From positions 7,715 to 71,714 of the forward strand of contig JAGFCB010000014.1 of NCBI GenBank assembly GCA_022394775.1: a DNA stretch of 64,000 nt, in the 5' to 3' direction. Of the stretch, positions 1 to 64,000 are shown one piece after another. The notes beneath the pieces were generated by a model. It had not been told where the DNA came from. It saw only the letters and a list, made by a program, of their open reading frames with translations, and did no database searches. Numbering within the stretch: position 1 is the first letter of the stretch; each line of letters opens with the position of its first letter. The translations under genes were made by a program, and so were the position numbers. The DNA comes from Candidatus Poribacteria bacterium. GTDB lineage: Bacteria; Poribacteria; WGA-4E; WGA-3G.

Positions 1-339
1 CTCCGATCCCTTGATTTACCGCTCTGTGGATATTCTGGATTAATGCTCCCTGTTCTTGAGGATGTCGGTTTAGGACAACGCAGTGAAGCAGGCTATTTTA
101 ATCTTGACAGCCTCCTCCTCTATTCTTCTGTCTGCGGTACGGGTTTGGATACAATTCCGATACCCGGCAACGCTTCGACATCCCAGATTGCCGCCATTCT
201 TGCTGACGTTGCCGCGCTTTCTACACAGTTAAGCAAACCGCTATCCGTACGCCTTTTTCCAGTCCCCGGATGCAACGCAGACTGTCTGACAGAATTTGAT
301 TCCCCTTATCTAACAAATACCACTGTAATGCAGATATAG
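1..339 (+). CDS. C-terminal fragment of a UPF0210/DUF711-like protein; 5' end lies outside the window
   Basis: The frame is open from base 1. The motif SVCGTGLDTIPIPG...ILADVAAL...KPLSVRLFPVPG resembles the conserved C-terminus of the UPF0210 family. Recalled from memory, not searched. Confidence 0.4.
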   Translation, partial: LRSLDLPLCGYSGLMLPVLEDVGLGQRSEAGYFNLDSLLLYSSVCGTGLDTIPIPGNASTSQIAAILADVAALSTQLSKPLSVRLFPVPGCNADCLTEFDSPYLTNTTVMQI

Positions 340-443
340 TGCTTTACAAGTTCAATCTGCTTCCTAACCGCACCCCCAGGCCCGGTAGGTTTGGTTTCCT
401 AACCGAACCGGATCCTTAAAAAAAGATGTGAAACCCAATAATC

Positions 444-702
444 TTAGGACTTACGCACTTCCTCTCAAAGTCCCCCTGATAAGGGGATTTAGGGGGTTAA
501 ACAACTAAAATCGCTACTTTTTCGGTGGAATATATCGCTTTTGGACACGATCTGCGTAAGTCCTAAATCTCTTAAAATTTAGGACTTACCGATGATGGTC
601 TTTTGTACCACAAACTTCCAGTTTGTGCTATCAGAAATGCTGTATAATCAGAAAAGTTTCATCTAACAAAACCGTCCACAGCCAAAATTGCGTAAGTCCT
701 GA
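444..702. repeat. Two adjacent MITE/REP-like elements bounded by TAGGACTTACGCA / TGCGTAAGTCCTAA inverted repeats. The first (444-566) carries the core CCTCTCAAAGTCCCCCTGATAAGGGGATTTAGGGGGTT; the second (579-702) carries a different core.
   Basis: TIR copies lie at 444-457, 553-566, 579-590 and 689-702. The same TIRs and cores recur at 12750, 22659, 29028, 40403 and 61749. Confidence 0.7.
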
Positions 703-844
703 AATTGAATAGCACTGCATTACTGAGCTTTTTCCTTGCTAATTGTCAAATCTTCTGATAAAATGATGCACATTCTTCTTGTAGGAGTGACCTTCGCTAA
801 CGCTTTGCTGATGACTAACAACTGAATACTTCTGGCTAAAAGGA

Positions 845-2308
845 ATGACTATGGCTGATAAACCACACGTTCTGCTCATCTCAACTGACCATTGGCCCAA
901 CTCACTTTTAGGTGTCAGTGGACATCCCGCCATCCAAACACCGACGCTGGACACGCTCGCACGAGCGGGCACCCGCTTCACGCGCGGATACAGCGAATGC
1001 CCCGTCTGTGTCCCCGCACGAAAAACCTTGATGACCGGCGCAACAACACGTACCCACAAAGACCGCGTTTTCAACGATCGAAAGGGAATAGACGGACTGC
1101 CGACAATTGCACAGACGTTTCGCAATGCCGGATATCAGGCTTACGCCGTTGGCAAGCTGCACGTCTATCCCCAACGGGACCGCATCGGATTTGACGATGT
1201 ACTGTTAGGTGAGGAAGGCAGGTTACAATACGGCGCGATTGACGACTATGAACTCTTCCTCGGCGATAGAGGCTATGCCGGTCAGCAATTCGCGCACGGG
1301 ATGTGTAATAACGATTACCTCAACCGTCCTTGGCATCTCCCCGAGGATTGTCACGTTACGAACTGGAGCACCCAACAGATGGTACGGATGATTAAACGCC
1401 GAGACCCAACCCGTCCCGGATTCTGGTTCCTCTCCTATTGCCATCCACATCCACCTTTAGCACCGCTCCAGTGTTATATGGACATGTATCGCAACATCGA
1501 CGTGGATATGCCCTATTACGGCGAATGGGCACAGCAGAACGAGGACCTCCCGCTACCGATAAAAGGACGGCAGAAACAGGACGAACAGTTTAATGAAGAC
1601 CTCGTCCGTTCGGCACGTCAAGCCTTTTACGCGCTTTGCACGCACATCGACCATCAGTTACGGGTCGTTATCGGCACGCTACGGGAGGAAGGCTTATTGA
1701 ACAACACCATTCTGCTGTTCACATCCGATCACGGCGATATGCTCGGTAATCATCGGATGTGGGCAAAACGGCTCTACTATGAAGATTCTGCCAACGTCCC
1801 GATGATTCTCGTTGGCACCGCAGGCGATGAACGCGTAGGACATCACAACGTCGATGATCGGCTCGTCGGATGGCAAGATGTGATGCCGACGCTCCTCCAC
1901 CTCGCAGGAATTGACATCCCAGATACCGTGGACGGGATACCGATGGTAGGCGACGAAAAACGAGAGTGGTTATATGGCGAATGTGGCGAAGGCGGAAGTG
2001 CGACCCGAATGATTCATGACGGACGCTTCAAACTCATCTACTACGCCACCGGTAACTACCGGCAACTCTTCGATCTGGAAGAAGATCCACGTGAACTAAA
2101 CGACCTCGCTGGTTCATCTGCACACGCCGAAATCCTTGAGCGATTGACAGGTCTCCTTATCGGTGAACTCTACGGCAGCGACGAAAAATGGATAGAAGAC
2201 GGAAAACTCGTCGGTTTACCCGACCGCGAGTACCGACCTTCAGCAAACCGAGCCTTATCGGGCCAACGCGGACTCCACTGGCCCCCACAGCCATCTGTAG
2301 GTCGTTAG
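845..2308 (+). CDS. Arylsulfatase (formylglycine-dependent sulfatase family)
   Basis: Sulfatase signature C-V-P-A-R-KTLMTG (CxPxR), LLISTDHWP, FTSDHGDMLGNH. An ATG at 851 has better RBS spacing (AAAGGA) and is probably the true start. Confidence 0.85.
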   Translation: MTMADKPHVLLISTDHWPNSLLGVSGHPAIQTPTLDTLARAGTRFTRGYSECPVCVPARKTLMTGATTRTHKDRVFNDRKGIDGLPTIAQTFRNAGYQAYAVGKLHVYPQRDRIGFDDVLLGEEGRLQYGAIDDYELFLGDRGYAGQQFAHGMCNNDYLNRPWHLPEDCHVTNWSTQQMVRMIKRRDPTRPGFWFLSYCHPHPPLAPLQCYMDMYRNIDVDMPYYGEWAQQNEDLPLPIKGRQKQDEQFNEDLVRSARQAFYALCTHIDHQLRVVIGTLREEGLLNNTILLFTSDHGDMLGNHRMWAKRLYYEDSANVPMILVGTAGDERVGHHNVDDRLVGWQDVMPTLLHLAGIDIPDTVDGIPMVGDEKREWLYGECGEGGSATRMIHDGRFKLIYYATGNYRQLFDLEEDPRELNDLAGSSAHAEILERLTGLLIGELYGSDEKWIEDGKLVGLPDREYRPSANRALSGQRGLHWPPQPSVGR

Positions 2309-2326
2309 GTAAAACTTATGAAAACC

Positions 2327-2355
2327 TTGACAAAATTTCAGAAAACGATTATATT
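2327..2355 (+). promoter_or_regulatory. Sigma70-like promoter: TTGACA, 17 nt spacer, TATATT
   Basis: -35 at 2327-2332 and -10 at 2350-2355, upstream of the STAS gene. Confidence 0.45.
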
Positions 2356-2436
2356 ATTTAAGGGAATATCTTCGTTAGGGCGTAACTCGCAAGCCCGTAT
2401 ATGTTAATTGTGCGACTAACCATGAAAGGAAAATAG

Positions 2437-2790
2437 ATGTTAGCAGAAATACGTCAAAGAGAAGGGGTCATTGTTATCCGACCCACCGGACGCATGATCG
2501 GTGCAGCAAACGCTGAAATCCGAGAACAGATTAATGAGGAACTCGAGGAGCATTTCGATTCTCCAAAAGTTATCTTTAACCTTGAGAATGTCACCCGTAT
2601 GGACAGTAGTGGACTCGGCACGCTTGTCTCTGTGAACGTGACGGTCTCTCGTAAAGGCGGACGGACAGCACTCGTCAATGCCGGTGCGCATATCCGTAAC
2701 CTGCTCATCCTCGGCCGCTTAATGACCGTTTTTGAGACTTACAACAGCGAAGAAGAGGGAATCCTCGCGCTAACCTCTGAGGAGAGTTAA
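2437..2790 (+). CDS. Anti-sigma factor antagonist (STAS domain, SpoIIAA-like)
   Basis: STAS-like segment VIVIRPTGRMIGAANAEIREQINEEL...MDSSGLGTLVSV. RBS GAAAGGAAAA lies upstream. No partner kinase or phosphatase gene is adjacent. Confidence 0.7.
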   Translation: MLAEIRQREGVIVIRPTGRMIGAANAEIREQINEELEEHFDSPKVIFNLENVTRMDSSGLGTLVSVNVTVSRKGGRTALVNAGAHIRNLLILGRLMTVFETYNSEEEGILALTSEES

Positions 2791-2924
2791 TGCGCGCGAT
2801 AGAGCCATTTAGTTCCCTGTTGACGAGACTGTAGTTAAGACTGAATGGCTCCGATAACACGGAGCCATACCCTTCGTTCCTACGCGAATTTTTGAGAGAA
2901 ACCAAGATACGGAAAAGGAAATTT

Positions 2925-4079
2925 ATGGCAAATCAGAACCTCCCAACGTTTACTGTTGATGCTGGCTTCCATGACCGAGACGGATGTCCGGTCAGTGTCA
3001 GTGTTGACCATCCCGACATTAGCCAACTTCACGATCATGCCGTCACATTAACAGATACGGCATCTAATAATACCATCTCAGCACAATGCTTCGCTGACGA
3101 GGATGGCGGCACAACCTTAAATTGGATACTCGATGGACTCGCCGCTGGTGAATCGCGTTCCTATACCCTTTCAGAAGGAGGCGTTGCTGGCGAATCAGGC
3201 GTTCAGCTAAACGAAGAAGCCGAAACTATCGCCGTCACGCTCAATGACCGACACTTTACAACATTTCGCTATGCTAAAACACAATTCCGTCCCTATTTTT
3301 TCCCTGTCCTCGGTCCCGATGGACGCGAAGTAACGCGTGGTGAAACAAGCGAGGTCTCGAAAGACCACGTGCATCACCGTTCCCTCTACGTCGCCTATGG
3401 CGAGGTTAATGACGTGGATCTATGGGGTGAAGGCAGCAATTCCGGAAGAGTTGTGCATCAAAACTTCACACAGAAACAAGGGGGGGCTGTCGTCGGTCGG
3501 ATTTATACACAAAATAATTGGGAGACGCAAGCTGGTGATGTCTTAATGGCAGACAAGCAGAACTTCCGAATCTATAACCTCCCCGAAGACGCTGCGCTTA
3601 TCGACTTAGATCTCAGTTTTATTGCCTCAACTGGCGACGTTCATTTCGGAGATACCAAAGAAGGCGGTATCATGTCAATCCGTGTCCATCCCTCAATGAA
3701 CGCTTCAGATGGCGGAAAGATAGAGAACGCTTTCGGTGGAATCAATGAGGCTGAAACTTGGGGGAAACGGGCAAACTGGTGTGATTATTCGGGTGTAGTT
3801 GATGGAACACCTGTTGGTCTCGCTGTATTCGATCATATCGTCAATCCACGCTATCCGACATATTGGCACGTCCGTAACTACGGGTTAATGGGAAGCAACA
3901 TCTTCGGCGGCGGCACTTTTGAAAAAGACCCTGCTAAAGACGGTTCCTATACACTCAAGCAGGGTGAAGAGATGCACTTCCGGTTCCGTGTCCTGATCCA
4001 TGCAGGCGATGCCACTGTTGGAAAGGTATCACAGAAATACCACGATTTCATCAATCCGCCTGCTGTTGAGGTTTCCTGA
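2925..4079 (+). CDS. Hypothetical protein, possibly PmoA-like (DUF6807) family
   Basis: The ATG at 2925 follows RBS AAAAGGAAA; the ORF-track start at 2892 is a TTG. Contains a DHVHHRSLY motif. This family is commonly adjacent to Gfo/Idh/MocA oxidoreductases, but the family assignment is from memory only. Confidence 0.4.
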   Translation: MANQNLPTFTVDAGFHDRDGCPVSVSVDHPDISQLHDHAVTLTDTASNNTISAQCFADEDGGTTLNWILDGLAAGESRSYTLSEGGVAGESGVQLNEEAETIAVTLNDRHFTTFRYAKTQFRPYFFPVLGPDGREVTRGETSEVSKDHVHHRSLYVAYGEVNDVDLWGEGSNSGRVVHQNFTQKQGGAVVGRIYTQNNWETQAGDVLMADKQNFRIYNLPEDAALIDLDLSFIASTGDVHFGDTKEGGIMSIRVHPSMNASDGGKIENAFGGINEAETWGKRANWCDYSGVVDGTPVGLAVFDHIVNPRYPTYWHVRNYGLMGSNIFGGGTFEKDPAKDGSYTLKQGEEMHFRFRVLIHAGDATVGKVSQKYHDFINPPAVEVS

Positions 4080-4113
4080 TCGTAAGCGCATACCAAATCA
4101 AGGAGATTCACGA

Positions 4114-5181
4114 ATGCCTATCCCAACGATTCATGTGGGATGTACTCATTTCGCGCACGGCCGTCTACAAGCACAGATCAACTCACACGGGTTAGAACCT
4201 GTCGCCTGTGTAGACATCGATCTTGAAGCCGCACGGGAAGGGGTAGCATCAATAGATGGTGCCCCTGAAGGCTTGGCGGAACGTATCTATACCACCATAA
4301 CCGAGGCGAAAGAGAAACACGACGCACAGGCTTGCCTTATCTATGCCTCCACAACCGTTCACGCCAAGTTAATCGTCGAAAGCCTGAACCTCGGTATGCA
4401 TACCCTCTGTGTCAAACCGATCGCGACAACACAGGCAGAATTCCACGACATTATTCGGGCACATAAAGCGAATCCGGGTTTAATGCTCGTGCAAGGGCAG
4501 AACAAACGCTGGAACCCAGCCGCCGCAAAAATGCGTGAATGGCTCCGCGAAGATGGTGGTATCGGTGAAATGTTAGCCGGTGAATGTCGATTCTGGATCC
4601 GACAAAATCTATATACCGGCCCCGATTCCCGACAACCGGACGCTTATGTGGATGGGCTCTTTTTCCATGCGGGCTGCAGCCATCAACTCGATCAACTTGT
4701 TGCTGCGAAGGGGCTCCCTAAATACGTTACAGCGCATGTCCATAACCGTCGAGATCCTGAACTTGGGCAAATTGATGCTTGGGGAACCGCCGGTGGCAAC
4801 GCACTCATGGAATACGCAAACGGCGCACCTTTCTCTTATGCCGGAACGCGGGCAGGACATACCGGACCCTTCGGGTGGAGTGGCAGCTGGAGTTTTCACG
4901 GTGAAGATGGGGACCTCCGACGAGACGCGGGACATCTCCAGCTTTTCCAACTCGGCGAAACCATTGAAGATTTAAACCTCCAAGATCTACACGCAGGACT
5001 CATAGAGGACGATCGACTCCAATTCGATGCCTTCGCGCAAGCGATCGCTAACGGCACCGATCGAGACTGGGTGCAGGACACGACCCTCGGTACATGGATA
5101 CTGATGGAAGCCTGTAACGAATCCGCGAGAACACACACCCGCGTTGATGTCGAAGCGTTCGCTAAGAAGATGCTTGCTTAA
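4114..5181 (+). CDS. Gfo/Idh/MocA family oxidoreductase
   Basis: The ATG at 4114 follows RBS AAGGAG. Motif HAKLIVESLNLGMHTLCVKP matches the family's H...AL.AGKHVLCEKP. The 4000 start in the ORF track would overlap the previous gene. Confidence 0.7.
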   Translation: MPIPTIHVGCTHFAHGRLQAQINSHGLEPVACVDIDLEAAREGVASIDGAPEGLAERIYTTITEAKEKHDAQACLIYASTTVHAKLIVESLNLGMHTLCVKPIATTQAEFHDIIRAHKANPGLMLVQGQNKRWNPAAAKMREWLREDGGIGEMLAGECRFWIRQNLYTGPDSRQPDAYVDGLFFHAGCSHQLDQLVAAKGLPKYVTAHVHNRRDPELGQIDAWGTAGGNALMEYANGAPFSYAGTRAGHTGPFGWSGSWSFHGEDGDLRRDAGHLQLFQLGETIEDLNLQDLHAGLIEDDRLQFDAFAQAIANGTDRDWVQDTTLGTWILMEACNESARTHTRVDVEAFAKKMLA

Positions 5182-6457
5182 ATCCTGCCGGAGGTTTCAA
5201 ATAAGATTTTTTGCCTTAATTTTTGTTGCCGTGCTTAGTACAACAATACTCATTGGGTGTGAAAGGCAACTTATACCACCGATAGATCCGACGGATCCAT
5301 CGCAAACAGCCTCACAATTGGCACAAAAAGCACTGTCAGACCTTGCGGACACCGCTGCTAAACGTGGATTTGTTGATCTTGCTAACGCTGCAAATGAAGT
5401 CGCAGAAGTCCTTACAGTAGAACAGGAACAAGAAACAACAGGAATAGCATTCTTGAAACTTTATCAGGAAGCATACACTTTACAAGATGCATTTGTTTTA
5501 GCAAGCTGCGGGATAACATTGGATGGGTTTTCTATGGTGTCCATGCGTGCAGCAGAGATATACATAACAGATCCATACTTAACAGAATTAGCTATGGAAC
5601 CGAGTGACAGGGAACAGGTATTGGAAAACCTTGCGCAAGAAGCATTGAATGCAGGAACGATATTGCGGCAGTTTCCTGCAGAGAACGCTTTTATTCCCTT
5701 TGCTTTCGGGTACAAGCCGTCCAGCTATCTTCCTTCAGGCACTGGGATAGTATACTTTCAGTCGTGCAACAACGAAATACTCATAAATTATGACGAAACA
5801 ATTCGGCTAGTGTTTATAACGCGGGCAGCTGTAGTTGAGTTTCTGACTCTCAAAGGATACGCGATGGTGCAAGAGGAATTATCATTTACTAATTATAAGT
5901 TTATAGATTTAAATAATTATGAGTTTATAGACTTAAATGCGGATGTTAATCCATATTCTATTAGGGAAGAATTACTCTCTATCCCCGGTGTTGCGAGAAT
6001 AAGTATCTGTGGGGATGAATACATTCCCGGACCTCCTGTCACAGTAGAAGAACCGACCTTCGATGCACAACCATTTTTTATTATCGTAGACCGGATAAGG
6101 GCAAGATACAATGAAGCTTGGTGTCAAGGCAACTTTGACATAATAGACAGTATCTTAATTGAAGAAAGCAGGGTGGATTTCTTTAATTATTCCTTCGTCC
6201 GCAACCTTGCAGATATCTATGCAGAAGAAATTCCGGAGGCTGCAGAACGTATCCGGACAAATGGTTTTTCCCTTCACAGTATAGCAGTGGCGTTTCTTTA
6301 TATCTATTCTCGGCATTCAGAGAAAAGTCATGAAGATATTACTGAACTCTTCCGACAATCCATCAGAGATGGATATGTGACTATAGAGCATTTTAGAGGT
6401 GGAACAATTTTAAATAATCTACACATTGAGGCACCAAGCATCCCAATCATTCAGTGA
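5144..6457 (+). CDS. Hypothetical lipoprotein with an internal tandem peptide repeat
   Basis: N-terminal signal with lipobox: RRFQIRFFALIFVAVLSTTILIGC. Repeat NYKFIDLN/NYEFIDLN. Markedly AT-rich relative to its neighbours. The true start is uncertain because the annotated ATG overlaps the previous gene. Confidence 0.5.
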   Translation: MMSKRSLRRCLLKSCRRFQIRFFALIFVAVLSTTILIGCERQLIPPIDPTDPSQTASQLAQKALSDLADTAAKRGFVDLANAANEVAEVLTVEQEQETTGIAFLKLYQEAYTLQDAFVLASCGITLDGFSMVSMRAAEIYITDPYLTELAMEPSDREQVLENLAQEALNAGTILRQFPAENAFIPFAFGYKPSSYLPSGTGIVYFQSCNNEILINYDETIRLVFITRAAVVEFLTLKGYAMVQEELSFTNYKFIDLNNYEFIDLNADVNPYSIREELLSIPGVARISICGDEYIPGPPVTVEEPTFDAQPFFIIVDRIRARYNEAWCQGNFDIIDSILIEESRVDFFNYSFVRNLADIYAEEIPEAAERIRTNGFSLHSIAVAFLYIYSRHSEKSHEDITELFRQSIRDGYVTIEHFRGGTILNNLHIEAPSIPIIQ

Positions 6458-6472
6458 ATAATGGAGGCTAAA

Positions 6473-8101
6473 ATGCAAACACCACACGGCTCAGCGTTTC
6501 GTCCATCTGTGATGGGTAGGAACGGGATGGTTACTTCTGGACACGTCCTCGCTTCGCAGGCAGGCATCCAGACAATGATGGCAGGAGGGAACGCCGTTGA
6601 TGCGGCTATCGCCACTGCTGCAGCACTCGGTATGGTTGAACCTGCTGGCTCTGGGGTCGGTGGCGATGGCTTTATCCTTATCTATTGGGCGGAAACCGGG
6701 CAGGTCGAGGCAGTAAATGGGACTGGACCGGCACCTCGCGCCGCAACTCGGGAAACCTATCTCAAGGACGGTGGAATCCCGATGAAAGGCATACGGAGTG
6801 TTTCTGTACCAGGAATCGTTGACGCATGGCTCCTCGCACATGAACGCTATGGGGCACTCAAATTAGAAGATGTTTTCGCGCCTGCAATTTCGCTCTGCGA
6901 AGAGGGGTTTCCTGTCAGCCACAGGCTCGCTGGTGGACTTAGAGGTGAAAACCCACGTTTCGCCGCCGAACCAGACAGCCGCGCTATCTTTACAAACGAT
7001 GGTGAACCTATCCCCGCCGGTCAGTTCATCGCCAACCCGAATCTCGGCACAACACTCCGGAAGATCGCAAAACACGGCAGAGATGTGTTCTACAAGGGTG
7101 AAATCGCTAAGGCTATCGGTGAATTCAGCCGTGCCTACGATGGACTCCTAACCGCTGAAGATCTTGCTGATTTCCACGCACACTGGGCTGAACCGATCCA
7201 TGTCAATTACCGCGGATACGAAGTCTACGAGATGCCGCCTAATTCGAGCGGGCATATCTTGCTTCAAGAATTGAATATGGTTGAGTTATTCGATTTGCAA
7301 GCCTTAGGATGCAATACCGCTGAAAGCGTGCATCTGATGGTTGAAGCGAAAAAACTCGCCTTCGCTGACCGTGAAAAATATATGGCAGACCCAGAATGGG
7401 TGGATGTACCTATAGAAGGCATGTTATCCAAATCTTACGCCGCCGAACAAGCAGACCGTATCGACTTAGACAAGGCTGCTTTTGATGTTCCGGCTGGTGG
7501 ACCAGAAGCACACGAAGATACAACCTGTTTCTGTACCGCGGACCGGGCAGGGAATCTCGTTTGTATACTACAGAGTATCCAATCCGGGTTCGGCTCCAGT
7601 TTGGTTGCAGGAGACACAGGGGTCCTTTTAAACAATCGTATGACCTATTGGCATCTCGAAGAAGAACACCCGAACTGCTTAATGCCGGGCAAACGCGTCC
7701 GACACACCATGAACCCTGTCATCGTCACGAAAGATGGTCAACCCTTCTTAGCTTGTGGCACACCCGGGGCAGATACACAGGTACAGACAAACCTGCAGCT
7801 CGTTACGCATATTGTTGATTTCGGAATGACACCGCAGGAAGCTGTCTCTGCACCGCGTTGGCGCAGCCTACAGAACCCCATGGAATCGACGATTCCGCAT
7901 ACCTGCTCTAATGACCTTCAGTTAGAAAACCGATTCTCTTCGGATACCAAGGACGGATTGGCAGAGAGAGGGCATGAACTCCAAATTTCTGGTGATTGGG
8001 GCGGTCCCGGAAGTGCTCAGGCTATTATGGTTCATCCGGAATCTGGTGCACTCATCGGTGGTTCCGATCCAAGAACAGACGGGTACGCTGTCACTTTTTA
8101 G
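6473..8101 (+). CDS. ggt: Gamma-glutamyltransferase
   Basis: Small-subunit N-terminal nucleophile region HEDTTCFCTADRAGN, GDGFILIY, and an overall Ggt-like layout. The ATG at 6473 follows AATGGAGG. Confidence 0.85.
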   Translation: MQTPHGSAFRPSVMGRNGMVTSGHVLASQAGIQTMMAGGNAVDAAIATAAALGMVEPAGSGVGGDGFILIYWAETGQVEAVNGTGPAPRAATRETYLKDGGIPMKGIRSVSVPGIVDAWLLAHERYGALKLEDVFAPAISLCEEGFPVSHRLAGGLRGENPRFAAEPDSRAIFTNDGEPIPAGQFIANPNLGTTLRKIAKHGRDVFYKGEIAKAIGEFSRAYDGLLTAEDLADFHAHWAEPIHVNYRGYEVYEMPPNSSGHILLQELNMVELFDLQALGCNTAESVHLMVEAKKLAFADREKYMADPEWVDVPIEGMLSKSYAAEQADRIDLDKAAFDVPAGGPEAHEDTTCFCTADRAGNLVCILQSIQSGFGSSLVAGDTGVLLNNRMTYWHLEEEHPNCLMPGKRVRHTMNPVIVTKDGQPFLACGTPGADTQVQTNLQLVTHIVDFGMTPQEAVSAPRWRSLQNPMESTIPHTCSNDLQLENRFSSDTKDGLAERGHELQISGDWGGPGSAQAIMVHPESGALIGGSDPRTDGYAVTF

Positions 8102-8180
8102 AGGAATTGTTTCATTAGGATTTACGCAAACTCCTACTACCACACTATCATTATTGGGCTAAGACCCACGGAGGCTAATT

Positions 8181-9035
8181 GTGAATAGCACCACTGTGAG
8201 AATCATGGCGTACTCGGTTTTTATGATAACCTTTTGTCTTGTAGCACCACAAACTTGGGGGCGTGAGGCTGTTCTTCTTGAAGAAGATTTTGAAGGCGTG
8301 AAACTCGAAGCAAGTATAATGGAACAGGTTAAAGATAAAGACGTTTGGTCAGGCACACCGCCTGAAGGTTGGGAAATTACAAACGAGAACCCTAAAGATC
8401 TCGGTATGCCTGAGTGGAGAACTTGGGCGATTGTTGATCTTGAGTGGTGGACACGAACAGCCGAAGACCAGCGGCGTAGTGAGTTCACCGGAGTCCACAA
8501 TGACGGCAAGGGCAAAGGGAACGGAGCCGTTTCTGATCCTGATGAGTGGGACGATTGGGAGGGAAATGGGGATCCTGATGCCCAGAGTCGTTGGAACGGT
8601 CACTTAATTACGCCACCCATTAAAATCAAAGGCGCAGCAGCAAAATCGCTCGTCTTAACATTGGATTCGAGCTGGCGACCTGAAGATACCCAAAATGGTG
8701 AGATCACAGTGAGTTTCGACGGCGATAAGGAAGAACGAATTCTATTCTTCAAGAGCGTCGGGATTGACGCAGGCGCGCATACCCTTGTTACGATTCCTAC
8801 CCTTAAACTAAAAGAGGAAAAAATAAACGATGGGGAACAGATAAACGAAACATTAGAAATCCCGATCGACAACCCCGCAGGTGCAGCGGAGATGACTATT
8901 AGTTTCGGTGTCGTTGACGCACAGAATGATTGGTGGTGGGCGATAGATAATATAAAACTTATAAGCACTGCCTTTGATGTAGAACCGAGAGATAAATTAG
9001 CAGTGAAATGGGGAGAAATGAAGTCCTTACAATAA
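8181..9035 (+). CDS. Hypothetical secreted protein
   Basis: Signal peptide MAYSVFMITFCLVAPQTWG; acidic, D/W-rich segments. Has a GTG start with GGAGG 7 nt upstream. Confidence 0.5.
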   Translation: MNSTTVRIMAYSVFMITFCLVAPQTWGREAVLLEEDFEGVKLEASIMEQVKDKDVWSGTPPEGWEITNENPKDLGMPEWRTWAIVDLEWWTRTAEDQRRSEFTGVHNDGKGKGNGAVSDPDEWDDWEGNGDPDAQSRWNGHLITPPIKIKGAAAKSLVLTLDSSWRPEDTQNGEITVSFDGDKEERILFFKSVGIDAGAHTLVTIPTLKLKEEKINDGEQINETLEIPIDNPAGAAEMTISFGVVDAQNDWWWAIDNIKLISTAFDVEPRDKLAVKWGEMKSLQ

Positions 9036-9152
9036 CCCCCCTCTATCAAATTGTGAGCAACGCAATATCACTTACAATTTCGCAAATATACGCTAAAAGA
9101 GTGATGCGCTTCCCTCAAGTGTATCGCTCTTTTATGCATTGGAGAAAAATTT

Positions 9153-10205
9153 ATGAAAATATTGGTCACAGGTGGCACGGGACGCATCGGGTCGAACCTC
9201 GTTAAAAAATTACTGGAAAAAGGACACGATATCCGAAGTTTCGTTTATCCGGGTGATGTCAACCGTGTTGGAAGATGGGACGGAACTGAACGCGTTGAGA
9301 CCGTCCTCGGCGACTTGCGCGAATATGAAGACGTTAAAAAAGCCGTTGAAGGTGTTGATGCTATCTATCATATCGCCGCTGCTTTCGGGGGGCCCTTTGA
9401 TAACCGCCAGTACTTGGAGATTAATGGTATGGGGACGCTCAACATTTTGGAGGCTGTCCGCGAATCCAATCCGAACCTTCACCGTCTCGTTTATGCCTGT
9501 ACCGAAGCAATCTATTGGGAACTTACTGAGAAGGGCAGATTTTTCGATAAACCGATCACGGAAGATATGGTTGCTAAATACCATCACATGCCTTATTTCC
9601 TTACCAAATGGATCGGTGAGGAATTGTGCATGACCTATCACCACCAATACGGCGTACCTTCCACTGTTTTCCGATTTACTACCGTTATTGAACCGAGCGA
9701 ATTCCTCAATGAAGATGATTTGCCGAAACTGTTTGTCTTTAGTAATATTTACAACCGATACAGCAATTATAAAGGCGATGATCCTGCTGAGTTAGAAACC
9801 GCTGAGACTGTCAAACGTCTCTGGGATGGACAAGAAAAATTTATACTCAAACGCAACCCTAACGGGCGACCTTATAAAGAACATTTCACTGATGTTCGCG
9901 ATATTGTGCAAGGATTGGTTTCCGGGATTGAGAAGGATGCCGCTATCGGCGAAGAATTCACACTCGGAGGGAACGGTGTTTTCAAACACGAAGAGGTTAT
10001 GCCATATCTATCCGAACGCTACCAGATGGATTTTGTTGATGTCCAACTCCCGCAACCTCTCTATTTTGAATTTGATTTGAGCAAAATCAAAACACTATTG
10101 GGCTTTGAACCACAACACGATTTAGCGAGTATCCTTGATGCCGCTGAAGCGATGCGCCGTGGTGAAGATGTCGGCATTATTCCAACAGGCGTTCGGTGGA
10201 ACTAA
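9153..10205 (+). CDS. NAD-dependent epimerase/dehydratase (SDR family)
   Basis: N-terminal Rossmann motif MKILVTGGTGRIGSNLV. RBS GGAGAAAAA. Confidence 0.85.
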   Translation: MKILVTGGTGRIGSNLVKKLLEKGHDIRSFVYPGDVNRVGRWDGTERVETVLGDLREYEDVKKAVEGVDAIYHIAAAFGGPFDNRQYLEINGMGTLNILEAVRESNPNLHRLVYACTEAIYWELTEKGRFFDKPITEDMVAKYHHMPYFLTKWIGEELCMTYHHQYGVPSTVFRFTTVIEPSEFLNEDDLPKLFVFSNIYNRYSNYKGDDPAELETAETVKRLWDGQEKFILKRNPNGRPYKEHFTDVRDIVQGLVSGIEKDAAIGEEFTLGGNGVFKHEEVMPYLSERYQMDFVDVQLPQPLYFEFDLSKIKTLLGFEPQHDLASILDAAEAMRRGEDVGIIPTGVRWN

Positions 10206-10310
10206 TGATAGACTGCTGATGCTTTTCCTTGACACATCCCTGAAAAGTAGGTTAGACTTAATAAAAACACACTTCAACCCTAAACTGTGTCCTGAGGAGG
10301 TTCGTCTACC

Positions 10311-11963
10311 ATGAAAAAATCCGTTGGAATGCTCCCTTTTTACGCTTTCACCCTGCTGGCTTTTGTTTTCTTAGCACTTAACTGCGCAAAAGTTACAAAC
10401 ACACCGACACGACAAGTATCCTCAAGTACAAAACACCTCGACCGACACATCAACGCTGTACTTAAAAAAGAAGGTATTCAACCCTCGGGTATATCAGTGG
10501 ATACAGAGTTTTTACGCCGTGTTCACCTCGATCTAACCGGAAAAATTCCGGCACCTGAACAAGTCTTAGATTTCCTCAAGGACGGCTCTCCGAGTAAACG
10601 CCAGAAAAAAATTGACCAATTGCTCGGAAGCCAAGCGTATGTTGACTATTGGACCGAATTGTGGGTGAACTGGTTAATCGGTAGGCGCGACGATAGCGAC
10701 GATCGGCGCGTCGGGTTGGCTTTTTGGGTACAGGATGCATTGACGAGAAATATGCCCTACAATCAGTTCGTTCAAGAACTTATCACAGCTGATGGTGAAC
10801 TGAAAGACAACGGTGCTGGAAACTATATTATGCGCTACGATAGGGCACCCGCCGTCCTCACTTCGCATAGTTCACGACTCTTTTTAGGGCTACCTATGCA
10901 GTGTGCCGAGTGCCACGATCATAAAACAGAAGCGTGGAGCCAAGAGGATTTCTACGGCATCGCCGCTTTCTTTGGTGGTATTGAGAGTGAACAAAAAGGA
11001 TATATTGAGACGATGGATATGGCGGGTAATGAGAAGCGAATGGACAATTATCTCATTACCAACGAACCACAGAAGGTTATCTGGGTGGAAAGACTCAAAG
11101 CGGAAATCCCACCACGCTTCCTTGGCAGCACAGAATACAAAGGTTCACTCATTAAGAAGCGTGAGGCACTTGCACAGTGGATGACTGATAAATCAAACCC
11201 CTATTTTAGCCGAGCAATTGTGAACCGCGTCTGGAAACACTTTATGGCACGCGCCTTTGTCGAACCTATTGATGGATTCGGCGAAGAGAATCTACCTACC
11301 AACCCAGAATTGTTAGACTGGCTCGCCGAAGATCTCATCATTCACGATTATGACTTACAGCACTTGATGCGGACAATCCTTAATTCCGAAACTTATCAGC
11401 GCACCTCACAAACGAATGAGAGTAACAAGGACGACGAAATTTATTACTCGCATGCGTATGTGAAACCCCTAAGTGCTGAACAGTTTTTCTATTCGCTGCT
11501 TCAGGCTACCGGTTTTGAAAGGTTTCAGCAGGTCAAAATGGAAGGCATGAAAAAGCAAGGAGGCGAGGATCGCAGAGGTATGCTACGGGCTCTCGAAGAC
11601 AGAAAACGGGAACATCTCAGGAAGTTTCTGTTTCTGCTTGATAACGGTGAAATGGAAGAAATCGAGGCTTTCAATGGAACTGTCCCACAAGCACTCATGA
11701 TGATTAATGGAGATATGGTGAACGACAGTGCAAGCCATGAAGAACACGGCAGTTTTGTCAATTACGTCTTGGAAAAATGGCGCGAACCCGCGGAACGCTT
11801 AGAGTTTATCTATCTTAACGTGCTTTCTCGGTTGCCAACCGCTAAAGAGAAAACCTATTTCCAACGCTACATGGAACGCAGCCTCTATCGCAACAAAGAC
11901 TTGGCTTACGAAGACCTTTATTGGGTCTTATTAAATTCAGCCGAATTTTCACTCAACCATTAA
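10311..11963 (+). CDS. DUF1549/DUF1553 domain protein (Planctomycete-type PSCyt/PSD-like)
   Basis: LRRVHLDLTGKIPAPEQVLDFL matches the DUF1549 motif; CAECHDHK matches the DUF1553 motif. There is an N-terminal signal peptide. At 550 aa it is compact for the family. A hairpin CTTAGTG-CTTACA-CACTAAG at 11976-11995 follows the stop. Confidence 0.65.
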   Translation: MKKSVGMLPFYAFTLLAFVFLALNCAKVTNTPTRQVSSSTKHLDRHINAVLKKEGIQPSGISVDTEFLRRVHLDLTGKIPAPEQVLDFLKDGSPSKRQKKIDQLLGSQAYVDYWTELWVNWLIGRRDDSDDRRVGLAFWVQDALTRNMPYNQFVQELITADGELKDNGAGNYIMRYDRAPAVLTSHSSRLFLGLPMQCAECHDHKTEAWSQEDFYGIAAFFGGIESEQKGYIETMDMAGNEKRMDNYLITNEPQKVIWVERLKAEIPPRFLGSTEYKGSLIKKREALAQWMTDKSNPYFSRAIVNRVWKHFMARAFVEPIDGFGEENLPTNPELLDWLAEDLIIHDYDLQHLMRTILNSETYQRTSQTNESNKDDEIYYSHAYVKPLSAEQFFYSLLQATGFERFQQVKMEGMKKQGGEDRRGMLRALEDRKREHLRKFLFLLDNGEMEEIEAFNGTVPQALMMINGDMVNDSASHEEHGSFVNYVLEKWREPAERLEFIYLNVLSRLPTAKEKTYFQRYMERSLYRNKDLAYEDLYWVLLNSAEFSLNH

Positions 11964-12027
11964 ACCCCTTGAAAGTGTGCTTAGTGCTTACACACTAAGG
12001 ACGTACGGTTAAAAGGAGAATTTTATT

Positions 12028-12750
12028 ATGAACAGACGTAATCTGTTTATTGCTATCTGCAGTGTCACCCTCGGCATCGCAGCTCTTGCGATGTCGCAGA
12101 CCTATTTTGAAGATAATTTTGATGATCCAAAGGAATCTGAGAAGAAGTGGGTCGCCCTCTTTGGAGACTGGGAACTCAAAGGTGATGAATACCATCAACT
12201 CCAAAATTCACCCAACTGCATGAGTGTTGTTGCTGATGAATTCTGGGATGACAAATGGAATGATTATACTTTTGAGGTAAGAGGGAGTAAAATCAGTGGT
12301 GCTGAAGGCTTTTTAATTATGTTCCGATGCCAAGGCTTGATGCAAGCCCGCGGTCAAGCACTCGAAGACCATCCGCCACGTATGGAGAAACTTAAACCTT
12401 CACTGGAGTACTGGTGGAACCTCGGCGGTTGGGGCAACACGCGCTCACAGGTTGAATCGTGGGGTGGTAAAGGTGGTGCCAATAGCAATCACACCATTGA
12501 AGATGATGAGTGGTATAACATCAAGATTGTCAATGAACCGGGCAGCTACACGCTCTTCCTCAACGACGAAAAAGTCGCCAAGGTAGATGATAATACCGAA
12601 GACGGTGTCGGCAGAGTCGGTCTCGCAACTTGGAGCACTGTCGCAAAGTATGACGATGTCATCGTTTACGGACCCGATGGACCCTCGTTACCGGTTGATG
12701 CGAAAAGCAAGCTCGCAACAACTTGGGCATATCTCAAATCCACAAAATAG
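12028..12750 (+). CDS. LamG-like jellyroll / DUF1080 (3-keto-disaccharide hydrolase-like) domain protein, secreted
   Basis: Signal peptide; FEDNFDD...W....GDWELKGDE; C-terminal GRVGLATWSTVAKYDDVIVYG is typical of DUF1080. Confidence 0.5.
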   Translation: MNRRNLFIAICSVTLGIAALAMSQTYFEDNFDDPKESEKKWVALFGDWELKGDEYHQLQNSPNCMSVVADEFWDDKWNDYTFEVRGSKISGAEGFLIMFRCQGLMQARGQALEDHPPRMEKLKPSLEYWWNLGGWGNTRSQVESWGGKGGANSNHTIEDDEWYNIKIVNEPGSYTLFLNDEKVAKVDDNTEDGVGRVGLATWSTVAKYDDVIVYGPDGPSLPVDAKSKLATTWAYLKSTK

Positions 12751-12810
12751 ATAGGACTCTCGTATCTCCTCTTAAAGTCCCCCTGATAAGGGGGATTTAG
12801 GGGGTTAAAG
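12750..12810. repeat. Degenerate copy of the MITE/REP-like core CCTCTTAAAGTCCCCCTGATAAGGGGGATTTAGGGGGTTAAAG
   Basis: Begins at the stop codon TAG-ATAGGACT, as the copy at 29028 does. A 9-bp stem hairpin TAGCGCGAG..CTCGCGCTA follows at 12817-12846. Confidence 0.6.
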
Positions 12811-12850
12811 ATACCGATAGCGCGAGTGACCGTTACCTCGCGCTACCTTT

Positions 12851-14035
12851 ATGCAAAAATTTCAAATGCAAAACTACTTTTTACCCCCACGTATTGAATT
12901 AGGCGACGGTGCCATCCAAAACTTAGGTGAACATGTCAAAACGTTTGAAGGCAAAAAACCGTTCTTGGTGAGCGATGCCGGTGTTATCAACGCCGGTATT
13001 CTTGCCAGAGCGATAGATGCTTTAGACACAAGTGGTTTACCCCATGCGATATATTCAGAGATCGAACCGAATCCCACAGATACCAGCATCACACACGGGG
13101 TTGAAGCTTATAAGTCTGAAGCGTGCGATGTCGTCATCGCTGTAGGTGGGGGCAGCGTTATGGATGCTGCCAAAGCCATCCGGCTTTTGACAACCCATGA
13201 GCCGCCCTTAGAGCCTTATTACGCGGATGTCGGTGGTGCTGAAAGGATTCGAGATGATATGCCGCCCTTAATCTGCGTCCCTACAACCGCAGGCACTGGC
13301 AGCGAAGTCTCACAAGGATCGATCATTACAGATACATCGTTCAACACGACCAACAGATGGCGGAAACGTGCGATCGTTACCCCGCTCAATATGTCGAATA
13401 TAGCACTCCTTGATCCGGGTATAACGGTCGGCATGCCGACCGCACTCACTGCTGCAACCGGTATGGATGCCATTACGCACGGGATTGAGGCGTATGTCGC
13501 AACGAAGTATCACCCTATTGCCGAAGGGGTCGCATTGCAGGCTCTCAGAATTTTGAGTGCGAACATCCAAAAAGTGTATCACAACGGGGAGGACGTGGCT
13601 GCGCGAGGAGAGATGCTACTCGGATCGTGTATGGCAGCGTTCGCGTTCCAGAAAGGACTCGGTGCTGTTCACTCGCTGGCGCATCAACTTTCCACGGACG
13701 CACCGATCCCACACGGCGTAGCAAACGCAATTTTGCTCCCACCTGTCATGGAATTTAACTTTTCCCATGCAACCGAGAAATACGCCGAAATCGCGCGCGC
13801 CTTGGGGATAGATACCAACGGGATGGATAGCAGTGAAGCAGGACGTGCCGCTATTGATAAAATTAGGGCGTTCAACACAGAATTAAATATGCCTGCCGGG
13901 CTTGGAGAGGCTGGCTTAGACCGAAAAAAGATTCCAAAACTCGGCGCAGATGCAATGCTTGATCACTGCCACAAATTCAACCCAAGAGCCTGCACGGAAG
14001 CAGATATGATAGCGTTATTTGAGGCGGCCTTTTAG
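12851..14035 (+). CDS. Iron-containing alcohol dehydrogenase
   Basis: Fe-ADH signature GGGSVMDAAKA and the family's His-rich metal site region. Confidence 0.9.
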   Translation: MQKFQMQNYFLPPRIELGDGAIQNLGEHVKTFEGKKPFLVSDAGVINAGILARAIDALDTSGLPHAIYSEIEPNPTDTSITHGVEAYKSEACDVVIAVGGGSVMDAAKAIRLLTTHEPPLEPYYADVGGAERIRDDMPPLICVPTTAGTGSEVSQGSIITDTSFNTTNRWRKRAIVTPLNMSNIALLDPGITVGMPTALTAATGMDAITHGIEAYVATKYHPIAEGVALQALRILSANIQKVYHNGEDVAARGEMLLGSCMAAFAFQKGLGAVHSLAHQLSTDAPIPHGVANAILLPPVMEFNFSHATEKYAEIARALGIDTNGMDSSEAGRAAIDKIRAFNTELNMPAGLGEAGLDRKKIPKLGADAMLDHCHKFNPRACTEADMIALFEAAF

Positions 14036-14102
14036 TGTTGCTTGCGAACTAAAACTTGCTATTCAAAAGAGTGTTGCTTGCGAACTAAAACTTGCTATTC
14101 AA
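14031..14102. repeat. 36-bp direct tandem repeat, 2 copies (GTGTTGCTTGCGAACTAAAACTTGCTATTCAAAAGA)
   Basis: Near-perfect duplication lying between the convergent stop codons of the Fe-ADH and PQQ/WD40 genes. Confidence 0.8.
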
Positions 14103-16422
14103 AAGCAGGAAGATCAACCGGTGCAATCCACGCCTGCGTCAACGCTGGTTTATACGCATTATCGCGCAGATAGTCTGATGTCTGCCACAAACAGAGATGT
14201 TTACCATCTGGCATCCAGACAACAGATGTCAGTTTCATAGCAGTGCGGGCGATAGGCACCTTCTTACCGCTTTCAAGGTCATAAACCCAGACTTTCCAAC
14301 GAATCCCTTGACAATCCTCGCGTTCCAAATACGCTAACTGTCTCCCTGTCGGTGACCAAGCAGGCGACGTGTGTTTCAATATCTGGCTCTGCGTCAGTGT
14401 AGGCGTTGACTCCGATATATGCAACTGCTTATCCATCCGCTGACCTGGACGATTACTACCGGATAAAACGTAAGCCAGTTGTGTGCTATCTGCTGACCAA
14501 TTCAACTGCTGAACCTTTTGATGTTGGGTTTGGATCTCCTTTATGCGTTCACCCTCTATATTTTGGATGCGGACACCGACATATTTCGAGTTATTCACAC
14601 CAAAAGCGACGCGGGTGCCATCAGGTGCCCAAGTTGGGGCAGGGAGATAGGTGTAATTGCGTTGTCGGCGTTCAATCGGCACACGCGCGATTGCACTTAA
14701 ATCGCTGCCATCGCTATTAATACGGTAGATAACATCCATCCCCCCAGCTTGAGAGGCGTCGTATCTTCTAAATACCAAGCGATTTGACGTAGGCGACCAA
14801 GCAGGTCCCTCGCCGAGAACCAACTGTTTAACGCGTCCGAATTGCCAATCCACTGTATAGATATACCGTTCGCCGCCTTCATCAACCTCAAATGCCAAAA
14901 GTCTGCTATCCAGCGACCAAGAGATATGCGGATTGTAAAACTGTCCAGTGTAAAGCCTGCGTGCTTGTTGCCCTTCCCGATCCATAATCCACAGTTCATC
15001 CGCACGCCAGTACCGACTCCTTAAGTCATTCCTTTTTAGAAATGCGATCAGTTTGCCGTCAGGACTCCAGCGCGGGAATTCCGCACCTTCAAGCAATTGC
15101 ATCCTACGTGGCAGGGCAGTCGAGAGACCATGTCCACCACTAAAAGTCGTGTTGAACATGACACCGTCAGTATCTTCAAATTCCCCAAGAGCGAACTTGT
15201 CCATCCATCCCCGGACACCGTTCGGGAGTTCAACCTCATACCCGTCGAATGCCATACGCGCATTTGGCGTTGATTCGTCCGAAGCTTGCACGATCGGCAA
15301 ACGTACCCCGTCGTTGAGGTTTAACAACACAGATGTGCCTTCTTTATTTGCGTAAACCGGTGCAGCATCATGCACCACAATTCCCGTTTGCCGCGAGTCT
15401 GACGCACCCTCCGTACTGCCGGAGCTTGTAACCTCGCCTGCATTTGTGAACGCATAGACCCTGCCGTCACCCGATGCAGCGTAAAGGATACCATCAGAAA
15501 TCGCTGGTGCGGCTTCCACAAAACCACCGAGTTGATGCGCCCAAGTCTGTGTTTTTGATGAAGCGTCAAACGCGTGCAGATGTCCATCGCGCGCCCCAAT
15601 ATAGACGCTGCCATTTGCGATGACAGGATAACTCTCACTTCCTGCTGTCTGAGCCCTCCACATCTTCGCATTGTGTTCTGGGAAAACGGGACGGAATACA
15701 CCTTTCGCACATCCGTATTCGACCCCATTAATATGAATTGTCCGCTCGCGCACCGATTCAACTGTCCCTGTCCTCGCGTTCAACACGTAGATTTTTGAAG
15801 GGAACACGCCAATATAAACTTTGTTATCCGCAACGACCGGTGGCGCGTCCATCCAATTTTTTGATTTGAACTCCCAGAGTTTCTCACCTGTTTTTGTATC
15901 TAAGGCATAGACCTTGTTATTCCGGGCATTGAAATAGACCCGATCTCCAAGCACAGCAGCAGAATAGCGAATAGCATCTCCCGCATCAAAAACCCATTTA
16001 ATCCCCCACTGCTTGGCATCGAGGGCGTACAATTTGCCATCAGTTGAACCAATATATAGAATGCCATTCGCGATGACAGGGGAGGCGTAGAGCGGTCCAC
16101 CCGTTTTGAATTTCCACAGCAATGCCAACGGTGGCGCGAGGCTTTGATCAGGGCTCATTCCCGAAAAGCCTAAATCGTACATGAAGATGTGCCAATCTTC
16201 AGCACGCGGCGGTGTGACGGATTCCATCACTCCGGAGGGGACGGGCTGCTGACCGCCTGACCGCTGTGCTTGTTGTTTCTGTTGTGAGTCACATCCCCAC
16301 ACAAGCAGTACCATGAATAGGATTATCAACTTTTTAGCGCAGCTCGCGGGTTTCCAAAATTTATTGTACAAGTGTCTGTTCCAGAGATACACATTAACCC
16401 TTTCGTTCAGTGCCTCGATCAA
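14095..16422 (-). CDS. PQQ-like beta-propeller plus TolB-like WD40 repeat lipoprotein
   Basis: N-terminal KKLIILFMVLLVWGC; repeated G.LYA...G.LYA.D PQQ-type blades; C-terminal WSPDGK/WAPDGT/WSPTGR TolB-type repeats. Confidence 0.75.
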   Translation of the reverse strand: MIEALNERVNVYLWNRHLYNKFWKPASCAKKLIILFMVLLVWGCDSQQKQQAQRSGGQQPVPSGVMESVTPPRAEDWHIFMYDLGFSGMSPDQSLAPPLALLWKFKTGGPLYASPVIANGILYIGSTDGKLYALDAKQWGIKWVFDAGDAIRYSAAVLGDRVYFNARNNKVYALDTKTGEKLWEFKSKNWMDAPPVVADNKVYIGVFPSKIYVLNARTGTVESVRERTIHINGVEYGCAKGVFRPVFPEHNAKMWRAQTAGSESYPVIANGSVYIGARDGHLHAFDASSKTQTWAHQLGGFVEAAPAISDGILYAASGDGRVYAFTNAGEVTSSGSTEGASDSRQTGIVVHDAAPVYANKEGTSVLLNLNDGVRLPIVQASDESTPNARMAFDGYEVELPNGVRGWMDKFALGEFEDTDGVMFNTTFSGGHGLSTALPRRMQLLEGAEFPRWSPDGKLIAFLKRNDLRSRYWRADELWIMDREGQQARRLYTGQFYNPHISWSLDSRLLAFEVDEGGERYIYTVDWQFGRVKQLVLGEGPAWSPTSNRLVFRRYDASQAGGMDVIYRINSDGSDLSAIARVPIERRQRNYTYLPAPTWAPDGTRVAFGVNNSKYVGVRIQNIEGERIKEIQTQHQKVQQLNWSADSTQLAYVLSGSNRPGQRMDKQLHISESTPTLTQSQILKHTSPAWSPTGRQLAYLEREDCQGIRWKVWVYDLESGKKVPIARTAMKLTSVVWMPDGKHLCLWQTSDYLRDNAYKPALTQAWIAPVDLPAFE

Positions 16423-16760
16423 GAGGTTAAGGTTATGGGTGAACCGTAGTTTTTTAAGGTTACTAAAACATCTTATTGTCTATTAGATTATCATATTATT
16501 CAATAGCATGCAACTGAAATACTTAGAGCATCAGTTGATAATGATCTTCCTGAAATGTTACACCTTCGTGTTTTTTGAAGAAACTAAAGTGAAAGACAAC
16601 AAATACAATAGTATTGATCAGGACGACACTGATTTTACAATGGCAACTTTCGGAAACCCGCAAGAATTAGAAAAATTTGAATTTGTGGCAAATCTGTGTT
16701 AAAATTTATCTTCTAAACCTTTACAATACAACACTAATTTAATCGCAAGCGGTACACAAA

Positions 16761-18014
16761 ATGAACAAATTATTAGGTGAAGTTGACCCACAAATCGTTG
16801 AAATCGCCGCCAAAGACCTAACACGCCAGCAAGATTCCCTCATGTTAATCCCGTCGGAAAACTACGCCAGCCGTGCCGTTATGGAGGCTCAAAGCAGCAT
16901 TCTCGCCAATAAGTACGCCGAAGGCTACCCCGGCGAACGCTACTATAACGGATGTCAGTTTATGGACGATGTCGAATCACTCGCAATCGAACGCGCGAAG
17001 GCACTCTTCGGCGTTGAACACGTTAACGTCCAACCGCACGCGGGCAGCCAAGCGAACATGGCAGTTTACCATGCCTTGCTTGAACCGGGTGATACGGTTC
17101 TCGGTATGTCTCTCAGTCAAGGTGGACATCTTACGCACGGTGCTGGTGTCAACTTTTCAGGAAACCTTTACAATATTGCTGCTTATGGTGTAGATGCTGA
17201 AACTGAGCGGATCGACATGGAAGAGATCGCACGTCTCGCAGAAGAGCATCGTCCCAAACTTATTGTTGTCGGTGCCACAGCCTATCCTCGGCATTTTGAC
17301 TTTGCCGCGTGGCGGCAGGTTGCTGATGCCGTAGGTGCTTATCTTCTCGCTGATATAGCCCATATTGCAGGGCTTATCGCAGGCGGTGTTCATCCAGACC
17401 CTGTTCCCTATGCCGATGTAATTACGACGACAACACATAAAACTTTACGGGGTCCCCGCGGGGCAATGATTATGTGTAGAGCCGAGTACGCAGACAAAAT
17501 TGATCGCGCCGTGTTCCCTGGCTTACAAGGCGGACCTTTCCTGCATACAATCGCCGCGAGGGCTGTCGCATTCAAAGAGGCGAGCGAACCCGACTTTAAA
17601 GTATATCAAGCGCAGATTGTTAAAAATGCAAAGGCACTTGCTGAGAGGCTCATCGAAAATGGGTTCCGATTGGTGAGCGGCGGAACGGACAATCACCTCA
17701 TGCTGATAGATCTCACCTCAAAGTACGAAAAACTCAGTGGACGACAAGCTGCCGATCACTTAGAAGATGCTGGAATTATCGTCAATAAAAACACAATCCC
17801 TTTCGACAAAAGGAAACCGAAAACAACGAGCGGTTTGCGGCTCGGCACACCGATGATTACCACACGCGGCATGAAAGAAGATGACATGGTTCAGGTTGCC
17901 GACTTTATCACAGAGACGCTTGAAAACAGGCAAAAAACCGCCATCAAACGCCAGCTTCGGGAGAAAGTCAGGGAACTCTGCACACAATTCCCGATTTACG
18001 AATATTTAGAATAG
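16761..18014 (+). CDS. glyA: Serine hydroxymethyltransferase
   Basis: [16 protein letters not shown]-lysine motif; full-length SHMT. Confidence 0.95.
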
Positions 18015-18164
18015 TTGTTGGTTATTAGTTGTCAGTTATCAGTTAAGAGGTTTCTGATTCATTAACAAAAACTTAGGAACCGTCGGTATTTCAATTGGAT
18101 AACAACCTTTACAAGAAGATTTTGGGGCATCGAAAACCAGACTAATAACTGAAAACTGAAAACT

Positions 18165-19583
18165 ATGGACTATGAAGCGGCACTTGCTTATATTGAAGCG
18201 TTTATCGATTACGAAAGAAGTCCTGATTTTTCACGACAGGCACGGCTCTATAATCTCAACCGCATCTCTCTCTTGCTAAAACTACTCGGTAATCCACACC
18301 ATAGATTACGGGTTATCCATGTCGCCGGAAGCAAAGGGAAAGGTTCTACTGCCGCACTCATCGCATCTGTACTGACACACGCAGGCTATAAGACCGGTTT
18401 GTTTACATCGCCACATCTCATTACGCCGCGAGAACGTTGTCGTATTGATAATGCGTTGATTTCAGAGGCTGAGATCGCTCACTATGTTGATAAGATCAAA
18501 CCCGCAATCGAAACCGCTTCTGCTGCCGAATTCGGGCGTGTCTCGTTTTTTGAGATATACACTGCACTCGCTTTTTCCTATTTCGCCGACAAAGCGACTG
18601 ACTTTGCTGTGATTGAAGTCGGCTTAGGGGGTAGACTCGACGCGACGAATGTTGTTAAACCTGTTACGACTGTTATCACGCCGATCAGTTTAGAACACAC
18701 GGCGATATTAGGGGAAACTTATACTCAGATAGCTGGCGAGAAAGCAGAAATCATTAAAGAAGGGTGTCCGCTCGCACTCGCACCACAGCATCCGGAAGCG
18801 CGAACTGTGTTTCAAAGGATCGCTAAAGAGCGGAACGCACGGGTCGTCGAAGTTAAACCCCATAGGACGGTTGGTAAACCAATTCGTGGAGACGTAGCAC
18901 CGGATTATCAGGCATCTGTCTCTCGTCTCCTCCTGAATACCGATGGTGTACCTGTGGCACAACAATTTAACGTGGAAATGGATGCCGAAAGTTATCCGCA
19001 ACTTACTATGCCGCTTCTCGGACACCACCAATTTGTAAATGCTTTGACGGCTATCGCAGCGATTGAATGCCTGAAACAGGCTGGATACAGTGTTCCGAAA
19101 ACCCGCGTTTACGAGGGATTCAAGAATGTGCAATGGCGCGGACGCATCCAGCGGATTATGTCTTCGCCACTCGTTGTACTCGATGGCGCGCACGCTCCTG
19201 TTTCAATGCAGGCTTTATGCCAAACACTTCGTGAAAGTTTTTGTTACGATAAGGCAATTTTTGTCGTTAGTTTAATGAAGGATAAAAATCTCACAGAAAT
19301 CGGAAACATTGTCGCTAACACCGCTGACATTGTGATTGCTACGGAAGTTTCGGATAACCCGCGTGTCATGTCTGCTGAGACAATACGGAATACATGGTCT
19401 GGTGTATGTAAGGAAATTACAGCGTTTCCAAACCCAGAAAAAGCAATCGGACAAGCATTAGCGTCCGCATCGTTGACAGATCTAATCTGCATCACAGGTT
19501 CGCTCTATCTCGTTGGTCAAGCACTTGAAATATTTGAATCAAAATTTTCAGCGAAAGATTCCGTTGGAATTCCTATTTCTTAA
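18165..19583 (+). CDS. folC: Bifunctional folylpolyglutamate synthase / dihydrofolate synthase
   Basis: Mur-ligase P-loop HVAGSKGKGST; synteny with glyA. Confidence 0.85.
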   Translation: MDYEAALAYIEAFIDYERSPDFSRQARLYNLNRISLLLKLLGNPHHRLRVIHVAGSKGKGSTAALIASVLTHAGYKTGLFTSPHLITPRERCRIDNALISEAEIAHYVDKIKPAIETASAAEFGRVSFFEIYTALAFSYFADKATDFAVIEVGLGGRLDATNVVKPVTTVITPISLEHTAILGETYTQIAGEKAEIIKEGCPLALAPQHPEARTVFQRIAKERNARVVEVKPHRTVGKPIRGDVAPDYQASVSRLLLNTDGVPVAQQFNVEMDAESYPQLTMPLLGHHQFVNALTAIAAIECLKQAGYSVPKTRVYEGFKNVQWRGRIQRIMSSPLVVLDGAHAPVSMQALCQTLRESFCYDKAIFVVSLMKDKNLTEIGNIVANTADIVIATEVSDNPRVMSAETIRNTWSGVCKEITAFPNPEKAIGQALASASLTDLICITGSLYLVGQALEIFESKFSAKDSVGIPIS

Positions 19584-19649
19584 CGAAAGATCGCAAACTC
19601 GTAATGAAGCAGATCGCTTATGGGCGAGTACGCCGCAAAATGGAGAGCG

Positions 19650-19740
19650 GTTCTACGGAAAGGAACCTCAAGGTTCAAACCCACTTCATCGAACCGCAAG
19701 GAAAATTAAAAAAACGAACCGCAAGGAAATTAAAAAACAA
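19650..19740 (+). promoter_or_regulatory. Conserved 5' leader module: TACGGAAAGG, about 30 nt, then two tandem copies of GAACCGCAAGGAAA(A)TTAAAAAA abutting the hppA start
   Basis: The same module is seen at 38675-38742 (ilvN) and 39288-39378 (ilvC). Confidence 0.6.
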
Positions 19741-19753
19741 AGAGAGGTTTTAA

Positions 19754-22111
19754 ATGCGTGATATCACCTGCAAAAGCTGGTGGCTAAATTGGAAATCATT
19801 GCTGGTATTCCTACCCACCCTAAATTTAGCCACCGAGGCTTTTGCCCAAACAGATCCTCGTCCAGATGTACCTCCGATATGGTGGATTGCCCCTATCGGC
19901 GCGCTTATCGCTTTGGCGTTTGCTTACCATTTCTACCGCGCTGTGATGAAACAGGACGAGGGCAACGAAACAATGCGCGATATAGCACAATCCGTGCGCG
20001 AAGGTGCAATGGCATATCTCAGGCAACAATATAAAGTGGTAGGTATCGTCTTTGTTGTCCTCTGTCTCATCTTTATCTTTATGGCTTTCGTCCTCAAAGC
20101 CCAAAATGAGGTTGTCCCGTTCGCGTTCCTCACAGGCGGTTTTTTCTCAGGACTCTGCGGTTTTCTCGGCATGAAAACCGCTACCAACGCCTCTGCCCGT
20201 ACCACAAGTGCTGCCATGCAAGGACTCAACGCTGGCTTAAAGGTCTCATTCCGCGCTGGCGCTGTTATGGGGTTGATTGTTGTAGGATTCGCACTCCTTG
20301 ATATTACCGGATGGTTCCTCATTCTCTACTATTTATTCCCTAAAATGTTACCCGGATTTTTAGAAGTAAATCCCCTGCCACAGATTACTGTGATTATGCT
20401 CAGTTTTGGTATGGGCGCTTCAACGCAGGCACTCTTTGCCCGTGTCGGTGGCGGTATTTACACAAAAGCAGCAGATGTCGGGGCGGATCTCGTGGGGAAA
20501 GTCGAAGCGGGAATCCCGGAGGATGACCCTCGCAATCCTGCTGTAATCGCAGATAACGTCGGTGATAACGTCGGCGATGTCGCAGGCATGGGGGCTGACC
20601 TCTATGAATCTTACGCAGGCTCAATTCTCGCAACTGCTGCCCTCGGTGTTGCTGCTGTCGCTGCTAAAGACCACGCAGACGTTGCACTCCAACTTAAATA
20701 CCTTTCGGCGCCCATGATTATCGCTGGCATCGGCGTGATTCTCTCTATCTTGGGGATTTATCTTGTCCGAACAAAAGAGGGCGCATCAATGAAACAGTTG
20801 ATGGGTTCACTTAACTTCGGCATTAACGGTAGTGCTGCAGGCATTGCAGTCATATCACTTCCTGTGCTTATCTACCTCGATCTTCCGAACAAATGGCAGA
20901 TATGGGGGGCAATCGTCGCTGGACTCGTCGCAGGCTTGATCATCGGTAAAGTCACTGAAATCTTCACTTCTCACGATTATTCCCCGACACGTGCGATCGC
21001 CAAACAGGCACAAACCGGCCCCGCAACAGTCATCATTGAAGGAATCGCTGTCGGTATGGAATCAACGGCGATTCCTGTGGTGACGATCGTCGCTGCGGTT
21101 GCTGTCAGTTACTACCTCCCCGGGGGCGCATCCGAACCGCTGATGGGGCTTTACGGTGTCGGTATCGCTGCCGTCGGTATGCTCGCAACGCTCGGTATCA
21201 CGCTCGCCACAGATGCTTATGGACCCATCGCTGACAACGCGGGTGGGAACGCTGAAATGGCAAAACTCGATGAAAGTGTCCGTGAACGCACAGATCAGTT
21301 AGACGCGCTCGGTAATACGACTGCCGCAACCGGCAAAGGGTTCGCTATCGGCTCAGCAGCACTCACAGCACTCGCACTCCTTGCCGCCTACTTAGAAGAA
21401 ATCCGGTATGGCTTAATCCATTTGGCGGGCAAAGACACACTGGAGATTGAGGGCGAGGGCACGGTTGAGACGCTAAAGGTCTCCGTCAGCCAATTTATGG
21501 ATTACTATGATGTCACCCTGATGAACCCACAAGTGCTCATCGGATTGTTCATAGGGGCGGTAATGGCGTTCTATTTTTGTGCCTTGACAATGAAAGCTGT
21601 CGGACGTGCCGCTGGTGCTATGGTCGCAGAAGTCCGCCGCCAGTTTCAAGAGAAACCCGGTATTATGAAAGGTGAAGAGAAACCCGATTACGCACGATGC
21701 GTCGAGATCTCTACAGCTGGGGCGCAACGCGAAATGATTTTTCCATCGCTGATCGCTATTGTTGTACCTGTCGCTGTTGGGTTGATCTTTGATGTCGGTG
21801 GTGTGTTAGGACTGTTGGCTGGCGGCTTAGCAACTGGGTTTGTCCTCGCAATCATGATGGCAAATGCCGGTGGAGCTTGGGACAACGCCAAAAAGTTTAT
21901 TGAAGAAGAGAAACACGTTGATGAATACGGTGAAAAAGGATCTGAACAGCACAAAGCTACCATTGTTGGGGATACCGTCGGGGATCCTTTCAAAGATACT
22001 TCCGGTCCCTCGCTTAACATCCTGATTAAGTTGATGTCTATGGTGTCTGTCGTGTTTGCCGGACTCATCGCAAAATACGGTGGGCTGCTTAGCAGTTGGC
22101 TCGGTATGTAG
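19754..22111 (+). CDS. hppA: Membrane-bound proton-translocating pyrophosphatase (V-type H+-PPase)
   Basis: IADNVGDNVGDVAGMGADL; DTVGDPFKDTSGPSLNILIKLM; multi-pass membrane protein. Confidence 0.95.
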   Translation: MRDITCKSWWLNWKSLLVFLPTLNLATEAFAQTDPRPDVPPIWWIAPIGALIALAFAYHFYRAVMKQDEGNETMRDIAQSVREGAMAYLRQQYKVVGIVFVVLCLIFIFMAFVLKAQNEVVPFAFLTGGFFSGLCGFLGMKTATNASARTTSAAMQGLNAGLKVSFRAGAVMGLIVVGFALLDITGWFLILYYLFPKMLPGFLEVNPLPQITVIMLSFGMGASTQALFARVGGGIYTKAADVGADLVGKVEAGIPEDDPRNPAVIADNVGDNVGDVAGMGADLYESYAGSILATAALGVAAVAAKDHADVALQLKYLSAPMIIAGIGVILSILGIYLVRTKEGASMKQLMGSLNFGINGSAAGIAVISLPVLIYLDLPNKWQIWGAIVAGLVAGLIIGKVTEIFTSHDYSPTRAIAKQAQTGPATVIIEGIAVGMESTAIPVVTIVAAVAVSYYLPGGASEPLMGLYGVGIAAVGMLATLGITLATDAYGPIADNAGGNAEMAKLDESVRERTDQLDALGNTTAATGKGFAIGSAALTALALLAAYLEEIRYGLIHLAGKDTLEIEGEGTVETLKVSVSQFMDYYDVTLMNPQVLIGLFIGAVMAFYFCALTMKAVGRAAGAMVAEVRRQFQEKPGIMKGEEKPDYARCVEISTAGAQREMIFPSLIAIVVPVAVGLIFDVGGVLGLLAGGLATGFVLAIMMANAGGAWDNAKKFIEEEKHVDEYGEKGSEQHKATIVGDTVGDPFKDTSGPSLNILIKLMSMVSVVFAGLIAKYGGLLSSWLGM

Positions 22112-22127
22112 TGATTGGTGCATCAAA

Positions 22128-22655
22128 ATGGAGATGAACATGAAAATAAAAAACGTCATTATATATGCCTTGGGTGTATCTATCTTTTTCATCGGATGTC
22201 AACAGTTAGACAACCAGGTGAAGATAGGACTCGATGATCCTGTATCTGTTTCTGTGGATGACGTTAATCCAGACGAAATATTTTACACAGGCACTGTTTT
22301 CATTGGCGACGCCGGAAATAGGTTCGGAACCGACGAATATGCCTTAAATTCCGCTACTATCACAGACGATACACTGAATATCAGTGTATCCTACAGCGGT
22401 GGATGTGAAGAACATCAATTCACACTCGTTGCTTCGGATGCGTTTCTCGAATCATTCCCCGTTCAACTGTCCGCTTCTCTCGCACACAATGCTAACGGCG
22501 ACACATGCGAAGCCTATCCAACGGAAAACTATCGTTTCGATCTTACGCCAATCAAGACAATGTATCAAGAGGCTTACCGACAGGAAGCTGGCACCGTCGT
22601 TTTACAACTCAAAGATGCACCAGATGGGGAACTGGTCTACGAATTTACAATGTAA
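22128..22655 (+). CDS. Hypothetical lipoprotein
   Basis: MEMNMKIKNVIIYALGVSIFFIGC lipobox signal. The 22056 start in the ORF track overlaps the hppA 3' end. Confidence 0.5.
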   Translation: MEMNMKIKNVIIYALGVSIFFIGCQQLDNQVKIGLDDPVSVSVDDVNPDEIFYTGTVFIGDAGNRFGTDEYALNSATITDDTLNISVSYSGGCEEHQFTLVASDAFLESFPVQLSASLAHNANGDTCEAYPTENYRFDLTPIKTMYQEAYRQEAGTVVLQLKDAPDGELVYEFTM

Positions 22656-22658
22656 TAG

Positions 22659-22748
22659 AACTTACGCATCCCCATTGCTGGCGGGGTTTGAAACCCCGCC
22701 AGCAGTGCGTAATACATAGGTTATCGTAGAAAGATGCGTAAGTTCTGG
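22659..22748. repeat. MITE/REP-like element, second core type: degenerate TIRs CTTACGCATCC / GATGCGTAAGTTC around the palindrome CTGGCGGGGTTTGAAACCCCGCCAG
   Basis: Perfect 11-bp stem palindrome at 22677-22701. Same architecture as the element at 61749-61843. Confidence 0.65.
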
Positions 22749-22841
22749 GAACTGCGATCTCTAAATTTCGGCGTTGTCGGGAAACCGGTTTTCCATGCCT
22801 CCGCCTTCTGCTTGTTTGCTAATTTGTAGGAGAAAAAAGAA

Positions 22842-24521
22842 ATGTCCAATAAGTTGAAACCCCGAAGTTATGCGATCACCGACGGACCCGACCGCGCCGC
22901 TGCTCGGACAATGCTCATGTTCGGCGATGGCGGGCTTTCACCTGAAGACCTTGACAAACCAATTATCGGGGTTGCCAATACATGGATTGAAATCGGTCCC
23001 TGTAACTTCCACTTAAGAAGACTTGCTGCCAAAGTCAAAGAAGGCATCCGTGCTGCAGGTGGAACGCCTCTTGAATTCAATACTGTCAGCATCTCTGATG
23101 GTATCACTATGGGCACCGAGGGCATGAAAACCTCGCTAATCAGCCGAGAGATCATCGCCGATTCGATTGAGTTGGTTTCCATCGGTAACATGTTTGATGC
23201 TGTCGTTGCCCTCTGTGGATGCGACAAGACCGTCCCCGGTACCGTCATGGCATTGGCACGGTTAGATATTCCGTCTCTTACGCTTTACGGTGGTTCAATC
23301 ATGCCGGGCAACTTTCAAGGACGCGATGTCACGATCCAAGATGTATTTGAAGCAGTCGGACAGCACGCTGAAGGTACAATAACGGTCGAGGAACTTGATG
23401 ACCTCATTAGCAAAGGGTGTCCGGGCCCCGGGGCATGCGGTGGACAATTTACCGCCAACACCATGGCAACAGCCGTTGAAATGTTAGGTATCGCTCCGAT
23501 GGGAAGTGGTAGCGTTCCGGCTGTCGTGGAAGAAAAGGACGATGAGGCATACAAAGCCGGACAACTCGTCATGGATATGCTTGCTGCTGACCGACGACCG
23601 AGCCAAATTATTACCCGTAAGTCGCTTGAGAACGCGATTACCTCTGTCGCCGCTACCGGTGGCTCTACCAACGGCGTTCTGCATCTCCTCGCTATCGCAC
23701 ACGAAGCACAGGTCCCGATAACAATTGAGGATTTCCACACGATTAGCCAGAGAACACCAGTCCTTGCTGATCTTAAACCCGGTGGTCAGTTTGTTGCCAA
23801 CGACCTTTATGAGGCGGGCGGCATCCCGTTCTTGGCAAAACGCTTGGCAGAAGCTGGACTGCTCCATACCGACGAACTCACTGTCACAGGCAATACCATC
23901 GGTGAAGAGGCAAATGCAGCCGTTGAGACAGATGGGCAAAAGGTCGTCAGACCCGTAGATTTACCGCTCAAACCGACCGGCGGATTTGCGATCTTGAGGG
24001 GTAATCTCTCACCAGAAGGTTGTGTCATCAAGTTAGCAGGACAGGAAAAAACGCTCCATCGCGGTCCCGCACGGATCTTTGAACGTGAGGAAGACACCTT
24101 CGCCGCCATTAAGGACGGCGAGATTAAACCGGGTGATGTTGTCGTTATCCGTTATGAGGGACCCACCGGTGGTCCCGGTATGCGTGAGATGTTAGGTGTA
24201 ACGGCAGCACTCGTCGGCGCGGGTTTAAGTGAGGATGTCGCGCTCTTGACCGACGGTAGATTCTCTGGGGCAACGCACGGCTTCATGATCTGTCACGTCG
24301 CACCTGAAGCAGCTAGAGGCGGTCCCATCGCTATCCTCCAAGAAGGTGACGAAATCGTCATTGACGCAAAGGAACGAAAACTTGACGTTCAACTCTCCGA
24401 CGCTGAAATCCAAGCACGTTTTGAGCAGTGGACACCCCCTGAACCGCGTTATGCACGCGGTGTCATGGCGAAATATGCAAACGCCGTCTCCTCCGCCTCC
24501 GAAGGTGCTGTGACAGGATAA
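22842..24521 (+). CDS. ilvD: Dihydroxy-acid dehydratase
   Basis: CDKTVPG Fe-S ligand motif; IlvD/EDD family layout. Confidence 0.95.
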   Translation: MSNKLKPRSYAITDGPDRAAARTMLMFGDGGLSPEDLDKPIIGVANTWIEIGPCNFHLRRLAAKVKEGIRAAGGTPLEFNTVSISDGITMGTEGMKTSLISREIIADSIELVSIGNMFDAVVALCGCDKTVPGTVMALARLDIPSLTLYGGSIMPGNFQGRDVTIQDVFEAVGQHAEGTITVEELDDLISKGCPGPGACGGQFTANTMATAVEMLGIAPMGSGSVPAVVEEKDDEAYKAGQLVMDMLAADRRPSQIITRKSLENAITSVAATGGSTNGVLHLLAIAHEAQVPITIEDFHTISQRTPVLADLKPGGQFVANDLYEAGGIPFLAKRLAEAGLLHTDELTVTGNTIGEEANAAVETDGQKVVRPVDLPLKPTGGFAILRGNLSPEGCVIKLAGQEKTLHRGPARIFEREEDTFAAIKDGEIKPGDVVVIRYEGPTGGPGMREMLGVTAALVGAGLSEDVALLTDGRFSGATHGFMICHVAPEAARGGPIAILQEGDEIVIDAKERKLDVQLSDAEIQARFEQWTPPEPRYARGVMAKYANAVSSASEGAVTG

Positions 24522-24540
24522 ACACCATCTTTTTCTACAC

Positions 24541-24576
24541 GTAAGGGCAAGTTTTTACACTTGCCCTTTTCCTTTT
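24541..24576 (+). terminator. Intrinsic terminator AAGGGCAAGT-TTTTACA-CTTGCCCTTTTCCTTTTT
   Basis: GC stem followed by a T-run downstream of ilvD. Confidence 0.6.
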
Positions 24577-24652
24577 TACGCAGATTCGTTTTAGGTCTAT
24601 CCACTCCGAAAAACGCTTGTAAAATAGCCCTTAATTTGTTAGACTATATTTC

Positions 24653-25051
24653 ATGAGTGAACAGAGACCAATCATCCTCAACCAAGCAGAACTTGACTGG
24701 GAAACTTGGGACGACCCAGAACTCGCTGACAAAAGTCCAGTGCGTTGGAAAATTCTCATATCCGGTGAACGTGGACCCAGTAGTCAACTCTCTACTGGAA
24801 TAGCAGAGATGACTCCGGGGACATTGCTGCCGCTCCATCACCATGCCCCCACAGAGACATACTATGTCATCAGCGGTTCCGGGTATGTAACAGTGGACGA
24901 TCACGAAGCATCGCTCAGTCCAGGCGCGTCAGTCTTTATACCTTCTAACGCGAAACATTCGCTCCGTTGCACTGGCACTGAAAACCTTGTTTTTCTATTC
25001 ACTTTTGCAGCGGACCGATTCGATGAAATCGTCTATCATTTTGATGTGTAG
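24653..25051 (+). CDS. Cupin domain protein
   Basis: HHHAPTETYYVISGSGYV cupin motif 1. Confidence 0.65.
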   Translation: MSEQRPIILNQAELDWETWDDPELADKSPVRWKILISGERGPSSQLSTGIAEMTPGTLLPLHHHAPTETYYVISGSGYVTVDDHEASLSPGASVFIPSNAKHSLRCTGTENLVFLFTFAADRFDEIVYHFDV

Positions 25052-25087
25052 TATCAGTTGACAGCTCCACAAGGATAAGCTACCGAC

Positions 25088-26077
25088 ATGCCAACGTTAA
25101 AAACCACAGACACCAAACCTGTTATTTCCAATGCAGATGCCAGTCTAATAGACATCGGTGACGGTATTGCACGACTTGAACTGCACAGCAAACTGAACAT
25201 CATAGGCGATGAAATGCTGGAGATGTTTGATGCCGCGTTGGACGAGGTGGAAACCAATTACACAGGCATGGTTATCGCCACAGAGGCGAAACATTTTTCC
25301 GTAGGACTCAACATCGTCCTCCTGCTGGAGCGCGCGAAGAACCAAAATTGGGACGCGATTTCGACAACACTTCGCAAACTACAAGCCGTTTGTACAAGAT
25401 TCCGCACGGCATCAAAACCGGTCGTCGCAGCGACAGCAGGTATGGCACTCGGTGGTGGATGTGAAATCGCATTCGGTGCTGATGCAGTACAGGCTTACAC
25501 TGAAAGCAATCTCGGTCTCGTTGAACTCCGCGTCGGGCTTATTCCGGGCGGCGGTGGTACTAAGGAGATGGCATTTCGATGCTTGGAGGCGCAAACGTTG
25601 CCTGCACCGATTCAGAATCTATTTCCTTATGTGAATAAGGCTTTTGATACTATTCGCGAATCCACGGTTTCACAAAACGCTGTAGAGGCAGTAGAACTCG
25701 GTTATCTCCGACACACGGATGTGATCTCATCAGACCAAGAGACGCATCTTGAAGATGCCAAGCAACTTGTGCTCTCAATGCACAAGGCGGGGTATCACCC
25801 ACCCGAACCACAACAGATATTTGTGCTTGGCGAGGAAGGGATTGCTCGACTCAATCTACAAACACATCTACTCCGACAAGCGGGCACGATTGACCCTTAT
25901 ACACAGTCCCTCGCCGATAAGTTGGCTTATGTGCTTTGTGGCGGCAAACTTTCAACCCCGCAGTTCGTCACTGAACAATATCTACTTGACTTGGAGCATG
26001 AGGTGTTCCTCGGTCTTTGTGGCGAACCAGAAACGCACGCGAGGATAGAAGCGACGCTCCAGAGAGGGAAGAAATAA
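25088..26077 (+). CDS. Enoyl-CoA hydratase/isomerase family protein (FadB/FadJ N-terminal-like)
   Basis: Crotonase motif ATAGMALGGGCEIAFGADA...LGLVELRVGLIPGGGGT. Ends TAATG, overlapping the thiolase start. Confidence 0.7.
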   Translation: MPTLKTTDTKPVISNADASLIDIGDGIARLELHSKLNIIGDEMLEMFDAALDEVETNYTGMVIATEAKHFSVGLNIVLLLERAKNQNWDAISTTLRKLQAVCTRFRTASKPVVAATAGMALGGGCEIAFGADAVQAYTESNLGLVELRVGLIPGGGGTKEMAFRCLEAQTLPAPIQNLFPYVNKAFDTIRESTVSQNAVEAVELGYLRHTDVISSDQETHLEDAKQLVLSMHKAGYHPPEPQQIFVLGEEGIARLNLQTHLLRQAGTIDPYTQSLADKLAYVLCGGKLSTPQFVTEQYLLDLEHEVFLGLCGEPETHARIEATLQRGKK

Positions 26078-27276
26078 TGCAAACGACACCGAGTGTAGTG
26101 ATCGTATCCGCTGTGCGTACAGCCGTAGGAAGAGCAGGGAGAGGCACGCTGAAAAACACGCGTCCAGATGAACTCGCCGCCGCTGCGCTCAGTGGCACAG
26201 TTGAGCGACTTCCCCAACTGGATTTGGAGACGATAGACGATGTCGTCATCGGATGCGCGACACATGAGGGACCACAAGGATACAATGTCGCGCGTATTGC
26301 CAGTTTACGCGCAGGGTTTCCGGTTTCCGTGCCTGCACTTACAATCAATCGGTTCTGTGCATCCGGTTTAGAAACGATAGTGATGGGTGCTGAGCGCATT
26401 CTATCTGGACGTGCTGAAGTCGTTATAGCAGGCGGTGTGGAGAGTATGAGTCAGGTGCCGTTCGGTGCTAACCTCTCGCCGAACCCTACGCTCATAGAAC
26501 ACGCGCCCGATACCTATCTCGGCATGGGGTTGACTGCTGAAAATCTGGCGCGAAAATATAGTATCTCTCGCAGTGCGCAAGATGTGTACGCTTATGAAAG
26601 TCACTGCAAAGCAATAGAAGCGATTGATGCAGGCAAATTCCGGGAAGAGATTATGCCGTTGGCGATAGAGGAGACGCATCTCAACTCGGAAGATACACCT
26701 GAAACTATTCGTACCGTCTTTGATACAGATGAGGGACCGCGTCGAGACACTTCGCCGGAAGCGTTAGCAGATCTCAAGCCTGTTTTTCACGTAGATGGCA
26801 CAGTAACGGCTGGCAACGCCTCCCAGATGAGCGACGGTGCCGCTGCTGTTGTCCTTATGTCCGAGGCGCGAGCAAAAGCAGAGGGTTACGATCCATTGGC
26901 ACGTTTTGTTAGTTATGCGACAGCCGGTGTTCCTCCTGAAATTATGGGAATCGGACCCGTGCCAGCAATCCCGAAGGCACTCGCGGCGGCAGAGTTAACT
27001 TTAGATGATATTGATGTCATAGAACTTAACGAAGCGTTTGCTGTGCAAGCCCTCGCTGTGATTCACGAAGCGCAACTACCCTCCGAAAAGGTAAACGTCA
27101 ACGGTGGTGCTGTCGCGCTTGGACATCCGCTCGGTTGCACAGGCACAAAGCTTACAGTGAGTCTCATCAACGAAATGCACAGGCAAAATCATCGATACGG
27201 CATGGTAACGATGTGTGTCGGCGGAGGCATGGGTGCCGCCGGTATTTTTAGCCTTACACCAAGGAAGAAAAATTAA
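26077..27276 (+). CDS. Acetyl-CoA C-acyltransferase (thiolase)
   Basis: NRFCASGLE, GAVALGHPLGCTG, MCVGGGMG thiolase signatures. ATG at 26077; the ORF-track start at 26017 is a frame extension. Confidence 0.9.
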   Translation: MQTTPSVVIVSAVRTAVGRAGRGTLKNTRPDELAAAALSGTVERLPQLDLETIDDVVIGCATHEGPQGYNVARIASLRAGFPVSVPALTINRFCASGLETIVMGAERILSGRAEVVIAGGVESMSQVPFGANLSPNPTLIEHAPDTYLGMGLTAENLARKYSISRSAQDVYAYESHCKAIEAIDAGKFREEIMPLAIEETHLNSEDTPETIRTVFDTDEGPRRDTSPEALADLKPVFHVDGTVTAGNASQMSDGAAAVVLMSEARAKAEGYDPLARFVSYATAGVPPEIMGIGPVPAIPKALAAAELTLDDIDVIELNEAFAVQALAVIHEAQLPSEKVNVNGGAVALGHPLGCTGTKLTVSLINEMHRQNHRYGMVTMCVGGGMGAAGIFSLTPRKKN

Positions 27277-27381
27277 GATCCCAAAACAGAAGAATACAAT
27301 TACCCAAGCACTATACAGAATCACACTCAAAACCAGATTGACCAGTAAGGGCAATCTGCGCGGAGGTCCACAGTTAAAAAT

Positions 27382-28398
27382 ATGCAAACACATGTCTATC
27401 TCTCCATAGCCGGAGAAAACAGAATCGCCATTTACACATTTGATGCTACTAACGGCGGCATAGAACTTCAGGAAAATATTAACGTCAGCGGATCTCCAGG
27501 TCCGTTAGCACTTTCACCCTGTGGGAACTACTTATATGCCGGACTGCGATCAAGTCGCGAAATCGCCAGTTTCCGCATTGATGAGGAGACAAAACACCTT
27601 TCACTCTTGCGGACAGCCCAACTCGATGCGGATACGTGTTATGTCGCAACGGACAAGACAGGAAATTTCCTACTCTCCGCCTATTACGGCGCGGGCAAAG
27701 TTACCGTTCACAGGATCGGCGACGATAAAACCGTTCAAGGCGATCCGCTTCAAACTGTCGAAACCGATATACACGCGCACTGTGTTGAGACGGACGCCTC
27801 AAACCGATACGCCTTTGTCCCACATACTGTCCCGCGAAACGCTATCTATCAGTTTCATTTTGATGAGCGGACAGGTAAACTTACACAGAATATCGTAGGA
27901 AATCTCAATCCGGGGGCACCGATCGGACCCCGGCACTTCTGTTTCCACCCAAGCAAACCGATCCTCTATTTCTCAAACGAAAATGGATCGAGTGTCTCAG
28001 CCTACACGCTTGAAGAAGAAGGTGAGCATCCCGGAATCTTAGCAGACCTACAGGAAGACCTCTCTACCCTCCCCGCAGATTTTGAAGACGATAACACCTG
28101 CGCACAGATTCACATTGATCCACAGGGGCAATTTCTCTACGTCTCCAATCGCGGACACGATAGTATCGCAGGATTTGCTGTTGACGAAGAAAGCGGGAAA
28201 CTCAGTGCTATTGGGCAGCAGCTAACCGAACCGATACCCCGCGTCTTCAACATTGATGGGGCTGGCAATTTTCTCTTTGCGGGGGGGCAAGGTTCTGGCA
28301 GGCTTGCGACTTACCGCATCAATCGGCAGAATGGCGAATTATTACCGCTTGCTACATACACAGTCGGTGAAAGCCCGATGTGGGTGCTTTTTATCTAA
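27382..28398 (+). CDS. Lactonase, 7-bladed beta-propeller (6-phosphogluconolactonase/3-carboxymuconate cyclase-like)
   Basis: N-terminus VYLSIAGENRIAIYTFD...GPLALSPCGNYLYAG is typical of PF10282. Confidence 0.65.
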   Translation: MQTHVYLSIAGENRIAIYTFDATNGGIELQENINVSGSPGPLALSPCGNYLYAGLRSSREIASFRIDEETKHLSLLRTAQLDADTCYVATDKTGNFLLSAYYGAGKVTVHRIGDDKTVQGDPLQTVETDIHAHCVETDASNRYAFVPHTVPRNAIYQFHFDERTGKLTQNIVGNLNPGAPIGPRHFCFHPSKPILYFSNENGSSVSAYTLEEEGEHPGILADLQEDLSTLPADFEDDNTCAQIHIDPQGQFLYVSNRGHDSIAGFAVDEESGKLSAIGQQLTEPIPRVFNIDGAGNFLFAGGQGSGRLATYRINRQNGELLPLATYTVGESPMWVLFI

Positions 28399-28409
28399 TA
28401 AGAGGAAAA

Positions 28410-29027
28410 ATGGCACATCGCGGTACGTTTATTACATTTGAAGGTGTGGAAGGGGCGGGTAAAACCACACAAGTTCAACGGTTGGCAGCCGCTCTCGGTC
28501 CAGACGTAGTCCTCACCCGTGAACCGGGGGGCACGCCTGTTTCAGAGCGGATCCGCGACATCTTTCTGACATCCGACAGGATAACAACGATGACAGAGTT
28601 GTTGTTGATTGCTGCTGCACGCGCACAACACGTAGACGAGCGTATACGTCCCGCATTGGCAGCAAATCAGATTGTTATCTGTGACAGATTTATTGATGCG
28701 ACCGTGGCGTATCAAGGCTATCGTGGTGGTATTGATCTTGAGATTATCCATCAATTGAATCATATTGCTACGGGCGGTTTGACCCCGGATATCACCTTTA
28801 TCCTTGACCTACCCCCAGAGATCGGTTTGCAACGTCAACAACAAAGCGAGGCACACCGCGACCGTTTGGATAAAGAACCGTTGGAATTCCATCGTAAAGT
28901 TCGTGAGGGATACTTGTCCGTTGTGGAAGCAGAACCGCAGCGCGTTAAACTAATAGACGCAACGCAGTCGCCTGATGCTGTCCACACCGCGATCTTAACC
29001 GAATATCAGGTGCACCTATCAAAATAG
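28410..29027 (+). CDS. tmk: Thymidylate kinase
   Basis: FITFEGVEGAGKTTQ P-loop. RBS AAGAGGAAAA. Confidence 0.9.
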   Translation: MAHRGTFITFEGVEGAGKTTQVQRLAAALGPDVVLTREPGGTPVSERIRDIFLTSDRITTMTELLLIAAARAQHVDERIRPALAANQIVICDRFIDATVAYQGYRGGIDLEIIHQLNHIATGGLTPDITFILDLPPEIGLQRQQQSEAHRDRLDKEPLEFHRKVREGYLSVVEAEPQRVKLIDATQSPDAVHTAILTEYQVHLSK

Positions 29028-29154
29028 ATAGGACTTACGCATTTCCTCTTAAAGTCCCCCTGATAAGGGGCGGTGAATGCCCATAAGGCATTCATACCGT
29101 TGATTCTTTAGGGGGTTTGAAACATTGAAATTACTGCTTTTGCGTAAGTCCTAA
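29028..29154. repeat. MITE/REP-like element with intact TIRs (ATAGGACTTACGCA ... TGCGTAAGTCCTAA) and the core CCCCTGATAAGGGG..TTAGGGGGTT, interrupted by a palindromic insert GTGAATGCCCATAAGGCATTCAT
   Basis: Starts exactly at the tmk stop codon. TIRs at 29028-29041 and 29141-29154. Confidence 0.75.
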
Positions 29155-29178
29155 TAGAAGCACCTCTTGGAAGAAAAA

Positions 29179-30135
29179 ATGCAAAATCCAATCATCGGGC
29201 ATCAACAGATTGTTGAGCAACTCCAGCATACCGTGGCATCAGACCGTATCGCTGGCGCATATCTTTTCGTCGGACCAACAGGTGTTGGAAAAGAGACTGT
29301 CGCACGCTATTTCGCACAACTCATCTTCTGTGAGCAAGAGGCGCAGCCTCCCATTGTATGCGGCGAGTGTCTCGCTTGCCGCAAGGTGGATTCTGGAAAT
29401 CACCCAGATTTACAGTTTATCCGACCTGAAGGCAGCCTACTGAAAATTGGACAAATTCGGGAATTACAAAAACAGATTATTTATGAACCCCTTGAAGCAC
29501 ACCGGAAGGTCTACATCTTGACGGATGTCGAGCGGATGAACGCAGAGGCAGAAAATTGTTTACTTAAGACCCTTGAGGAACCACCTGCATCCTCCGTTTT
29601 AATCCTACTGACATCAAACATCCGGGCATTGCTACCAACCACGCGTTCCCGATGCCAAATTCTGCAATTCCATCCGATGCCGACACAGGAATTAACCGAA
29701 ATCTTGGTGGAAAGGTTTTCAGTGGCGCCGGAGCAAGCGACGACACTCGCCATTACTGCCGACGGCGCGATCGGAAAAGCACTCACGCAACTTGAAAAAG
29801 GTGATACATTTGCAGAAGAAGTCCCCGAAATCCTCAAGACAACGGATCGATTAGCTGCTTTCAGACTCGCCGAGCATTTCAAAGATAATCCTGATACTTT
29901 AGGCGAGTTAGTCACATGGTATCGCGATTTACTCTTCTTACAACAAGGCGCGCCCAATGACCTCATAACACACATCCACTCTCTTAGGGAACTCCAATCT
30001 ATTGTCCCGCGCTACTCTCGGTTACGTCTACAACAAGCCATCCAGACGGTATTTGACACCAAATCCCTCATCGAAAACACAAACACAAACGCCACCTTAG
30101 CCTTAGAGGTCATGTGTTTGAAGTTACTCAAATAG
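29179..30135 (+). CDS. holB: DNA polymerase III subunit delta-prime
   Basis: LFVGPTGVGKETVARYFAQ Walker A; Zn module CGECLACRKV...NHPD; tmk-holB synteny. The ORF-track start at 29167 is a TTG. Confidence 0.85.
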   Translation: MQNPIIGHQQIVEQLQHTVASDRIAGAYLFVGPTGVGKETVARYFAQLIFCEQEAQPPIVCGECLACRKVDSGNHPDLQFIRPEGSLLKIGQIRELQKQIIYEPLEAHRKVYILTDVERMNAEAENCLLKTLEEPPASSVLILLTSNIRALLPTTRSRCQILQFHPMPTQELTEILVERFSVAPEQATTLAITADGAIGKALTQLEKGDTFAEEVPEILKTTDRLAAFRLAEHFKDNPDTLGELVTWYRDLLFLQQGAPNDLITHIHSLRELQSIVPRYSRLRLQQAIQTVFDTKSLIENTNTNATLALEVMCLKLLK

Positions 30136-30358
30136 ATGTTATCTCCCCTTTGACAGCCAACTACTGACCGCTGATTGCTGATGGCTGATAGCCGAGCAGG
30201 ACTATTTAGTTTTCGGCTTTGATTTTGATTTTGGTTTATGTAAGTTGACGTTTTCTTATCGAAGATCGCGAGCACAGCTCGCTCCTACAGAAGATAAGAT
30301 AGTCACATATAAAGTGAATATGTAAAACTAAATAGCCCTGGATAGCCGAGAAACAGAG

Positions 30359-30387
30359 ATTGACAAACGGATTTCCTCGTGGTATAA
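30359..30387 (+). promoter_or_regulatory. Consensus sigma70-like promoter TTGACA, 17 nt spacer, TATAAT upstream of metG
   Basis: Perfect hexamers with a 17-nt spacer. Confidence 0.55.
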
Positions 30388-30440
30388 TTCTTACCAAATT
30401 AGTCAATACTGCCTGAACTGGAGTCCCGAAAAGGAATATA

Positions 30441-32336
30441 ATGAGCACATTTTACGTCACCACCCCTATCTACTACGTGAATGGCGAACCGCATGCAGGA
30501 CACGCCTATACCACTATCATCGCTGATGTTTTGGCGCGTTATCACCGTATCAAAGGCGATGAGGTGTTCTTCCTGACTGGCGTTGATGAACACGGGGCAA
30601 ACATACATAAAGCCGCTGAGAACGCAGGACTTGCTCCACAAGACTATTGCAATAAAATGGCACCTACGTTTACAAAACTTTGGGAACGGTTGAATATCTC
30701 GCACGACATCTTCATGCGGACAACAAGCGATATGCACAAAAGCGGCGCGGAGAAATTCCTCACCGCCCTCTATGATAGTGGCGATGTCTATAAAGGTTCT
30801 TATGAGGGGCATTATTGCCGACCGTGCGAGCGGTTTGTCCCTGAAAAAGAGTTGACGGACGAAAAGATCTGCCCGATTCATAAATTGCCTTTGGAATGGC
30901 TCGAAGAGGAAAACTACTTCTTTAGACTTTCTAAGTATCAAGATCGCTTACTCACACATTTTCACGAGAATCCCGACTTTGTCTACCCCGCAGCTCGACG
31001 CAATGAACTTTTGAGCGTACTTGATTCCGGATTGGAAGACATAAGCATATCTCGCTCCTCTGTTTCATGGGGAATTTCCTTACCCTTTGATCGCGAGCAT
31101 ATCGTCTATGTCTGGATTGAAGCGTTAATGAACTATATGACAGCACTCGGTTATGAAACCGATGATAAGCAGTACCGTACTTTTTGGCCCGCTGATGTCC
31201 ACATGATGGCAAAGGATATCTCCCGTTTTCACGCGCTGATCTGGCCCGCAATGCTAATGGCTGTTAACTTGCCACTTCCAAAACAGGTTGTTGCGCACGG
31301 TTGGCTGACGAAGGACGGCGAAGCATTGAGCAAAACGCGAGGCATTGCCATTGATATGGACACGGACATTGATACCTACGGATTGGATACATTCCGTTAT
31401 TATCTTCTGCGCGAATTTAGTTTCGGAAACGATGGTGATTATCGTCCTACCCGTTTGCATGCACGCTACAACGCTGATCTCGCGAACGACCTCGGCAATC
31501 TGCTCAATCGCGTCCTCGGTTTACTCAACAAGAACTTTGAGGCAATTCCTCCACCGACAACGCCCGGGGAATTCGACGACGAAATCAAGGAAATGGCACA
31601 GACGACGGTAGATAAATTAGATGCGCATATAAACGCATTCGCGTTTGATGCTGCATTGGAGACTATCTGGGAATTTGTGCGACGCATCAATCGGTATATC
31701 CAACAGACCCAAGTCTGGACGCTCGCGAAGCCAGAGACGAAGCCGAGAATGGGAACGATCCTGTACAATAGTTTAGAAGCACTCCGCGTCATCTCTGTGT
31801 TGATTGCCCCCTTTATTCCGGAAACTGCTCAGAAAATTCAGAAACAGATCGGTTTATCCGAATTTGATACCGCCGCAGAGTGGGGACGCTTACCTGTAGA
31901 TATTGCCGTTAGCAGAGGTGAACCCATCTTCCCGCGGGTTGATACAAAAGATCAGAAACAGGCACGACCTGAAAAAGCAGCGAAGCCGAAGCCGAAGACG
32001 GCAAAGCAAACAACCGACTTAGTCTCCTTCGCGGATTTCCAAAAGTTGGATCTTCGGGTCGCGCGTATTCTCACTGCTGAACCCATTGAAGGTGCGGACC
32101 GACTCCTCAAGTTGCAAGTAGACCTCGGTACTGAGAAACGGCAAGTCGTCGCAGGGATTGCCGAACACTATACCTCTGAAACCCTCGTAGGCAAACAGAT
32201 AATCATCGTCGCGAATCTTGAACCCGCAACTATCCGTGGTGTCGAATCACACGGTATGATTCTCGCAGGCAGCGCGGACGCTGTAGTTTTAGCGACCCTT
32301 GAAACCGAAATGCCCCTCGGCACACAGGTAAGGTAG
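30441..32336 (+). CDS. metG: Methionine--tRNA ligase with C-terminal EMAP/Trbp111-type tRNA-binding domain
   Basis: HIGH region PIYYVNGEPHAGHAY; KMSKS-type ALSKTRG; C-terminal LDLRVARIL...GADRLLKLQVDLG. Confidence 0.95.
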   Translation: MSTFYVTTPIYYVNGEPHAGHAYTTIIADVLARYHRIKGDEVFFLTGVDEHGANIHKAAENAGLAPQDYCNKMAPTFTKLWERLNISHDIFMRTTSDMHKSGAEKFLTALYDSGDVYKGSYEGHYCRPCERFVPEKELTDEKICPIHKLPLEWLEEENYFFRLSKYQDRLLTHFHENPDFVYPAARRNELLSVLDSGLEDISISRSSVSWGISLPFDREHIVYVWIEALMNYMTALGYETDDKQYRTFWPADVHMMAKDISRFHALIWPAMLMAVNLPLPKQVVAHGWLTKDGEALSKTRGIAIDMDTDIDTYGLDTFRYYLLREFSFGNDGDYRPTRLHARYNADLANDLGNLLNRVLGLLNKNFEAIPPPTTPGEFDDEIKEMAQTTVDKLDAHINAFAFDAALETIWEFVRRINRYIQQTQVWTLAKPETKPRMGTILYNSLEALRVISVLIAPFIPETAQKIQKQIGLSEFDTAAEWGRLPVDIAVSRGEPIFPRVDTKDQKQARPEKAAKPKPKTAKQTTDLVSFADFQKLDLRVARILTAEPIEGADRLLKLQVDLGTEKRQVVAGIAEHYTSETLVGKQIIIVANLEPATIRGVESHGMILAGSADAVVLATLETEMPLGTQVR

Positions 32337-32360
32337 TAGGCACACTCCGCGTGCCGTAAC
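32334..32360 (+). repeat. Stop-codon-associated palindromic element TAGTAG-GCACACTCCGCGTGCC-GTAAC
   Basis: Paralogous copies lie at 40945-40974 and 61716-61746, both directly after stop codons. Confidence 0.6.
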
Positions 32361-32362
32361 AA

Positions 32363-35300
32363 ATGCAAGATATAGAAAACACCCTTAAAACCCGCATCCT
32401 GAACGATCAAGCGGACACCTTCATCGTCATTGTGCCGACCGATGCCGCACGTTTACATCGCCAACGCGAATTGGTCGGTTATCATCCTAACGGCGCAGTT
32501 GTCAATTTAGGCGTGTATACCAGTGTGGAGTTCATTCAAAAGCTATACCGTCAAACTCGATCACCAAGGCAACATATTTTATCAGGAATCCAACACCTTT
32601 GGCTTCACGAAATAGCAGATCCTGAGGCTGACAATACCGACCTATATAACACATTTCGTCCAATCCAAAATACCGCCATCCCCGACAGTACACTCTCCCT
32701 CATCTTGGACACGATAAATCACCTTAGAGACCAAGGAGAGACTGAACCTAACTTTGTAGAAGATAATCTAATCCAAGTAGATCTGGCTCACCTTTACAGC
32801 GAATATGAGGCGAAACTTGGGAACCAATGGATAGATGAGAAGGGCAGACACCATTATCTTGCAAACAATTTCAAAAAAGAGTTCATCAAGAACGCATTTT
32901 TTGGTGTTGATCTTGTTGTTTTTGAAGGTTTTACTTTGATTTCAAAAGCCGATATTAAACTCTTGAAACACATTGCGGAGATACCTAACATAGAGATGTG
33001 GTTTCGCACCGATTGTGTTGAAGACAATAAAGCCCTTTATAAAAATATTATTGACCTCGTCTCACAATTTAAAGACACAAATGCTCACATTGATACCAAC
33101 TATGAACAGGATCCTAATCAACATAAACATTTCGCTGAGAACCTGTTCAAAACGAATGTTACCTTGGAGACCCCCAAAACTGATCTAACAGAGAAAATTA
33201 AGGTTTTAAAGCCATCTGATCGATCCGAAGAGGTGGAGCAGATCGCTCATCTAATTCAGCAACGGGTCTTAAGTACCGACTGTAAAATGGGTGAAATTTG
33301 TGTTGTATTCTACAATATAGGTAATTACCAACAGCGAATTGCAGAAGTTTTTCCGACGTATGGCCTCCCATATTCACTCGTTGAAAATGTGTCATTAATG
33401 AAATCAGAGGTTGTTAAAGAAATCTTTTCTCACCTTTCACCGCGGCAAACTCCCATCGGTAACACCTATTTTCCTAACGTTAAGTCTAAATCACGTCCAG
33501 ACGATTTGTCTCCCGACGAATTTAAGAATTACATCAATAACTTTCTCGAATCCGAGGAAGTCATTCTCACTATTTTAAACCCGATGCTATTGAAAAATAG
33601 AAAAATTGTTGAAGGCGAGGTAAACGCATTCCAGCAGTTTCAAAAAATAGTTAAAGGGTTTTGTGACATGCTAAAATCTGAAGAAGATGGGTCATATAAA
33701 TATGAAAATTATATTAATAAACTCAGATATATTGCGAAGCATACCCGCTATCAAAATAGAGCATCGGTAAATGCGGAAACTGTTAAGATCTTTTCACTGA
33801 GTGAACTCACAAGTTTAGCATATACTAATGAACTCAGAAGTTTAGAGTTTGACACCGTCTTTTTAGGCGATTTTGTAGAGGGTAGGTTTCCAGAAAATTA
33901 TCGTCCAGATCCGTTATTACCAGAAAACCCTTATCGCAATGAAGAAGAGCAATTACACGATAACCGATTCATATTCTATCGGGTTCTCAAGTCTTTTCGC
34001 GAACGACTCTACCTCCTTGTACCACAACGCGAGCGCGAAGCAGAACAGATCCCTTCTCCTTTTCTTGGAGAATTAAAAGCAATCGCTGACATTGACGAAA
34101 CCCAGGATATTCCAAATCCTTCACAAGGTAGTGTAACCGGTTTCCTCAGTGCGTACGGAGATCATGTTTGGATGGCACCGACCGCTGCCGATGGAGAATT
34201 CCCTCCTGAAATTGCGAATATGCGTCCGCTGATAGACCACGTCGTTAAAATTGAGAAGAGCCGCGAGACGACACATAAATATTTGGATTATGAAGGCGTG
34301 TTAACGGCAGAAATGCTTTCTCCCGAAAGCCGAAATCAGTTGCAAAGCCTTCACGATGAACTATATTCTGTCACAGCATTGGAAACTTACGCCAAGTGTC
34401 CTTTTCAGTACTTTGTGGGTAACGTTTTGAAACTCGGTGTTAAAGATGAAGAGGAGGAAGATGAATTATCAAGCTTGGAGAGAGGAAAACTCCTTCACAA
34501 AGTTCTCTTCACATTCTTCTATAATCGCCGAGACCGAAGGGATCCACCTATCCCGCAATGTGTTGACAATGACTTTGAAAAAGCGAAACGCCAATTGAAT
34601 GAAATTTTACAAGATGCCGCTGAGGAACGCCGCGGAGAGCGAAACGAGCCACCCATCGGAGCGAACAATCTCTTTTGGGAAACTGATATAGCGAAACTGC
34701 GTGTTGCCCTGCACAAATGGCTCGAAGCAGAGCGCAGTTCCGATTTACCGCTCATACCAAGTTACTTTGAAGTCAACTTCGGGCAGGCGGGCGAACCGGC
34801 AGATTCCGAACTCAGTTGTACGAAGCCAATCCGTATCGGTGATGTGCGTATGAAGGGTAAAATAGATCGCCTTGATCTCGGCAATGGTGCCTTTAATATT
34901 ATTGACTATAAGACCGGCAGTTCCACGATTAGAATGCCGGAGATCCGTAGCGGACGGAGTCTCCAACTCCCCATCTATCTACGCATTGCACAGGAATTGC
35001 TAAACGACGGGTTAGAGCCAGCAGCAGGACTCTATTATAAAATCAGACTGGACCAATTCACAGCAGAACTGGGCATCGGAACGGAATCCCAAAACGGAGC
35101 CACTTACAACAGTTACAACGGTACAGGCTGGAAATCGGTGCATTCAAGAAGTGGGCAGTTATTAGCGGATGAAATTTTCGATGACCGACTTATGTGCGTC
35201 AGTGGCTATGTTCAGCAATACGTTGAGAGTATATCTAATGGTACATTTCCACTCATTACACGCGTCGAGACATTTGTGGATTCAGAGGAAGAAGGCGACG

Positions 35301-35404
35301 CACCCATCACACCTAAAAACAAAACGGAACCTTGCAGCTATTGCGATTATAAACGAGTCTGCCGCGTCGGGGCGTTCGTTGAAGCAAGTGAATCAGACGA
35401 ATAG
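32363..35404 (+). CDS. AddB-like PD-(D/E)XK nuclease family protein
   Basis: RecB-type nuclease motif GKIDRLDLGNGAFNIIDYKTGSS; C-terminal Cys cluster CSYCDYKRVC. No N-terminal Walker A was seen. The middle of the gene is AT-rich. Confidence 0.6.
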   Translation: MQDIENTLKTRILNDQADTFIVIVPTDAARLHRQRELVGYHPNGAVVNLGVYTSVEFIQKLYRQTRSPRQHILSGIQHLWLHEIADPEADNTDLYNTFRPIQNTAIPDSTLSLILDTINHLRDQGETEPNFVEDNLIQVDLAHLYSEYEAKLGNQWIDEKGRHHYLANNFKKEFIKNAFFGVDLVVFEGFTLISKADIKLLKHIAEIPNIEMWFRTDCVEDNKALYKNIIDLVSQFKDTNAHIDTNYEQDPNQHKHFAENLFKTNVTLETPKTDLTEKIKVLKPSDRSEEVEQIAHLIQQRVLSTDCKMGEICVVFYNIGNYQQRIAEVFPTYGLPYSLVENVSLMKSEVVKEIFSHLSPRQTPIGNTYFPNVKSKSRPDDLSPDEFKNYINNFLESEEVILTILNPMLLKNRKIVEGEVNAFQQFQKIVKGFCDMLKSEEDGSYKYENYINKLRYIAKHTRYQNRASVNAETVKIFSLSELTSLAYTNELRSLEFDTVFLGDFVEGRFPENYRPDPLLPENPYRNEEEQLHDNRFIFYRVLKSFRERLYLLVPQREREAEQIPSPFLGELKAIADIDETQDIPNPSQGSVTGFLSAYGDHVWMAPTAADGEFPPEIANMRPLIDHVVKIEKSRETTHKYLDYEGVLTAEMLSPESRNQLQSLHDELYSVTALETYAKCPFQYFVGNVLKLGVKDEEEEDELSSLERGKLLHKVLFTFFYNRRDRRDPPIPQCVDNDFEKAKRQLNEILQDAAEERRGERNEPPIGANNLFWETDIAKLRVALHKWLEAERSSDLPLIPSYFEVNFGQAGEPADSELSCTKPIRIGDVRMKGKIDRLDLGNGAFNIIDYKTGSSTIRMPEIRSGRSLQLPIYLRIAQELLNDGLEPAAGLYYKIRLDQFTAELGIGTESQNGATYNSYNGTGWKSVHSRSGQLLADEIFDDRLMCVSGYVQQYVESISNGTFPLITRVETFVDSEEEGDAPITPKNKTEPCSYCDYKRVCRVGAFVEASESDE

Positions 35405-35434
35405 CCTGCCTTCCACTATTTCCTGAGAAAAAAC

Positions 35435-35463
35435 TTGCACACTTCTGCTAAATCTGCTATACT
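35435..35463 (+). promoter_or_regulatory. Sigma70-like promoter TTGCAC, 17 nt spacer, TATACT upstream of sodA
   Basis: An operator-like repeat TTTGCAACC..GGTTTGCAA follows at 35487-35515. Confidence 0.45.
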
Positions 35464-35552
35464 CTTGTAGATTTTTTAAGGACATTGTTTGCAACCCTAT
35501 AGCACGCGGTTTGCAAGCGTATGAAAAAAATAAAATAGGAGGCTATTTTTAA

Positions 35553-36158
35553 ATGGCACACACATTACCAGCGCTCCCTTACGCGCACGATGCTTTGGCA
35601 CCTCACATCGGTGCTGATACGATGGAAATTCATCACGGCAAACACCATCAAGGCTACGTCAATAATCTTAACGCTGCTTTAGAAGGACTCGGTGCCCTCG
35701 CCGATATGGATGTTCACGAACTCCTCCAGAATCTTGACCAGGTTCCAGAAGACAAGCGTCAAGCCGTCATTAACAACGGTGGCGGACACGCCAATCATTC
35801 ACTCTTTTGGTCCATTATGAGCCCTAACGGTGGCGAGCCCGGCGGTGAAATCGCAGCAGCGATAACCTCCACCTTTGGGTCACTTGAGGCTGCAAATGAA
35901 GCGTTCACGACTGCAGCCGCCACACGTTTCGGATCCGGTTGGGCATGGCTCGTCCTCGGCGACAACGGCTTGGAAATCTACTCCACCGCAAATCAGGACA
36001 GCCCGATTATGCAGGGGCATACCCCACTTCTCGGAATTGATGTCTGGGAACACGCATACTATCTCAACTACCAGAATCGCCGTCCAGATTACATTGAAGC
36101 TTGGAAGAATGTCATCAACTGGTCACGGGTTAACGAGCTCTACGTAGCGAACGCTTAA
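35553..36158 (+). CDS. sodA: Superoxide dismutase [Fe/Mn]
   Basis: [14 protein letters not shown]; DVWEHAYY. Confidence 0.95.
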
Positions 36159-36272
36159 CGTCCATATAACTTTTGGGTGTCGTAGGGGTAGGTCTGAGCA
36201 GCATTTCAAACCTACCCTCTACTTCCCAAAACAGCATTTGTCCGCTCAAATTACCTACCGGATTAAAATTTC

Positions 36273-36301
36273 TTGACATCTCTCTTTAAATGTGTTATAC
36301 T
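36273..36301 (+). promoter_or_regulatory. Sigma70-like promoter TTGACA, 17 nt spacer, TATACT driving the T-box leader and ilvBNC
   Basis: -35 at 36273-36278 and -10 at 36296-36301. Confidence 0.5.
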
Positions 36302-36399
36302 TAAAATGTAAATATAATTTAGCACGCCCTGAAACTTCATAAAACGGGGTGCGTAATTAACATTTAAATAGATTACCAAAAAAGCGTTGAAAGGGAGGA

Positions 36400-36706
36400 G
36401 TAAGTCGTCCGGGCTTGCGAGAGATGGAAACTCACCGGCTGAAAGGTTTCCTCAAGTTCCCTCGACTGAAGGTCGCCCTGGAGCTGCTAATCTGAACAAT
36501 TGTAGGTGCGAGTTTCGCTCGCGACAGGTAGGATTGGTCGGTGTGATGCCCGTTATCGCATCCCAAAGAGTGCTCTTTCTCATTGTAGGCGGGCTTTGTA
36601 AGCCCGATACCTCCAATAAAAATGGGAAGAGAATTGGAGTGGTACCACGGTAAGGCAAGTGTAATGCCCTTCTCGTCTCCATGTTTGGAACGAGAAGGTT
36701 TTTTTA
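36400..36706 (+). ncRNA. T-box riboswitch leader with intrinsic terminator, upstream of ilvB
   Basis: T-box sequence AATTGGAGTGGTACCACGG at 36632-36650 (consensus AAUUAGGGUGGUACCGCG). F-box CCGTTA at 36549-36554. GA-rich GCGAGAGATGG near the 5' end. Terminator CCTTCTCGT..ACGAGAAGG plus T7 at 36668-36705. Confidence 0.75.
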
Positions 36707-36890
36707 ATTTCACTCCTTTGACCTGCGTACCTGTTGTTCATTTTCTCCGTTGTCGAAAAATCGGGCTTGTTTCAGTTTATATGAGTGTTTGCTCAGCACG
36801 CCTTAGAAGGGTATTGAACTGAACCTAAACCCGTTTTGAACAACGAACAAAACGGTCAAAAACTGAATCTTTAAAAAAAGGAAAATTGGC

Positions 36891-38567
36891 ATGGAACTTT
36901 CAGGAGCACAAATCCTGGTTGATGGTCTCAAGCGGGAAGGTGTCGAATATATCTTCGGTGTCAACGGTGGCGCAGCGATGCCGATTTTCGATGCTCTGTA
37001 CGGCGAGACCGAAGTTAAATTAATTCCGATGCGGCATGAACAAGGGGCTTCCCACGCCGCTGATGGCTACGCGCGCGCCACAGGGAAAGTCGGCGTTGCA
37101 CTCGCAACCTCCGGTCCCGGCGCGACCAACCTCGTCACTGGTATCGCTACTGCCTATATGGATTCTATTCCGATGGTCGCGATTACTGGACAGGTTTTTA
37201 CTCACTATATTGGCAGTGATGCATTCCAAGAATGTGATGTTATTGGCGTAACGCGTCCGATTTGTAAGCACAGTTACCTCATTAAAAGCAGTGACGAAAT
37301 CGCGGATGTTGTCGCTGAAGCGTTTCACATCGCAAAAACTGGGAAACCGGGACCTGTTATCATTGATATCGCCAAAGATGCCCAGAACAATGAAGCACTG
37401 TTTCAGTATCCAGAAACGGTTGACATCCGCAGCTACAAACCCCAAGTTCATGGCGACCCAGGACAAATTGCAAAGGCAGCGGCACTAATTAAAGAAGCCA
37501 AACGTCCCATGCTTTATGCCGGTGGCGGTGTTGTCCTTGCGAATGCCAGCGAAGAACTACGGCAGCTGACTTTGAATACACAAATCCCGATTACTGTCAC
37601 TCTGATGGGGCTTGGTGCGTTCCCTGAGACGCATCCGTTGGCGATGGAGATGCCCGGTATGCACGGCTCTTGTTGCGCAAATTACGCCTTCACCGATTCA
37701 GACCTTGTTATCGCTGTGGGTTCGAGATTCGACGACCGCGTTACAGGTGATCTCAGTAAATTCGCACCTAACGCCAAAAAGATCCACATTGATATTGATG
37801 CGTCTTGTATCGGGAAAAATGTCCCTGTAGATGTCCCCATCGTCGGCGATGCGAAAAGCGTCCTAACGGAGCTCAACAAACAGGTGAGCACTGCGGATAT
37901 CGACCCATGGCGCGCTCAAATTCAGGAGTGGAAACAGAAATATCCGTTTGAATACGAGCAAAAATCGGATGTTGTTATGCCGCAATACGTTATTGAGAAA
38001 ATATATGAGCATTACAGTGATGCCATTGTTGTTGCGGATGTCGGGCAGCACCAGATGTGGGCGGCGCAATACTTCAAATTTACTGAACCTCGACAGTGGC
38101 TCAATTCTGGCGGTCTCGGCACGATGGGCTTTAGCCTCCCTGCCGCAATTGGTGCACAACTCGGATGCCCGGACAAAACCGTCGTCAACATCAACGGGGA
38201 CGGCTCCTATATCATGACGATCCAAGAACTGGTGCCAGCAGTTACGATGAAGCTGCCACTTAAGGTCTTTATCATCAACAATATGTACTTAGGGATGGTG
38301 CGTCAATGGCAGGAACTGTTCCACGGCAAACGCTACTCCGCTGTTGATTATCACGACAACCCTGATTTCGCCTTGCTCGCGCAAGCATTCGGTGCCACAG
38401 GTTTGCGGGTCGAACACCCCGACGACGTTGAACCGGCATTGCAGAAGGCAAAAGGGATTACCGACGGTCCTGTCGTCATTGACTTCATTGTTGATGAAGA
38501 GGAGAACGTGTTCCCAATGGTACCAGCAGGTGCCGGACTTGGAGATGTTATCCGCGGGTTATCTTAA
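36891..38567 (+). CDS. ilvB: Acetolactate synthase large subunit (biosynthetic)
   Basis: TPP-binding GDGSYIM...NN motif; FAD-binding core. Confidence 0.95.
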   Translation: MELSGAQILVDGLKREGVEYIFGVNGGAAMPIFDALYGETEVKLIPMRHEQGASHAADGYARATGKVGVALATSGPGATNLVTGIATAYMDSIPMVAITGQVFTHYIGSDAFQECDVIGVTRPICKHSYLIKSSDEIADVVAEAFHIAKTGKPGPVIIDIAKDAQNNEALFQYPETVDIRSYKPQVHGDPGQIAKAAALIKEAKRPMLYAGGGVVLANASEELRQLTLNTQIPITVTLMGLGAFPETHPLAMEMPGMHGSCCANYAFTDSDLVIAVGSRFDDRVTGDLSKFAPNAKKIHIDIDASCIGKNVPVDVPIVGDAKSVLTELNKQVSTADIDPWRAQIQEWKQKYPFEYEQKSDVVMPQYVIEKIYEHYSDAIVVADVGQHQMWAAQYFKFTEPRQWLNSGGLGTMGFSLPAAIGAQLGCPDKTVVNINGDGSYIMTIQELVPAVTMKLPLKVFIINNMYLGMVRQWQELFHGKRYSAVDYHDNPDFALLAQAFGATGLRVEHPDDVEPALQKAKGITDGPVVIDFIVDEEENVFPMVPAGAGLGDVIRGLS

Positions 38568-38674
38568 GATTTTCATCATTAACTGCTTTGGGCACTGCCT
38601 CATTACATTACGCAATCGTTTCTGGTGAAGAATAAACCCTTAACTCAAAAACACAGTCCGTAATGGAATGGAGG

Positions 38675-38742
38675 ACGGATATACGGAAAGGCACGGTGAG
38701 TGCCCAACCCCCCCTGACTTAACCGCAAGGTAAAATTAAAAA
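38675..38742 (+). promoter_or_regulatory. Conserved leader module (ATACGGAAAGG ... AACCGCAAGGTAAAATTAAAAA) abutting the ilvN ATG
   Basis: Same module as at 19650 and 39288. Confidence 0.6.
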
Positions 38743-39243
38743 ATGAATCCAGAAGAACGACATATCTTTTCCGTTTTAGTCGAAAACCGATTCGGAGTCC
38801 TCGCCCGTGTTGCAGGACTTTTCAGCGGGCGCGGCTTTAATATCGACAGTCTTAACGTCGCCGAGACGCATGACAAAAGCATTTCCCAGATAACCCTTGT
38901 CACGCACGGGGACGCACAGATCATTGAACAGATCTATCACCATTTAAACAGACTCATTGACGTTATTGAGGTGACCGACCTCTCCACCGCTGGAACGCAT
39001 GTTGAGCGAGAACTTGTCCTTATCAAGATCGCTACCGATGATCCTCAAAAACGTACCGAGGTTCTACAAGTCGCGGAAGTCTTCCGAGGGCGGGTTATAG
39101 ATATGAAGCCTGCCTCACTTGTCCTTGAAGTTACAGGGGATGAAGGGAAATTGAAAGCGGCGATTGATGTTTTCAATACGTACGGTATCCTTGAGTTAGC
39201 ACGCACCGGCAAAATAGCGATGCTGCGTGGATCTGAAAAATAA
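38743..39243 (+). CDS. ilvN: Acetolactate synthase small (regulatory) subunit
   Basis: ACT domain RHIFSVLVENRFGVLARVAGLFSGRGFNIDSL. Confidence 0.95.
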   Translation: MNPEERHIFSVLVENRFGVLARVAGLFSGRGFNIDSLNVAETHDKSISQITLVTHGDAQIIEQIYHHLNRLIDVIEVTDLSTAGTHVERELVLIKIATDDPQKRTEVLQVAEVFRGRVIDMKPASLVLEVTGDEGKLKAAIDVFNTYGILELARTGKIAMLRGSEK

Positions 39244-39287
39244 TCTTTTAACGATCCGCAAAGTAAGTCCAAGCATCGCGCCGGGCT

Positions 39288-39378
39288 GGATATACGGAGA
39301 GAACTGTTTTTCCATACAAGGCTCCTGAACGAACCGCAAGGAAATACAAAAAGACGAACCGCAAGGAAATATAAAAAT
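39288..39378 (+). promoter_or_regulatory. Conserved leader module (TATACGGAGAG ... 2x GAACCGCAAGGAAATA(C/T)AAAAA) abutting the ilvC ATG
   Basis: Tandem duplication of the 22-nt unit, as seen upstream of hppA. Confidence 0.6.
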
Positions 39379-40371
39379 ATGGCAACGATTTATTACGAGA
39401 GTGATGCTAATTTTGATTTACTGAAAGAACGCACCGTCGCTGTTGTTGGCTACGGAGCACAAGGACGCGCACAGTCGCTAAACCTCAAAGACAGCGGGGC
39501 AAACGTGATTGTCGCATTATACGAAGGCAGCCCTTCAAAAGCCCGCGCAGAGGCAGAAGGCTTGAGCGTCAAGAACGTTGAAGAAGCCGCAGCAATGGCC
39601 GATATTGTTCAGGTACTCATACCTGATGAACGCCATGCAGCCGTCTATCGTGACCAGATCGCCCCGAATATGGAAGCAGGCAATATGCTGCTTGTCTCAC
39701 ACGGGTTTAGTGTCCATTTTGGGCAGATTGTACCCGCCAGCGATATTGATGTCGCAATGATTGCACCGAAAGGCCCCGGATCCCTCGTTCGTGAAGTGTT
39801 TGAAGGCGGTGGCGGCGTGCCGTGTCTTATCGCTATCCATCAAGATACGACGGGTCTCGCACGCGATGTCGCACTCGCTTATGCGAAAGGCATCGGCGGC
39901 ACGCGCTCAGGGGTCATCGAAACCACGTTCCGTGAGGAAACCGAAACAGATCTCTTCGGTGAACAAGCTGTCCTGTGCGGTGGAACCGCTGCACTCATCA
40001 AAGCCGCCTTCGATACACTTGTTGAAGCCGGTTACCAACCAGAGATGGCTTACTTTGAGTGTCTCCATGAGCTCAAGTTGATTGTTGATCTAATTTACGC
40101 CGGCGGGTTAAGCAAAATGCGGAATGATATTAGCAATACTGCCGAATTCGGGGATCTCACACGTGGTCCGCAGATTATTGACGACGGTATCCGAGATAAA
40201 ATGCGCCAAATCTTGAAGGATGTGCAGGAAGGTGTTTTTGCACGGGAGTGGGTCTTGGAAAACGAGGCGAATCAACCCGTACTCAGCGCACTCCGCCGAC
40301 AGGAAGCAGAACTCCAGATTGAAGAGGTTGGCAAAAATCTGCGTAGCATGATGAGTTGGCTTGACGAATAA
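39379..40371 (+). CDS. ilvC: Ketol-acid reductoisomerase
   Basis: [23 protein letters not shown] motif; class I KARI length. Confidence 0.95.
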
Positions 40372-40402
40372 CCGCTCCTTTTTCTAATTGGTAGGTGCGG
40401 TT

Positions 40403-40492
40403 TTGCGATGTACGCATCTGCCCCCTTGATAAGGGGGATAAAGGGGAGTTGCGGTGTACGCATCTGCCCCCTTGATAAGGGGGGATAAAGGG
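40403..40492. repeat. Tandem 2-copy, roughly 45-bp repeat TTGCG(A/G)TGTACGCATCTGCCCCCTTGATAAGGGGG(G)ATAAAGGGG, related to the MITE core family
   Basis: Shares ACGCAT...CCCC(C)TGATAAGGGG..A(A/T)AGGGG with the elements at 461-500, 12770-12810 and 29045-29120. Confidence 0.7.
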
Positions 40493-40496
40493 GGTT

Positions 40497-40943
40497 ATGG
40501 ATTTATCCGATAACGCAAATGTCCATTCAGACCCATTTCTCATTCGGGAATGTCGTTCAGAAGAAGCAGAAGCACTTCTTGCATTATGGCACGCTGCTGG
40601 AACATCTCCGAGCGTCACAGATACCATTACAGACATCCAAGGTGCGATAGAAAGTTCCGCATTGGTATTGGTTGCTGAAGTGAATCAACGCATTGTTGGT
40701 TCCATAATCGCCACTTTTGATGGGTGGCGCGGCAATATGTATCGCATCGCGGTTCATCCTAACTACCGACGGCGGGGTATCGGGCGAGCATTGGTCAAAG
40801 AAGGCGAGCGATATTTAGCGGAACTGGGTGTTAAACGCATCACAGCACTTGTAGAAGAAAAGTATCCGTGGGCGATTGCATTCTGGGCAGGGGTCGGGTA
40901 TGAAGTAGAGCCAGGAATCGTCCGTTTTTTCCGCAATCCATAA
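40497..40943 (+). CDS. GNAT family N-acetyltransferase
   Basis: Acetyl-CoA site motif IAVHPNYRRRGIGRALV. Confidence 0.8.
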   Translation: MDLSDNANVHSDPFLIRECRSEEAEALLALWHAAGTSPSVTDTITDIQGAIESSALVLVAEVNQRIVGSIIATFDGWRGNMYRIAVHPNYRRRGIGRALVKEGERYLAELGVKRITALVEEKYPWAIAFWAGVGYEVEPGIVRFFRNP

Positions 40944-40944
40944 A

Positions 40945-40974
40945 TAGTAGTAGACACACGCCGTGTGCGGTTAC
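40945..40974 (+). repeat. Stop-codon-associated element TAGTAGTAG-ACACACGCCGTGTGCGG-TTAC, a variant of the 32334 family
   Basis: Directly follows the GNAT TAA stop. The FG-GAP RBS GAGGAGG follows immediately. Confidence 0.5.
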
Positions 40975-40989
40975 ATGAGGAGGTCAGCC

Positions 40990-42105
40990 GTGAAATTCAA
41001 GGGACATCTACTCGACGATACCGTCAAAAGCGTTTACGGATTGGCTGTTGCCGATATAAACGGTGACGGACAACTCGACATCATCGCAGGCTCCACAGGC
41101 GAACCCATCATCGCTTGGTACGAAGCACCTCACTGGAAAAGACACCTCGTAACCGATCAGGGCAGCGGACACATCACTATCGCTCCTTACGATCTCACAG
41201 GTAACGGCATCCCTGACCTCATCGCCGGGAGCGGTTTTAACCGCGGCGTAAACGCTGCAGGTGGCTACCTCCACTGGCTTGAATCACCAATACAAGACGG
41301 ACAGAACTGGAAAAGCCACCACATTGCTGATGTCCCTTTCATCCACCGCATCGCGCTCGCAAATTTCTCCGACAACGCAATATCGACACCTTTTCTTATC
41401 GTCGCCTCAATTCGCGGTGAAGACGGCAACCCCGGCGAATGGCACAGCCCTGGCTCCCTTTGGTGTTATGAACTCTCTGATACGCCACGAGATACAGCCT
41501 CTTGGCAATCCCATCTCCTTGACGATTCCCTCCACATCAACCACGGCTTGAGCATCAACGATGTTGACCAAGATGGACGCGACGATGTGCTAATTAGCTG
41601 CACAGAAGGCTTAATCTGGTACGAACCGCCTGTTAACCCAATGACAGACGACTGGGGCAAGTGGATTATCAGTGACCGCGAGTGTAGCGATACCTACACT
41701 GCAGATATTGATGGTGATGGTATCAACGAAATTTTAGCGATTGAACCGTGGCACGGGAACAATCTCGTCTGGTATAAAGCCACCGGTGATCTACGCACCG
41801 ACCCGTGGGAACGCCACCTCATTGACGACACACTCAACCGCGGACACTCCCTCGCCGCCGTGGACATCGATGATGACGGTATGCTTGAGGTGGTCTGTGG
41901 CTACAACGGCGAAGGCACAAGTCTGCACCTCTACCGTCCGGAGAATCTGGCGCATAATCACTGGCGTAAAGAGACGATTGACAATGGCGGCTTAGGCGTT
42001 GGACAAATGCATGTCTTGGACGTGAACGGAAACGGTAGACTGGACATCGTCGCCAGCGGCCTCAGCACCGGTAACGTCAAGTGGTATGAAAACGAACCCA
42101 GTTGA
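40990..42105 (+). CDS. FG-GAP repeat beta-propeller protein
   Basis: DINGDGQLDIIAGS, DIDGDGINEILAIE, DIDDDGMLEVVCG, DVNGNGRLDIVASG. A GTG at 40990 lies 6 nt after GAGGAGG; the ORF-track start is at 40963. Confidence 0.7.
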   Translation: MKFKGHLLDDTVKSVYGLAVADINGDGQLDIIAGSTGEPIIAWYEAPHWKRHLVTDQGSGHITIAPYDLTGNGIPDLIAGSGFNRGVNAAGGYLHWLESPIQDGQNWKSHHIADVPFIHRIALANFSDNAISTPFLIVASIRGEDGNPGEWHSPGSLWCYELSDTPRDTASWQSHLLDDSLHINHGLSINDVDQDGRDDVLISCTEGLIWYEPPVNPMTDDWGKWIISDRECSDTYTADIDGDGINEILAIEPWHGNNLVWYKATGDLRTDPWERHLIDDTLNRGHSLAAVDIDDDGMLEVVCGYNGEGTSLHLYRPENLAHNHWRKETIDNGGLGVGQMHVLDVNGNGRLDIVASGLSTGNVKWYENEPS

Positions 42106-42111
42106 AAGCCT

Positions 42112-43245
42112 TTATTTCTCAATCGTCTCAACATTAGCGCGAGGGAGTGTCGTCTGTTGACCGTCATTGAGTTCAACACGCAGCACCCGCACCTGTGCTT
42201 CTGTCTCCAAATTCTGAAGTGCTACCGGCAGCTCCGTAACACGTCCCAATTGTCCGAAATACGGTTCCCGAATAATACGCACTGAGCTGCCAACCTCCAG
42301 AACACCTTCAGAAGCGCCATCCACAGTATCAGGTGTTGATTCTGTGGTCTCTGATAATAACGGAATCACAATCTCTGGACGCACAACCCCCGCACGAATC
42401 TGCGTCGCACCGTTGATGGAAGTCTTCATACCTTCTCGCGCTTTCAGGAGTGTGAACGTCTGCTCCGCCATCGCGATGCTCCCAAATCCTTCTGTAATAA
42501 CGATAGTAATGCCAATCTCCTCGGAACCGGTAATCGCAACCCCAAGTTCATAGCCGAGAAGTTCTCGTAGGTCCGCGTCATCAATACCGCCAGCAATAAT
42601 CCCCTTCACGCCATGCTGAATCGCTTTCTGGATCGCCTCCGTTGTGACCAATGAACCACCAACAAGAATATTATCCCGATGCTCAGGCAGTATCTGTTCG
42701 GCAGACAGTTCATCACTTGGCGATGCCGCAACGATGGTTAAGTTTCCTATCGTCTCACCACCAACCCCAAAGATGCCTTGGATATAGGTCCCGTATGTTT
42801 CCACGGTGACACCTTCATTCGGAACGGTTTCCGTTACTGTACCATCCGTGTAGGCTTTGACTTCAACAGGGACGGGCGGCTCGCGCAGGATTACCTGTCC
42901 TGTAACATCCGATACTGATTCAATCGTACCATCAATTGGTGAACGTGCTTGTGATTTGAAAAGCCCAAAAATTCCTTTGGTTGTAGCAATAATCTCGTCT
43001 TTTGAGACAGTTTCGCCTACAGGTTTGAGCATGTATTCAGCACTTTCTTCTGGTGGAATACTCAGTAGGTTCGCAACGTTTACGAGTTGAACATTGCCCG
43101 GCAGGTCTGCCTTTGCAACGACATCTTCTGCCTTAACTGTTGTACCGGCTTGCACGAGTACTTCACCTTCAAGTGGGAGCCGGCGTTCTTTTTCTATTAT
43201 CATCCCCTCGGTCACCTTAAGACCGGGGGTATATGCATGCGCCAT
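42112..43245 (-). CDS. Hypothetical protein, family not recognised
   Basis: A 377-aa ORF with protein-like, Gly/Val/Thr/Ile-rich composition and no recognisable motif. Confidence 0.45.
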   Translation of the reverse strand: MAHAYTPGLKVTEGMIIEKERRLPLEGEVLVQAGTTVKAEDVVAKADLPGNVQLVNVANLLSIPPEESAEYMLKPVGETVSKDEIIATTKGIFGLFKSQARSPIDGTIESVSDVTGQVILREPPVPVEVKAYTDGTVTETVPNEGVTVETYGTYIQGIFGVGGETIGNLTIVAASPSDELSAEQILPEHRDNILVGGSLVTTEAIQKAIQHGVKGIIAGGIDDADLRELLGYELGVAITGSEEIGITIVITEGFGSIAMAEQTFTLLKAREGMKTSINGATQIRAGVVRPEIVIPLLSETTESTPDTVDGASEGVLEVGSSVRIIREPYFGQLGRVTELPVALQNLETEAQVRVLRVELNDGQQTTLPRANVETIEK

Positions 43246-43505
43246 TAAAAAGCCTCAATTTCAAAATATGATTCCTAATATAACCCAAGTCGCTACTAAC
43301 AGATTTTGCGCACTTCCGAACGGGTTTTCGTCTTTTTCCGCACCCCAGAGGGGTGATATATCTATAGAAAATGGCGTATTTGCGCGATCGCACTCCAGCG
43401 GAGTGCTATGTGGATAAAAGGTGGCAACTTGCGTTAATATATTATACCATTTTGATTGTATTTATGGTAGAATGAAATCAGAATTTACATAAGGTGAAGC
43501 AACAC

Positions 43506-44354
43506 ATGTCAAACCAAGGCGTAACCTACAAAACCGACAAAATCATGCCGACGTGGGAACAACTCGCTGAAATAGGACGTGACCTTCGGTTTTATCCGAG
43601 CACCACAGAGCAGCCAAAGGTACTCACTCAGGAACAGGTGGCTAATTTCAACCGCGTCGGTTATATCAAAGGCATCTCAATTTTCGATGCAATCGAAATC
43701 GGTGAACATCGCAAGTACTTTGATGCCCTGTTAACAAATGTCCTTTCAGAAGGCGGAAGTAGTTACTCAATTATCTCTGCGCACATGAGATACGGAAAGG
43801 TCTATGATCTACTCACGCATCCCAAGATTGTTGCCTGTGTGAAGGATCTGATTGGTGAGGATGTTATCGGCTGGGGCGCGCACTATTTCTGCAAAATGCC
43901 GCACGATCCAAAGAACGTCGGCTGGCATCAAGATGCTGGCTACTGGCCCCTCAGTCCCTCTAAAACCGTCACCGTCTGGCTCGCAATTGACGATGCAACT
44001 ATTGAGAACGGTGCAATGCGGTTTATCGCAGGTTCCCATCACCTCGGACACTTAACCGCTCGGCACAGGGAACCTGATGAAAACAGCATCCTGGGTCAAA
44101 TCGTTGAAAACGCAGAGGCGTATGGTGAACCGGTAGATGTTGAACTCAAAGCAGGCGAAATCTCCATCCATACCGACTTGCTGCTGCACGGTTCAAACGC
44201 CAACCCATCACCGAGGCGACGGTGCGGTCTCACGCTCCGCTACTGCTCCTCTGATGTCCAGGCATCGTTTCGATGGGATAGAGAAGGGGTCGTCGTGAGT
44301 GGAAACGACAGAAACGGACACTGGGGCAACCCATCACGTCCTGCTGTCGATTAA
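43506..44354 (+). CDS. Phytanoyl-CoA dioxygenase (PhyH) family Fe(II)/2OG oxygenase
   Basis: HQDAGYWPL; WLAIDDATIENGAMRFIAGSH. ATG at 43506; the ORF-track start at 43494 is a GTG. Confidence 0.75.
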   Translation: MSNQGVTYKTDKIMPTWEQLAEIGRDLRFYPSTTEQPKVLTQEQVANFNRVGYIKGISIFDAIEIGEHRKYFDALLTNVLSEGGSSYSIISAHMRYGKVYDLLTHPKIVACVKDLIGEDVIGWGAHYFCKMPHDPKNVGWHQDAGYWPLSPSKTVTVWLAIDDATIENGAMRFIAGSHHLGHLTARHREPDENSILGQIVENAEAYGEPVDVELKAGEISIHTDLLLHGSNANPSPRRRCGLTLRYCSSDVQASFRWDREGVVVSGNDRNGHWGNPSRPAVD

Positions 44355-44390
44355 TCCCAAACGGCAGAAGAGGTAGACGAAATCGCAATA

Positions 44391-45167
44391 TCAATTCTGA
44401 GTCTTAAGTGCCCCCCAAGTTACTGCTAATTTTTCAGCAGGTTCAACTGCCAACGCCAATGTATGCAATCTCCGCACCTCGGCGTCGCTTAACGCCCCTT
44501 CAAAAACGGCAACTTCGTCAATAGCACCAGCGTACCAAATACCGCCTAAATGCTGTGTGTAAGCGATTGTCGGTTTATGTGCAGCACCGTAAGCAATGCT
44601 GATTGGATCGGGTGCCTCGGTAGTCTTTTTCAACTCACCGTCGAGATAGATTCGGACAGATTTTTTACTCTCAACAACCCCAACGACATGATGCCACTCA
44701 CCGTCAGTCGGAAACGGCACGTAAGCGGAGGGCCAATGCTTTGCCGCTTTTGCCGCGTCTGCGCGAATCCAGATACCAACATTATTGTTATCCAGCAGTT
44801 GAATGCCGTAGTTATATTTGTCATAGATCGGATTTCGTGTGCCAAGGGTCGGCTTAATAACCGCCTCCATTGTCACAGAAGGGAAGAAGATATCCTCACC
44901 CATTCGTATCAAATCAACAGCACCGTCAAAATCGAAGGCTTCGCTGCGAAACCCGTCGATTTGGTCGGGTTTGCCGATAATGGTGCCGCTGTTATCCCCG
45001 AAAACATCTTCAACGTCTTTCCCTTGAACCGTGCCTTTATCAAAAGTCCAAAGTGCCGCAAGCCCCATTTTTTCTCGGGGATCGTCGGCTGCTGCGGACT
45101 GAATCACTGTGACAGAAATTACGAAACCGACCAAAAGCAGAGCAGAGACAGACAATTTCATTTTCAT
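44391..45167 (-). CDS. Secreted LamG/concanavalin-A-like lectin domain protein
   Basis: Signal peptide MKMKLSVSALLLVGFVISVTVIQSAAA; DGEWHHVVGVV...IYLDGEL; RBS AGGAGG. Confidence 0.55.
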   Translation of the reverse strand: MKMKLSVSALLLVGFVISVTVIQSAAADDPREKMGLAALWTFDKGTVQGKDVEDVFGDNSGTIIGKPDQIDGFRSEAFDFDGAVDLIRMGEDIFFPSVTMEAVIKPTLGTRNPIYDKYNYGIQLLDNNNVGIWIRADAAKAAKHWPSAYVPFPTDGEWHHVVGVVESKKSVRIYLDGELKKTTEAPDPISIAYGAAHKPTIAYTQHLGGIWYAGAIDEVAVFEGALSDAEVRRLHTLALAVEPAEKLAVTWGALKTQN

Positions 45168-45235
45168 GAGTGCTTCCTCCTTAGATTCTAATTTCCTCTG
45201 GAGGAAATTATATCACGATGCCTTGTTTAAATCCA

Positions 45236-46705
45236 CTATTTCACATCGCTCCGTAAAAACGTTAAGACAGCCGCCATAAACAGAAGTAGCGCGAGTAAAA
45301 CTAACAACGTCAGGTCCAACAGTGCTTCTTTGAAAGTGATACCTAAAGTCAATTCGTCTGAAAATTTAGGAATACTATTAAAAGCAACCGGTTTTTGGGA
45401 TAACCCTTCCTTTACAAGATAGACATGGTGACTTTCATTGTCTCCTCTGTCCTCTGATTTGATGAAGTCGATAAACTGTTGTCTGTAGCGTCGCGTTTGT
45501 TGCACGAACCTTTGATGTCTGGCAAATCCTGTGCCTGCCAGAGATTCTACGGCGTATGTGTAAATAGCCGCCGGGGATAGCCGCGTAATTTGTTGTGTAA
45601 ACGCAACCTGTGCAAACTGTTTATTTAAATGTTCATCATCAAATCTGCTCTTTGCATCAGCATGTTCATTTAGGTAGTCAGCCCACATCCTTAACACCTC
45701 AATTTTAGGTGGTTGGTCAGAAGGCGAACCTGTTCGGTACAGTTTGTCTCCTGCTTTGTGTCGATTATCAATTGCGTCCTCCTTTGCTTTCTTTATCCGA
45801 GATATTTCACTTCTGGAGGGAACCTGCTTGAAACCGCTTGCCAATACTCCCATTGTGTTCGGAATAAGCACCACAAAGACGATCCAAATTAACAACAACG
45901 TCAGTAAGCTGCTTGACGAATTAGAAAATTGACTTGAGATAAACAATCCAAGCCATAAGAATATTGAGATGTAGATCATAGAAATAACACAGATTATTCC
46001 CACTCGCGCCCATTCGTCTCCGCTAAATGACGCTAATCTTGACGCGCTGACGACCATTAAGTTCAGTAATACGCCAATAAACAAGGGAATCAAGATCGTG
46101 AGAAACGCACCCGTGAATTTTCCGAGAAGTACAGTCGCTCGTGACACGGAATTAGCCATGAGTAAGCTTAACGTTCCTGTTTCACGCTCTCCAGAGATGG
46201 TGTCATAAGTGAACAGAATCGCCATAAAACTCATCACCACTCCGATGATGAACGTCCAATCTAATTCCGTGAAATTGGGTAGCGAATCGTTTTTACGGGA
46301 TGTGTCCTGTGGGTACTGAAGCCACCAGTTTGCTGACCAAGAATACTGGAAACTCAAATCAGGCGTTGTCATGCCAATACCATAGCCGCCACTGGAAGCA
46401 CCTTCAACTCGCTTTGGTAAGTTCGCATCTTCACCAGTAGCAATAAAGGTTAATGGACTCACGGGTTTGTACAAATTTCCTGGGCCTTTTACTGCAAGAT
46501 CGCCTAAATTGCTGCTTTTCTTTCTGATTGACGCAACGGCTTCGCGGGTGTCTTCGGAGTATTCTGTTATTCTTCGCGGATATTGACTGCTCACAAATAC
46601 CCCGGCATTCATCACCATTAGCACCATCACCAGAATTAGCGTGAGGGCAAACCGAAAACGCGTCACATTATCAAGGATTTCCCGTTTTGCTATGTGCCAA
46701 ATCAT
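45236..46705 (-). CDS. ABC-2-type transporter permease-like membrane protein, paralog 1
   Basis: N-terminus MIWHIAKREILDNVTRFRF parallels paralog 2's MMLWAIIRREITANILSFRF. Multi-TM core plus a large extracytoplasmic loop. RBS AGGAAGGAAG. The 46735 start in the ORF track is an extension. Confidence 0.6.
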   Translation of the reverse strand: MIWHIAKREILDNVTRFRFALTLILVMVLMVMNAGVFVSSQYPRRITEYSEDTREAVASIRKKSSNLGDLAVKGPGNLYKPVSPLTFIATGEDANLPKRVEGASSGGYGIGMTTPDLSFQYSWSANWWLQYPQDTSRKNDSLPNFTELDWTFIIGVVMSFMAILFTYDTISGERETGTLSLLMANSVSRATVLLGKFTGAFLTILIPLFIGVLLNLMVVSASRLASFSGDEWARVGIICVISMIYISIFLWLGLFISSQFSNSSSSLLTLLLIWIVFVVLIPNTMGVLASGFKQVPSRSEISRIKKAKEDAIDNRHKAGDKLYRTGSPSDQPPKIEVLRMWADYLNEHADAKSRFDDEHLNKQFAQVAFTQQITRLSPAAIYTYAVESLAGTGFARHQRFVQQTRRYRQQFIDFIKSEDRGDNESHHVYLVKEGLSQKPVAFNSIPKFSDELTLGITFKEALLDLTLLVLLALLLFMAAVLTFLRSDVK

Positions 46706-46737
46706 ATCGCTTCCTTCCAGACAACTCAGAACCACTA

Positions 46738-48228
46738 TTACACAACATCATATCGCAGGAATGAGATAAATGCACCCATGAAGAGTAGGATGTTTAATAT
46801 AGCGAGTGTCATAATGTCTAATGTTGCGCGTTGCAGACTACTGCCAATGCCTTCGCTCTGTTCCTTAAATTTTGGAACTTTACCTAAATCAAAAGGCTCG
46901 TCGAATTCAGTCGTAAACCATCTGCGTGAAGAAAATATTTTTTCATCTCTCAGATAGTCGATCCATTCACGGCGATATTGTCGCGTCTGTTCCATAAATC
47001 GCCAGAAACTTCCCAAATCTGTTTCTGCCAGAATTGCAGCGGTGTTATAATAAACCGCTGCCGGAGATATACGCGATATGTTTAGTGCCAATAGAGATTG
47101 TCTGTTTGGGTTTTTGTCGAGATACGCTTTGCGTATTTGCCAGATCCTGTCAGCGTATTGCGCACGGAGATTTTCCTTAAACTCGTAGCACTCTTGGGCA
47201 AGAGGCAGGCCTTCTTCATTCCGAAAACCGCTCGCACTGACTGTCTCTCCACTGTCGTAATCATTGACACCTGATCGGGAACCAATGCCACTCGGATTAG
47301 CCAGGTCAAGAGAAGACTCCACCCCTCGTTTTTGTAAGTAGTCTTTGACTTCGGTTTCAAATTTTTTCCACTGTTCGCCCGCCTGTTCTTTATAGGGCTC
47401 CTCCGATTGTATTGGGCTTGCATGTTCCACTAATAAAACTGTTAGGTTCGGAACGATAAGTACGAAAAGTATCCAAACGCACATTGAGAACATCAGAGTG
47501 ATAGAAGGCCTGTCCGTTCGAGTGGAAAGAAAAAGTCCGATAAGAAAAAAGAGAGATACATAGAGCATCGATACAAGGAAGATTAGCAATATCCGTATCC
47601 AATCTGAACTGTTGAAAGAGACGTAAGGAGAGAATTGTATCACCAATAAGCCTGCAACAAAACTCGCAATAAGCGGAAGAGAAATAGATACCATTCCTGC
47701 AATGTATTTTCCCAAAAGCAGTGTCGGCCTCGCAACCGCACAAGAGAGTGTTAAGCTTAAGGTTCCCGCCACCTTCTCCCGCGATATCGCGTCGTAAGAA
47801 AAGAGCAGTGCCAGCAGACTCATTACAACTTGGCAGATTACCGTGAAGTCAATAGAGGAAAAGATGTTCAGATATGGGTTATCAGAACCGTGTTTTTCGG
47901 CAACGGCGGGGACATATCCGTGTGCCACCGTTACTGTATTTCCTTTCCTTTTATCCACGCCTTCGTTGAAAATGCTAAGTAGCTTCGGGCTTCTATCACA
48001 CTTTAACATGTGAGTGAGTCCGAATTCAGAGTATTTCGTTACCTGATTTATCCTATCTTCATTTTCTCGAATAGCAGTTTGGTAGCTTTGGAGTCTATCC
48101 TCATAGCCCCTGGTCAAAACGAAGAGATTTGTCACAATCAGAGAGAAATAGATGAGGAGCCCCATCAGGAATCTGAAACTTAAGATATTCGCTGTAATTT
48201 CCCTTCTAATAATTGCCCAAAGCATCAA
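46738..48228 (-). CDS. ABC-2-type transporter permease-like membrane protein, paralog 2
   Basis: Same architecture and length as paralog 1. No ATPase gene is adjacent. Confidence 0.6.
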   Translation of the reverse strand: MMLWAIIRREITANILSFRFLMGLLIYFSLIVTNLFVLTRGYEDRLQSYQTAIRENEDRINQVTKYSEFGLTHMLKCDRSPKLLSIFNEGVDKRKGNTVTVAHGYVPAVAEKHGSDNPYLNIFSSIDFTVICQVVMSLLALLFSYDAISREKVAGTLSLTLSCAVARPTLLLGKYIAGMVSISLPLIASFVAGLLVIQFSPYVSFNSSDWIRILLIFLVSMLYVSLFFLIGLFLSTRTDRPSITLMFSMCVWILFVLIVPNLTVLLVEHASPIQSEEPYKEQAGEQWKKFETEVKDYLQKRGVESSLDLANPSGIGSRSGVNDYDSGETVSASGFRNEEGLPLAQECYEFKENLRAQYADRIWQIRKAYLDKNPNRQSLLALNISRISPAAVYYNTAAILAETDLGSFWRFMEQTRQYRREWIDYLRDEKIFSSRRWFTTEFDEPFDLGKVPKFKEQSEGIGSSLQRATLDIMTLAILNILLFMGAFISFLRYDVV

Positions 48229-48510
48229 CTTACCTCATTATTTTCCATCGGAACCCCTTGCTATTGCTGTTAAGCTTGTATCTCAAATCTCAGTGTTCAT
48301 CTGATTTTTAACCTACGTGACGCGAACTGAGCAGGAAAGGTTGCATAATTCTGCAAGTGAACGGATAGGTGTGTTTTGCGGAAAGCAGCATCAACTGCTT
48401 GAAAAGATTAAGTGACGTTGTGGAGGGTAGGCAGAGCAATCTACTACAGCTATAGGTTAACCCAACAGTTTCAAACACCGACATTAAAGGAAAGTTAGAT
48501 GACTCTAAAT

Positions 48511-49305
48511 TTAAACGGGATCCAAAAACCCCAATTCACCTAACCGATTAATCCACCGTTGTCGCTTTTCATTTCCCGCTCGGTTTTCAACCCAATGTGG
48601 ATCATAGAGTGAGGTACCTGGTCGGTTAAAATGTTCGGGACTCTTCGCGTTGCTTCGCGCGCGATTGCGTGTGGCAGCTTCCTCTTCAGGAGTCTTCGGG
48701 TTGTTATAATAAACCACAGTGCACATTCGGCGATCATCGTTGCCGCCCCAGCTGGCGTGCCAGCAACGCATATCAAAGGCGACTACATCCCCCGGTTCGG
48801 ATTTACAAATATAACTCGGCACCTCACAAATCTCCGATCCCAATTCATTTAAATTTTCACGTAGATCATCGTGCAGCGGATTCTTATGAGAACCCGGAAT
48901 CAGTCGCAACGCACCACTTTCAGCAGCAACGGGTTCAAGGTAATATGCGAATTTCACGCCATAGCAGTCTTGGGTTAGATCGGCACTGTGGTCCGGATGC
49001 CAATTGGTATTGCCGACATAACGGTTCGCATCCGAGACAACGAGAAATACGTCATCCCCGTAAAGCTGCTCTGCCACTTCACAGAACCTTGGATCTTCTG
49101 GCAGCTTCGTAAAAAATGGCGTTTCAGGTCCCAGCATCGGCAGCCAATGTCGGTGTGTGCCATCAAACGGTGCGTGACGATACGCTGTCTCCATCGCCGC
49201 TTCAAACTCTTTGTGTATGGTGTTCAGTTCGTCTGGGTTGAGTAACTGCCGAAAAATCAGGAATCCGAAGGTGTGGAAGTGCTTGATTTGCTGTTCTGTA
49301 AGCAT
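48511..49305 (-). CDS. Phytanoyl-CoA dioxygenase (PhyH) family protein
   Basis: PhyH-like N-terminus QQIKHFHTFGFLIF; WHPDHSAD; RLIPGSHK. Confidence 0.7.
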   Translation of the reverse strand: MLTEQQIKHFHTFGFLIFRQLLNPDELNTIHKEFEAAMETAYRHAPFDGTHRHWLPMLGPETPFFTKLPEDPRFCEVAEQLYGDDVFLVVSDANRYVGNTNWHPDHSADLTQDCYGVKFAYYLEPVAAESGALRLIPGSHKNPLHDDLRENLNELGSEICEVPSYICKSEPGDVVAFDMRCWHASWGGNDDRRMCTVVYYNNPKTPEEEAATRNRARSNAKSPEHFNRPGTSLYDPHWVENRAGNEKRQRWINRLGELGFLDPV

Positions 49306-49321
49306 GAGGTCCCTCCCTGTT

Positions 49322-50347
49322 TCATCGCGCTAACTTCTGTTGCAGTTTGGGGCTATCTGTGACCTCCCCATTCACAATCCAGGGTGGCATTTGCCCAGAA
49401 GCCACATCAATAATGCTACCGCACGCGCTCTTAGCATTGCCGTCGAAACACTCATCCGTCCAGCAGATACTGTGCGGCGTAGCGATAACGTTGTCCAGAC
49501 TTAAGAGCGGATCATCATCGCGAATCGGTTCTTGCTCAAAGACATCGAGTCCAGCCCCTTGAATCCGTCGATTTTGAAGTGCTTCTGTAAGTGCCTTTTG
49601 GTCAACGATGGGACCGCGCGCTGTGTTAATCAGGTAGGCTGTCGGCTTCATCAGCCCGATACGTCTCTCATCAACAAGACCACGCGTCTCTTCATTTAGT
49701 GGACAACAGACACAGACAAAATCAGCGGTTCGCATCAAAGTGTCCAAGTCAACAAGTTCTACGCCGACTTCTGCTGCCTCAGCAGGTGTGACGTACGGAT
49801 CGGAGGTGATATGGCGCATTCCAAAAGGTTTTGCCAGTTTGAACGCCTCTTTTCCAATGTTACCCATACCAACAAGTCCCAAGGTCCTGCCTACCAATCC
49901 CATCCCTCTATAGTTTTGGGTATTTCTCCATCCACCTGAACGGGTAAGTCGATCTTTTATCAGCAACTGATGGCTCAACGACAAGACAAAAGTCATGATG
50001 GAAGTAGCAACCGGGCGACGAACGCCATCCGGTGCGATCGTCAGCAGCACGCCATTTTCGGTACAGGCTTCCACGTCCACCTTATCGTATCCCACACCGA
50101 AGCGAGCAATGACTTTCAATCTATCAGCACTAGTCAACGTCTCCGCTGTGATGCCCGCACCCAAAACTAAGAGCGCATCATAATCTTGCACCTGTGTTGC
50201 CTGTAACACCGGTGTGTTTTCTGAAATATATTCCCACTGTAGACCGGCGCCGTCAAAAAGCGGACCGGCAATGTCGTCTAAATCGCAGGTGCCATCGGGT
50301 CCCAAAAAGTCCCGCGTAACACCTACGCGAAATACAGATTTATCCAT
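49322..50347 (-). CDS. D-isomer-specific 2-hydroxyacid dehydrogenase (NAD-binding)
   Basis: GLVGMGNIGKEAFKLAKPFGM Rossmann motif; catalytic region VLLTIAPDG...R..AT; C-terminal HS..WT. Confidence 0.8.
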   Translation of the reverse strand: MDKSVFRVGVTRDFLGPDGTCDLDDIAGPLFDGAGLQWEYISENTPVLQATQVQDYDALLVLGAGITAETLTSADRLKVIARFGVGYDKVDVEACTENGVLLTIAPDGVRRPVATSIMTFVLSLSHQLLIKDRLTRSGGWRNTQNYRGMGLVGRTLGLVGMGNIGKEAFKLAKPFGMRHITSDPYVTPAEAAEVGVELVDLDTLMRTADFVCVCCPLNEETRGLVDERRIGLMKPTAYLINTARGPIVDQKALTEALQNRRIQGAGLDVFEQEPIRDDDPLLSLDNVIATPHSICWTDECFDGNAKSACGSIIDVASGQMPPWIVNGEVTDSPKLQQKLAR

Positions 50348-50376
50348 TTACTATTCCTGCTTAATTTTGTTGATAT

Positions 50377-52179
50377 TTACTCCGATTCAAGCGATGCTCT
50401 ACGGATGTATTTCCACCCTATTGGCGAAAGTTTAATATTTTTAACCCTTCTGTCAATAACCAAAAGCTGTTGTGCGTGCGCCAACGGCACCCACGGCGCG
50501 TCTTCATGAAAAATTGCTTGTGCTTGCCGATAAAGGGCAGTACGCACATCTCGATCGGTAGAATGTGTCCCTACCCTATCTATGCCACGCAATGCCGGGT
50601 TATTCGCGAACTCCTGAATGTCTTGATCAGTGCTCGTCCTGGCACGCTCCAGAATGTGCTGCAGCTCCTCGTTTCGGTAGAACGAGATATTATATGCTGG
50701 TTTCTCTGCAGATGGTATACTCAAAAGCGTGTAGAGAAAATTATCAGGGTCTGCCACGTCGGCGATCCAACCTAACATCGCCATATCGTGCTCTCCGTTT
50801 GCTGTTTTATCGAGATAGATCCCCCAGTCGTCCGTCACAATTCTCGCTTCAACGCCAATAATTTGGAGGTCAGCTTGAATGGCTTCTGCCAGTGCCATTC
50901 CGTCAGGAATGTACGGGCGCGGCACGGGTAATGCCCAGAGGGTCGTCTCAAAACCTTCGGCATACCCCGCCTCAGCGAGGAGCCGTTTTGCGAGTTCTGG
51001 ATCGTATGCGTAGTCTTGAATCGAATCGTCATAACTCCAGAGTGTGGGCGGAAGCGGATTCTTCGCAGGGATGCCTAAGCCCTGATAAAGACGGTCAACG
51101 ATTTCGGTTTTGTTAATGGCATGGTTAATCGCGAGCCGGACTTTGAGGTTATCAAAAGGAGGCTTTTCCATGTTCATCGCCAAATAGCCGATATTTAGGC
51201 TCGGTTGTATAAGAATCTCAAACTCTGGATCGCCTTGAAGTCGTGCTATTACGTCAGGGTTCGGAAGGTCCATGACGTGGATATTACCTTGCTGAAGTTC
51301 GTCGAAACGCTCAGAATTGTTCGGAATGGATCGAAAAATAAGCCTATCTAATGCGGGGCTTCCTGCCCAATGTTGACTGTTTGCTGCAAGGGTAATTGTG
51401 TCGTCCCGAACCCAGTGAACGAACTTGAAGGGACCCGTGCCTACCGGATTATTGCCAAAATCTTCGCCAAAACTTTGAACAGCTATCGGGCTCACAATAG
51501 AAAATGCGGTGCCTGCCAATGTACTGATAAACGGCGCATACGGTGTTTTAAGTTGAATCTGCACCGTAAACGGATCAAGCGCAATAATCTGGTCGATGAA
51601 TTGTTCATGAAAAGTAGGAAATAGGGCGAGTGGACGAGTGAGTGAAAAAACGACTGCGTCGGCATCAAATGGGGTACCATCGTGGAATTGGACACCTTGC
51701 CGCAATTGAAATGTCCATATTAAGCCATCAGCGGAACGCTGCCACGTTTCAGCTAAACCGGGTTCAAGATTAGTCGTGGCTTCTCTATATTGAACCAGTG
51801 TATCATAGAGCATATCGCAAACTTTTCCCGATTCTCCATCAATCGCTTCAGCCGGATCAAGTGTAAGAGAGTCACCGCCTCGCCCGAAGATCAGTGTACC
51901 GCCTGTCCGCGTAACCGCTGCTTCACTGCCCCCCATAATGTTAGCAATGAAAACTAAATCAAGGATATTCACAGTGCCATCATCGTTGACATCAGGGTTC
52001 GTTTCACCCGTTAGATTGGTACTTTCAGCCAACCGCGAAGCTACAAGGACTAAGTCAAGGATATTCACAACACCATCGCCATTGGCATCGCCTGCGATTT
52101 TCGCCTCTTGCGCACTGCTTCCTGTTAAAAATAGAACTGATAGTCCAAGAATTATTGCAATAAAAATTAAATTTTTCAT
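50377..52179 (-). CDS. Solute-binding protein family 5 (DppA/OppA-like) with N-terminal dockerin type I repeats
   Basis: Dockerin segments DANGDGVVNILDLVLV and DVNDDGTVNILDLVFI, then SBP_bac_5-like GGTLIFGRGGDSLTLDPAEAIDGES. ATG at 52179 (MKNLIF); the ORF-track start at 52191 is a TTG. Confidence 0.7.
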   Translation of the reverse strand: MKNLIFIAIILGLSVLFLTGSSAQEAKIAGDANGDGVVNILDLVLVASRLAESTNLTGETNPDVNDDGTVNILDLVFIANIMGGSEAAVTRTGGTLIFGRGGDSLTLDPAEAIDGESGKVCDMLYDTLVQYREATTNLEPGLAETWQRSADGLIWTFQLRQGVQFHDGTPFDADAVVFSLTRPLALFPTFHEQFIDQIIALDPFTVQIQLKTPYAPFISTLAGTAFSIVSPIAVQSFGEDFGNNPVGTGPFKFVHWVRDDTITLAANSQHWAGSPALDRLIFRSIPNNSERFDELQQGNIHVMDLPNPDVIARLQGDPEFEILIQPSLNIGYLAMNMEKPPFDNLKVRLAINHAINKTEIVDRLYQGLGIPAKNPLPPTLWSYDDSIQDYAYDPELAKRLLAEAGYAEGFETTLWALPVPRPYIPDGMALAEAIQADLQIIGVEARIVTDDWGIYLDKTANGEHDMAMLGWIADVADPDNFLYTLLSIPSAEKPAYNISFYRNEELQHILERARTSTDQDIQEFANNPALRGIDRVGTHSTDRDVRTALYRQAQAIFHEDAPWVPLAHAQQLLVIDRRVKNIKLSPIGWKYIRRASLESE

Positions 52180-52180
52180 A

Positions 52181-53773
52181 TTATTCTGCAAGCCAAATTT
52201 GGCGGAAGTACCTCCATTTCAGTGGATGCAATTTGAGGTCCTTAACCTTTTTGTTGATGACTAAAATCTGTTTGGCGTGCGCCAACGGCACCCACGGCAC
52301 ATCTTTGTGGAAAATCTGCTGTGCTTCTTGATAGAGCGAGATCCGTTTGTCTCGATCTGTAGTCGATCTTGCCTGTTCTAAGACGTTTTGCATCTCATCG
52401 CTCCGATAAAATGCAATGTTACCAGCAGGTTTCTCCGCTGACGATTTACTTAAAAGAAAATAGAGGAAGTTATCTGGATCGCCGAGATCCGCACTCCATC
52501 CTAACATTGCCATATCGTGCTCGCCATTCTTCGTTTTCTCAAGGTAAGTGCCCCAATCGTAGGTCACGATTTTCGTCTCAATTCCGATGTTTCGGAACTC
52601 AGATTGCAGAACTTCCGCAAGGGCACGTCCGTCGGGGATATACGGGCGCGGCACCGGCAGTGCCCAAAGTGTCGTCTCAAAGCCATCAGGATAACCTGCC
52701 TCTGCAAGAAGCCGCTTTGACAGTTCAGGATCGTAGGCGTAAGCCTCAATGGAATCATTGTAACTCCAAAGTGTCGGTGGAATCGGGTTTTTCGCGGGGA
52801 TCCCCAAACCTTGATACAGGTGTTCAATAATCGCAGATTTGTTAATCGCGTGATTGATAGCGAGTCGGACTTTGAGATCGTCAAATGGCGGCTTGTCCAT
52901 GTTCATTGCCAAATAACCGATGCTCATCCCGGGTTGTGATAGCAATTCAAGTGATGCATCATCTCGAATCTGTTGCAGATCGTCCGGGTTCGGAAACTCC
53001 ATCGCATGGAGGCTACCTTGCTGAAGTTCAATGAGACGTACCGAGTTGTCAGGAATAGAGCGGAAGATAACCCTGTCTAACATCGGACGTCCGCCCCAAT
53101 AAGCCTCGTTCGCTTCAAGCACGATTTTATCTTTCCTGTCCCACCTCACAAATTTGAAAGGTCCTGTGCCAACTGGATTGTTGGAAAACTCGTCACCCCA
53201 TTTTTGCACTGCTGTTGGGCTGACGATTGAAAAAGGCGTTATGGCAATCGTGTAAATAAACGGCGCGTAAGCCGTCTTAAGACGAATCTGGACAGTAAAT
53301 TCATCAATAGCAGTAATTGTATCCACGATCTCTGCCAAACCGGTGGCTATCCAATAAATATAGCTGCCGCCAACGTTATGAAACGGATGCGTGTCATCGT
53401 GTTGGCGGTTAAGCGAAAAAAGAACGGCTTCGGCGTTGAAAGGAGTGCCATCATGGAAGGTTACACCTTGTCGCAAGTGAAACGTCCAGGTCAAACCATC
53501 TGCTGAACTTTCCCAACTTGTAGCGAGACCCGGTTCAATTTCAGTGCTGCCATCTTTGTATTCAATGAGTGTATCGTAGATGTTGTCGCAAACTTTGAAA
53601 GATTCTCCATCTTCTTCAAGTGCTGGATCCAATCCCACAGAGTCGCCACCACGCCCAAAAATTAGGGTGCCACCGCGTTTTTGATGAGAATCTGCAAACG
53701 CCGCTGAAGGCACTACAAAGGGTAGGACCAGAATGATGAGTAAGAAGACCTGTGCGTAAAATCTCTTTTGCAT
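52181..53773 (-). CDS. Solute-binding protein family 5, paralog without dockerin
   Basis: RGGTLIFGRGGDSVGLDPALEEDGES. Collinear similarity to the 50377 gene throughout. Confidence 0.75.
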   Translation of the reverse strand: MQKRFYAQVFLLIILVLPFVVPSAAFADSHQKRGGTLIFGRGGDSVGLDPALEEDGESFKVCDNIYDTLIEYKDGSTEIEPGLATSWESSADGLTWTFHLRQGVTFHDGTPFNAEAVLFSLNRQHDDTHPFHNVGGSYIYWIATGLAEIVDTITAIDEFTVQIRLKTAYAPFIYTIAITPFSIVSPTAVQKWGDEFSNNPVGTGPFKFVRWDRKDKIVLEANEAYWGGRPMLDRVIFRSIPDNSVRLIELQQGSLHAMEFPNPDDLQQIRDDASLELLSQPGMSIGYLAMNMDKPPFDDLKVRLAINHAINKSAIIEHLYQGLGIPAKNPIPPTLWSYNDSIEAYAYDPELSKRLLAEAGYPDGFETTLWALPVPRPYIPDGRALAEVLQSEFRNIGIETKIVTYDWGTYLEKTKNGEHDMAMLGWSADLGDPDNFLYFLLSKSSAEKPAGNIAFYRSDEMQNVLEQARSTTDRDKRISLYQEAQQIFHKDVPWVPLAHAKQILVINKKVKDLKLHPLKWRYFRQIWLAE

Positions 53774-54085
53774 AAATTTCTCCGATGTGTACTAAAAATA
53801 TATTCCATAATACAGGCTTTTCTGCGAAATGTCAAGCGGACTTTTCTGAAAACTGATAAATATCCTTCATCTTTACGGTTTCTATACGTTCCACGCGCCT
53901 ACCGTGCTACGAAGATTTGAAACCACATCCCATAAAAGTCGTTCTGTTAAAAGGCGTAGTATATTAAGTGAAACGAGCAAAATTTTGAATACCCTGAGTT
54001 CGAGGCACATAGATGTTTCAAAACATTACTGGTAAGGCATGGTGTAAATCTCCCGCTGTGAACACATCGCGTCGAAAAAATAAAT

Positions 54086-56008
54086 ATGTTATCTTTTGAA
54101 CAACTCCTCCAGAATTTAACGGATACAACGCAGCCGAACCTTGTGCGAAGCACTGCTATCGCTGGGATTGTCGCGCAATACGGTTCACAGGGCGTGAAAT
54201 TTCTGGTTGAGGCACTCAACGACGCTGACGCAGTAATACGGCGCGAGGCGGCGAAAGCACTTCAGGATTTAAATGCCACAAGTGCAATAGAACCGCTTCT
54301 CCACGCACTGCAAACGGAGTCGAATGATATAACGCTTTGGGCAATGCTTGAAGCGATCAGTGAATTGGGATCCCCCAGTGTGCTGCCTGTACTTGAATCA
54401 CTTTCTAATGTTGATTCTATGCTCACACGGATAGAAATCAAGAAAAGTATCTCCCGAATCCAGACCCGCCATGCCGATGAGGCTGCTCAGATAGACGCAT
54501 CCAACCATACACCTATAGAAAAAACAGAAGAAACCGCAACAAATGAAGCATCAATTGACAAACGACCGAACATTTCTATAGAATTAACCTCTGCAAATCC
54601 CCTCACCGATCCAACGCAAGATACTATCGATACTGCAACTGTCTCGGAAAAGCCGACTGAAACAGAAAACAAGGTCCAGACGACTGATCAATCTGGTGAA
54701 ATTATAAGTGAAACCGAGCCTACAGAAACAGAAGATGCCGTCACGAATTTGCTTACCGATCCGGATGAAAGGGTTCCAACGGACTCCGAAGATACAGTTG
54801 AACCCATAGATGATACGCAATTTGCTGAAGCGGCAGTTGAAACTATAGATGAGGGAGAAGATACGGAGACAGTCGCAGCTGATGCGGAATCACCACAACC
54901 GGAAGAAAATACGGATATAAAGGATTTATCGGAAACAATAGCACAATCGCCGCGACTTGCTGGTTCGTCTGTTAACCTGCCTATGTTGGCACCTAATGCC
55001 GCGACCGTGCCGTATCACGCAACGGAAACCTCACTTGAACCAACACATGCCAATTTCTTTCTCACACTGCTGCACCCAAGCAAACATTTCTCCAAACAAT
55101 GGGTATCCCGAACGCGCGCATATCTAATATTGTGGGCTGTGCTCATTGCTGCAGTCGTTGGTTTCACACAACATCAAAAGCACTTCAGAGCAGAGACAAC
55201 CTCACTCTTCTCTATCGGCCTTTCGGCTGGTGAACTGCCGGAACTCGTAAAACGATCCTTGGCTGAAGGGGACTTCTACATTCAAGAAGGTCTTTATAGA
55301 AAAGCTATTAGTTCTTATGAATTAAGCCGTAGGCTTGACGTGCTGCCGCTTAGTTTCTATCGGAAACTCGGATTTGCATACTTCAAGGAGGGGCAATACG
55401 CCCTTGCCGTTGAAGCGTATGAACTATTTTTAGAAGCACGGAATAACGGAACGCCTGATGTGTTTGCGGCTGAAGCCTCGCTTTCGGATGTATACCCGCT
55501 CACTTCGGTCGAAGAACAGATTGCGCGCGACTACGAAACCTATAATATCCTTGGCATGGCGTACGCAAAACTTGGACGTGTATTAGATGCCCAGCGCGCT
55601 TATAGGCAGGCAATACGTATGGCGCCAAAGTATGGGGAAGCCTACAATAACCTCGCTCGTCTCTATGCGGACAACCACCAACAGCTGTTAGCAGCAGACC
55701 TCGGGAATCCGACAATTTCTCAAAAACTGAGACTCGCTGAGGCATTGGCATATACGGCAGTTACATTGAATCCTGATGTAGCCGCATATCATGATACCTT
55801 GGGCTGGATTCTGTCAAAGCGGGGACAGGTGAATAAGGCGATCAAAACCTTAGAACGGGCTATTGATCTTCAAAAAGATGCTGTTGAACCGCACTACCAT
55901 CTCGCACAAGTCGCACTTGAAGTCAAGGATCGAAAAAAAGCGGTAAAAGCGATCCGTAACGTGTTCAAACTCCAGCCCGCCTTTGTGTCTCTCAAAACTG
56001 GTGAGTAG
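54086..56008 (+). CDS. HEAT-repeat / TPR-repeat membrane protein with an acidic low-complexity linker
   Basis: HEAT (PBS-lyase type) region IRREAAKALQDL; E/T/D-rich segment; TM helix AYLILWAVLIAAVVGF; C-terminal TPR region YNILGMAYAKLG...AYNNLARLY. Confidence 0.6.
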   Translation: MLSFEQLLQNLTDTTQPNLVRSTAIAGIVAQYGSQGVKFLVEALNDADAVIRREAAKALQDLNATSAIEPLLHALQTESNDITLWAMLEAISELGSPSVLPVLESLSNVDSMLTRIEIKKSISRIQTRHADEAAQIDASNHTPIEKTEETATNEASIDKRPNISIELTSANPLTDPTQDTIDTATVSEKPTETENKVQTTDQSGEIISETEPTETEDAVTNLLTDPDERVPTDSEDTVEPIDDTQFAEAAVETIDEGEDTETVAADAESPQPEENTDIKDLSETIAQSPRLAGSSVNLPMLAPNAATVPYHATETSLEPTHANFFLTLLHPSKHFSKQWVSRTRAYLILWAVLIAAVVGFTQHQKHFRAETTSLFSIGLSAGELPELVKRSLAEGDFYIQEGLYRKAISSYELSRRLDVLPLSFYRKLGFAYFKEGQYALAVEAYELFLEARNNGTPDVFAAEASLSDVYPLTSVEEQIARDYETYNILGMAYAKLGRVLDAQRAYRQAIRMAPKYGEAYNNLARLYADNHQQLLAADLGNPTISQKLRLAEALAYTAVTLNPDVAAYHDTLGWILSKRGQVNKAIKTLERAIDLQKDAVEPHYHLAQVALEVKDRKKAVKAIRNVFKLQPAFVSLKTGE

Positions 56009-56023
56009 CGACAACGCAGGATT

Positions 56024-59000
56024 TCAACGAATAATAGTAAGTTTCCCAACACGCCGATCCTTTTCAGACGAAAGCACATAAATATAAATACCGCTACTGA
56101 TGCCTGATACATCCCAAACTTTTTTATCCCGCTCATGTTCCGTCTTAGCGAACGACGCAATACAGTTACCACTAACATCGTAAATATAAATATTAGTCCC
56201 CACAGGCAGGTTATCAAACGTAACCTGATCGAATTCCACAGGATTCGGATAGACAATTATATCGCCTAATTCGGGGACTGGTAGTGTTACCGTCAGTATT
56301 CTTGCCTCGTCTTCAAGGTCGGCACCGTGTATGTCTGAAAGTTGTAATGCCTCAATCTGATAGCGGCTGCCCGTCCGAAAGACTGTCGAAGGAAATGTGA
56401 GAACAACTCGATGCCCCGTCTTATCAAGAATCGCTGAACGTGGGGTGTAACTCTCTATCCCGCTTGCCATATCTCGCTGCTTGTGCAAGCGGTAGCGTCC
56501 AGCGTAGGTAGCGGAAATGCCCATCGGTTTGTCAAATGCCAAGGACAGCTGATTCGGTGGTGAATACACCGCATTTCGTAGTCGGGGTCGTTGGGTTGCT
56601 ACAACAGATACAGGTATAGATCGTGCTGAAGATTTACCGCTTGAATCCTGAGACGTAAGCGCGTACCAGTAAATGCGGCCTGCTGTGAGTTCTCTATCTG
56701 TAAAGTCTGTCCCCTGAATCCCTTCTCGAATCTGTGCCACCGAATCTTCACTTTCGCCGCGATAGAGGGTATATGTTGCAACGTTCGGCACTATCTGCCA
56801 TGAAAGCTGCACGGATGTTGGTCCAACAGGTTTAGCCGTAATATTCCACGGAATACTCAGCGGACCGCTTGATTGTAAGTTCAAAGCTGTAGGTGTTCCA
56901 AAGACAGTTAAGGCATTATTGCTATTAAACAACAAAACATTCTCACCATCTCCATTAGTATCTACTACAATCGGATTGAAAGTGTTGGTCGCAGCATGAT
57001 GCCAGATGGGACGATAATCTATTCCATCATATTGCACAAGATAGAAGTTCGGTGCAAGGGCAAGGCATAATTCATTCTGTCCGTCGTTGTTCGCGTCGGC
57101 AATAGTCATACCGTTCCCACCATTTCGCACATCATGGATACGTTGTGTCCATACCGGACGGTAGGTATCATCGCCATCGGACGTAAAAACAGTTAAAAGC
57201 CAGTGGTTGTACCGAATGTCAAGTACGATAGTACCGACCTCAGTGCCTGTCATCGCGCAGACAGCAAACTCCGCTTTACCATCACCATCCATGTCCCCAG
57301 CAGCAAAGAGTTGAGGACTGCCTTCCGGCAATCTAACTGCCCATGTCTGTCTATATTGGTTATTTCCAATTGCTTCGTATACAAATACGTCCCCGTCACT
57401 ATCCCCGATTAAAATTTCCATCTGGCCATCGTTATCAAAATCACCTGTGGCAGCATTCGCGCGAATCCCGTTGCTGCCTAACGTCAGGTTTTCAAAGGTG
57501 GCGGTAGGACGGTGATTGTTATCTCCGACTGCTTCATATACCAAAATGGAATTGGTGGCATCAGCGCGAGTGAAAATCTCAGGTTTACCATCTGCATCTG
57601 CATCCACCATTGCTATACTCCAGTGCCCTTGTGATTCCCAGATGCGTTCCGTTGGAAACCCATTTTGTGTGGGTTGTTCCAGTAAAAATGTCGCCTCTGG
57701 AGAGTTACATAATATCTCTATAAGTCCATCTTTATCTGTATCCAAGATTGCTCGCGGTAGGAACGGTTCATTGAATGCAAAGATTTCTCTAAATGAACCG
57801 TCAACCGCTATCTCAATAATCTGTACCAGATTTGTACCCATTTCTGCTGTGATAAGTTCGAGTCTTCCATTTCTGTTTATATCGACTGGCGGACCAACAG
57901 CATGTCGCGCACGTGCGGTTGATGTTCCTGCCGAGAGATGTAGCGGATTTATAGGCGCGTTTTGCATCTCTATCTCATACAACGCCTTATTATTGTCATC
58001 AACCGACAACAACCCGGCGCGATTTTCCATCGACAAACGATACTTATAAGCACCAGTGGATATACCTAAATCAGACAAATTCACAATATGAAGAAAGTTC
58101 TCTGAATCTGAACGGGCAGTCCTAACGACGTTCCCGTTTGCTTGAAAAATTTCTATGCCGCCAATAGATACTTCATGCGTCTGCCACATCACCACCGATT
58201 CAACGGTATTTCCGACAAACCATGCCTGCGATTCATGCATAGAAATACGCGGTGCTGTCCGATTCACTTCAACAACGGTCCTGTCTCTTTTGCTGTTGCC
58301 GTTTTCCGATTGAACGCTCAGGCGCACTGTATATTGACCCTCAGATAAGCCAGAGGTGTCCCATTTGTACAGGCAAACATTGAATTTCGGTTTCGTTTGC
58401 ACAGTTCCCAATGGAAACCATAAATTCGGCACTTCACCAATCCCATATTCCAACCAATACTCAGTAAATCCAATCCCACCGGCACTACCGAAAATCTCAA
58501 TTTTCTCAATATCGCTGGATTCTGTAGTTTGTAGGGATATCTGATGCGTATCAATCTGTGCGATTAGCTCTGTTGAAGCGGTAAGTGCAGCGGACGCATC
58601 AAGCAAACCAGCACCAACAAGACCACTAATAAAAAGCGGTTCTGCAGTGGTAATAAGAGTTTCCTTAATCCCCGCATTAGTGTAATCCGGGTTTCCCGAC
58701 AAAACCAAAGCAGCCACCCCAGATACATGCGCAGCTGCCATAGATGTGCCAGATAAATTTTGATACCCACCGTTCAGATATGTGCTGAGGATTTCGTCAC
58801 CCGGAGCAGCTATATCAATTGTTGCTCCGAAATTGGAATCCGTGTACAGCTGCCGCTCCGCATCAATCCCTGCTACAGAGATAACAGTTTTCAGCCCGGC
58901 AGGGTACCACGATCCGACTGCGCCGTCATTTCCAGCGGCAGCAACCAGCACACACCCACGGGCGTAAGCATACGCTATAGCATCTTCTATAATGAATGCA

Positions 59001-59890
59001 TTTACCGTGTCACCCCAGCTCATGTTAATCACCTGGGCACCATTATCCGCTGCGTAAACGATAGCCGCAGCAACATCGTCGTTCTGGAGATACCCACCGC
59101 CCCCATATTTAAAATCGGCTCTCAACGGCATGAGACGACACCGCCATGCTATGCCCGCAATTCCAATGCCATTGTTTGCTGCGGCAGCGATAATGCCGGA
59201 GACGTGCGTCCCGTGTCCAATTTCGTCCTCTGGTTCGTTATCGCGCACTGTCCAATCCCCGCTACCCGGTAGGGTAGGGGCATCACTGAAATCCCAGCCA
59301 TTAATATCATCAACGTAGCCGTTTCCATCGTCGTCAATACCGTTCCTTGGAATCTCACGAGCATTTCGCCACAGTTGTGAACGAAATTCTGGATGTTGCA
59401 TATCTACACCGCCATCTACAACAGCCACAGTGACTGCTGGAGTCCCTTGCTCAATACCCCACGCTTCTGACATATTCATTAAGGCTAAATTCCATTGTTC
59501 ATCATAACTCGGATCGTTCGGAACTACTTCAGCACAAGGTCGATTGAGGCGGTTCATCTCAACCGCTTCAATCGCAGGGTGTCTTGCATACCGTTGCCGC
59601 AACGGTTCTAATGCCCATGCTGCTGGAAACTGAATCAGATAATTACGGCGGAGCAGCGCATGTTGTCCGGCAGGTGTCGTCGGTGAAAAAACAGGTGAAA
59701 CAGACACCGCACCGAGTTTTCTACTCAACCTATCAAACTGCTTGCTGGAAACGTTAGGACGTAGGCGGACAATCAGTTCACCCGGAGTGTGAGTGATTTG
59801 AGAAAAGTTGTCTGAGTTGCTCTGCGCAAAAACAAATTGGGCATTTATGAACGACACGAGAATATAGATATAGATAGATTTTTTCGTCAT
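56024..59890 (-). CDS. Secreted subtilisin-like serine peptidase (S8) with FG-GAP/VCBS repeats, Ig/Fn3-like region and T9SS C-terminal sorting domain
   Basis: Catalytic triad motifs VAVVDGGVD, HGTHVSGIIAA, GTSMAAAHVSGVAAL; signal peptide; repeats GDFDNDGQMEILIGDSDGD etc.; C-terminus IIVYPNPVEF...NIYIYDVSGNCIA...GIYIYVLS...KLTIIR matches the Por_Secre_tail pattern. Confidence 0.85.
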   Translation of the reverse strand: MTKKSIYIYILVSFINAQFVFAQSNSDNFSQITHTPGELIVRLRPNVSSKQFDRLSRKLGAVSVSPVFSPTTPAGQHALLRRNYLIQFPAAWALEPLRQRYARHPAIEAVEMNRLNRPCAEVVPNDPSYDEQWNLALMNMSEAWGIEQGTPAVTVAVVDGGVDMQHPEFRSQLWRNAREIPRNGIDDDGNGYVDDINGWDFSDAPTLPGSGDWTVRDNEPEDEIGHGTHVSGIIAAAANNGIGIAGIAWRCRLMPLRADFKYGGGGYLQNDDVAAAIVYAADNGAQVINMSWGDTVNAFIIEDAIAYAYARGCVLVAAAGNDGAVGSWYPAGLKTVISVAGIDAERQLYTDSNFGATIDIAAPGDEILSTYLNGGYQNLSGTSMAAAHVSGVAALVLSGNPDYTNAGIKETLITTAEPLFISGLVGAGLLDASAALTASTELIAQIDTHQISLQTTESSDIEKIEIFGSAGGIGFTEYWLEYGIGEVPNLWFPLGTVQTKPKFNVCLYKWDTSGLSEGQYTVRLSVQSENGNSKRDRTVVEVNRTAPRISMHESQAWFVGNTVESVVMWQTHEVSIGGIEIFQANGNVVRTARSDSENFLHIVNLSDLGISTGAYKYRLSMENRAGLLSVDDNNKALYEIEMQNAPINPLHLSAGTSTARARHAVGPPVDINRNGRLELITAEMGTNLVQIIEIAVDGSFREIFAFNEPFLPRAILDTDKDGLIEILCNSPEATFLLEQPTQNGFPTERIWESQGHWSIAMVDADADGKPEIFTRADATNSILVYEAVGDNNHRPTATFENLTLGSNGIRANAATGDFDNDGQMEILIGDSDGDVFVYEAIGNNQYRQTWAVRLPEGSPQLFAAGDMDGDGKAEFAVCAMTGTEVGTIVLDIRYNHWLLTVFTSDGDDTYRPVWTQRIHDVRNGGNGMTIADANNDGQNELCLALAPNFYLVQYDGIDYRPIWHHAATNTFNPIVVDTNGDGENVLLFNSNNALTVFGTPTALNLQSSGPLSIPWNITAKPVGPTSVQLSWQIVPNVATYTLYRGESEDSVAQIREGIQGTDFTDRELTAGRIYWYALTSQDSSGKSSARSIPVSVVATQRPRLRNAVYSPPNQLSLAFDKPMGISATYAGRYRLHKQRDMASGIESYTPRSAILDKTGHRVVLTFPSTVFRTGSRYQIEALQLSDIHGADLEDEARILTVTLPVPELGDIIVYPNPVEFDQVTFDNLPVGTNIYIYDVSGNCIASFAKTEHERDKKVWDVSGISSGIYIYVLSSEKDRRVGKLTIIR

Positions 59891-60077
59891 ATTTTTTTCT
59901 GCTTACTGGCTTGGATTGCCTCCATTTTGTTGACACCACACCAACTGTGCCTACTCACTATGTATTTAAAATTGCATTTCTAAACCTAATCTGATATATT
60001 AATTAATGGTACGGAATTCAGAGAGAAAAAGCAAATATTTTTCTTTTTTTTCATAAATAAATATAAGGAATGAACTC

Positions 60078-61715
60078 ATGAAAGCCTCAGAACTCACCGT
60101 AAAATGCTTAGAAAACGAAAACGTTGACTATATTTTCGGGATACCAGGCGAAGAAAACCTGGATCTCATGGATGCCTTATTGGAATCCGAAATTCAATTT
60201 ATTCAGACGCGCGACGAACGCGGTGCTGCCTTCATGGCAGATGTCTATGGGCGGCTCACTGGACGCGCAGGTGTGTGTCTCGCGACGCTTGGTCCTGGTG
60301 CGATGAACCTTGTCACGGGAGTTGCTGATGCCAATATGGATAGGGCACCTCTCGTTGCGATTACTGGACAAGCCAGTCTGGACAGGATGCACAAGGAATC
60401 GCATCAATACATGGATGTCGTCTCTGTTTTCAAACCGATGACAAAATGGAATACGCTCCTCCATCTACCTGAAATCATCCCCGAATCAATAAGCAAAGCC
60501 TTCAAAATCGCAACAGGCGAAAAGCCTGGGGCTACCCACATCGATTTTCCTGAAGATGTCGCAAAAATACAAATCGACGCAGAACCTATTCCACACGACT
60601 TTCCGAGTGAAGCAGAACCTATCGCCTCTTGTTTACAACGTGCTGCACAACTGATTAACGACGCGAAACAACCCATTATTCTCGCAGGGAACGGTGTCAT
60701 CCGACAAAACGCCTCTCGAATGCTAACCCAATTCGCAGAAATGACCAATATCCCGGTGGCGCATACCTTTATGGGTAAAGGGAGCATCCCTTGGACGCAT
60801 CGCCTTTCGCTTTTAAGTGTCGGCTTGCAAGCAAACGATTTTGTCTCCTGCGGGTTTGATCGCGCCGACCTCGTTATTGCTATCGGTTACGATATTGTCG
60901 AATACCACCCACGCCTCTGGAACCCGAATCGAGATAAGAAACTCATCCATATTGACACACAACCGAGTGAAAGTGATGCTTCTTACGTCACTGATGTGGA
61001 AATGGTCGGCAACATCCGCCAAAGTCTCAGACACCTCATGGCACAAGAAATTTATCCCAAAGATGCGGAGTATGCCTCAAACACTTTAAGGAAAATCATA
61101 CTTGATCAACTTGAAGAACATCGCGATGACGCAGATTTTCCGATGAAACCACAAAAAGTTTTAAGCGATGTCCGTTCTGTACTCGCCGATGATGATATTC
61201 TCATTTCCGATGTCGGCGCACATAAAATGTGGATTGCACGCATGTATCCGTGCGCTCAACCCAATACATGCATCATCTCCAATGGATTCGCCGCCATGGG
61301 GATCGCACTCCCCGGGGCTTTCGTCGCCAAACTTATCTATCCAGAGCGTAAATGTTTGGCTGTCTGCGGCGATGGTGGGTTCATGATGAACTCTCAAGAA
61401 CTCGAAACCGCTGTCCGAACAGAAGTGCCTTTTGTTACCCTTATCTTCAATGATGAGGCTTATGGACTCATTGAATGGAAGCAGATGAATGGCTTTGGTA
61501 GACCCGCACACATTGATTTCACGAATCCTGATTTCGTCAAGTACGCCGAAGCCTTCGGCGCCAAAGGTTATAGAGTTGAAGGCAGCGACGAACTCGTTCC
61601 TATACTCAAAGATGCGTTCAACCAAAAGGTTCCTTCAGTCATTGATTGCCCTGTCAACTACGCAGAAAACCTACGCTTGACGAACGAACTCGGACAACTG
61701 ACATGTCCCATTTAA
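60078..61715 (+). CDS. Acetolactate synthase, catabolic-type (AlsS-like TPP enzyme)
   Basis: N-terminus VDYIFGIPGEENLDLMDAL...RDERGAAFMADVYGRLTGRAGVCLATLGPGAMNLVTGVADA; TPP motif GDGGFMMNSQE. Confidence 0.75.
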   Translation: MKASELTVKCLENENVDYIFGIPGEENLDLMDALLESEIQFIQTRDERGAAFMADVYGRLTGRAGVCLATLGPGAMNLVTGVADANMDRAPLVAITGQASLDRMHKESHQYMDVVSVFKPMTKWNTLLHLPEIIPESISKAFKIATGEKPGATHIDFPEDVAKIQIDAEPIPHDFPSEAEPIASCLQRAAQLINDAKQPIILAGNGVIRQNASRMLTQFAEMTNIPVAHTFMGKGSIPWTHRLSLLSVGLQANDFVSCGFDRADLVIAIGYDIVEYHPRLWNPNRDKKLIHIDTQPSESDASYVTDVEMVGNIRQSLRHLMAQEIYPKDAEYASNTLRKIILDQLEEHRDDADFPMKPQKVLSDVRSVLADDDILISDVGAHKMWIARMYPCAQPNTCIISNGFAAMGIALPGAFVAKLIYPERKCLAVCGDGGFMMNSQELETAVRTEVPFVTLIFNDEAYGLIEWKQMNGFGRPAHIDFTNPDFVKYAEAFGAKGYRVEGSDELVPILKDAFNQKVPSVIDCPVNYAENLRLTNELGQLTCPI

Positions 61716-61746
61716 AAGTAGTAGGCACGCGCCGCGTGCCGTAAAC
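61716..61746 (+). repeat. Stop-codon-associated palindromic element AAGTAGTAG-GCACGCGCCGCGTGCC-GTAAAC
   Basis: Perfect 8-bp palindrome GGCACGCG/CGCGTGCC immediately after the alsS-like stop. Third member of the 32334 family. Confidence 0.6.
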
Positions 61747-61748
61747 AT

Positions 61749-61843
61749 CTTAGGACTTACGCGTTTTTCTATGATAATCTACATATTATGTCCTGCTGGC
61801 TGGGTTTGAAACCCCGCCAGCGCGGAGGGCTGCGTAAGTCCTA
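61749..61843. repeat. MITE/REP-like element with TIRs TTAGGACTTACGCG / GCGTAAGTCCTAC and palindromic core CTGGCTGGGTTTGAAACCCCGCCAG
   Basis: Same TIR as 444 and 29028; same core as 22677. Confidence 0.75.
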
Positions 61844-61928
61844 CATCTTTCAGACGCTAATCGTGGTTTTAGTCTATTTGTTTTCGGAGATGCTTCGTTT
61901 TTTCTAAAGGAGGACCCTCTACCCAAAA

Positions 61929-62969
61929 ATGGCAGTTTCAACAATTGAATGGGCTGACGGCAGAATTCGGATGATTGACCAAACGCTGTTGCCCAACGAA
62001 TTCAAACATATTTATTGCGATGATCTCCCCTCAACCTGGGAGGCAATTAAATCGCTACGTGTTCGCGGTGCCCCCGCTATCGGAATCGCTGGCGCATTAG
62101 GGGCAGTACTCGGAATTTGGAATTCTACTGCGAAAACCTACGAGGCATTCGCTGCTGAACTCAAGTCCGCAACCGATTATCTCGCAACTTCTCGACCGAC
62201 AGCCGTCAATCTCTTTTGGGCGCTGGATCGAATGACACGCACAACGGAAGAAAATAATCATCTTCCAATTCCTGAACTCAAAGAGGTACTGCTCGCTGAG
62301 GCTTTGGAGATTATTGATGAGGATAAGGCGATGTGCCGGGCGATCGGGCAACACGGTATGACGTTGCTAAGCGAAAACGATACCATTCTGACGCATTGTA
62401 ACGCTGGCGGATTGGCTACATCCGACTACGGCACTGCCTTGGCTGTAATGTTTAGCGCGCACGAAGCCGGTAAGCAAATCCAAGTTTACGCCGATGAGAC
62501 GCGTCCGCTTTTACAAGGCGCACGTCTCACCACGTGGGAACTCATGCAAGCCGGCATTGATGTAACGCTTATCTGTGATAACATGGCTGCACAAGTCATG
62601 AAAGAGGGCAAAATCCAATGTGTTATTGTCGGAGCGGACCGGATTGCAGCAAATGGCGACACTGCAAACAAGATCGGCACCTATAACGTCGCTATCCTCG
62701 CTGAGGCACACGGCATCCCTTTTTATGTCGCTGCACCGACTTCAACATTAGATTTCGCCCTCGAAACAGGCGCGGAGATTCCTATTGAGCAACGCGCGTC
62801 GGAGGAGGTGACAGAGGGCTTCGGTAAACTTACTGCCCCTGAGGGCGTGAAAGTTTATAGTCCCGCATTCGATGTTACGCCTGCGGCGTTAGTCACAGCA
62901 ATTATCACCGAAAAAGGAATCGCGCACGCACCTTATACCGACAGCTTGAAGGCTTTACGGGATGCATAA
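61929..62969 (+). CDS. mtnA: S-methyl-5-thioribose-1-phosphate isomerase
   Basis: N-terminus IEWADGRIRMIDQTLLP...LRVRGAPAIGIAGA; eIF-2B/MtnA family. Confidence 0.85.
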   Translation: MAVSTIEWADGRIRMIDQTLLPNEFKHIYCDDLPSTWEAIKSLRVRGAPAIGIAGALGAVLGIWNSTAKTYEAFAAELKSATDYLATSRPTAVNLFWALDRMTRTTEENNHLPIPELKEVLLAEALEIIDEDKAMCRAIGQHGMTLLSENDTILTHCNAGGLATSDYGTALAVMFSAHEAGKQIQVYADETRPLLQGARLTTWELMQAGIDVTLICDNMAAQVMKEGKIQCVIVGADRIAANGDTANKIGTYNVAILAEAHGIPFYVAAPTSTLDFALETGAEIPIEQRASEEVTEGFGKLTAPEGVKVYSPAFDVTPAALVTAIITEKGIAHAPYTDSLKALRDA

Positions 62970-62983
62970 AACGATTCTGCAAG

Positions 62984-64000
62984 TTATGCCGCTTTGGCAA
63001 TGTTCGCCCGGGTGCCACCTATATCAAAGCAGTCGTACTGATTCGTATGCATAATCCGAGTCGCGAACGCCATTGCTTGTTTTTCTGTGAGGTAACCCTC
63101 TGCGATTTCGGCTTCAAGGGCGCGACGGATTTCGTTCCTCGCTTGAATCGCATAAGCCATCGCACTGGTTGGCCACCCTGTATCGCCGCCGAAGGCAAAC
63201 AGTTTATTTGACGGGACAGCATGGATACACCGACGCAGGAAATCGCGCGAACTGTACGGATCAATGCTCCATGCCCAGCAGAAGTCAACCCAAATATTGC
63301 GATAGTGTTTGGCGAGTGCGACCAATTCGTCGTTATAAGGGTAGGAGATGTGCATCAGGACGAACTTCGCGTCAAGATAGCGAGCAAATAAAGCGCACAT
63401 GTTGCCAGCACGGATACGGCGCACGGGCATCCGGTCATTGCCCGCATAATAGCCCGTGTGGATTTTAAAGGGCAGGTTGTGTTCAATCGTGAGCTCGACA
63501 CCGCGCGCCCAGCACCAATCACCGAGACACAAACGCGTCGCTTCATCAATGTCGCCAGCGGGTTTCGTGAGAACGGCGTTCAGCGCAGCGGCAGCCTCCG
63601 CATCGCTTCTTTCGCTCCAGTCGAGCGTCCGGTTATAAGCGTGTTGCGATTTTACGGCGATAGCGCACGGGGCATGTTTCGCGAAAAGTGCATCCATGCC
63701 GTGTTTAAGAGAAACGAGATCCTTGACTTCAACCCCCGTTTCGGCGTGGATAGCACTCGGATCCACCTGTCCGTTACAGAATGTTGCCCACGAAAGATCG
63801 TAGAGGAAAAAATCGGGACCAGAGGTGTCTGGTGTGCACTGCCAACTAAAATCGTCTGTTTGAATGTGATCAAGATTCGCGAGATCGTGTAAAATGTGAT
63901 AACGTTTGCCGGGCTCACGCAGCGTCTTTAAGTTATTGGCACCCGCGAGCCCATCGCCTGTCAGTTCCTCGAGTCCATAGATGTGTTTCGCGATGAGGCT
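62984..64000 (-). CDS. Amidohydrolase-family metal-dependent hydrolase; N-terminus lies outside the window
   Basis: The frame is open on the minus strand from 62984 to the window end, which I verified by hand translation. C-terminal KLFAFGGDTGWP is reminiscent of the amidohydrolase_2 Asp motif; His-containing strands HTGYY and LMHISYP. Confidence 0.5.
   Translation of the reverse strand, partial: SLIAKHIYGLEELTGDGLAGANNLKTLREPGKRYHILHDLANLDHIQTDDFSWQCTPDTSGPDFFLYDLSWATFCNGQVDPSAIHAETGVEVKDLVSLKHGMDALFAKHAPCAIAVKSQHAYNRTLDWSERSDAEAAAALNAVLTKPAGDIDEATRLCLGDWCWARGVELTIEHNLPFKIHTGYYAGNDRMPVRRIRAGNMCALFARYLDAKFVLMHISYPYNDELVALAKHYRNIWVDFCWAWSIDPYSSRDFLRRCIHAVPSNKLFAFGGDTGWPTSAMAYAIQARNEIRRALEAEIAEGYLTEKQAMAFATRIMHTNQYDCFDIGGTRANIAKAA

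Follow-up and report, generated by a model that had tools for sequence, protein, structure and literature searches.

What are the short, palindrome-rich repeats that recur between the genes of this Candidatus Poribacteria contig, and by what means did they come to lie there? The question is raised at positions 444–702 of the window (i.e., the whole 64,000-nt stretch of DNA analyzed here), where two such repeats lie side by side. A first-pass annotation, made from the letters of the window alone, had read them as a novel family of non-autonomous mobile or REP-like elements with inverted terminal repeats and palindromic cores, which would supply hairpins to the ends of transcripts. Below we examine the ends, the interiors, the flanks and the empty counterparts of these elements, together with the insertion sequences (ISs) that carry the same ends, and weigh what else could account for them.

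Copies, ends and interiors in the window

We counted matches to the terminal sequence TAGGACTTACGCA on both strands of the window, with two mismatches or fewer, and obtained 11, against 1.08 expected; none of the 100 dinucleotide-preserving shuffles of the window that served as the null gave as many as 11. Five inverted pairs of the terminal inverted repeat (TIR) are present (445–565, 580–701, 22656–22747, 29029–29153, and 61751–61843), and the 13-bp TIR YAGGACTTACGCA is the only feature common to all intact elements. These measure 92–125 bp and are non-coding, being too short for a transposase gene. Together with two or three decayed copies, the window thus holds seven to eight loci, which we list here as miniature inverted-repeat elements (MITEs), remnants, or solo ends:

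445..565, no strand assigned: intact MITE, subfamily A, 121 bp; perfect TIRs TAGGACTTACGCA/TGCGTAAGTCCTA
580..701, no strand assigned: intact MITE, subfamily C, 122 bp; left TIR TAGGACTTACCGA (2 mismatches), right TIR TGCGTAAGTCCTG
8116..8128, plus strand: solo TIR-like site TAGGATTTACGCA on the left border of a lineage-specific insertion of ~1 kb (8106–9153)
12751..12818, plus strand: truncated, decayed subfamily-A copy; left TIR degraded (TAGGACTCTCGTA), core A intact, right TIR absent
22656..22747, minus strand: MITE, subfamily B, 92 bp; TIRs TAGAACTTACGCA/TGCGTAAGTTCTG; core is the perfect hairpin CTGGCGGGGTTTGAAACCCCGCCAG
29029..29153, no strand assigned: intact MITE, variant of subfamily A, 125 bp, between tmk and holB
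40403..40493, plus strand: core-A-like tandem remnant, 46 bp x 2.0, module ACGCATCTGCCCCCTTGATAAGGGGGATAAAGGGG; TAGGAC termini absent
61751..61843, plus strand: intact MITE, subfamily B, 93 bp; TIRs TAGGACTTACGCG/TGCGTAAGTCCTA

The coordinates given in the first-pass annotation proved right to within 1 bp, and its count of at least seven loci with related elements and defined ends agrees with the 11 TIR matches and five intact pairs. The tandem copy that it had placed at 40403 is the 46-bp x 2.0 array; since the TAGGAC termini are absent, we regard this array as a rearranged remnant. Its inverted repeats of 13–14 bp are 13 bp long, the fourteenth base at 445–565 belonging to the flanking duplication described below. 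For the TIR-like site at 8116 we found no right TIR. The ORF beside it (8181–9035) has no Pfam match and, by tblastn, no similarity to a transposase, which leaves the idea of a decayed full-length IS at this site unsupported; the site may be a decayed end, with uncertain membership in the family. The truncated copy at 12751 is 88% identical to 445–501. In the related contig L131 the orthologous spacer lacks this copy, and the GCGCGAG...CTCGCGC hairpin downstream of it is still there. The left flanks of 12751 and 29029 both read caaaataga. Among themselves, the window copies are 80–95% identical, i.e., short of near-identity, and a current burst of transposition is therefore unsupported.

BLAST among the elements revealed three unrelated interiors. 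Group A comprises 445–565, 29029–29153, the truncated 12751–12818 and, more distantly, the tandem 40403–40493; group B comprises 22656–22747 and 61751–61843, which match from end to end at 80% identity and lie in opposite orientation; group C is represented in the window by 580–701. What had been taken for two interchangeable cores within one family are thus three unrelated MITE subfamilies that have the ends alone in common. The positions of core A (CCCCCTGATAAGGGG) are 472, 12779, 29056, 40422, and 40468, with six window matches against 0.04 expected, and core B (GGGTTTGAAACCCCGCCAG) lies at 22678–22702 and 61796–61820, far above chance. In the copy at 445–565, core A reads CCCCCTGATAAGGGGATTTAGGGGG and adjoins the left TIR; the internal hairpin of 580–701 is ACAAACTTCCAGTTTGT; and 29029–29153 carries a palindromic insert of ~36 bp (29071–29106) inside core A.

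The window subfamilies were also found at 10 or more loci of other Poribacteria assemblies. Among the loci examined, subfamilies A and C match only Poribacteria (72–97% identity), homologues of 580–701 lying in L032, L109, L063, and L111 (72–82% identity). Core A is nearly invariant in 11 copies from seven genomes, whereas variation is seen in its spacer and in the element's right half, and the GATAAAGGGGG core variant of the 40403 locus recurs in the L110 copy. In the copy at 3274 of L218, a compensatory G-C to A-T change (one change) keeps the core-B stem. Neither core A nor core B was seen apart from such elements and their remnants, whether in the window or in the loci examined. Small palindromes have, moreover, entered the cores at least twice: the insert of the 29029 type is present in the L013 copy, from another Poribacteria genome, which holds a further 26-bp insert flanked by ATACC/ATACC, and in L218 core B is split by a 21-bp piece. 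The nested insert had been offered as a sign that the family is active or recently so; as the same insert is shared with the L013 copy, it is a subfamily trait and gives no evidence of current activity here.

Target-site duplications and empty sites

Perfect 5-bp duplications stand directly outside the TIRs in four of the five intact window copies. They are AATCT for 445–565 (440–444 and 566–570), AAATT for 580–701 (575–579 and 702–706), ATAGA for 29029–29153 (29024–29028 and 29154–29158; this repeat includes the TAG stop of tmk), and CATCT for 61751–61843 (61746–61750 and 61844–61848). At 22656–22747, the left repeat TGTAA is retained and the right repeat has decayed. The neighbors 445–565 and 580–701 lie 14 bp apart, each with its own TIR pair and its own duplication, so that the locus at 444–702, formerly read as two elements sharing TIRs, holds two independent insertions.

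A scan with TTAGGACTTACGCA over one genome per species returned at least 119 matching stretches, spanning many cyanobacteria, many Candidatus Poribacteria, Chloroflexi, relatives of Beggiatoa, Legionella, and two methanogen metagenome-assembled genomes (MAGs); the TIR, whose recurrence elsewhere the first-pass annotation had proposed to check, is thus found in other genomes of several phyla. These stretches and the window together yielded 88 inverted TIR pairs spaced 70–370 bp apart, 87 of them testable for duplications. A perfect 5-bp duplication outside YAGGACTTACGCA was present in 48 of the 87 same-TIR pairs, against a chance expectation of ~0.1. This excess was confined to offset 1 and length 5 (other combinations of offset and length: 0–7), the sole exception being a combination that reads the middle three bases of that very repeat. 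Among the duplicated targets, A or T predominates at all five positions. The search for target-site duplications that had been suggested at first pass therefore came out positive, in the window as well as in the wider set of pairs. Among the papers searched, the TIR string, in either orientation, turned up in the ISPlag1 paper alone (PMC2464740), and none of them treats both Poribacteria and miniature inverted-repeat elements.

We then compared the insertion sites with those of syntenic contigs at ~86% nucleotide identity. The window protein IlvD is 94–96% identical to the organism-named matches among its best 120, all of them Candidatus Poribacteria, and the top match reaches 98%. Between tmk and holB, L218 reads atcaaaATAGAacacctctt, with a single ATAGA and no element, where the window has ATAGA-MITE-ATAGA. 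Exact empty sites at this locus (single ATAGA or GTAGA) are present in L218, L221, and L223, and the tmk-holB spacers of relatives are 18–22 bp long and free of the element. Upstream of ilvD, L220 is empty (acaaTGTAActgtgatt, single TGTAA) and both the window and L218 are filled; the orthologous subfamily-B copy of L218 (9791–9903) is flanked by TCTAA/TGTAA, and 22656–22747 is an older insertion whose right repeat has decayed in the window. A reciprocal case is the B-like element of L218 at 3274–3367, where the window is empty. Exact empty sites in relatives show that the elements were mobile. The TIR is absent from the more distant syntenic relatives L131, L215, and L216 (72–80% nucleotide identity, ~21 kb each), which are too diverged for exact empty sites, and for the locus 445–701 the comparison covers the 72 bp upstream of the sulfatase gene that the P0124 DNA spans, which yielded no empty site.

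The empty sites also bear on the stop codons. Two elements had been said to start exactly at a TAG stop. Both TAGs are part of the target ATAGA that was duplicated; they were present before insertion and are not supplied by the element. For tmk, the TAG inside ATAGA is present in the empty site, and the stop therefore predates the insertion.

The partner insertion sequence and known families

Two of the TIR loci carry an adjoining related ORF, which is an IS701-family transposase. In Poribacteria genomes, an IS of 1092 bp has TAGGACTTACGCA at both ends and encodes a 337-aa transposase (P0010/P0001). Six copies (L124, L126–L130) are flanked by perfect 5-bp duplications (CTAAG, TTCAA, ATTCT, TTTTA, AGAGC, and TAATA); the Poribacteria chromosome OZ240248.1 carries one copy, in which the TAA stop of the transposase falls within the right TIR. 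P0001 scored 370 bits (cut-off 250; E = 6e-104) against the NCBIfam model NF049921, ‘IS701 family transposase’, and the protein also matches Pfam DDE_Tnp_1 and DDE_5. A protein search with this transposase returned more than 7,000 relatives, typically of 337 aa. The suggestion that a transposase-encoding IS with matching TIRs should be sought was thus a productive one, the IS being found in other Poribacteria genomes; the IS630/Tc1-like or IS200-like identity suggested for it was not confirmed, the partner belonging to the IS701/ISAba11 group.

ISAba11 itself (L212), reached by tblastn of plasmids, is 1101 bp long, has identical 13-bp ends and is flanked by the duplication CATAT. Its transposase scored 394 bits against NF049921, and the transposases of all compared ISs lie above the cut-off of that model. 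ISAba11, an Acinetobacter relative (L211), a Nodularia element (L213), and the Poribacteria IS all have the same end, TAGGACTTACGCA, as the window MITEs. The claim of a novel family is not supported, since the known ISAba11 group has these very 13-bp ends. Between the transposases of ISAba11 and the Poribacteria IS, identity amounts to no more than 29%. In one pairwise alignment, at the position of the IS4-type R-x3-E-x6-K motif, the Poribacteria protein reads RWKIEQLHRESK (R) where ISAba11 reads HWKIEQYHRVIK (H). ISAba11-group transposases reportedly carry an HHEK signature, and a 5-bp repeat is said to be typical of ISAba11, both points being attributed to Rieck et al. 2012. Judged by this alignment, the Poribacteria transposase may come from a sister clade whose motif is R-E-K. 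The Planktothrix IS of 1306 bp (= ISPlag1) has the TIR variant CAGGACTTACGCA, and the protein of a copy on a Planktothrix plasmid is 51% identical to the Poribacteria transposase.

We found no transposase of this family in the 64-kb window by tblastn, and the interiors of the window MITEs showed no similarity to six full-length ISs beyond the 13-bp TIR. By a size below ~600 bp with no coding capacity, TIRs, duplications, dispersed copies, an autonomous partner, and filled and empty sites, the window elements are MITEs on every count tested; the identity of the TIRs, the duplications, the partner IS within the phylum, and the filled/empty polymorphism were all observed directly. We conclude, with a probability of roughly 0.93, that they are MITEs with ISAba11-group (IS701 family) ends, which a partner IS would mobilize in trans. 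The earlier description of a non-autonomous mobile element accordingly stands, on its TIRs, 5-bp duplications, partner IS, and empty sites.

The mechanism that we propose would run as follows. DDE transposases of the IS701 family, in its ISAba11 group, would recognize the 13-bp TIR as their end sequence, and the enzyme would come in trans from a full-length partner IS at another place in the genome. The transposase would bind both TIRs, move the element and insert it at an AT-rich 5-bp target, where staggered cuts and repair would produce the 5-bp duplication. The subfamilies that would have spread in this manner number at least three (A, B, and C), their interiors being unrelated to one another and containing a palindrome each; copies persist almost only in the non-coding 9% of the window, and some have since decayed (12751) or been duplicated in tandem (40403). 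That this genome holds the partner, that the elements move in trans and that the chemistry is as described we infer, the first of these from the partner in other Poribacteria. We assume that the 13-bp ends suffice for mobilization, which is favored by the fact that the two ends of the 1092-bp IS have only 13 bp in common with each other.

Several characterized systems are close to this one. For ISAba11, inverted repeats of 13 bp and de novo transposition have been reported, with one case of a 6-bp duplication (PMC7519801), and its insertion sites follow an AT-rich consensus (PMC8532902). The likeness is one of an identical 13-bp TIR, a 5-bp duplication, and AT-rich targets, as well as a similar size of the autonomous ISs (1101 vs. 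1092 bp) and a match to the same model, NF049921; the difference is that ISAba11 is an autonomous IS of Acinetobacter baumannii, whereas the window elements encode nothing and belong to another phylum. For ISPlag1, Christiansen et al. (2008) described a TIR beginning CAGGACTTACGCAAGC and a 337-aa transposase of the IS701 group (PMC2464740). It resembles the present system in its CAGGACTTACGCA terminus, in the length and group of its transposase, and in its short non-coding derivatives bounded by TIRs. Its TIRs, however, are 29 bp long and its short forms are remnants of the IS itself, linked to mcy deletions (PMC2464740), whereas the interiors of the window elements are unrelated to any IS and make up amplified subfamilies.

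Nezha, a MITE of ~130–170 bp in Anabaena and Nostoc (Zhou et al., 2008), shares with the window elements the size class, TIRs in common with an IS, stable predicted folds, and filled and empty sites among relatives (PMC3184786). It differs in its 10-bp direct repeat CATTATCTAC (PMC6042816) and its tie to ISNpu3, whereas here the repeat is of 5 bp and the ends are of the ISAba11 type; we rejected Nezha as the family on the length of the duplication (10 vs. 5 bp). Correia, ERIC, and RUP are intergenic elements of 100–160 bp with TIRs, present in many copies, which form long hairpins when transcribed (PMC3184786); they have other TIRs and other partner ISs, and some of them have demonstrated effects at the level of RNA.

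Placement, folding and rival explanations

The window is 91% coding, and all 719 bp of elements lie in the other 9%, accounting for ~13% of the DNA between genes. AT-rich 5-mers are two- to three-fold commoner in the spacers, and we attribute the placement of the copies to selection against insertions in genes together with this richer supply of targets. Every copy had been said to sit immediately 3′ of a stop codon. A stop abuts the element (gap of 0–1 nt) at three window loci only, the remainder lying 14–240 nt downstream of one, and a long ORF ends in the duplication or the TIR in 9 of the 88 same-TIR elements; stop-codon targeting as a general property was rejected on this count. Folding of the RNA predicts highly stable structures, with energies of −33 to −52 kcal/mol and z-scores of −4.5 to −9.7 (445–565: −43.2 kcal/mol, z −4.5; 580–701: z −4.8; 22656–22747: −51.8 kcal/mol, z −9.7; 29029–29153: z −7.3; 61751–61843: z −6.3), a stability that inverted ends of 13 bp plus a palindrome should lend to any sequence.

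These folds raise the question of whether the MITEs have been exapted, their RNA hairpins serving as terminators, processing sites or stabilizers of 3′ ends as for REP, ERIC, and Correia. Such a role would account for the positions after stop codons and for the conserved palindromic cores; it would also be in keeping with the placement of all window copies between co-directional genes, with the stability of the folds, with the near-invariance of core A in its 11 copies, and with the compensatory change of core B in L218. Yet the fold energy is mostly TIR pairing, as in any MITE, and none of the 47 sites in the window with a hairpin plus a T-run, as in terminators, overlaps an element. With respect to the gene upstream, subfamily-B copies occur either way round, and relatives with tmk-holB spacers of 18–22 bp do without the element, which is dispensable there. 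The low share of same-TIR MITEs in which a long ORF ends in the duplication or TIR (9/88) argues in the same direction, as does Rfam, which gave no match at the elements (its sole match in the window is a T-box leader elsewhere). On the terminator sites, the opposite orientations and the relatives, the terminator role proposed at first pass was not upheld, and we consider exaptation unlikely as the account of these elements. The elements might also be REP-like extragenic palindromes spread by a RAYT transposase (IS200/IS605-type, Y1). REP elements have no TIRs and no target duplications. The window elements resemble them in being short, GC-rich, and extragenic, with palindromes of 16–25 bp in intergenic DNA, and an IS605-type element does lie in the orthologous spacer of the related contig L216; however, whereas REPs are Y1-dependent and without TIRs or duplications, the window elements have both, and 13-bp TIRs with 5-bp duplications are marks of DDE transposition. 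Nor do the cores stand outside these elements or their remnants (window and loci examined), and they lack the GTAG or CGTC tetranucleotide head given in the account of the two REP super-families in PMC3733652. We therefore dropped the REP-like label, and hold spread by a RAYT to be extremely improbable.

Two further readings deny that the short form moved. Each copy could be an independent remnant, left by internal deletion of a full-length IS at that very site, much as ISPlag1 leaves TIR-bounded remnants of 197 bp in Planktothrix (PMC2464740); some cyanobacterial MITEs do share 20–35 bp of subterminal sequence with a local IS. In the window, by contrast, the interiors are unlike the six full-length ISs beyond the 13-bp TIR, and the recurrence of the same interiors at different loci and in different genomes means that the short form itself was copied, which makes separate deletions very unlikely. 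The elements could instead be immobile, as locally duplicated intergenic sequence or scars of recombination, a reading for which the tandem duplication at 40403–40493 and the caaaataga common to the left flanks of 12751 and 29029 could be cited. Against it stand the defined boundaries with duplications, the same TIR in at least 119 stretches of several phyla, and the exact empty sites in relatives, and we count it as refuted. Mobilization of MITEs through ISAba11-group ends thus remains our preferred reading.

What the interiors do is a separate matter. Neutral decay alone fits neither the near-invariance of core A nor the compensatory change in core B, and an RNA-level or cis-acting role of the interiors is possible. 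That the palindromes are more than passengers is a tentative idea to which we give a small but real chance: they may be cis-acting or exapted hairpins, or a second layer of tiny mobile palindromes that target MITEs. Small mobile palindromes were reportedly proposed by Elhai et al. in 2008 for the small dispersed repeats of cyanobacteria. If cis-acting, the hairpins would be needed for mobilization or would be used by the host, in protein binding or in RNA processing within operons such as tmk-holB.

The window elements are a known sort of selfish DNA, to which three subfamilies are added here, and no new mechanism is involved. For the organism, the result gives a firm annotation to a class of repeats that covers ~13% of the intergenic DNA of the window, which aids gene calling, operon prediction, and assembly of Poribacteria genomes. 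For the family, it reveals one 13-bp transposon end conserved across Acinetobacter ISAba11, cyanobacteria, Chloroflexi, Poribacteria, and methanogen MAGs, despite an identity of 29% between the transposases of ISAba11 and the Poribacteria IS, and from this end have sprung many MITE subfamilies unrelated to one another. Sites that are filled in one genome and empty in another are, in turn, strain-level markers for populations of sponge symbionts.

Insertions relative to syntenic loci

The window carries an insertion of approximately 1 kb (8106-9153) when compared to L215 and L216, two of its more distant syntenic relatives (72-80% nucleotide identity), in both of which the gamma-glutamyltranspeptidase gene directly adjoins the epimerase gene. 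We noticed two features in this insertion:

8116-8128: solo TIR-like sequence TAGGATTTACGCA, at the start of the insertion
8181-9035: ORF of 284 aa, inside the insertion

A search of Pfam with this ORF returned no match. The DUF711-sulfatase spacer is an insertion hot spot. It holds two MITEs in the window, and the orthologous spacer is occupied in L216 (8087-9740) by an element of the IS605 type, with Y1_Tnp and OrfB/TnpB, and in L215 (6688-8562) by a leucine-rich-repeat gene.

Flanks, hairpins and other signals in the window

Four further features were found:

12821-12845: GC-rich hairpin GCGCGAG...CTCGCGC, outside any MITE, just 3' of the DUF1080 gene stop codon
61724-61740: GC-rich hairpin GGCACGCGCCGCGTGCC, outside any MITE, just 3' of the TPP-enzyme gene stop codon
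30360-30388 (+): perfect sigma-70 consensus (12/12 matches: TTGACA and TATAAT, 17 nt apart, plus an upstream TG)
36378-36683 (+): T-box leader, matching Rfam RF00230 at 95.8 bits against a gathering score of 93

The hairpin following the DUF1080 gene is conserved in L131, another distant syntenic relative, and is therefore older than the MITE remnant at 12751-12818. The left flanks of this remnant (12741-12751) and of the copy at 29029-29153 (29020-29028) both contain caaaataga, a shared 9-mer with the TAG stop inside it. The match may reflect chance, an extended target preference, or the origin of one locus by recombination. The sigma-70 consensus lies just upstream of an ORF at 30441-32336, and the T-box leader, the only match in an Rfam search of the window, is upstream of an ORF at 36891-38567.

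Structure of the MITEs and their partner IS

The 1092-bp Poribacteria IS, the autonomous partner with the same TIR, is very compact because the transposase stop TAA falls within its right TIR (TGCGTAAGTCCTA; L120 2500-2520 and L064 940-964), whereas the transposase stop of ISAba11 is 16 bp short of the element end. Partial tandem duplications of the MITEs were observed in three unrelated genomes (window 40403-40493, L072 4854-5072 and L112 106-519). Small extra inserts within MITE cores were seen in two Poribacteria copies:

L013 2480-2610: carries the palindromic insert of window 29071-29106 and an additional 26 bp with ATACC/ATACC on either side
L218 9791-9903: core-B hairpin interrupted by a 21-bp piece

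These inserts may be tiny palindromes that are themselves mobile and form a second layer within the MITEs.

MITEs in archaeal MAGs

MITEs with the same TIR were also present in two archaeal MAGs:

L097 678-794: Methanosarcina MAG, with a perfect AGATA duplication
L030 2155-2271: Methanotrichaceae MAG

Their presence suggests either that the transposon end has spread across domains or that the bins are contaminated.

Follow-up and report, generated by a model that had tools for sequence, protein, structure and literature searches.

A start-codon-proximal leader repeat of Candidatus Poribacteria, a probable portable ribosome-binding region

A short motif found immediately before start codons in Candidatus Poribacteria is the 3' terminal part of a repeat of about 90–105 nt that runs in the same direction as the downstream gene and normally stops 0–2 nt short of its start codon. 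The motif is confined almost entirely to this one phylum. The repeat is best read as a portable ribosome-binding leader, the 3' module of which would be the initiation region of the downstream gene. A probability of roughly 60% is given to this reading.

The analysis started from the window, a stretch of DNA of 64 kb, for which a preliminary description had reported a bipartite motif at three loci, upstream of hppA, ilvN and ilvC. The three loci were recovered, and the Pfam identities of the downstream genes are those expected (H+-PPase for hppA, AHAS small subunit for ilvN, KARI for ilvC). An exact-protein look-up of IlvC gave no identical record. The exact sequence AACCGCAAGG is found five times in the window, always on the + strand and always within these three leaders, whereas shuffled versions of the window contain it 0.20 times on average and never more than once. 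When one mismatch was permitted, seven matches were obtained for 4.1 expected, which is not significant, and the signal therefore resides in the exact copies. The second motif, TACGGARAG, has four matches for 0.81 expected. Three of them (19654, 38682 and 39293) are 38–39 nt 5' of the first 3' unit, in agreement with the TACGGA(A/G)AGG placed about 40 nt upstream in the preliminary description, and the fourth (43791) is intragenic. The coordinates of the units also confirm that they are in tandem at hppA and ilvC and single at ilvN (Table 1). The description was amended in that both motifs are pieces of one longer element. The full element starts about 70 nt 5' of the AACCGCAAGG unit, and farther upstream at hppA (about 95 nt), where the hairpin loop is lengthened by a nested piece of 30 nt. 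In the 64-kb window, a covariance model detects exactly three full copies, with scores of 92, 85 and 57 bits, the next match having an E-value of 4.3.

Table 1. Positions of the leader repeats, of their parts and of the distinct MITE family in the window
Feature	Position	Strand	Basis or remark
Full leader repeat, hppA	19594..19739	+	covariance-model match 19614-19718, 84.8 bits, E = 1.3e-18
hppA hairpin stem	CTC 19598-19600 with GAG 19645-19647	+	loop GTAATGA...AAATGGA
Nested 30-nt insert, hppA hairpin loop	19608-19637	+	same loop insert in locus L110 at 4194
hppA TTCTACGGAAAGG box	19651-19663	+	sequence reading
hppA spacer with local GAACC/GGTTC hairpin, then AAACCCACTTCAT	between box and 3' end	+	sequence reading
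hppA 3' unit copy 1, CGAACCGCAAGGAAAATTAAAAAAA	19690-19714	+	repeat families D3/D7 and exact matches
hppA 3' unit copy 2, tandem duplicate, CGAACCGCAAGGAAATTAAAAAACA	19715-19739	+	sequence, repeat families, exact matches
hppA own Shine-Dalgarno, GAGAGG	19742-19747	+	ATG at 19754, 14 nt past module
Full leader repeat, ilvB/ilvN junction	38653..38742	+	covariance-model match 38642-38747, 92.2 bits, E = 1.7e-20
ilvN head ACAG and hairpin	GTCC 38656-38659 / loop GTAATGGAATGGA 38660-38672 / GGAC 38673-38676	+	covariation
ilvN GGATATACGGAAAGG box	38677-38691	+	sequence reading
ilvN local hairpin GGCAC..GTGCC	38690-38704	+	then CAACCCCCCCTGACTT
ilvN single 3' unit, TAACCGCAAGGTAAAATTAAAAA	38720-38742	+	abuts ATG at 38743
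Full leader repeat, ilvN/ilvC junction	39263..39378	+	covariance-model match 39252-39358, 57.3 bits, E = 9.2e-12
ilvC head GTAA and hairpin	AGTCC 39266-39270 / loop AAGCATCGCGCC / GGGCT 39283-39287	+	sequence reading
ilvC GGATATACGGAGAG box	39288-39301	+	spacer, then CTCCTGAA
ilvC 3' unit copy 1, CGAACCGCAAGGAAATACAAAAAGA	39330-39354	+	sequence reading
ilvC 3' unit copy 2, start-proximal, CGAACCGCAAGGAAATATAAAAAT	39355-39378	+	model match 39359-39382; abuts ATG at 39379
Window MITE family, TIR GGACTTACGC	447-699, 22658-22745, 29031-29151, 61753-61841		

The element consists, from 5' to 3', of a purine-pyrimidine-A-purine head (consensus GTAG), a hairpin, a GGATATACGGAAAGG box and 12–15 variable bases, followed by a 3' part in which AAACCCACCTGACCG precedes the invariant CCGCAAGG core and the A/T-rich AAAATTAAAAA. 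The head is GTAG in 20 of 68 copies and GCAG, GTAA or ATAG in another 23, with an A at position 3 in 61 of the 68. The hairpin has a covarying stem of 4–6 bp and a constant 13-nt loop, G(U/A)AAYGNARUGGA. Two further loop types are also present in the family, and some variants contain a T-rich, terminator-like module 3' of the hairpin. The CCGCAAGG core, the A/T tail and the ATG are retained in 65 additional copies that were found by a profile search without the exact pattern. CCGC is invariant, besides AAGG, and remains so in the copies obtained independently of the pattern. The same loop recurs in a second family, which has a canonical AGGAG and likewise abuts the ATG. In passing, AACCGCAAGG may resemble one strand of helix 45 of the 16S rRNA, the 5' one, which reads AACCGUAGG in E. 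coli.

Covariation, which the preliminary description had proposed to look for, was found in the stem of the 5' hairpin. The proportion of paired cells is 88%, compared with 72% in shuffles, and double changes number 59 instead of 20; none of 500 shuffles matched the real stem. Controls with slid positions gave at most 61% pairing. The 84 distinct hairpins comprise 31 stem variants with 95–98% Watson-Crick pairing. The stem mismatches are G-U in eight cases and A-C in three, numbers too small for deciding between RNA and DNA. No conserved structure was found outside the hairpin, and the folding z-scores of the element are near 0 (range −0.6 to +1.2), so that a compact structured RNA was rejected. 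A long-range pairing of the hairpin 3' arm and GGAT with ATCC..CCTG was rejected, as it is no better than in shuffles (62.5 versus 62.8%). When the whole window was compared with Rfam 15 at the gathering thresholds, a T-box was the only match, and a scan of positions 38560-39400 at E ≤ 10 returned nothing relevant.

The distribution was examined by scanning 185,579 species genomes with a 21-mer pattern. At least 119 loci match, of which 112 are titled Candidatus Poribacteria, in about 38 assemblies. The covariance model has 161 matches in 771 kb of loci, in addition to the three in the window, and a profile search of about 1 Mb yielded 202 matches, all intergenic. By extrapolation, a sponge-symbiont Poribacteria genome probably contains a few hundred copies, about one per 10–20 kb. 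Neither this motif nor DNA repeats of Poribacteria were met in the literature.

The bias towards start codons that a genome-wide motif search was expected to reveal is clear. Among 150 copies of the pattern, 98 directly adjoin the start of a long open reading frame, 23 are internal to tandems or duplications, and 29 fall in neither class. Depending on the count, 95–98 of the 150 are flush within −1 to +3 nt, the gap between the end of the motif and the open reading frame being −1, 0, +1, +2 and +3 nt in 3, 10, 64, 15 and 3 cases, with a mode of 1 nt. About a dozen copies have no downstream open reading frame. The orientation is always that of the downstream gene, and in 83 of 95 cases the preceding gene is co-directional as well. 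The stop codon of the upstream gene is at a median distance of 140 nt before the motif, and the element starts tens of nucleotides past this stop codon.

The junctions upstream of ilvN and ilvC vary among contigs in the presence, subtype and copy number of the element, with IlvN proteins that are 89–95% identical. The ilvC ortholog at locus L124 has a single 3' unit instead of the two present in the window, indicating that the duplication in the window is recent. The core is the same in both members of 18 orthologous pairs, with third codon positions only 62% identical, the 100% conservation of the core being inflated because the copies were found by motif search. Gain, loss, duplication and replacement of copies are fast among close relatives, and the element thus behaves as a portable expression cassette. 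The earlier suggestion of an outward-facing end of a mobile element is supported by these observations, as the motif is the gene-facing end of a repeat that changes between relatives and is probably mobile. Neither a clean empty site nor a target-site duplication was found when filled and unfilled junctions were compared, the spacers of the relatives being too diverged to align.

The comparisons establish that the copies form one family, how they are distributed, their register with start codons, the covariation of the hairpin, the lack of functional enrichment, the turnover and the predicted accessibility, and from these we infer that the element is transcribed, that it serves as a ribosome-binding site, what its hairpin does and how its copies spread. 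It would be transcribed within the mRNA, often between cistrons as in ilvB-ilvN-ilvC, and its 3' module would serve as the translation-initiation region of the gene downstream. AAGGA would pair with the 16S anti-Shine-Dalgarno sequence, canonically UCCUU, with the GG at −14/−13, and a 16S tail ...CCUCCUUUCU would fit both AAGGA and the upstream GAAAGG as Shine-Dalgarno-like sequences; the loci sampled do not contain the 16S 3' end. The unpaired A/U-rich spacer would open access to the ribosome. The 5' hairpin would act at the RNA level, by binding a protein or by marking a boundary for stabilization or processing. The preliminary description had likewise likened the core and tail to an extended Shine-Dalgarno sequence with an A-rich translation enhancer. 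This view is supported by the spacing of the Shine-Dalgarno-like AAGGA, which is workable, and by folding predictions, in which the A/U-rich stretch behind it is largely single-stranded (unpaired probability of 0.65–0.88 at positions −12 to −1, versus a background of 0.45). Other genes of the window have GGAG, AGGAGG or AAGGA with A/T-rich spacers of 5–10 nt, and an ortholog devoid of the element carries aatGGAGGctaaaATG before the same start codon.

Several features do not fit a ribosome-binding leader well. AAGGA is weak for a Shine-Dalgarno sequence, and its spacing is towards the upper limit of what is usual. In folding predictions, about 60% of the ensemble has a GCAA tetraloop closed by CC and GG, so that the GG would be partly hidden. 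At hppA, a separate GAGAGG stands between the element and the ATG, and the element is therefore not the proximal ribosome-binding site of this gene. Finally, the invariant CCGC beside AAGG is unexplained by Shine-Dalgarno pairing.

In another reading, the element would be a binding platform for a global post-transcriptional regulator, either a lineage-specific RNA-binding protein (CsrA-, S1-, Csp-like or other) or a small RNA, that would recognize CCGCAAGG and/or the loop and jointly activate or repress the translation of the genes with the element, about 5% of all. The resemblance to a ribosome-binding site would then arise because the regulator competes with the ribosome. CCGC is as invariant as AAGG, even in the pattern-free copies, and the 13-nt loop is constant while the stems covary, and is common to two otherwise different families. 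Constant loops on variable stems are typical of hairpins recognized by proteins. The element also contains two GGA motifs, ACGGA and CAAGGA, about 46 nt apart, which resemble CsrA-type sites. Similar start-proximal repeats, those with the TAACTGA heptamer, have been interpreted in this manner (PMC4679880). The downstream genes, however, lack functional coherence. The 87 that were analyzed match 130 Pfam families with at most four genes per family, a diversity that speaks against a regulon, and a dedicated regulon was rejected, as no Pfam enrichment was found among these genes. Housekeeping genes also gain or lose the element among relatives that are about 90–95% identical, which would be odd for a regulon. 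Homologs of CsrA or Hfq were not seen in about 1 Mb of DNA, a sample too small to carry weight, and no complementary small RNA was identified. Such a regulator is considered unlikely.

A bolder proposal, which we hold to be equally unlikely, is a phylum-wide portable leader system, with one cassette common to a few hundred genes per genome. A dedicated, lineage-specific factor would read both the hairpin and a Shine-Dalgarno sequence with a GNRA tetraloop as its cap (CC[GCAA]GG), and new genes would acquire the cassette by active copying. The loop G(U/A)AAYGNARUGGA may form tandem non-canonical pairs and a GNA triloop, and may bind a protein. If this were true, the factor would be a single handle on the translation or mRNA processing of an arbitrary and fast-changing set of genes, and the system would be a bacterial counterpart of the eukaryotic shared 5' leaders.

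Less probable again is an essentially selfish non-autonomous repeat, REP/BIME-like (mobilized by Y1/RAYT) or MITE-like, inserting in A-rich stretches before start codons and without further function. Its tail resembling a ribosome-binding site would be tolerated, or required because the insertion must not silence the gene. Arguments for such a repeat are the mosaic of interchangeable 5' modules, the mini-insertions within the loop, found again as composites at different loci, the tandem arrays of head-to-tail units with the exact junction ...AAAAA|(G)CCTG..., the presence or absence and the replacement of subtypes at orthologous junctions, and the GTAG-like head 5' of a palindrome, as in SMAG/REP (PMC3184786). 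On the other hand, terminal inverted repeats are absent, no target-site duplication was recognized, and a clean empty site could not be aligned. The orientation is strictly that of the downstream gene without inverted REPIN-like pairs, and the hairpin is seldom found without the start-proximal tail. The compensation in the stems around a fixed loop points to long-term structural selection instead of recent copying, and the core is kept at orthologous sites with synonymous sites near saturation. No Y1-transposase-like open reading frame was found in about 1 Mb of scattered loci by motif search and by tblastn with a RAYT sequence, a weak test in a sample of this size. Classification as a MITE was rejected, since the ends GTAGCC... 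and ...AATTAAAAA are not mutual inverted copies (alignment A2). It had also been envisaged that the motif is merely the terminus of the MITE family of the window. This does not hold, as the copies with the terminal inverted repeat GGACTTACGC are elsewhere in the window, nowhere near the three loci (Table 1).

A signal at the DNA level, such as a promoter or a site for a transcription factor or nucleoid protein before many genes as in Neisseria REP2, is highly improbable: it would agree with the GGATATACGG box and its nearly invariant T.TA positions, and with the T-rich terminator-like module that follows the hairpin in some variants and would call for a new promoter downstream, but no terminator and, in a scan for sigma-70 consensus sites, no promoter was predicted in or at the three window copies, TATACG is devoid of the critical final T of the −10 hexamer, two window copies are inside the ilvBNC operon headed by a T-box leader, the register is fixed to the start codon and not to a plausible transcription start, and 83 of 95 copies are behind a co-directional gene.

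By analogy, the nearest known kinds of repeats appear to be Neisseria REP2 and the Borrelia IR repeats, with a mosaicism that is REP/BIME-like. REP2 and the IR of Borrelia plasmids are intergenic, directly upstream of open reading frames, contain a ribosome-binding site and adjoin or include the ATG; they have stem-loops near the 5' end and no terminal inverted repeats (PMC3184786). A repeated 5' leader fused to many genes is thus common to these repeats and to the Poribacteria element, a likeness of architecture. REP2, the contact-regulated element, is 120–150 bp long, with about 26 copies per genome, a promoter and two stem-loops, upstream of co-regulated, contact-induced genes. In contrast, the Poribacteria element has 90–105 nt, an estimated few hundred copies per genome, one covarying hairpin and no detectable sigma-70 promoter; its downstream genes are functionally diverse, and it is spread over a whole candidate phylum.

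Few cases are known of ready-made leader or ribosome-binding-site repeats before unrelated genes, and these (Neisseria REP2, Borrelia IR) have low copy numbers. The Poribacteria element precedes genes of core metabolism, ilvN and ilvC among them, and is swapped in and out between close relatives. If it does drive translation as a ribosome-binding leader, a sizeable share of the gene expression in an uncultivated symbiont phylum would rest on a modular, probably mobile element. Start codons could then be annotated straight from the element, and the search for a binding factor would have two concrete targets, the loop of the hairpin and the CCGCAAGG core. The element is also a sequence marker of Poribacteria DNA in metagenomes.

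Other repeats are more distant. REP/BIME and SMAG, the GTAG-headed REPs of Stenotrophomonas, are imperfect palindromes of small size, with hundreds of copies and a head of the GTAG type before the stem; they are mosaics of interchangeable modules, form tandem clusters, are transcribed intergenically and influence mRNA stability (PMC3184786). The Poribacteria element is REP-like in its short imperfect palindrome, its high copy number and its extragenic location. However, REPs usually follow the 3' end of a gene or separate convergent genes, in both orientations or in inverted pairs, and without ribosome-binding site, whereas the Poribacteria hairpin is nearly always joined to the start-proximal tail, in one orientation and with a conserved loop, and only 20 of 68 copies have the exact GTAG head. 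MIRUs are 40–100 bp long, reside inside operons, are gene-oriented and co-transcribed, are present or absent between related species and are often in tandem (PMC3184786). They differ by their number, about 40–50 copies, and by small open reading frames that overlap the flanking genes, giving translational coupling. One reading frame of the Poribacteria element contains, in the 3' module, TGA and TAA with no start codon in between, and a MIRU-like upstream open reading frame, with its translational coupling, was therefore rejected. Correia elements of Neisseria and MITEs are also small, abundant, non-coding, co-transcribed and able to alter the expression of neighbouring genes, but they have terminal inverted repeats and target-site duplications and occur in either orientation, none of which was seen in the Poribacteria element. 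The true MITE family of the window (terminal inverted repeat TAGGACTTACGCA) is a different element.

The TAACTGA heptamer repeats of marine Beggiatoaceae, Cyanobacteria and Bacteroidetes are abundant and intergenic, a few nucleotides before start codons; their downstream genes show no functional pattern, and a translational role has been suggested (PMC4679880). They consist of 2–6 copies of a simple 7-nt unit, without hairpin or Shine-Dalgarno sequence, whereas the Poribacteria element is complex and 90–105 nt long. Repeats of the TAACTGA type are also present, as a separate feature, in the window and in Poribacteria loci.

The sequence at hppA, ilvN and ilvC was as given in the preliminary description: the start-proximal unit is doubled at hppA and ilvC and single at ilvN, and TACGGARAG, matching the TACGGA(A/G)AGG-type motif reported there, lies 38–39 nt upstream at all three loci. 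The gene names are confirmed by Pfam (H+-pyrophosphatase for hppA, acetolactate synthase small subunit for ilvN, ketol-acid reductoisomerase for ilvC), and ilvB is the gene just before ilvN. The exact 10-mer AACCGCAAGG has 5 matches in the window versus 0.2 in shuffled sequence, all on the + strand and only in these leaders. Of the three leaders, two belong to the ilvB-ilvN-ilvC operon, at whose head is a T-box leader. Beyond Firmicutes and a few other phyla, T-boxes are uncommon.

A larger element, almost confined to one phylum, has the leader motif as its tail. The proposed genome-wide search was run with AACCGCAAGGWAAWWNWAAAA over 185,579 species, each represented by one genome, and returned at least 119 loci. 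Among the matches listed, 112 have Candidatus Poribacteria in the title and come from about 38 MAG or SAG assemblies obtained from sponges, a coral and seawater. Three further loci, from "uncultured bacterium" MAGs, contain the element; four from other phyla are without any flanking similarity and look like chance matches. A covariance model trained on 68 copies gave 161 matches in 771 kb of Poribacteria loci, and a profile search of the loci gave 202 copies, 65 of them without the exact search pattern. These pattern-free copies have an invariant core CCGCAAGG followed by (A/T)AAAATTAAAAA. Density is estimated at about 1 per 10–20 kb, or a few hundred per 5–6 Mb genome, by extrapolation from a biased sample and one window that do not amount to a census.

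A long ORF begins −1 to +3 nt past the motif in 95 of the 150 copies matching the search pattern, most often at +1 (64 cases). A stricter recount of the 150 placed 98 flush with a start codon, 15 as inner copies in whole-element tandem arrays, 8 as inner copies in 3'-unit duplications (as at hppA and ilvC) and 29 as other. The proximity to start codons first described thus holds, and the motif is not scattered without positional bias. In several of the "other" copies a long open frame starts exactly at the expected ATG, with ATA, ATC or ATT there; either non-canonical start codons or assembly errors in the A-run could account for this. The element always has the orientation of the downstream gene. 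As the upstream neighbour is co-directional in 83/95 cases and the median distance from its stop codon to the motif is 140 nt, the element is mostly an intercistronic or leader element. A regulon was rejected: the 87 downstream proteins spread over 130 Pfam families, and no family accounts for more than 4 of them.

Alignment of the flanks gave the consensus aaa..cGTAG-CCCG-tAACGAAGTGGA-GGGC-GGATATACGGAAAGG-nACnTnAA for the 5' half and, after a variable part, AAACCCACCTGACCG-AACCGCAAGGAAAATTAAAAA-(A)-ATG for the 3' half. Tandem elements join head to tail exactly where ...AAAAA meets (G)CCTG..., which places the ends of the element at the hairpin foot and at the A-run. RNAalifold supports the 5' hairpin only. 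Its stem covaries strongly, with 88% of cells paired (72% in shuffles) and 59 double-change cells (20 in shuffles), values reached by 0/500 shuffles; slid controls remain at or below 61%. The 84 distinct hairpins with the common loop have 31 stem sequences, the first three pairs being 95–98% Watson-Crick. The loop is a constant 13 nt, G(U/A)AAYGNARUGGA, in which Y and R covary (C..G or U..A), implying an inner A-U/Y-R helix that would close a GNA triloop. The test for covariation or structure proposed in the preliminary description supports the covarying stem; the folding energies of the whole element are no better than those of shuffles. A suspected long-range alternative pairing was unsupported. 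Two further loop types are found (GCAACAACGGCGC and CAAACAACGTGCC), some copies contain small hairpin modules nested at a fixed point of the loop, and in others a T-rich module, GGTTTTTGCTTGGGTGTTTC, separates the hairpin from the GATATACGG box, which makes the family a mosaic.

The position, conservation and predicted accessibility of the 3' module suggest, with a probability of about 60%, that element and gene are transcribed together, this module being the translation-initiation region. When 96 flush copies were folded by partition function, positions −12 to −1 had an unpaired probability of 0.65–0.88, versus a background of 0.45. On this reading the canonical anti-Shine-Dalgarno sequence would bind AAGGA, and ribosomes would gain access through the unpaired A/U-rich stretch. 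The 5' hairpin would work at the RNA level, where it could shield the upstream cistron's 3' end or, after processing, the 5' end of a downstream transcript, or bind a protein through its constant loop. The GG of the element, at −14/−13, is at the long end of the 5–10 nt spacing of GGAG-type sites in other window genes. In the same folding, CC and GG around GCAA have an unpaired probability of only 0.33–0.39, owing to a predicted weak CC[GCAA]GG mini-hairpin. This predicted tetraloop, which partly hides the GG, the invariance of CCGC and the long spacing in a sister family, none of them explained by this reading, keep alive the rather unlikely alternative that the element binds a regulator.

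Six metagenome contigs with 89–95% IlvN identity differ at both ilv junctions. In the window, the element is present between ilvB and ilvN, and between ilvN and ilvC with a doubled 3' unit. Contig L124 has the element at the first junction and, at the second, the window's hairpin type with a single 3' unit, which shows the ilvC duplication in the window to be recent. L120 has a degenerate tail (cgaaccgaaaacttaaaaaaATG) and then no element (aaaaggaagagactttATG); L121 and L122 have none before ilvN and, before ilvC, two complete elements in tandem with another type of hairpin. L123 and L125 also have none before ilvN, and their second junction offers no comparison, with no ilvC start seen directly downstream. 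Contig L110 is syntenic with window 2326-10057 at about 85% DNA identity. Two elements in tandem abut the ATG of its gamma-glutamyltranspeptidase gene; in their place the window ortholog (start 6473) has aatGGAGGctaaaATG. Across species, orthologs often have different 5' modules and the same 3' module (e.g. L013, L018 and L119). Over 18 orthologous pairs the AACCGCAAGG core does not vary, against only 62% identity at third codon positions; the core figure is inflated, as the copies had been found through motif search. Such turnover, with the mosaicism and tandem arrays, would suit a mainly selfish mobile repeat, an improbable model that agrees poorly with the one fixed orientation, the lack of terminal repeats and the compensatory changes in the stems. 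A DNA-level promoter or binding site is very unlikely; neither a sigma-70 promoter nor an intrinsic terminator was predicted in the window copies.

A shorter sister element occurs at 17 loci, none in the window: TTAACCGAAAACC-[6-bp stem]-same loop-[stem']-CCCAGGAGC-ATAAATTAAAAA-ATG. It shares the loop G(T/A)AAYGNARTGGA and the A/T tail with the leader repeat, has a canonical AGGAG instead, and is flush with starts. Covariation is even clearer, with 95% of the stem paired (71% in shuffles) and 29 double changes (9.4 in shuffles; 0/500 shuffles). Two cassettes thus combine one hairpin loop, a Shine-Dalgarno-like sequence and an A/T tail abutting the start, which argues that the arrangement of hairpin, putative ribosome-binding site and ATG is what is being kept.

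Compared with the nearest known kinds, Neisseria REP2 and Borrelia IR repeats, the Poribacteria element has a much higher copy number, is spread phylum-wide, is without a detectable promoter or co-regulated gene set, and combines a GTAG-headed, REP/SMAG-like hairpin with BIME-like mosaicism. The element is no MITE, as terminal inverted repeats (TIRs) and a recognisable target-site duplication are lacking, nor is it MIRU-like, as it has no coupling ORF. The possibility raised earlier that the motif is the end of a MITE family was also rejected: the MITE-like copies, probably the family then meant, sit elsewhere in the window. Rfam had no match to the element, and the literature searched yielded nothing on the leader motif or on DNA repeats in Poribacteria.

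Positions of leader repeats and other features in the window and in the Poribacteria loci and contigs gathered (L numbers)
Feature	Position	Strand	Remarks	Source
hppA leader	19690-19739	+	two 25-nt units (CGAACCGCAAGGAAA-A/T-rich)	sequence reading
hppA start	ATG at 19754	+	gene's own GAGAGG between units and ATG	sequence reading
ilvN leader	38720-38742	+	one unit, abutting ATG at 38743	sequence reading
ilvC leader	39330-39378	+	two units, abutting ATG at 39379	sequence reading
Full window copies (exactly three)	38642-38747; 19614-19718; 39252-39358		92, 85 and 57 bits	covariance model
Weak, non-significant match	48486-48547	+	10.3 bits, E = 5.3; contains ...AATTCACCTAACCGA; opposite strand to local genes; may be decayed fragment or chance	covariance model
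hppA nested loop insert	19608-19637; L110 4194-4223		30 nt, recurs in L110
Nested loop modules	19608-19637 and L110 4194-4223 (as above); L009, L028, L032, L033, L037, L066; L039, L083		AGCAGATCGCTTATGGGCGAGTACGCCGCA; others ATTATGCCTTAAATGGCATAATTTGTCTTTGCTTTAC, GTCCCGCAAGCCTCTATAGGCTTGCGC; composites recur across unrelated loci of different genomes
GGTTTTTGCTTGGGTGTTTC(T/C)	e.g. L003, L008, L016, L035, L043, L106; L110 4230		itself a widespread repeat, about 70 sites in loci; usually directly after G-rich 3' hairpin arm, terminator-tail-like; sometimes tandem
ATA/ATC/ATT frames	L088 near 560; L062 near 4491; L081 element 2590-2698	+; +; -	N-termini look plausible (GxGxxG Rossmann start, P-loop, signal peptide)
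Sister family	L013 3250-3322; L018 7258-7330(-); L022 7833-7905; L023 516-588(-), 4030-4102(-); L077 2512-2584; L092 301-373; others			alignment
MITE-like family	447-699; 22658-22745; 29031-29151; 61753-61841; L110 4040-4165		TIRs TAGGACTTACGCA / TGCGTAAGTCCTA
437-aa ORF	5144-6457	+	no Pfam match; fills 1.29 kb absent from L110, whose junction has one MITE and two leader repeats
T-box leader	36378-36683	+	upstream of ilvB (36891-38567); 95.8 bits vs gathering score 93	Rfam RF00230
Heptamer repeats TAACTGAAAACTGAAAACT	18146-18164; 18027-18045; e.g. L040 2755-2787, L113 168-199, L120 1685-1710	+; - (window)	24 sets in loci; often preceded by cctctt
CCCCCTGATAAGGGGG..TTTAGGGGG units	436-501; 12743-12809; 29020-29070; 40403-40499
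Hairpin AGTAGTAGGCACRCGCCGYGTGCCGTAA	32330-32359; 40944-40973; 61715-61744		just after three genes
28-nt palindrome TGCTGGCGGGGTTTGAAACCCCGCCAGC	22676-22703; 61794-61821
Perfect 36-nt tandem duplication	14034-14105

A less close parallel to the element is offered by the TAACTGA repeats of Beggiatoaceae (PMC4679880). Repeats of this type are known from Beggiatoaceae, Cyanobacteria and Bacteroidetes, and Poribacteria are not among the groups in the abstract (PMC4679880). The window has TAACTGA-type heptamer direct repeats of its own, as a feature distinct from the leader repeat; the set on the + strand directly abuts the ATG of a Mur-ligase-family gene at 18165. Small intergenic repeats are unusually abundant in this genome.

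Follow-up and report, generated by a model that had tools for sequence, protein, structure and literature searches.

The three short sequences that follow metG, a GNAT gene and a TPP-enzyme gene in the 64-kb window, that is the whole stretch of DNA analysed, are very probably solo copies of a GTAG-tagged REP belonging to a miniature DNA family presumably mobilised by RAYT. A REP is a repetitive extragenic palindrome, a known kind of very small mobile element that depends on its own transposase for its spread. RAYTs, the REP-associated tyrosine transposases, belong with the HUH/Y1 enzymes in the IS200/IS605 superfamily. Roles in RNA processing, attenuation or coupling are not supported as the reason for which the element exists; by analogy, the hairpins could plausibly influence the stability of 3′ ends or translation termination as a by-product.

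Scanning of the window with the 28-nt family consensus (GTAGTAG-GGCACAC-TCC-GTGTGCC-GTAAC), tolerating up to 8 mismatches, gave exactly three matches in 64 kb, all on the + strand, versus none in the 10 shuffles used as control, and repeat-finding in the window likewise grouped the three copies as one family. The three copies reported in the initial annotation were thereby confirmed, and their positions are shown in Table 1 together with those of the neighbouring genes. All three are intergenic singletons, 8.6 and 20.8 kb apart, each beginning 0–4 nt from the stop codon of a + strand gene, and no inverted partner of any copy was found in the 64-kb window at 8 or fewer mismatches.

Table 1. REP copies, their parts and the flanking features in the window; flanking gene identities were checked with Pfam.
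Feature	Position	Strand	Remark
Sigma-70-type consensus promoter (TTGACA-17-TATAAT with TG), upstream of metG	30360–30388	+	
metG (methionyl-tRNA synthetase), upstream of copy 1	30441–32336	+	Pfam
REP copy 1	32333–32360	+	1 mismatch to family consensus
Copy 1 head GTAGTAG	32333–32339	+	
Copy 1 stem GGCACAC / GCGTGCC	32339–32345 / 32349–32355	+	one A·C mismatch
Copy 1 loop TCC, tail GTAAC		+	
AddB-like helicase-nuclease gene (PD-(D/E)XK, UvrD_C), downstream of copy 1	32363–35404	+	Pfam
GNAT acetyltransferase gene, upstream of copy 2	40497–40943	+	Pfam
REP copy 2 (GTAGTAGACACACGCCGTGTGCGGTTAC)	40947–40974	+	partly decayed
FG-GAP / beta-propeller gene, downstream of copy 2	40990–42105	+	Pfam
TPP-dependent enzyme gene ("alsS-like"), upstream of copy 3	60078–61715	+	Pfam
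A/T-rich leader TTAAAA before copy 3	61712–61717	+	
REP copy 3	61718–61745	+	

What had been described as an 8-bp GC palindrome is a palindrome indeed, built as a 7-bp stem with a 3-nt loop. The stem is perfect in copy 3 (GGCACGC 61724–61730 / GCGTGCC 61734–61740, loop GCC, tail GTAAA), which is a member of a compensatory GGCACGC/GCGTGCC sub-family, contains a single mismatched pair in copy 1 and shrinks to 5 bp in copy 2 (CACAC/GTGTG, loop GCC). The tails at the three sites read GTAAC, GGTTAC and GTAAAC. That TAGTAG provides the stop holds at metG, where element positions 2–4 (TAG, 32334–32336) are the stop codon, and fails at the other two genes. The GNAT gene ends on TAA at 40941–40943, with copy 2 starting 3 nt past it and the following TAGs out of frame; the TPP-enzyme gene ends on TAA at 61713–61715 within the leader, the TAGs being in frame yet downstream. 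The stop position of metG is native, since the MetG C-terminus ...PLGTQVR is common to 119/119 full-length orthologues (120 listed). The hairpins open 2, about 9–11 and 8 nt past the stop codons in copies 1, 2 and 3. The next gene does adjoin copy 1 as first reported, with a gap of 2 nt before its ATG (32363), and no Shine-Dalgarno sequence was seen between the copy 1 hairpin and this ATG. The ribosome-binding site noticed directly past copy 2 is present (GAGGAGG, 40978–40984) and leads to a GTG start at 40990. The promoter before metG would put copy 1 within a metG-addB transcript.

Rho-independent terminators, or terminators lacking a U-tail, could be suspected at gene ends where a G+C-rich hairpin comes right after the stop codon, above all at copy 3, which has a folding energy of −13.1 kcal/mol and precedes a 183-nt gap. 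However, no T-run follows any window copy, by which an intrinsic terminator is rejected, and a terminator scan called none of the sites. The folding energies of copies 1 and 2 are indistinguishable from those of shuffled sequence (z −0.11 and +0.08), copy 1 gives way to the next ATG after only 2 nt, copy 2 runs up to a ribosome-binding site, and many family members are antisense or lie within arrays, making termination a very unlikely explanation.

Across the wider family, conservation of the head (GTAG.AG), stem and tail exceeds 90% in the low-GC and the high-GC group alike, with single head positions at 95–100%, position 5 (T or C) being the exception. The G+C-rich 7-bp stem GGCACAC/GTGTGCC and its 3-nt loop form the palindrome of a REP, for which a length of 20–40 nt, a stem of 6–13 bp and a loop of 2–5 nt are usual, and the GTAG at element positions 4–7, which abuts or overlaps the first stem base, stands unpaired at the hairpin foot; in REPs an unpaired GTAG (GT[AG]G) is expected 0–2 nt 5′ of this foot (PMC6006769). 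In a search blind to the stem, 396 of 436 copies had a fully paired stem. The compensatory variants include, beside that of copy 3, GGCACAT/ATGTGCC, GGCTCAC/GTGAGCC and GGCTGCG/CGCAGCC, and double-sided stem changes numbered 23 against 4.6 ± 1.8 in shuffles, none of 500 shuffles being as high. Position frequencies in the 84 low-GC copies revealed an A/T-rich leader with the consensus TTAAWA before most of them.

The search for further copies that the initial annotation had proposed gave many: at least 118 genome blocks match the degenerate element pattern compared with a chance expectation of about 9 (1.2e12 positions / 1.4e11), and at least 120 metagenome blocks match a consensus with 27 specified bases. 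Among the matches listed, the genomes are counted in dozens and belong to Candidatus Poribacteria, the lineage of the window, and to Planctomycetota. The 28-nt consensus is kept almost base for base in the two phyla, at about 49% GC in the former and about 61% GC in the latter. Viral contigs held a single match and viruses were discarded as vector. From the window alone, 3 copies per 64 kb extrapolate to about 250 per 5–6 Mb genome; typical REPs are dispersed in more than 100 copies per genome.

The Planctomycete-type contigs L183, L219, L213, L244 and L251 each carry a REPtron, a RAYT gene with copies of this REP at its flanks, and in all of these except L213 clusters of the element were recorded on both sides of a single RAYT gene. 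In L244 the GTAG of the REP provides the stop codon of the RAYT gene itself. The proteins of L219, L183, L213 and L146 have their best NCBIfam match in NF047646, REP-associated tyrosine transposase (E 1.5e-19 to 4e-11), the candidate RAYTs scoring 43–70 bits against a curated cut-off of 80. Their only PDB match is 4ER8, TnpA(REP), and the motifs HUH, WQ and YI..NP are conserved; members of the family carry the JGI annotation "REP element-mobilizing transposase RayT". About 25 further RAYT ORFs in the databases have REP-encoded peptides at their ends, and the diverged RAYTs in L247, L250 and L252 go with REPs of the same design and different stems. The RAYT homologues among the matches listed were all at least 52% and nearly all at least 57% identical to the queries, and the few with an organism name were Planctomycete.

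The search for a RAYT came up empty in the window and likewise in 56 Poribacteria blocks (about 450 kb) and three orthologous 22-kb loci, the blocks and loci amounting to some 0.5 Mb of Poribacteria DNA, and the RAYT link for Candidatus Poribacteria is therefore drawn by analogy only. A tblastn search with E. coli RayT gave nothing credible in either the genome blocks or the window, a weak match in L047 not being a RAYT ORF. The proteins recurring beside the element in the 118 genome blocks clustered into housekeeping and repeat-domain families with no transposase among them. ORFs between divergent copies, considered as transposase candidates, turned out to be a beta-lactamase-like hydrolase, agmatine-pathway genes and a zinc-ribbon protein. 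A RAYT profile search of 1.84 billion cluster representatives, from which AT-rich candidates were picked, yielded none assigned to Poribacteria among these candidates: P0252 and P0278 are Planctomycete and P0243 lies on an unassigned contig of 51% GC, all three contigs carrying REPs of the same design.

REPs are known to form dimers (head-out, tail-out or head-to-tail) and clusters. Dimers and clusters are also seen in this family, with the copies of the window as singletons. There are 45 convergent inverted pairs with heads outward, 3–300 nt apart and 40 of them within 100 nt; with few exceptions these belong to high-GC (Planctomycete) loci. Direct pairs no more than 300 nt apart number 34. 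The inverted doublet with a short spacer that defines a REPIN thus occurs among Planctomycete copies and not in the window; unlike REPINs, which are typically inverted dimers, Poribacteria copies are singletons or direct head-to-tail arrays. The tandem period is 32–43 nt, leaving 4–15 nt, often of repeated sequence, between units. This spacing also bears on whether the sequences are solitary CRISPR-like repeats or sites for another conserved host protein that is no transposase. A length of 28 nt, an internal hairpin and a GTAAC-type tail do recall CRISPR repeats, and extreme sequence conservation across two phyla would suit either, but arrays with unique spacers of about 25–50 nt, as required of a CRISPR, were not seen, and on the observed spacing CRISPR-like arrays are rejected. 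Nor are cas genes adjacent in the window, and RAYT is the only protein family found repeatedly flanked by the element, which argues against another host protein and makes this explanation as a whole hardly credible.

Association with stop codons was assessed by counting the ORFs, 150 codons or longer, whose stop falls at the head of the element. Such ORFs were found for 15/84 low-GC and 55/348 high-GC copies (16–18%), compared with 0.5% and 2.2% at random positions, and only 1/84 and 4/348 ended on the tail side. The tally of stop-codon distances suggested in the initial annotation therefore bore out the association, and in the high-GC set 32 of the 55 ORFs use the element's own TAG. Like other REPs, the family is mostly extragenic, lies preferentially 3′ of ORFs and has a head that can donate a TAG stop. 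Poribacteria copies are sense to their neighbouring genes in about 61–69% of cases and about a third are antisense.

An mRNA processing site, an attenuator and a translational-coupling element were among the first proposals for these sequences, which would then be dedicated cis-acting RNA elements (such as RNase processing sites) repeated through convergent or conserved regulatory use and not through mobility. The copies in the window, all sense, close to stop codons and in short co-directional gaps, would agree with this, as would the sense bias in Poribacteria, and stem covariation would suit a hairpin in RNA and one in single-stranded DNA alike. In the nearest relative, L121, two of the window's three sites (metG-addB and GNAT-FG-GAP) carry the element too, and the spacing from REP to ATG at addB is preserved in the window, L121 and L123; the occupancy shared with L121 fits slow turnover and also some selection for a role at the RNA level. 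At the orthologous metG junction, however, the REP present in L121 and L123 is missing in L122, the sequences at this junction differ, and orthologous copies differ at 5/28 positions with broken pairs. An empty-site comparison of the window with L064 met an intergenic region too diverged for clean insertion borders. The antisense third of the Poribacteria copies, the many inverted dimers and tandem arrays, the copies that flank and overlap a transposase gene and the decayed or missing copies at orthologous sites all speak against a dedicated RNA element, and near-identical copies beside unrelated genes in two phyla are unexpected for independently evolved regulators. A curated RNA family was ruled out at the element: in the whole window only a T-box at 36378–36683 reaches the Rfam gathering threshold, and around copy 3, with E values up to 10 admitted, the best matches had E ≥ 3. 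A dedicated RNA element is thus improbable, and of the original proposals it is the tiny mobile palindrome, distinct from the TAGGACTTACGCA family, that is favoured, as a GTAG-type REP with a RAYT partner.

The mobile REP would work much as suggested by the structure and biochemistry of E. coli TnpA(REP): RAYT would bind the hairpin in single-stranded DNA, reading the GTAG head, and would cleave and rejoin, seeding new copies. Single copies would then decay by mutation, and the specificity of RAYT would hold the family consensus. The position at stop codons may reflect that insertion just 3′ of a gene is the least harmful. The head, in Poribacteria together with the TTAAWA leader, carries TAA/TAG in one frame, so that a copy inserted head-first could overlap or replace a stop codon and leave the protein undamaged, and the conserved A/T-rich 5′ flank may be a favoured target site. 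If transcribed within the metG-addB and GNAT-FG-GAP units, the hairpin may block 3′–5′ exonucleases and stabilise the upstream message, and lying less than 16 nt past the stop codon it may, as for E. coli REPs, slow termination or reduce upstream translation.

The near-identity of the consensus in two phyla could mean either that a REP-RAYT system crossed between them or that a host-level function at gene ends keeps the element in Poribacteria without a cognate RAYT; this reading, with either cause, we hold to be rather unlikely and put forward only tentatively. A host function in Poribacteria would be in line with the direct arrays and the TTAAWA leader, as well as with the sense bias and the pairing of tandem in-frame TAA/TAG stops with a hairpin. 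If true, inter-phylum transfer or RAYT-free upkeep would be unusual, as REPs are described as lineage-specific and vertically inherited, and the sharing makes a clean test case for REP-RAYT movement between phyla. For annotation, an abundant repeat is hereby identified in Poribacteria and Planctomycete genomes and metagenome-assembled genomes, accounting for odd intergenic gaps of 26–30 nt, tandem stops, probable assembly breaks and spurious read-through ORFs (with peptides such as VVGTLRVP and RHTECAYY). With many copies abutting stop codons, the family also lends itself to asking whether translation termination is tuned by REP hairpins in bacteria other than E. coli.

The family appears to be undescribed, and its kind is ordinary and known; a REP-RAYT family is added in two little-studied lineages and not a new kind of system. 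The survey by Di Nocera, De Gregorio and Rocco (2013; PMC3733652) includes E. coli REP/BIME, Pseudomonas GTAG-1 and Rhodopirellula baltica GTAG-20/21, with GTAG REPs of Planctomycetes located 3′ of ORFs and often supplying the TAG stop. The GGCACAC/GTGTGCC motif is absent from its supplementary text files, and the core sequence met only chance primer matches in the literature searched. Like those GTAG-tagged REPs, the present family has an unpaired GTAG at one end of a G+C-rich stem-loop (6–13 bp, loop of 2–3 nt), many dispersed and mostly extragenic copies that occur singly, as head-out or head-to-tail dimers or in clusters and tend to lie 3′ of ORFs, a TAG-donating head and repeat-flanked RAYT genes. 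Unlike them, its head is doubled (GTAGTAG) and its Poribacteria copies have the conserved TTAAWA leader, and whereas most REP families are species- or genus-specific, one consensus is here common to two phyla. Planctomycete-type copies resemble the Pseudomonas REPIN-RAYT system (Bertels and Rainey 2011, PMC3116915; PMC5581495) in being mainly inverted REPs 3–100 nt apart, in the REP-flanked RAYT gene and in the co-variation of RAYT lineages and REP stems, whereas the copies in the window and most in Poribacteria are singletons or direct tandem arrays, with no RAYT in the 0.5 Mb of Poribacteria DNA searched. Judged by its HvH, WQ and YI..NP motifs, the predicted enzyme has the HUH and catalytic Tyr of E. 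coli TnpA(REP)/RayT (PDB 4ER8), and its predicted substrate, a hairpin with a 5′ guide tetranucleotide, is like the subterminal hairpins of IS200/IS605. It differs from E. coli TnpA(REP) in a length of about 215 aa with an N-terminal LPHWYQPGVTYFVTFR region, in only about 22–28% identity over the core and in scoring below the NCBIfam equivalog cut-off. Liang, Rudd and Deutscher (2015), as cited in PMC12306157, reported that E. coli REPs within 15 nt of a stop codon lower translation, a distance at which terminating ribosomes reportedly stall, and the hairpins of the window, all of which open within it, may by analogy have the same effect.

A repeat finder placed the three copies of the 28-nt element in one family, D8, and a window scan allowing up to 8 mismatches to the 28-nt consensus, which was derived later than the first sighting of the copies, found these three alone, each on the + strand; shuffled sequence gave none. 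The three-copy claim of the initial annotation is thus real. Counts of short seeds of the element in the window were not above chance, and the signal is therefore carried by the full-length match. The further claim that the copies sit exactly on stop codons holds at metG, where the element's TAG is the stop, but not at the GNAT and TPP-enzyme genes, which stop at a TAA 2-3 nt upstream. A ...PLGTQV[RK]-type C-terminus is common to all 119 full-length MetG orthologues (among 120 listed), so the metG stop is the native one and does not owe its position to the element. A consensus promoter upstream of metG (30360-30388) would put copy 1 within a metG-addB transcript.

Repeats and signals in the window (gene context of REP copies from ORF coordinates and Pfam)
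Feature	Position	Strand	Sequence and context
REP copy 1	32333-32360	+	aaGGTAGTAGGCACACTCCGCGTGCCGTAACaaATG; after metG, before AddB-like nuclease gene
REP copy 2	40947-40974	+	TAAataGTAGTAGACACACGCCGTGTGCGGTTACatgaGGAGG; after GNAT acetyltransferase gene, before FG-GAP propeller gene
REP copy 3	61718-61745	+	TAAaaGTAGTAGGCACGCGCCGCGTGCCGTAAAC; after TPP-dependent enzyme gene
MITE-like units (five, ~90-125 nt)	445-565, 580-701, 22656-22747, 29029-29153, 61751-61843		13-nt inverted-repeat ends TAGGACTTACGCA
Motif, twice, 25 nt apart	19691-19729		GAACCGCAAGGAAA; directly upstream of H+-pyrophosphatase gene start codon (19754)
Motif, twice, 25 nt apart	39331-39369		GAACCGCAAGGAAA; directly upstream of ilvC start codon (39379)
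Motif, diverged single copy	near 38719		GAACCGCAAGGAAA-like; before ilvN (38743)
Third small hairpin family	472-487, 12779-12794, 29056-29071, 40422-40437, 40468-40483		CCCCCTGATAAGGGGG then ATTTAGGGGG; after genes
T-box leader (Rfam RF00230, 95.8 bits) with near-consensus promoter (36273-36301)	36273-36683		upstream of acetolactate-synthase-type TPP enzyme gene at 36891
Exact 36-nt tandem duplication	14034-14105		AGTGTTGCTTGCGAACTAAAACTTGCTATTCAAAAG x2; between convergent gene ends

Several other repeats share the window. The MITE-like units are the other palindrome family of the initial annotation; the last begins 5 nt after REP copy 3, two contain an inner hairpin, GGCGGGGTTTGAAACCCCGCC, and similar pieces occur in three Poribacteria loci (L006, L022 and L087). 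Just ahead of the GNAT gene, at 40403-40494, the third hairpin family is duplicated in tandem with a 46-nt period. The paired motif before the H+-pyrophosphatase gene and ilvC may be a 5'-UTR or translation signal, and T-box control of ilvB in a Poribacterium may merit a look.

Tabulated position by position, 84 low-GC and 344 high-GC copies share an invariant GTAG-[T/C]-AG head, followed by the stem GGCACAC/GTGTGCC with the loop [T/G]CC and by the tail GTAAC; in low-GC copies a leader TTAAWA is also conserved, its TAA in frame with the two TAGs. A search blind to the stem, constrained by nothing but the head and the tail's CGT, gave 436 copies, 396 of them fully paired, and recovered the doubly compensated variants GGCACGC/GCGTGCC, GGCACAT/ATGTGCC, GGCTCAC/GTGAGCC, GGCTGCG/CGCAGCC and GGCATAC/GTATGCC. 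Among 52 distinct sequences the stem was paired in 93.7% of cells, and pairing collapsed when the register was slid. Double-sided changes numbered 23; shuffling gave 4.6 +/- 1.8, and none of 500 shuffles reached the observed count. Of the window copies, the third falls in the GGCACGC sub-family, the first is a hybrid bearing a single mismatch and the second has decayed. The element demonstrably has the structure by which REPs are operationally defined, in which GTAG is unpaired and stands at the base of a short, G+C-rich hairpin whose loop has 2-5 nt (PMC3733652; PMC6006769).

A degenerate 27-nt pattern fitting all three copies, scanned against one genome per species, matched at least 118 genome blocks versus about 9 matches expected by chance (1.2e12 positions / 1.4e11). 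About half of the blocks listed were Candidatus Poribacteria MAGs (mean GC 0.49) and the other half Planctomycetota (mean GC 0.61), including Pirellulales, Gemmataceae, Planctomycetaceae, Thermoguttaceae and Schlesneria. Metagenome contigs contained the exact consensus GTAGTAGGCACAC-N-CCGTGTGCCGTAAC in at least 120 blocks; among IMG/VR viral contigs it occurred a single time. The window belongs to Poribacteria, since it is syntenic with L064 (OY764073.1) at 78-85% DNA identity and its MetG is 92% identical to a protein on a TARA-ocean contig. The REP, in some cases tandem, was also seen on four contigs from MAGs labelled 'uncultured Alcaligenaceae' (L010, L058, L069 and L088); their ORFs cluster with those of Poribacteria and Planctomycete loci, and mis-binning is therefore a likelier explanation than a third host phylum. 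Poribacteria and Planctomycetota form two distinct phyla, and the near-identity of the family across the two is the only mildly surprising point.

High-GC loci mostly hold convergent inverted pairs, heads outward and 3-100 nt apart; in Poribacteria the element occurs as singletons and head-to-tail arrays with a period of 32-43 nt, the upstream gene being on the same strand in 40 cases and on the opposite strand in 25. Tabulating the distance to stop codons bore out the association that had been proposed: an ORF of at least 150 codons terminated -12 to +5 nt from the head for 15 of the 84 low-GC copies and 55 of the 348 high-GC copies, against 0.5% and 2.2% of random positions, and on the tail side in 1 and 4, respectively. 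In 32 of the 55 high-GC cases the element's own first TAG is the stop codon. Insertions would be left at gene 3' ends by purifying selection, and head-first overlap with a stop codon would be harmless to the gene because TAA/TAG triplets are built into the head and leader; a target preference may likewise be reflected in the conserved A/T-rich flank.

Three loci syntenic with the window were recovered via MetG orthologues. In L121, whose MetG is 92% identical, the metG-addB and GNAT-FG-GAP junctions both carry the element with altered sequences, the former reading GTAGCAGGCACAC-GGT-GTGTGCC-GTGAC and the latter differing at 5 of 28 positions with one pair broken. In L123 a decayed copy at the metG stop is separated, by about 100 nt of other sequence, from an intact one that abuts the addB ATG. 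No recognisable copy was present at the orthologous sites of L122, and L064 has a copy between genes at a place where the window lacks one. This differing occupancy and sequence implies that copies persist for a while, decay, and are gained and lost; a consensus that stays fixed while copies turn over is how a repeat family behaves when an enzyme-defined template renews it. L122, without a REP at the metG stop codon, carries an IS200/IS605 pair just upstream of metG (8118-9770; Y1_Tnp of 137 aa and OrfB/TnpB of 412 aa).

No RAYT was found in the window or in the 118 genome blocks listed, and homology and profile searches, the orthologous loci and the Poribacteria blocks yielded no Poribacteria counterpart. 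In metagenome blocks, tblastn with E. coli RayT matched L219, L183 and L146 and, more weakly, L213, each with a gene for a ~215-aa protein, which in L213 and L146 is truncated where the contig ends. Their best NCBIfam match was NF047646, REP-associated tyrosine transposase (E 1.5e-19 to 4e-11), at 43-70 bits, below the 80-bit equivalog cut-off; Pfam Y1_Tnp matches were borderline. The sole PDB match was 4ER8, TnpA(REP), aligned across the HUH motif, WQ and the YI..NP tyrosine motif, all invariant in a 20-member RAYT alignment. REP clusters lie on both sides of the RAYT gene in L219, in L183 (four copies 3', three 5') and in L244, a Bythopirellula contig in which the RAYT gene takes its stop codon from the GTAG of the REP. 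In L251 the RAYT gene (5729-6523) lies between nuoD and nuoE inside the nuo operon with REPs on both sides, one beginning at the nuoD stop codon and an inverted one ending 1 nt before the nuoE ATG. About 25 more database RAYT ORFs carry REP-encoded peptides at one end. This shows physical linkage of the element to a RAYT gene in one of the two phyla that carry it. Three distant RAYTs have REPs of the same design with different stems, GTAATAGGCTCAC-TCC-GTGAGCC (L247), GTAGCAGGCTGCG-TCC-CGCAGCC (L250) and GTAGGCCGACTC-TCC-GAGTCGGC (L252), which is the co-variation expected of enzyme and substrate.

The RAYT family comprised 2917 clusters at E <=1e-10 in a word-indexed search and 5344 representatives at 1e-10 in a full search, and many members are already labelled RayT by JGI. 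Many family members bear the JGI name 'type I restriction enzyme R subunit', and a RAYT-like domain is embedded in many long proteins of 400-1500 aa (P0265-P0390), which suggests fusion of a Y1 HUH module to restriction- or methylase-type proteins. In the Thermoguttaceae locus L004, about 0.8 kb separates a REP dimer from a second ORF resembling Y1 transposases (2485-2847), a distant one with 28% identity to the RAYT core and an HMM E of 2.6e-5; this ORF recurs in metagenome contig L225 (1110-1472).

The 'mobile palindrome' reading of the initial annotation was right, given the GTAG REP structure and the RAYT coupling in one host phylum. By analogy with the biochemistry of E. coli TnpA(REP) and IS200/IS605, RAYT would recognise the hairpin and GTAG in single-stranded DNA and cleave and join REP DNA, giving new copies. 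In work on malE-malF, REP hairpins are classically said to be barriers to 3'-5' exonucleases. No T-run follows any of the three copies, and a terminator scan of the window called none of them; their reading as intrinsic terminators was therefore rejected. The three hairpins start 2-11 nt after stop codons, within the <16-nt range over which, according to the account of Liang et al. (2015) in PMC12306157, terminating ribosomes stall at E. coli REPs and translation is reduced, and comparable RNA effects may be envisaged here.

Stop-codon association is a known trait of GTAG REPs, and the inverted pairs of the high-GC loci have the same layout as the REPIN or 'HH dimer'. The family seems undescribed in Poribacteria and Planctomycetota; the GTAG REPs reported from Planctomycetes, GTAG-20 and GTAG-21 of R. 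baltica (PMC3733652), differ in sequence from the present REP.

Follow-up and report, generated by a model that had tools for sequence, protein, structure and literature searches.

A Valine-Specific T-Box Riboswitch Predicted Upstream of ilvB-ilvN-ilvC and Conserved in Candidatus Poribacteria

INTRODUCTION

Control of branched-chain amino acid synthesis by a T-box is classic in Bacillus: the ilvBNC-leuABCD operon of B. subtilis is preceded by a T-box that senses tRNA-Leu (PMC12452182). T-boxes are regarded as a hallmark of the Firmicutes and are otherwise scattered in Actinobacteria, Chloroflexi, Deinococcus-Thermus and a few Deltaproteobacteria, with Geobacter and Pelobacter among the genera listed in the surveys (PMC2494555, PMC3766115). 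In the Chloroflexi, a tryptophan T-box has been described in Dehalococcoides upstream of a trpB-like gene (PMC2494555). A survey of 2008 found no T-box in the one Planctomycetes genome and the seven Bacteroidetes/Chlorobi genomes that it covered (PMC2494555, PMC3766115). The published distribution is taken here from these two sources, and our literature search found no paper linking T-boxes to Poribacteria.

Poribacteria are placed by NCBI among the candidate phyla, with the classes Ento- and Pelagiporibacteria. They are an uncultivated phylum, mainly known as sponge symbionts and from marine plankton, and are discussed together with the PVC group. T-boxes may be of ancient origin or may have reached their present hosts by transfer. 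Here, a 64-kb stretch of DNA from a Candidatus Poribacteria bacterium (the window, 64,000 nucleotides), in which a T-box had been predicted from the letters alone, was analyzed together with the ilvB leaders of its relatives.

RESULTS

Host, Genes and Identification of the Leader

The host was assigned to Candidatus Poribacteria through its acetolactate synthase large subunit, IlvB, an exact match to NCBI MCG9130279.1. Among the matches listed, the IlvB of locus L001, from a MAG titled Candidatus Poribacteria, was 96% identical to it, and the best 120 homologues (97-76% identity) carried Poribacteria names wherever any name was given. The window also encodes a subtilase with a T9SS sorting domain, and the impression of a non-Firmicute genome conveyed by the original prediction was therefore borne out. 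The identities of ilvB, ilvN and ilvC, which encode the common steps toward Val, Ile and Leu, were taken from NCBIfam equivalogs (Table 1); sodA, an addB-like gene and metG (NCBIfam) lie 5' of the leader.

The whole 64-kb window was scanned against Rfam 15. A T-box (RF00230) covering the full length of the model was found immediately upstream of these genes, with a score only 2.8 bits over the gathering score of 93 bits and an E-value far beyond chance (Table 1). Even at E<=1 there was no other Rfam match in the window, and in particular no T-box before ilvD (22842-24521) or metG (30441-32336). Likewise, about 216 kb of Poribacteria loci contained no T-boxes besides the ilvB leaders. Judged by its sequence, the leader is a genuine and complete T-box riboswitch, in which every sequence-level feature of RF00230 was found. 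Since a standard Rfam scan finds it, automated annotation could flag it too.

The original prediction had placed a T-box before ilvB-ilvN-ilvC on the basis of a T-box sequence (AATTGGAGTGGTACCACGG, 36632-36650, with TGGTACC at 36640-36646), an F-box (CCGTTA), a GA-rich 5' motif (GTTGAAAGGGAGGAGTAAG, 36386-36404), a terminator (CCTTCTCGT at 36668-36676 and ACGAGAAGG at 36690-36698, then T7 at 36699-36705) and a TTGACA-17-TATACT promoter, with 185 nt between the T tract and the ATG of ilvB (36891). All of these were located where it had put them, and the RF00230 search that it proposed gave the above match. Its start of the element, at 36400, had to be moved about 20 nt further 5', to approximately 36378-36383; a start at 36400 would lose the K-turn as well as the Specifier Loop's 5' strand. 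It had further suggested a search for a Stem I with a Specifier Loop, an examination of the alternative pairing around the UGGUACC bulge and a comparison with related bins, and the outcomes of these are given below.

Table 1. Features of the leader and the genes behind it (positions in the window).
Feature	Position	Strand	Basis or description
Sigma-70-type promoter TTGACA-17-TATACT	36273..36301	+	11/12 matches, TG upstream of -10
Extra 5' leader, about 65 nt, lineage-specific	36302..36380	+	Gap comparison
Complete T-box leader	36378..36683	+	RF00230, 95.8 bits, E 8.9e-20, model 1-219 of 219
Stem I	36383..36485	+	Rfam alignment and covariation
Stem I K-turn	GUUGAA 36386-36391 / GGA 36480-36482	+	Rfam alignment
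Specifier Loop S-turn in Stem I	AGUA 36399-36402 / GAA 36468-36470	+	Rfam alignment
Stem I AG bulge AGAGA	36420-36424	+	Aligned to model AGAGA
Stem I distal loop ..GGCUGAAA..	36433-36444	+	Aligned to model GGUGaaA
Predicted specifier codon GUC (valine)	36472-36474	+	TBDB register rule and conservation
Stem II	36486..36538	+	Helix 6: 7/7 pairs compensatory, 96% paired
Stem II loop hairpin insertion	GCGAG 36508-36512 / CUCGC 36518-36522	+	Lineage-specific
Stem IIA/B pseudoknot with F-box CCGUUA (36550-36555)	36539..36562	+	Helices 7 and 8
Stem III	36573..36631	+	Helix 9: 6/7 pairs compensatory
Stem III hairpin insertion CGGGCUU-UGU-AAGCCCG	~36590-36620	+	Lineage-specific
T-box sequence and antiterminator	36632..36681	+	RNAalifold on 12 leaders; window fold
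Intrinsic terminator	36668..36705	+	13-bp hairpin with one bulge, then U7 (RNAfold)
Spacer from terminator to ilvB start	36706..36890	+	Non-conserved, about 185 nt
ilvB, acetolactate synthase large subunit	36891..38567	+	TIGR00118, 798.6 bits (cut-off 538)
ilvN, acetolactate synthase small subunit	38743..39243	+	NF008864, 211 bits (cut-off 119)
ilvC, ketol-acid reductoisomerase	39379..40371	+	NF004017, 533 bits (cut-off 336)

Occurrence of the Leader in Poribacteria and Other Phyla

The ilvB loci of relatives were fetched through nine IlvB proteins (76-92% identity). In all 12 of the loci retrieved by protein alone, RF00230 was detected between sodA (or another gene) and ilvBNC, with scores of 74-110 bits, and the leader of L001 reached 99.7 bits. 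Altogether, 23 of the 27 Rfam-scanned leaders scored 93 bits or more; L092 (90.8 bits) and L086/L087 (74-76 bits) were below the gathering score.

Additionally, metagenome contigs were scanned with an exact T-box core pattern (GGAGTGGTACCRCGG..CTCGTCTCC), and 33 loci were obtained. An IlvB, mostly 75-98% identical to that of the window, follows the pattern in 25 of these, and 13 pattern-derived loci were confirmed over the RF00230 gathering score. The leaders of L106, L113 and L124 are high in G+C and precede an IlvB of approximately 61% identity, labelled Candidatus Poribacteria by NCBI in the case of L124; the leader of L098 is like these three, on a contig that ends before ilvB. Locus L125 (IlvB 45% identical, CUC specifier, Firmicute-like) was left out of the Poribacteria leader set. 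The pattern match at L116, which falls by chance within the coding sequence of a mutS-like gene, was discarded.

The full comparison (alignment A3) comprised 31 distinct ilvB leaders from Poribacteria, with IlvB identities of 61-98%, and a smaller alignment (A2) was made of 12 leaders, namely those of the window, L001 and ten loci retrieved through IlvB. The comparison with related bins showed the same leader in all of those examined. The T-box core was invariant in the 19 pattern-derived leaders (L093-L125), partly by construction because they had been found by that core, and the antiterminator core was invariant in the 12 protein-derived leaders also.

Furthermore, 39 ilvB loci from outside the Poribacteria were scanned with Rfam, and T-boxes were detected in Bacillus benzoevorans only. 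These loci included Geobacteraceae, Thermoflexus, Calditrichia, Armatimonadetes, Nitrospirota, Rhodothermales, Ignavibacteria, Thermoleophilia, Atribacteria, Paenibacillus and Peptococcaceae.

Stem Architecture and Covariation

A Stem I with a Specifier Loop was recovered by the Rfam alignment, by RNAalifold and by covariation. In the 31 leaders, its helices 1-5 were 87-100% paired with compensatory changes in 20 of the 27 pairs, and 6/8 pairs covaried in the helix between the AGAGA bulge and the distal loop. The motifs AGAGA and GGCUG..A were invariant or nearly so; the K-turn, S-turn and codon-purine motifs were invariant, with covarying helices on their flanks. At the level of sequence, a Stem I distal platform formed by the AG bulge and the distal loop is present, and docking of the tRNA elbow on it is putative.

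When the window leader was folded as a single sequence, minimum free energy (MFE) folding reproduced Stems II and III as well as both the antiterminator and the terminator, and Stem I was without its canonical fold (z +1.1). Such a miss is expected of a stem built of non-canonical K-turn, S-turn and T-loop motifs, for which reason the MFE was set aside as a test of Stem I; its support comes from the covariance model and covariation alone. Stem II (-17 kcal/mol, z -2.2) and Stem III (-20.5 kcal/mol, z -3.5) folded stably. Within the pseudoknot, IIA (CGG 36539-41 / CCG 36550-52) and IIB (GAUGC 36545-49 / GCAUC 36558-62) were both 97% paired in the 31 leaders.

For alignment A2, the RNAalifold consensus comprised Stems I, II and III, a IIA/B hairpin and an antiterminator whose 7-nt bulge is UGGUACC. 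Its 59 pairs were 95.2% paired and 27 of them showed compensatory changes, a result that none of 500 shuffles reached and that compared with 9 or fewer in slid controls. With all 31 leaders and the pseudoknot made explicit, 62 pairs were 95.7% paired and 40 of them showed compensatory changes; again 0/500 shuffles matched this, and slid controls gave 10-17 pairs at about 40-51% pairing. Covariation was strongest in Stem II (7/7), Stem III (6/7) and pseudoknot stem IIB, where 4/5 pairs were compensatory.

Some parts of the window leader were restricted to close relatives. The hairpin inserted in the Stem II loop was observed only in the window, L001, L092 and L110, and partially in L093. The window, L092, L093, L110 and L118 have that of Stem III, which L001 and all of the more distant leaders lack. 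The distance from the -10 box to the T-box was 79-90 nt in the window, L001, L093, L110 and L118, and 14-21 nt in most other Poribacteria. These lineage-specific insertions, the 5' extension and the spacer before ilvB touch no conserved motif.

The conservation described above bears on whether the leader could be a decayed or coincidental T-box-like sequence in front of a plain terminator, without tRNA-dependent regulation. Such an origin would agree with the small excess of 2.8 bits over the Rfam gathering score, with the unremarkable MFE of Stem I taken alone and with the lack of documented T-boxes in the phylum. Nevertheless, the leader has been kept upstream of ilvB from 98% down to 61% IlvB identity, with compensatory changes in every stem and with AGAGA, the distal loop, GAA, GUC-purine, the F-box and UGGUACC invariant. 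Compensatory stems combined with invariant single-stranded motifs indicate purifying selection on the RNA. Moreover, a constitutive terminator of -19.3 kcal/mol ahead of biosynthetic genes that are essential would be harmful if there were no means of antitermination. Decay or coincidence was consequently considered very improbable, and the leader was further treated as a T-box under selection.

Specifier Codon

The Specifier Loop is closed by AGGG 36392-95 / CCCU 36476-79, and its 3' strand reads GAA-G-GUC-G (36468-36475). According to the TBDB rule, nucleotides 2-4 of the specifier bulge, counted from its 3' end, form the specifier (PMC7778990); in the window these are GUC, a valine codon. 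In alignment A3 this triplet was GUC in 30 of the 31 Poribacteria leaders and AUC in one. The base after the codon (G36475 in the window) was always a purine (G in 30, A in 1), and the spacer base after GAA (G36471 in the window) varied between G, U, C and A. Since GUC-purine is constant while the adjoining spacer base varies, the register was taken as settled. In T-boxes with a known downstream gene, the same reading gave the amino acid to be expected, with AUG before metS (L094), UGG before the trpB-like genes of Anaerolineales (L102/L108/L114), CUC before the Firmicute-like ilvB of L125 and GUC-A in both of the tandem ilvB T-boxes of Bacillus benzoevorans.

The AUC (Ile) specifier was found in L096/L097, two contigs that are identical over the aligned T-box stretch, and the near-identical leader of L101 has GUC. 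Val specifiers favour 3'-A or 3'-C according to TBDB, and GUC ends in C. GUC stands for Val and the variant AUC for Ile, both products of the ilvBNC pathway. On comparison of these leaders, the GUC/AUC pair is, by all appearances, a natural one-base switch of specificity between Val and Ile, as expected of a functional specifier.

Bacterial tRNA-Val, tRNA-Ile and tRNA-Leu have A73, and tRNA-Gly has U73. The UGGU of the T-box bulge implies an A73 discriminator base, which by general knowledge fits tRNA-Val. No tRNA gene was detected with ARAGORN in the window or in 35 Poribacteria loci (13 + 22), and therefore a host tRNA-Val(GAC) with A73 was assumed.

The original prediction had instead, and tentatively, looked for a Leu or Ile codon (CTG, CTA or ATC) near 36490-36510. 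A T-box with a specifier CUG, CUA or AUC at this place would resemble the B. subtilis ilvBNC-leuABCD T-box, which senses tRNA-Leu (PMC12452182), and the Firmicute-like metagenome leader L125 with its CUC, and UGGU is also compatible with the A73 of tRNA-Leu and tRNA-Ile. These positions, nevertheless, fall inside Stem II (36486-36538), whose seven pairs all covary, and not in the Specifier Loop, and they are not conserved among the leaders. At the canonical position GUC was found in 30/31 leaders, and AUC occurs there only in L096/L097 and not in the window. A Leu or Ile specifier was thus judged highly unlikely, and the specifier was assigned to GUC at 36472-36474.

Reading the codon straight after the S-turn GAA, as in glyQS leaders, would give GGU (Gly), since the window bases at 36471-36473 are GGU and the Trp T-boxes L102/L108/L114 do have their codon after GAA without a spacer. 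In this register, the variable first base would turn the specifier into GGU, UGU, CGU or AGU among orthologous leaders, and a C would follow in place of the conserved purine. The bulge sequence UGGU would also need to pair with U73, established for bacterial tRNA-Gly, and glycine is unconnected to ilvBNC. A glycine specifier was regarded as having virtually no probability, which leaves the valine codon GUC as the preferred reading.

Promoter, Antiterminator, Terminator and Spacer

The promoter was the sole promoter-like site in 35800-37200 and is conserved in L001. Of the 31 leaders, 23 have a TTGACA-17/18-TATACT promoter (TATAAT once) at a distance of 14-90 nt before the T-box.

At the 3' end of the leader, AAUUGGAGUGGUACCACGG (36632-36650) is the conserved T-box sequence of the antiterminator. 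The antiterminator is made of helix A1 (UGGAG 36635-39 / CUCCA 36677-81), the 7-nt bulge UGGUACC (36640-36646), whose UGGU is invariant among the leaders, and helix A2 (ACGG.AAGG 36647-55 / CCUU.CUCGU 36668-76). Its fold (36635-36681) was calculated at -11.6 to -11.7 kcal/mol with the 7-nt bulge open. The terminator was more stable (-19.3 kcal/mol, z -6.4; 0/200 shuffles as stable), with arms perfect over 9 nt, and it had been missed by a simple terminator scan because the loop limit of the scan was 8 nt. Nucleotides 36668-36681 are common to the 5' arm of the terminator and the 3' strand of the antiterminator, and hence the alternative pairing sought around the UGGUACC bulge is found in the two folds, which are mutually exclusive. 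A terminator hairpin and a U tract were observed in all 12 of the leaders inspected, some with extra hairpins in the loop.

A hairpin of this stability followed by U7 makes this a transcriptional (class I) T-box and not a sequestrator of the Shine-Dalgarno sequence (SD). A translational class II T-box of the actinobacterial type, hiding the SD of ilvB, was weighed because non-Firmicute T-boxes, for example that of actinobacterial ileS, are often translational (PMC7778990). Against this, the competing helix in the window is a G+C-rich hairpin followed by U7, as in 12/12 leaders inspected, and about 170 nt separate the terminator from the likely SD downstream of it, AAGGAAAA (about 36877-36884). 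Among the leaders the competing helix is approximately 50-315 nt from the start codon, and Stem I is full length with a distal platform, unlike class II leaders. A class II mechanism therefore seemed very unlikely, and the assignment to class I was kept.

Among relatives, the 3' end of the T-box and the start of ilvB are about 50 to 315 nt apart, and only the last 17 nt or so of the spacer could be aligned. No Rfam match was obtained in the spacer, and no further copies of the spacer, of the 5' extension or of the inserts in Stems II and III were found in the window. The 185 nt before ilvB could hold an additional control element.

DISCUSSION

Taken together, the leader upstream of ilvBNC in the window is very probably a tRNA-Val-specific T-box riboswitch of class I, acting by transcription attenuation. 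By analogy with characterized T-boxes, we infer the binding of the tRNA, the identity and the discriminator base of the Poribacteria tRNA-Val, and the read-through. In the proposed mechanism, transcription would start at the TTGACA-17-TATACT promoter, and the nascent leader would form Stems II and III, the IIA/B pseudoknot and a Stem I whose Specifier Loop presents GUC. When valine is scarce, uncharged tRNA-Val (anticodon GAC) would pair with GUC, its elbow would stack on the Stem I distal platform, and its free A73-C-C-A end would pair with the UGGU of the T-box bulge. This acceptor-end pairing would stabilize the weak antiterminator (about -12 kcal/mol), and with the antiterminator held, RNA polymerase would read through into ilvB-ilvN-ilvC. 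With charged tRNA-Val, the amino acid would prevent this pairing of the acceptor end, and formation of the stronger terminator (-19.3 kcal/mol, U7) would stop transcription at about 36705.

Concerning its history, the odds seem about even that the Poribacteria T-box, single and on ilvBNC, was vertically inherited, with no sign of a recent transfer of the operon from Firmicutes, and represents an independent old lineage outside the Terrabacteria. The Poribacteria T-boxes may also be related to those of the Chloroflexi, with which they have an exact core sequence in common.

The mechanism of T-boxes is understood no differently after the analysis of the Poribacteria leader, whose value lies in the phylum-wide conservation and in the Val/Ile switch. 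A T-box conserved across a whole uncultivated phylum is a clean data point on T-box distribution, and the 31 leaders form a compact comparative set with rich covariation and a natural Val/Ile switch. The leader further predicts that the charging of tRNA-Val would govern branched-chain amino acid synthesis in Poribacteria, a prediction that bears on models of amino acid exchange between symbiont and host.

Several known systems resemble this locus in part. The leuA T-box of a T-box-poor Gram-negative lineage (PMC2494555, PMC3766115), likened here by its description, likewise has a branched-chain biosynthesis target, but with a Leu specifier and leuA instead of Val and ilvB. The Trp T-boxes before the trpB-like genes of Chloroflexi (Anaerolineales L102/L108/L114) are, like that of the window, non-Firmicute and directed at amino acid biosynthesis, and their core, GGAGUGGUACCRCGG...CUCGUCUCC, is exactly that of the Poribacteria leaders; they differ in their UGG specifier without a spacer after GAA, in the gene and in the phylum.

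Closer in specificity are the ilvB T-boxes of Bacillus benzoevorans DSM 5391 (L052), with the same GUC, the same UGGU and the same target as in the window. These show that Val-specific T-box control of ilvB is already known from Firmicutes. They differ in being a tandem pair (106 and 93.5 bits) and not a single T-box, the purine after the codon is A instead of G, and the IlvB of B. benzoevorans is only about 53% identical to that of the window.

The B. subtilis ilv-leu T-box belongs to the same family (RF00230), is likewise a terminator/antiterminator switch sensing tRNA, occupies the same site before ilvB-ilvN-ilvC and has the same architecture of Stems I, II, IIA/B and III. It differs in its specifier, which is Leu in B. 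subtilis (PMC12452182) and predicted to be Val (GUC) in the window, and in its operon, which contains leu genes, none of which lies directly behind ilvC in the window. The window leader, for its part, has extra hairpins in the loops of Stems II and III and a longer 5' end, and its host belongs to Candidatus Poribacteria and not to the Bacillota. Hence, what is new here is a T-box in a phylum without documented T-boxes, conserved throughout that phylum, with a mechanism that is already known.

T-box control within the branched-chain pathway

Upstream of ilvD (dihydroxy-acid dehydratase), neither a T-box nor any other Rfam element was detected, and T-box control in the 64-kb window is limited to the ilvBNC portion of the pathway. 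A second thiamine-pyrophosphate (TPP) enzyme gene of the acetolactate-synthase superfamily, 22 kb downstream of ilvB, is accompanied by neither a small subunit nor a T-box.

Features located in the window and in related Poribacteria ilvB-leader loci (L081, L090, L091)
Feature	Position	Remarks
5' extension, ~65 nt	36302-36380	after promoter; lineage-specific
Stem II loop hairpin	36496-36530	lineage-specific
Stem III loop hairpin	36590-36620	lineage-specific
Terminator loop enlarged by additional 25-60 nt hairpin	L081:1678-1800, L090:1842-1935, L091:1841-1935	
CGAACCGCAAGGAAA motif sites	19692-19729, 38721-38733, 39332-39369	+ strand
Palindromic intergenic element, ~90 nt, 2 copies	22655-22750, 61750-61840	opposite orientations
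ilvD	22842-24521	14 kb upstream of ilvBNC
Second TPP enzyme, 545 aa	60078-61715	Pfam TPP_enzyme_N/M/C

Variation of the leader among Poribacteria

Three additions were found in the T-box leader of the window, and the Stem III hairpin was missing in L001, whose IlvB is 96% identical, yet present in L092 (92%). The terminator loop is enlarged in some of the Poribacteria leaders, with its arms and the U tract retained.

The specifier also varied. An AUC (Ile) codon was observed in two Poribacteria contigs, L096 (6442-6695) and L097 (JYMV01000613.1 and JYMV01017556.1), while GUC (Val) occupied the same position in the otherwise near-identical leader L101 (890-1143) and in 29 other leaders. The difference between L096/L097 and L101 is a natural change of predicted T-box specificity by one base inside a single metagenome project.

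Repeated elements around the ilv genes

Five sites in the window, on the + strand only (chance expectation 0.2), have the motif CGAACCGCAAGGAAA with an A-rich stretch behind it; every site lies shortly 5' of a start codon and has GGnTnTACGGARAG approximately 40 nt upstream. One copy precedes ilvN, and two tandem copies precede ilvC; two tandem copies, with a 25-nt period, also precede an H+-pyrophosphatase gene. Since ilvB and ilvN overlap in relatives such as L081, L082, and L084, the window's 175-nt gap between them appears to be an inserted element carrying its own Shine-Dalgarno-like AAGGA.

Additionally, the palindromic element, one copy of which is upstream of ilvD and the other downstream of a TPP-enzyme gene, carries ACTTACGC...GCGTAAGT as terminal inverted repeats and CTGGCGGGGTTTGAAACCCCGCCAG as an inner hairpin. 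In L081, the spacer that separates ilvB from the T-box terminator holds a similar hairpin, GGGACGGGTTTCAAACCCGCC.

Comparison with T-boxes of Chloroflexi

Trp-specific (UGG) T-boxes were present 5' of TrpB-like genes in three Anaerolineales (Chloroflexi) loci, L102, L108, and L114, which have the exact T-box core GGAGUGGUACCRCGG...CUCGUCUCC in common with the Poribacteria leaders. This identical core hints that the T-boxes of Anaerolineales and Poribacteria, two non-Firmicute groups, may be related.
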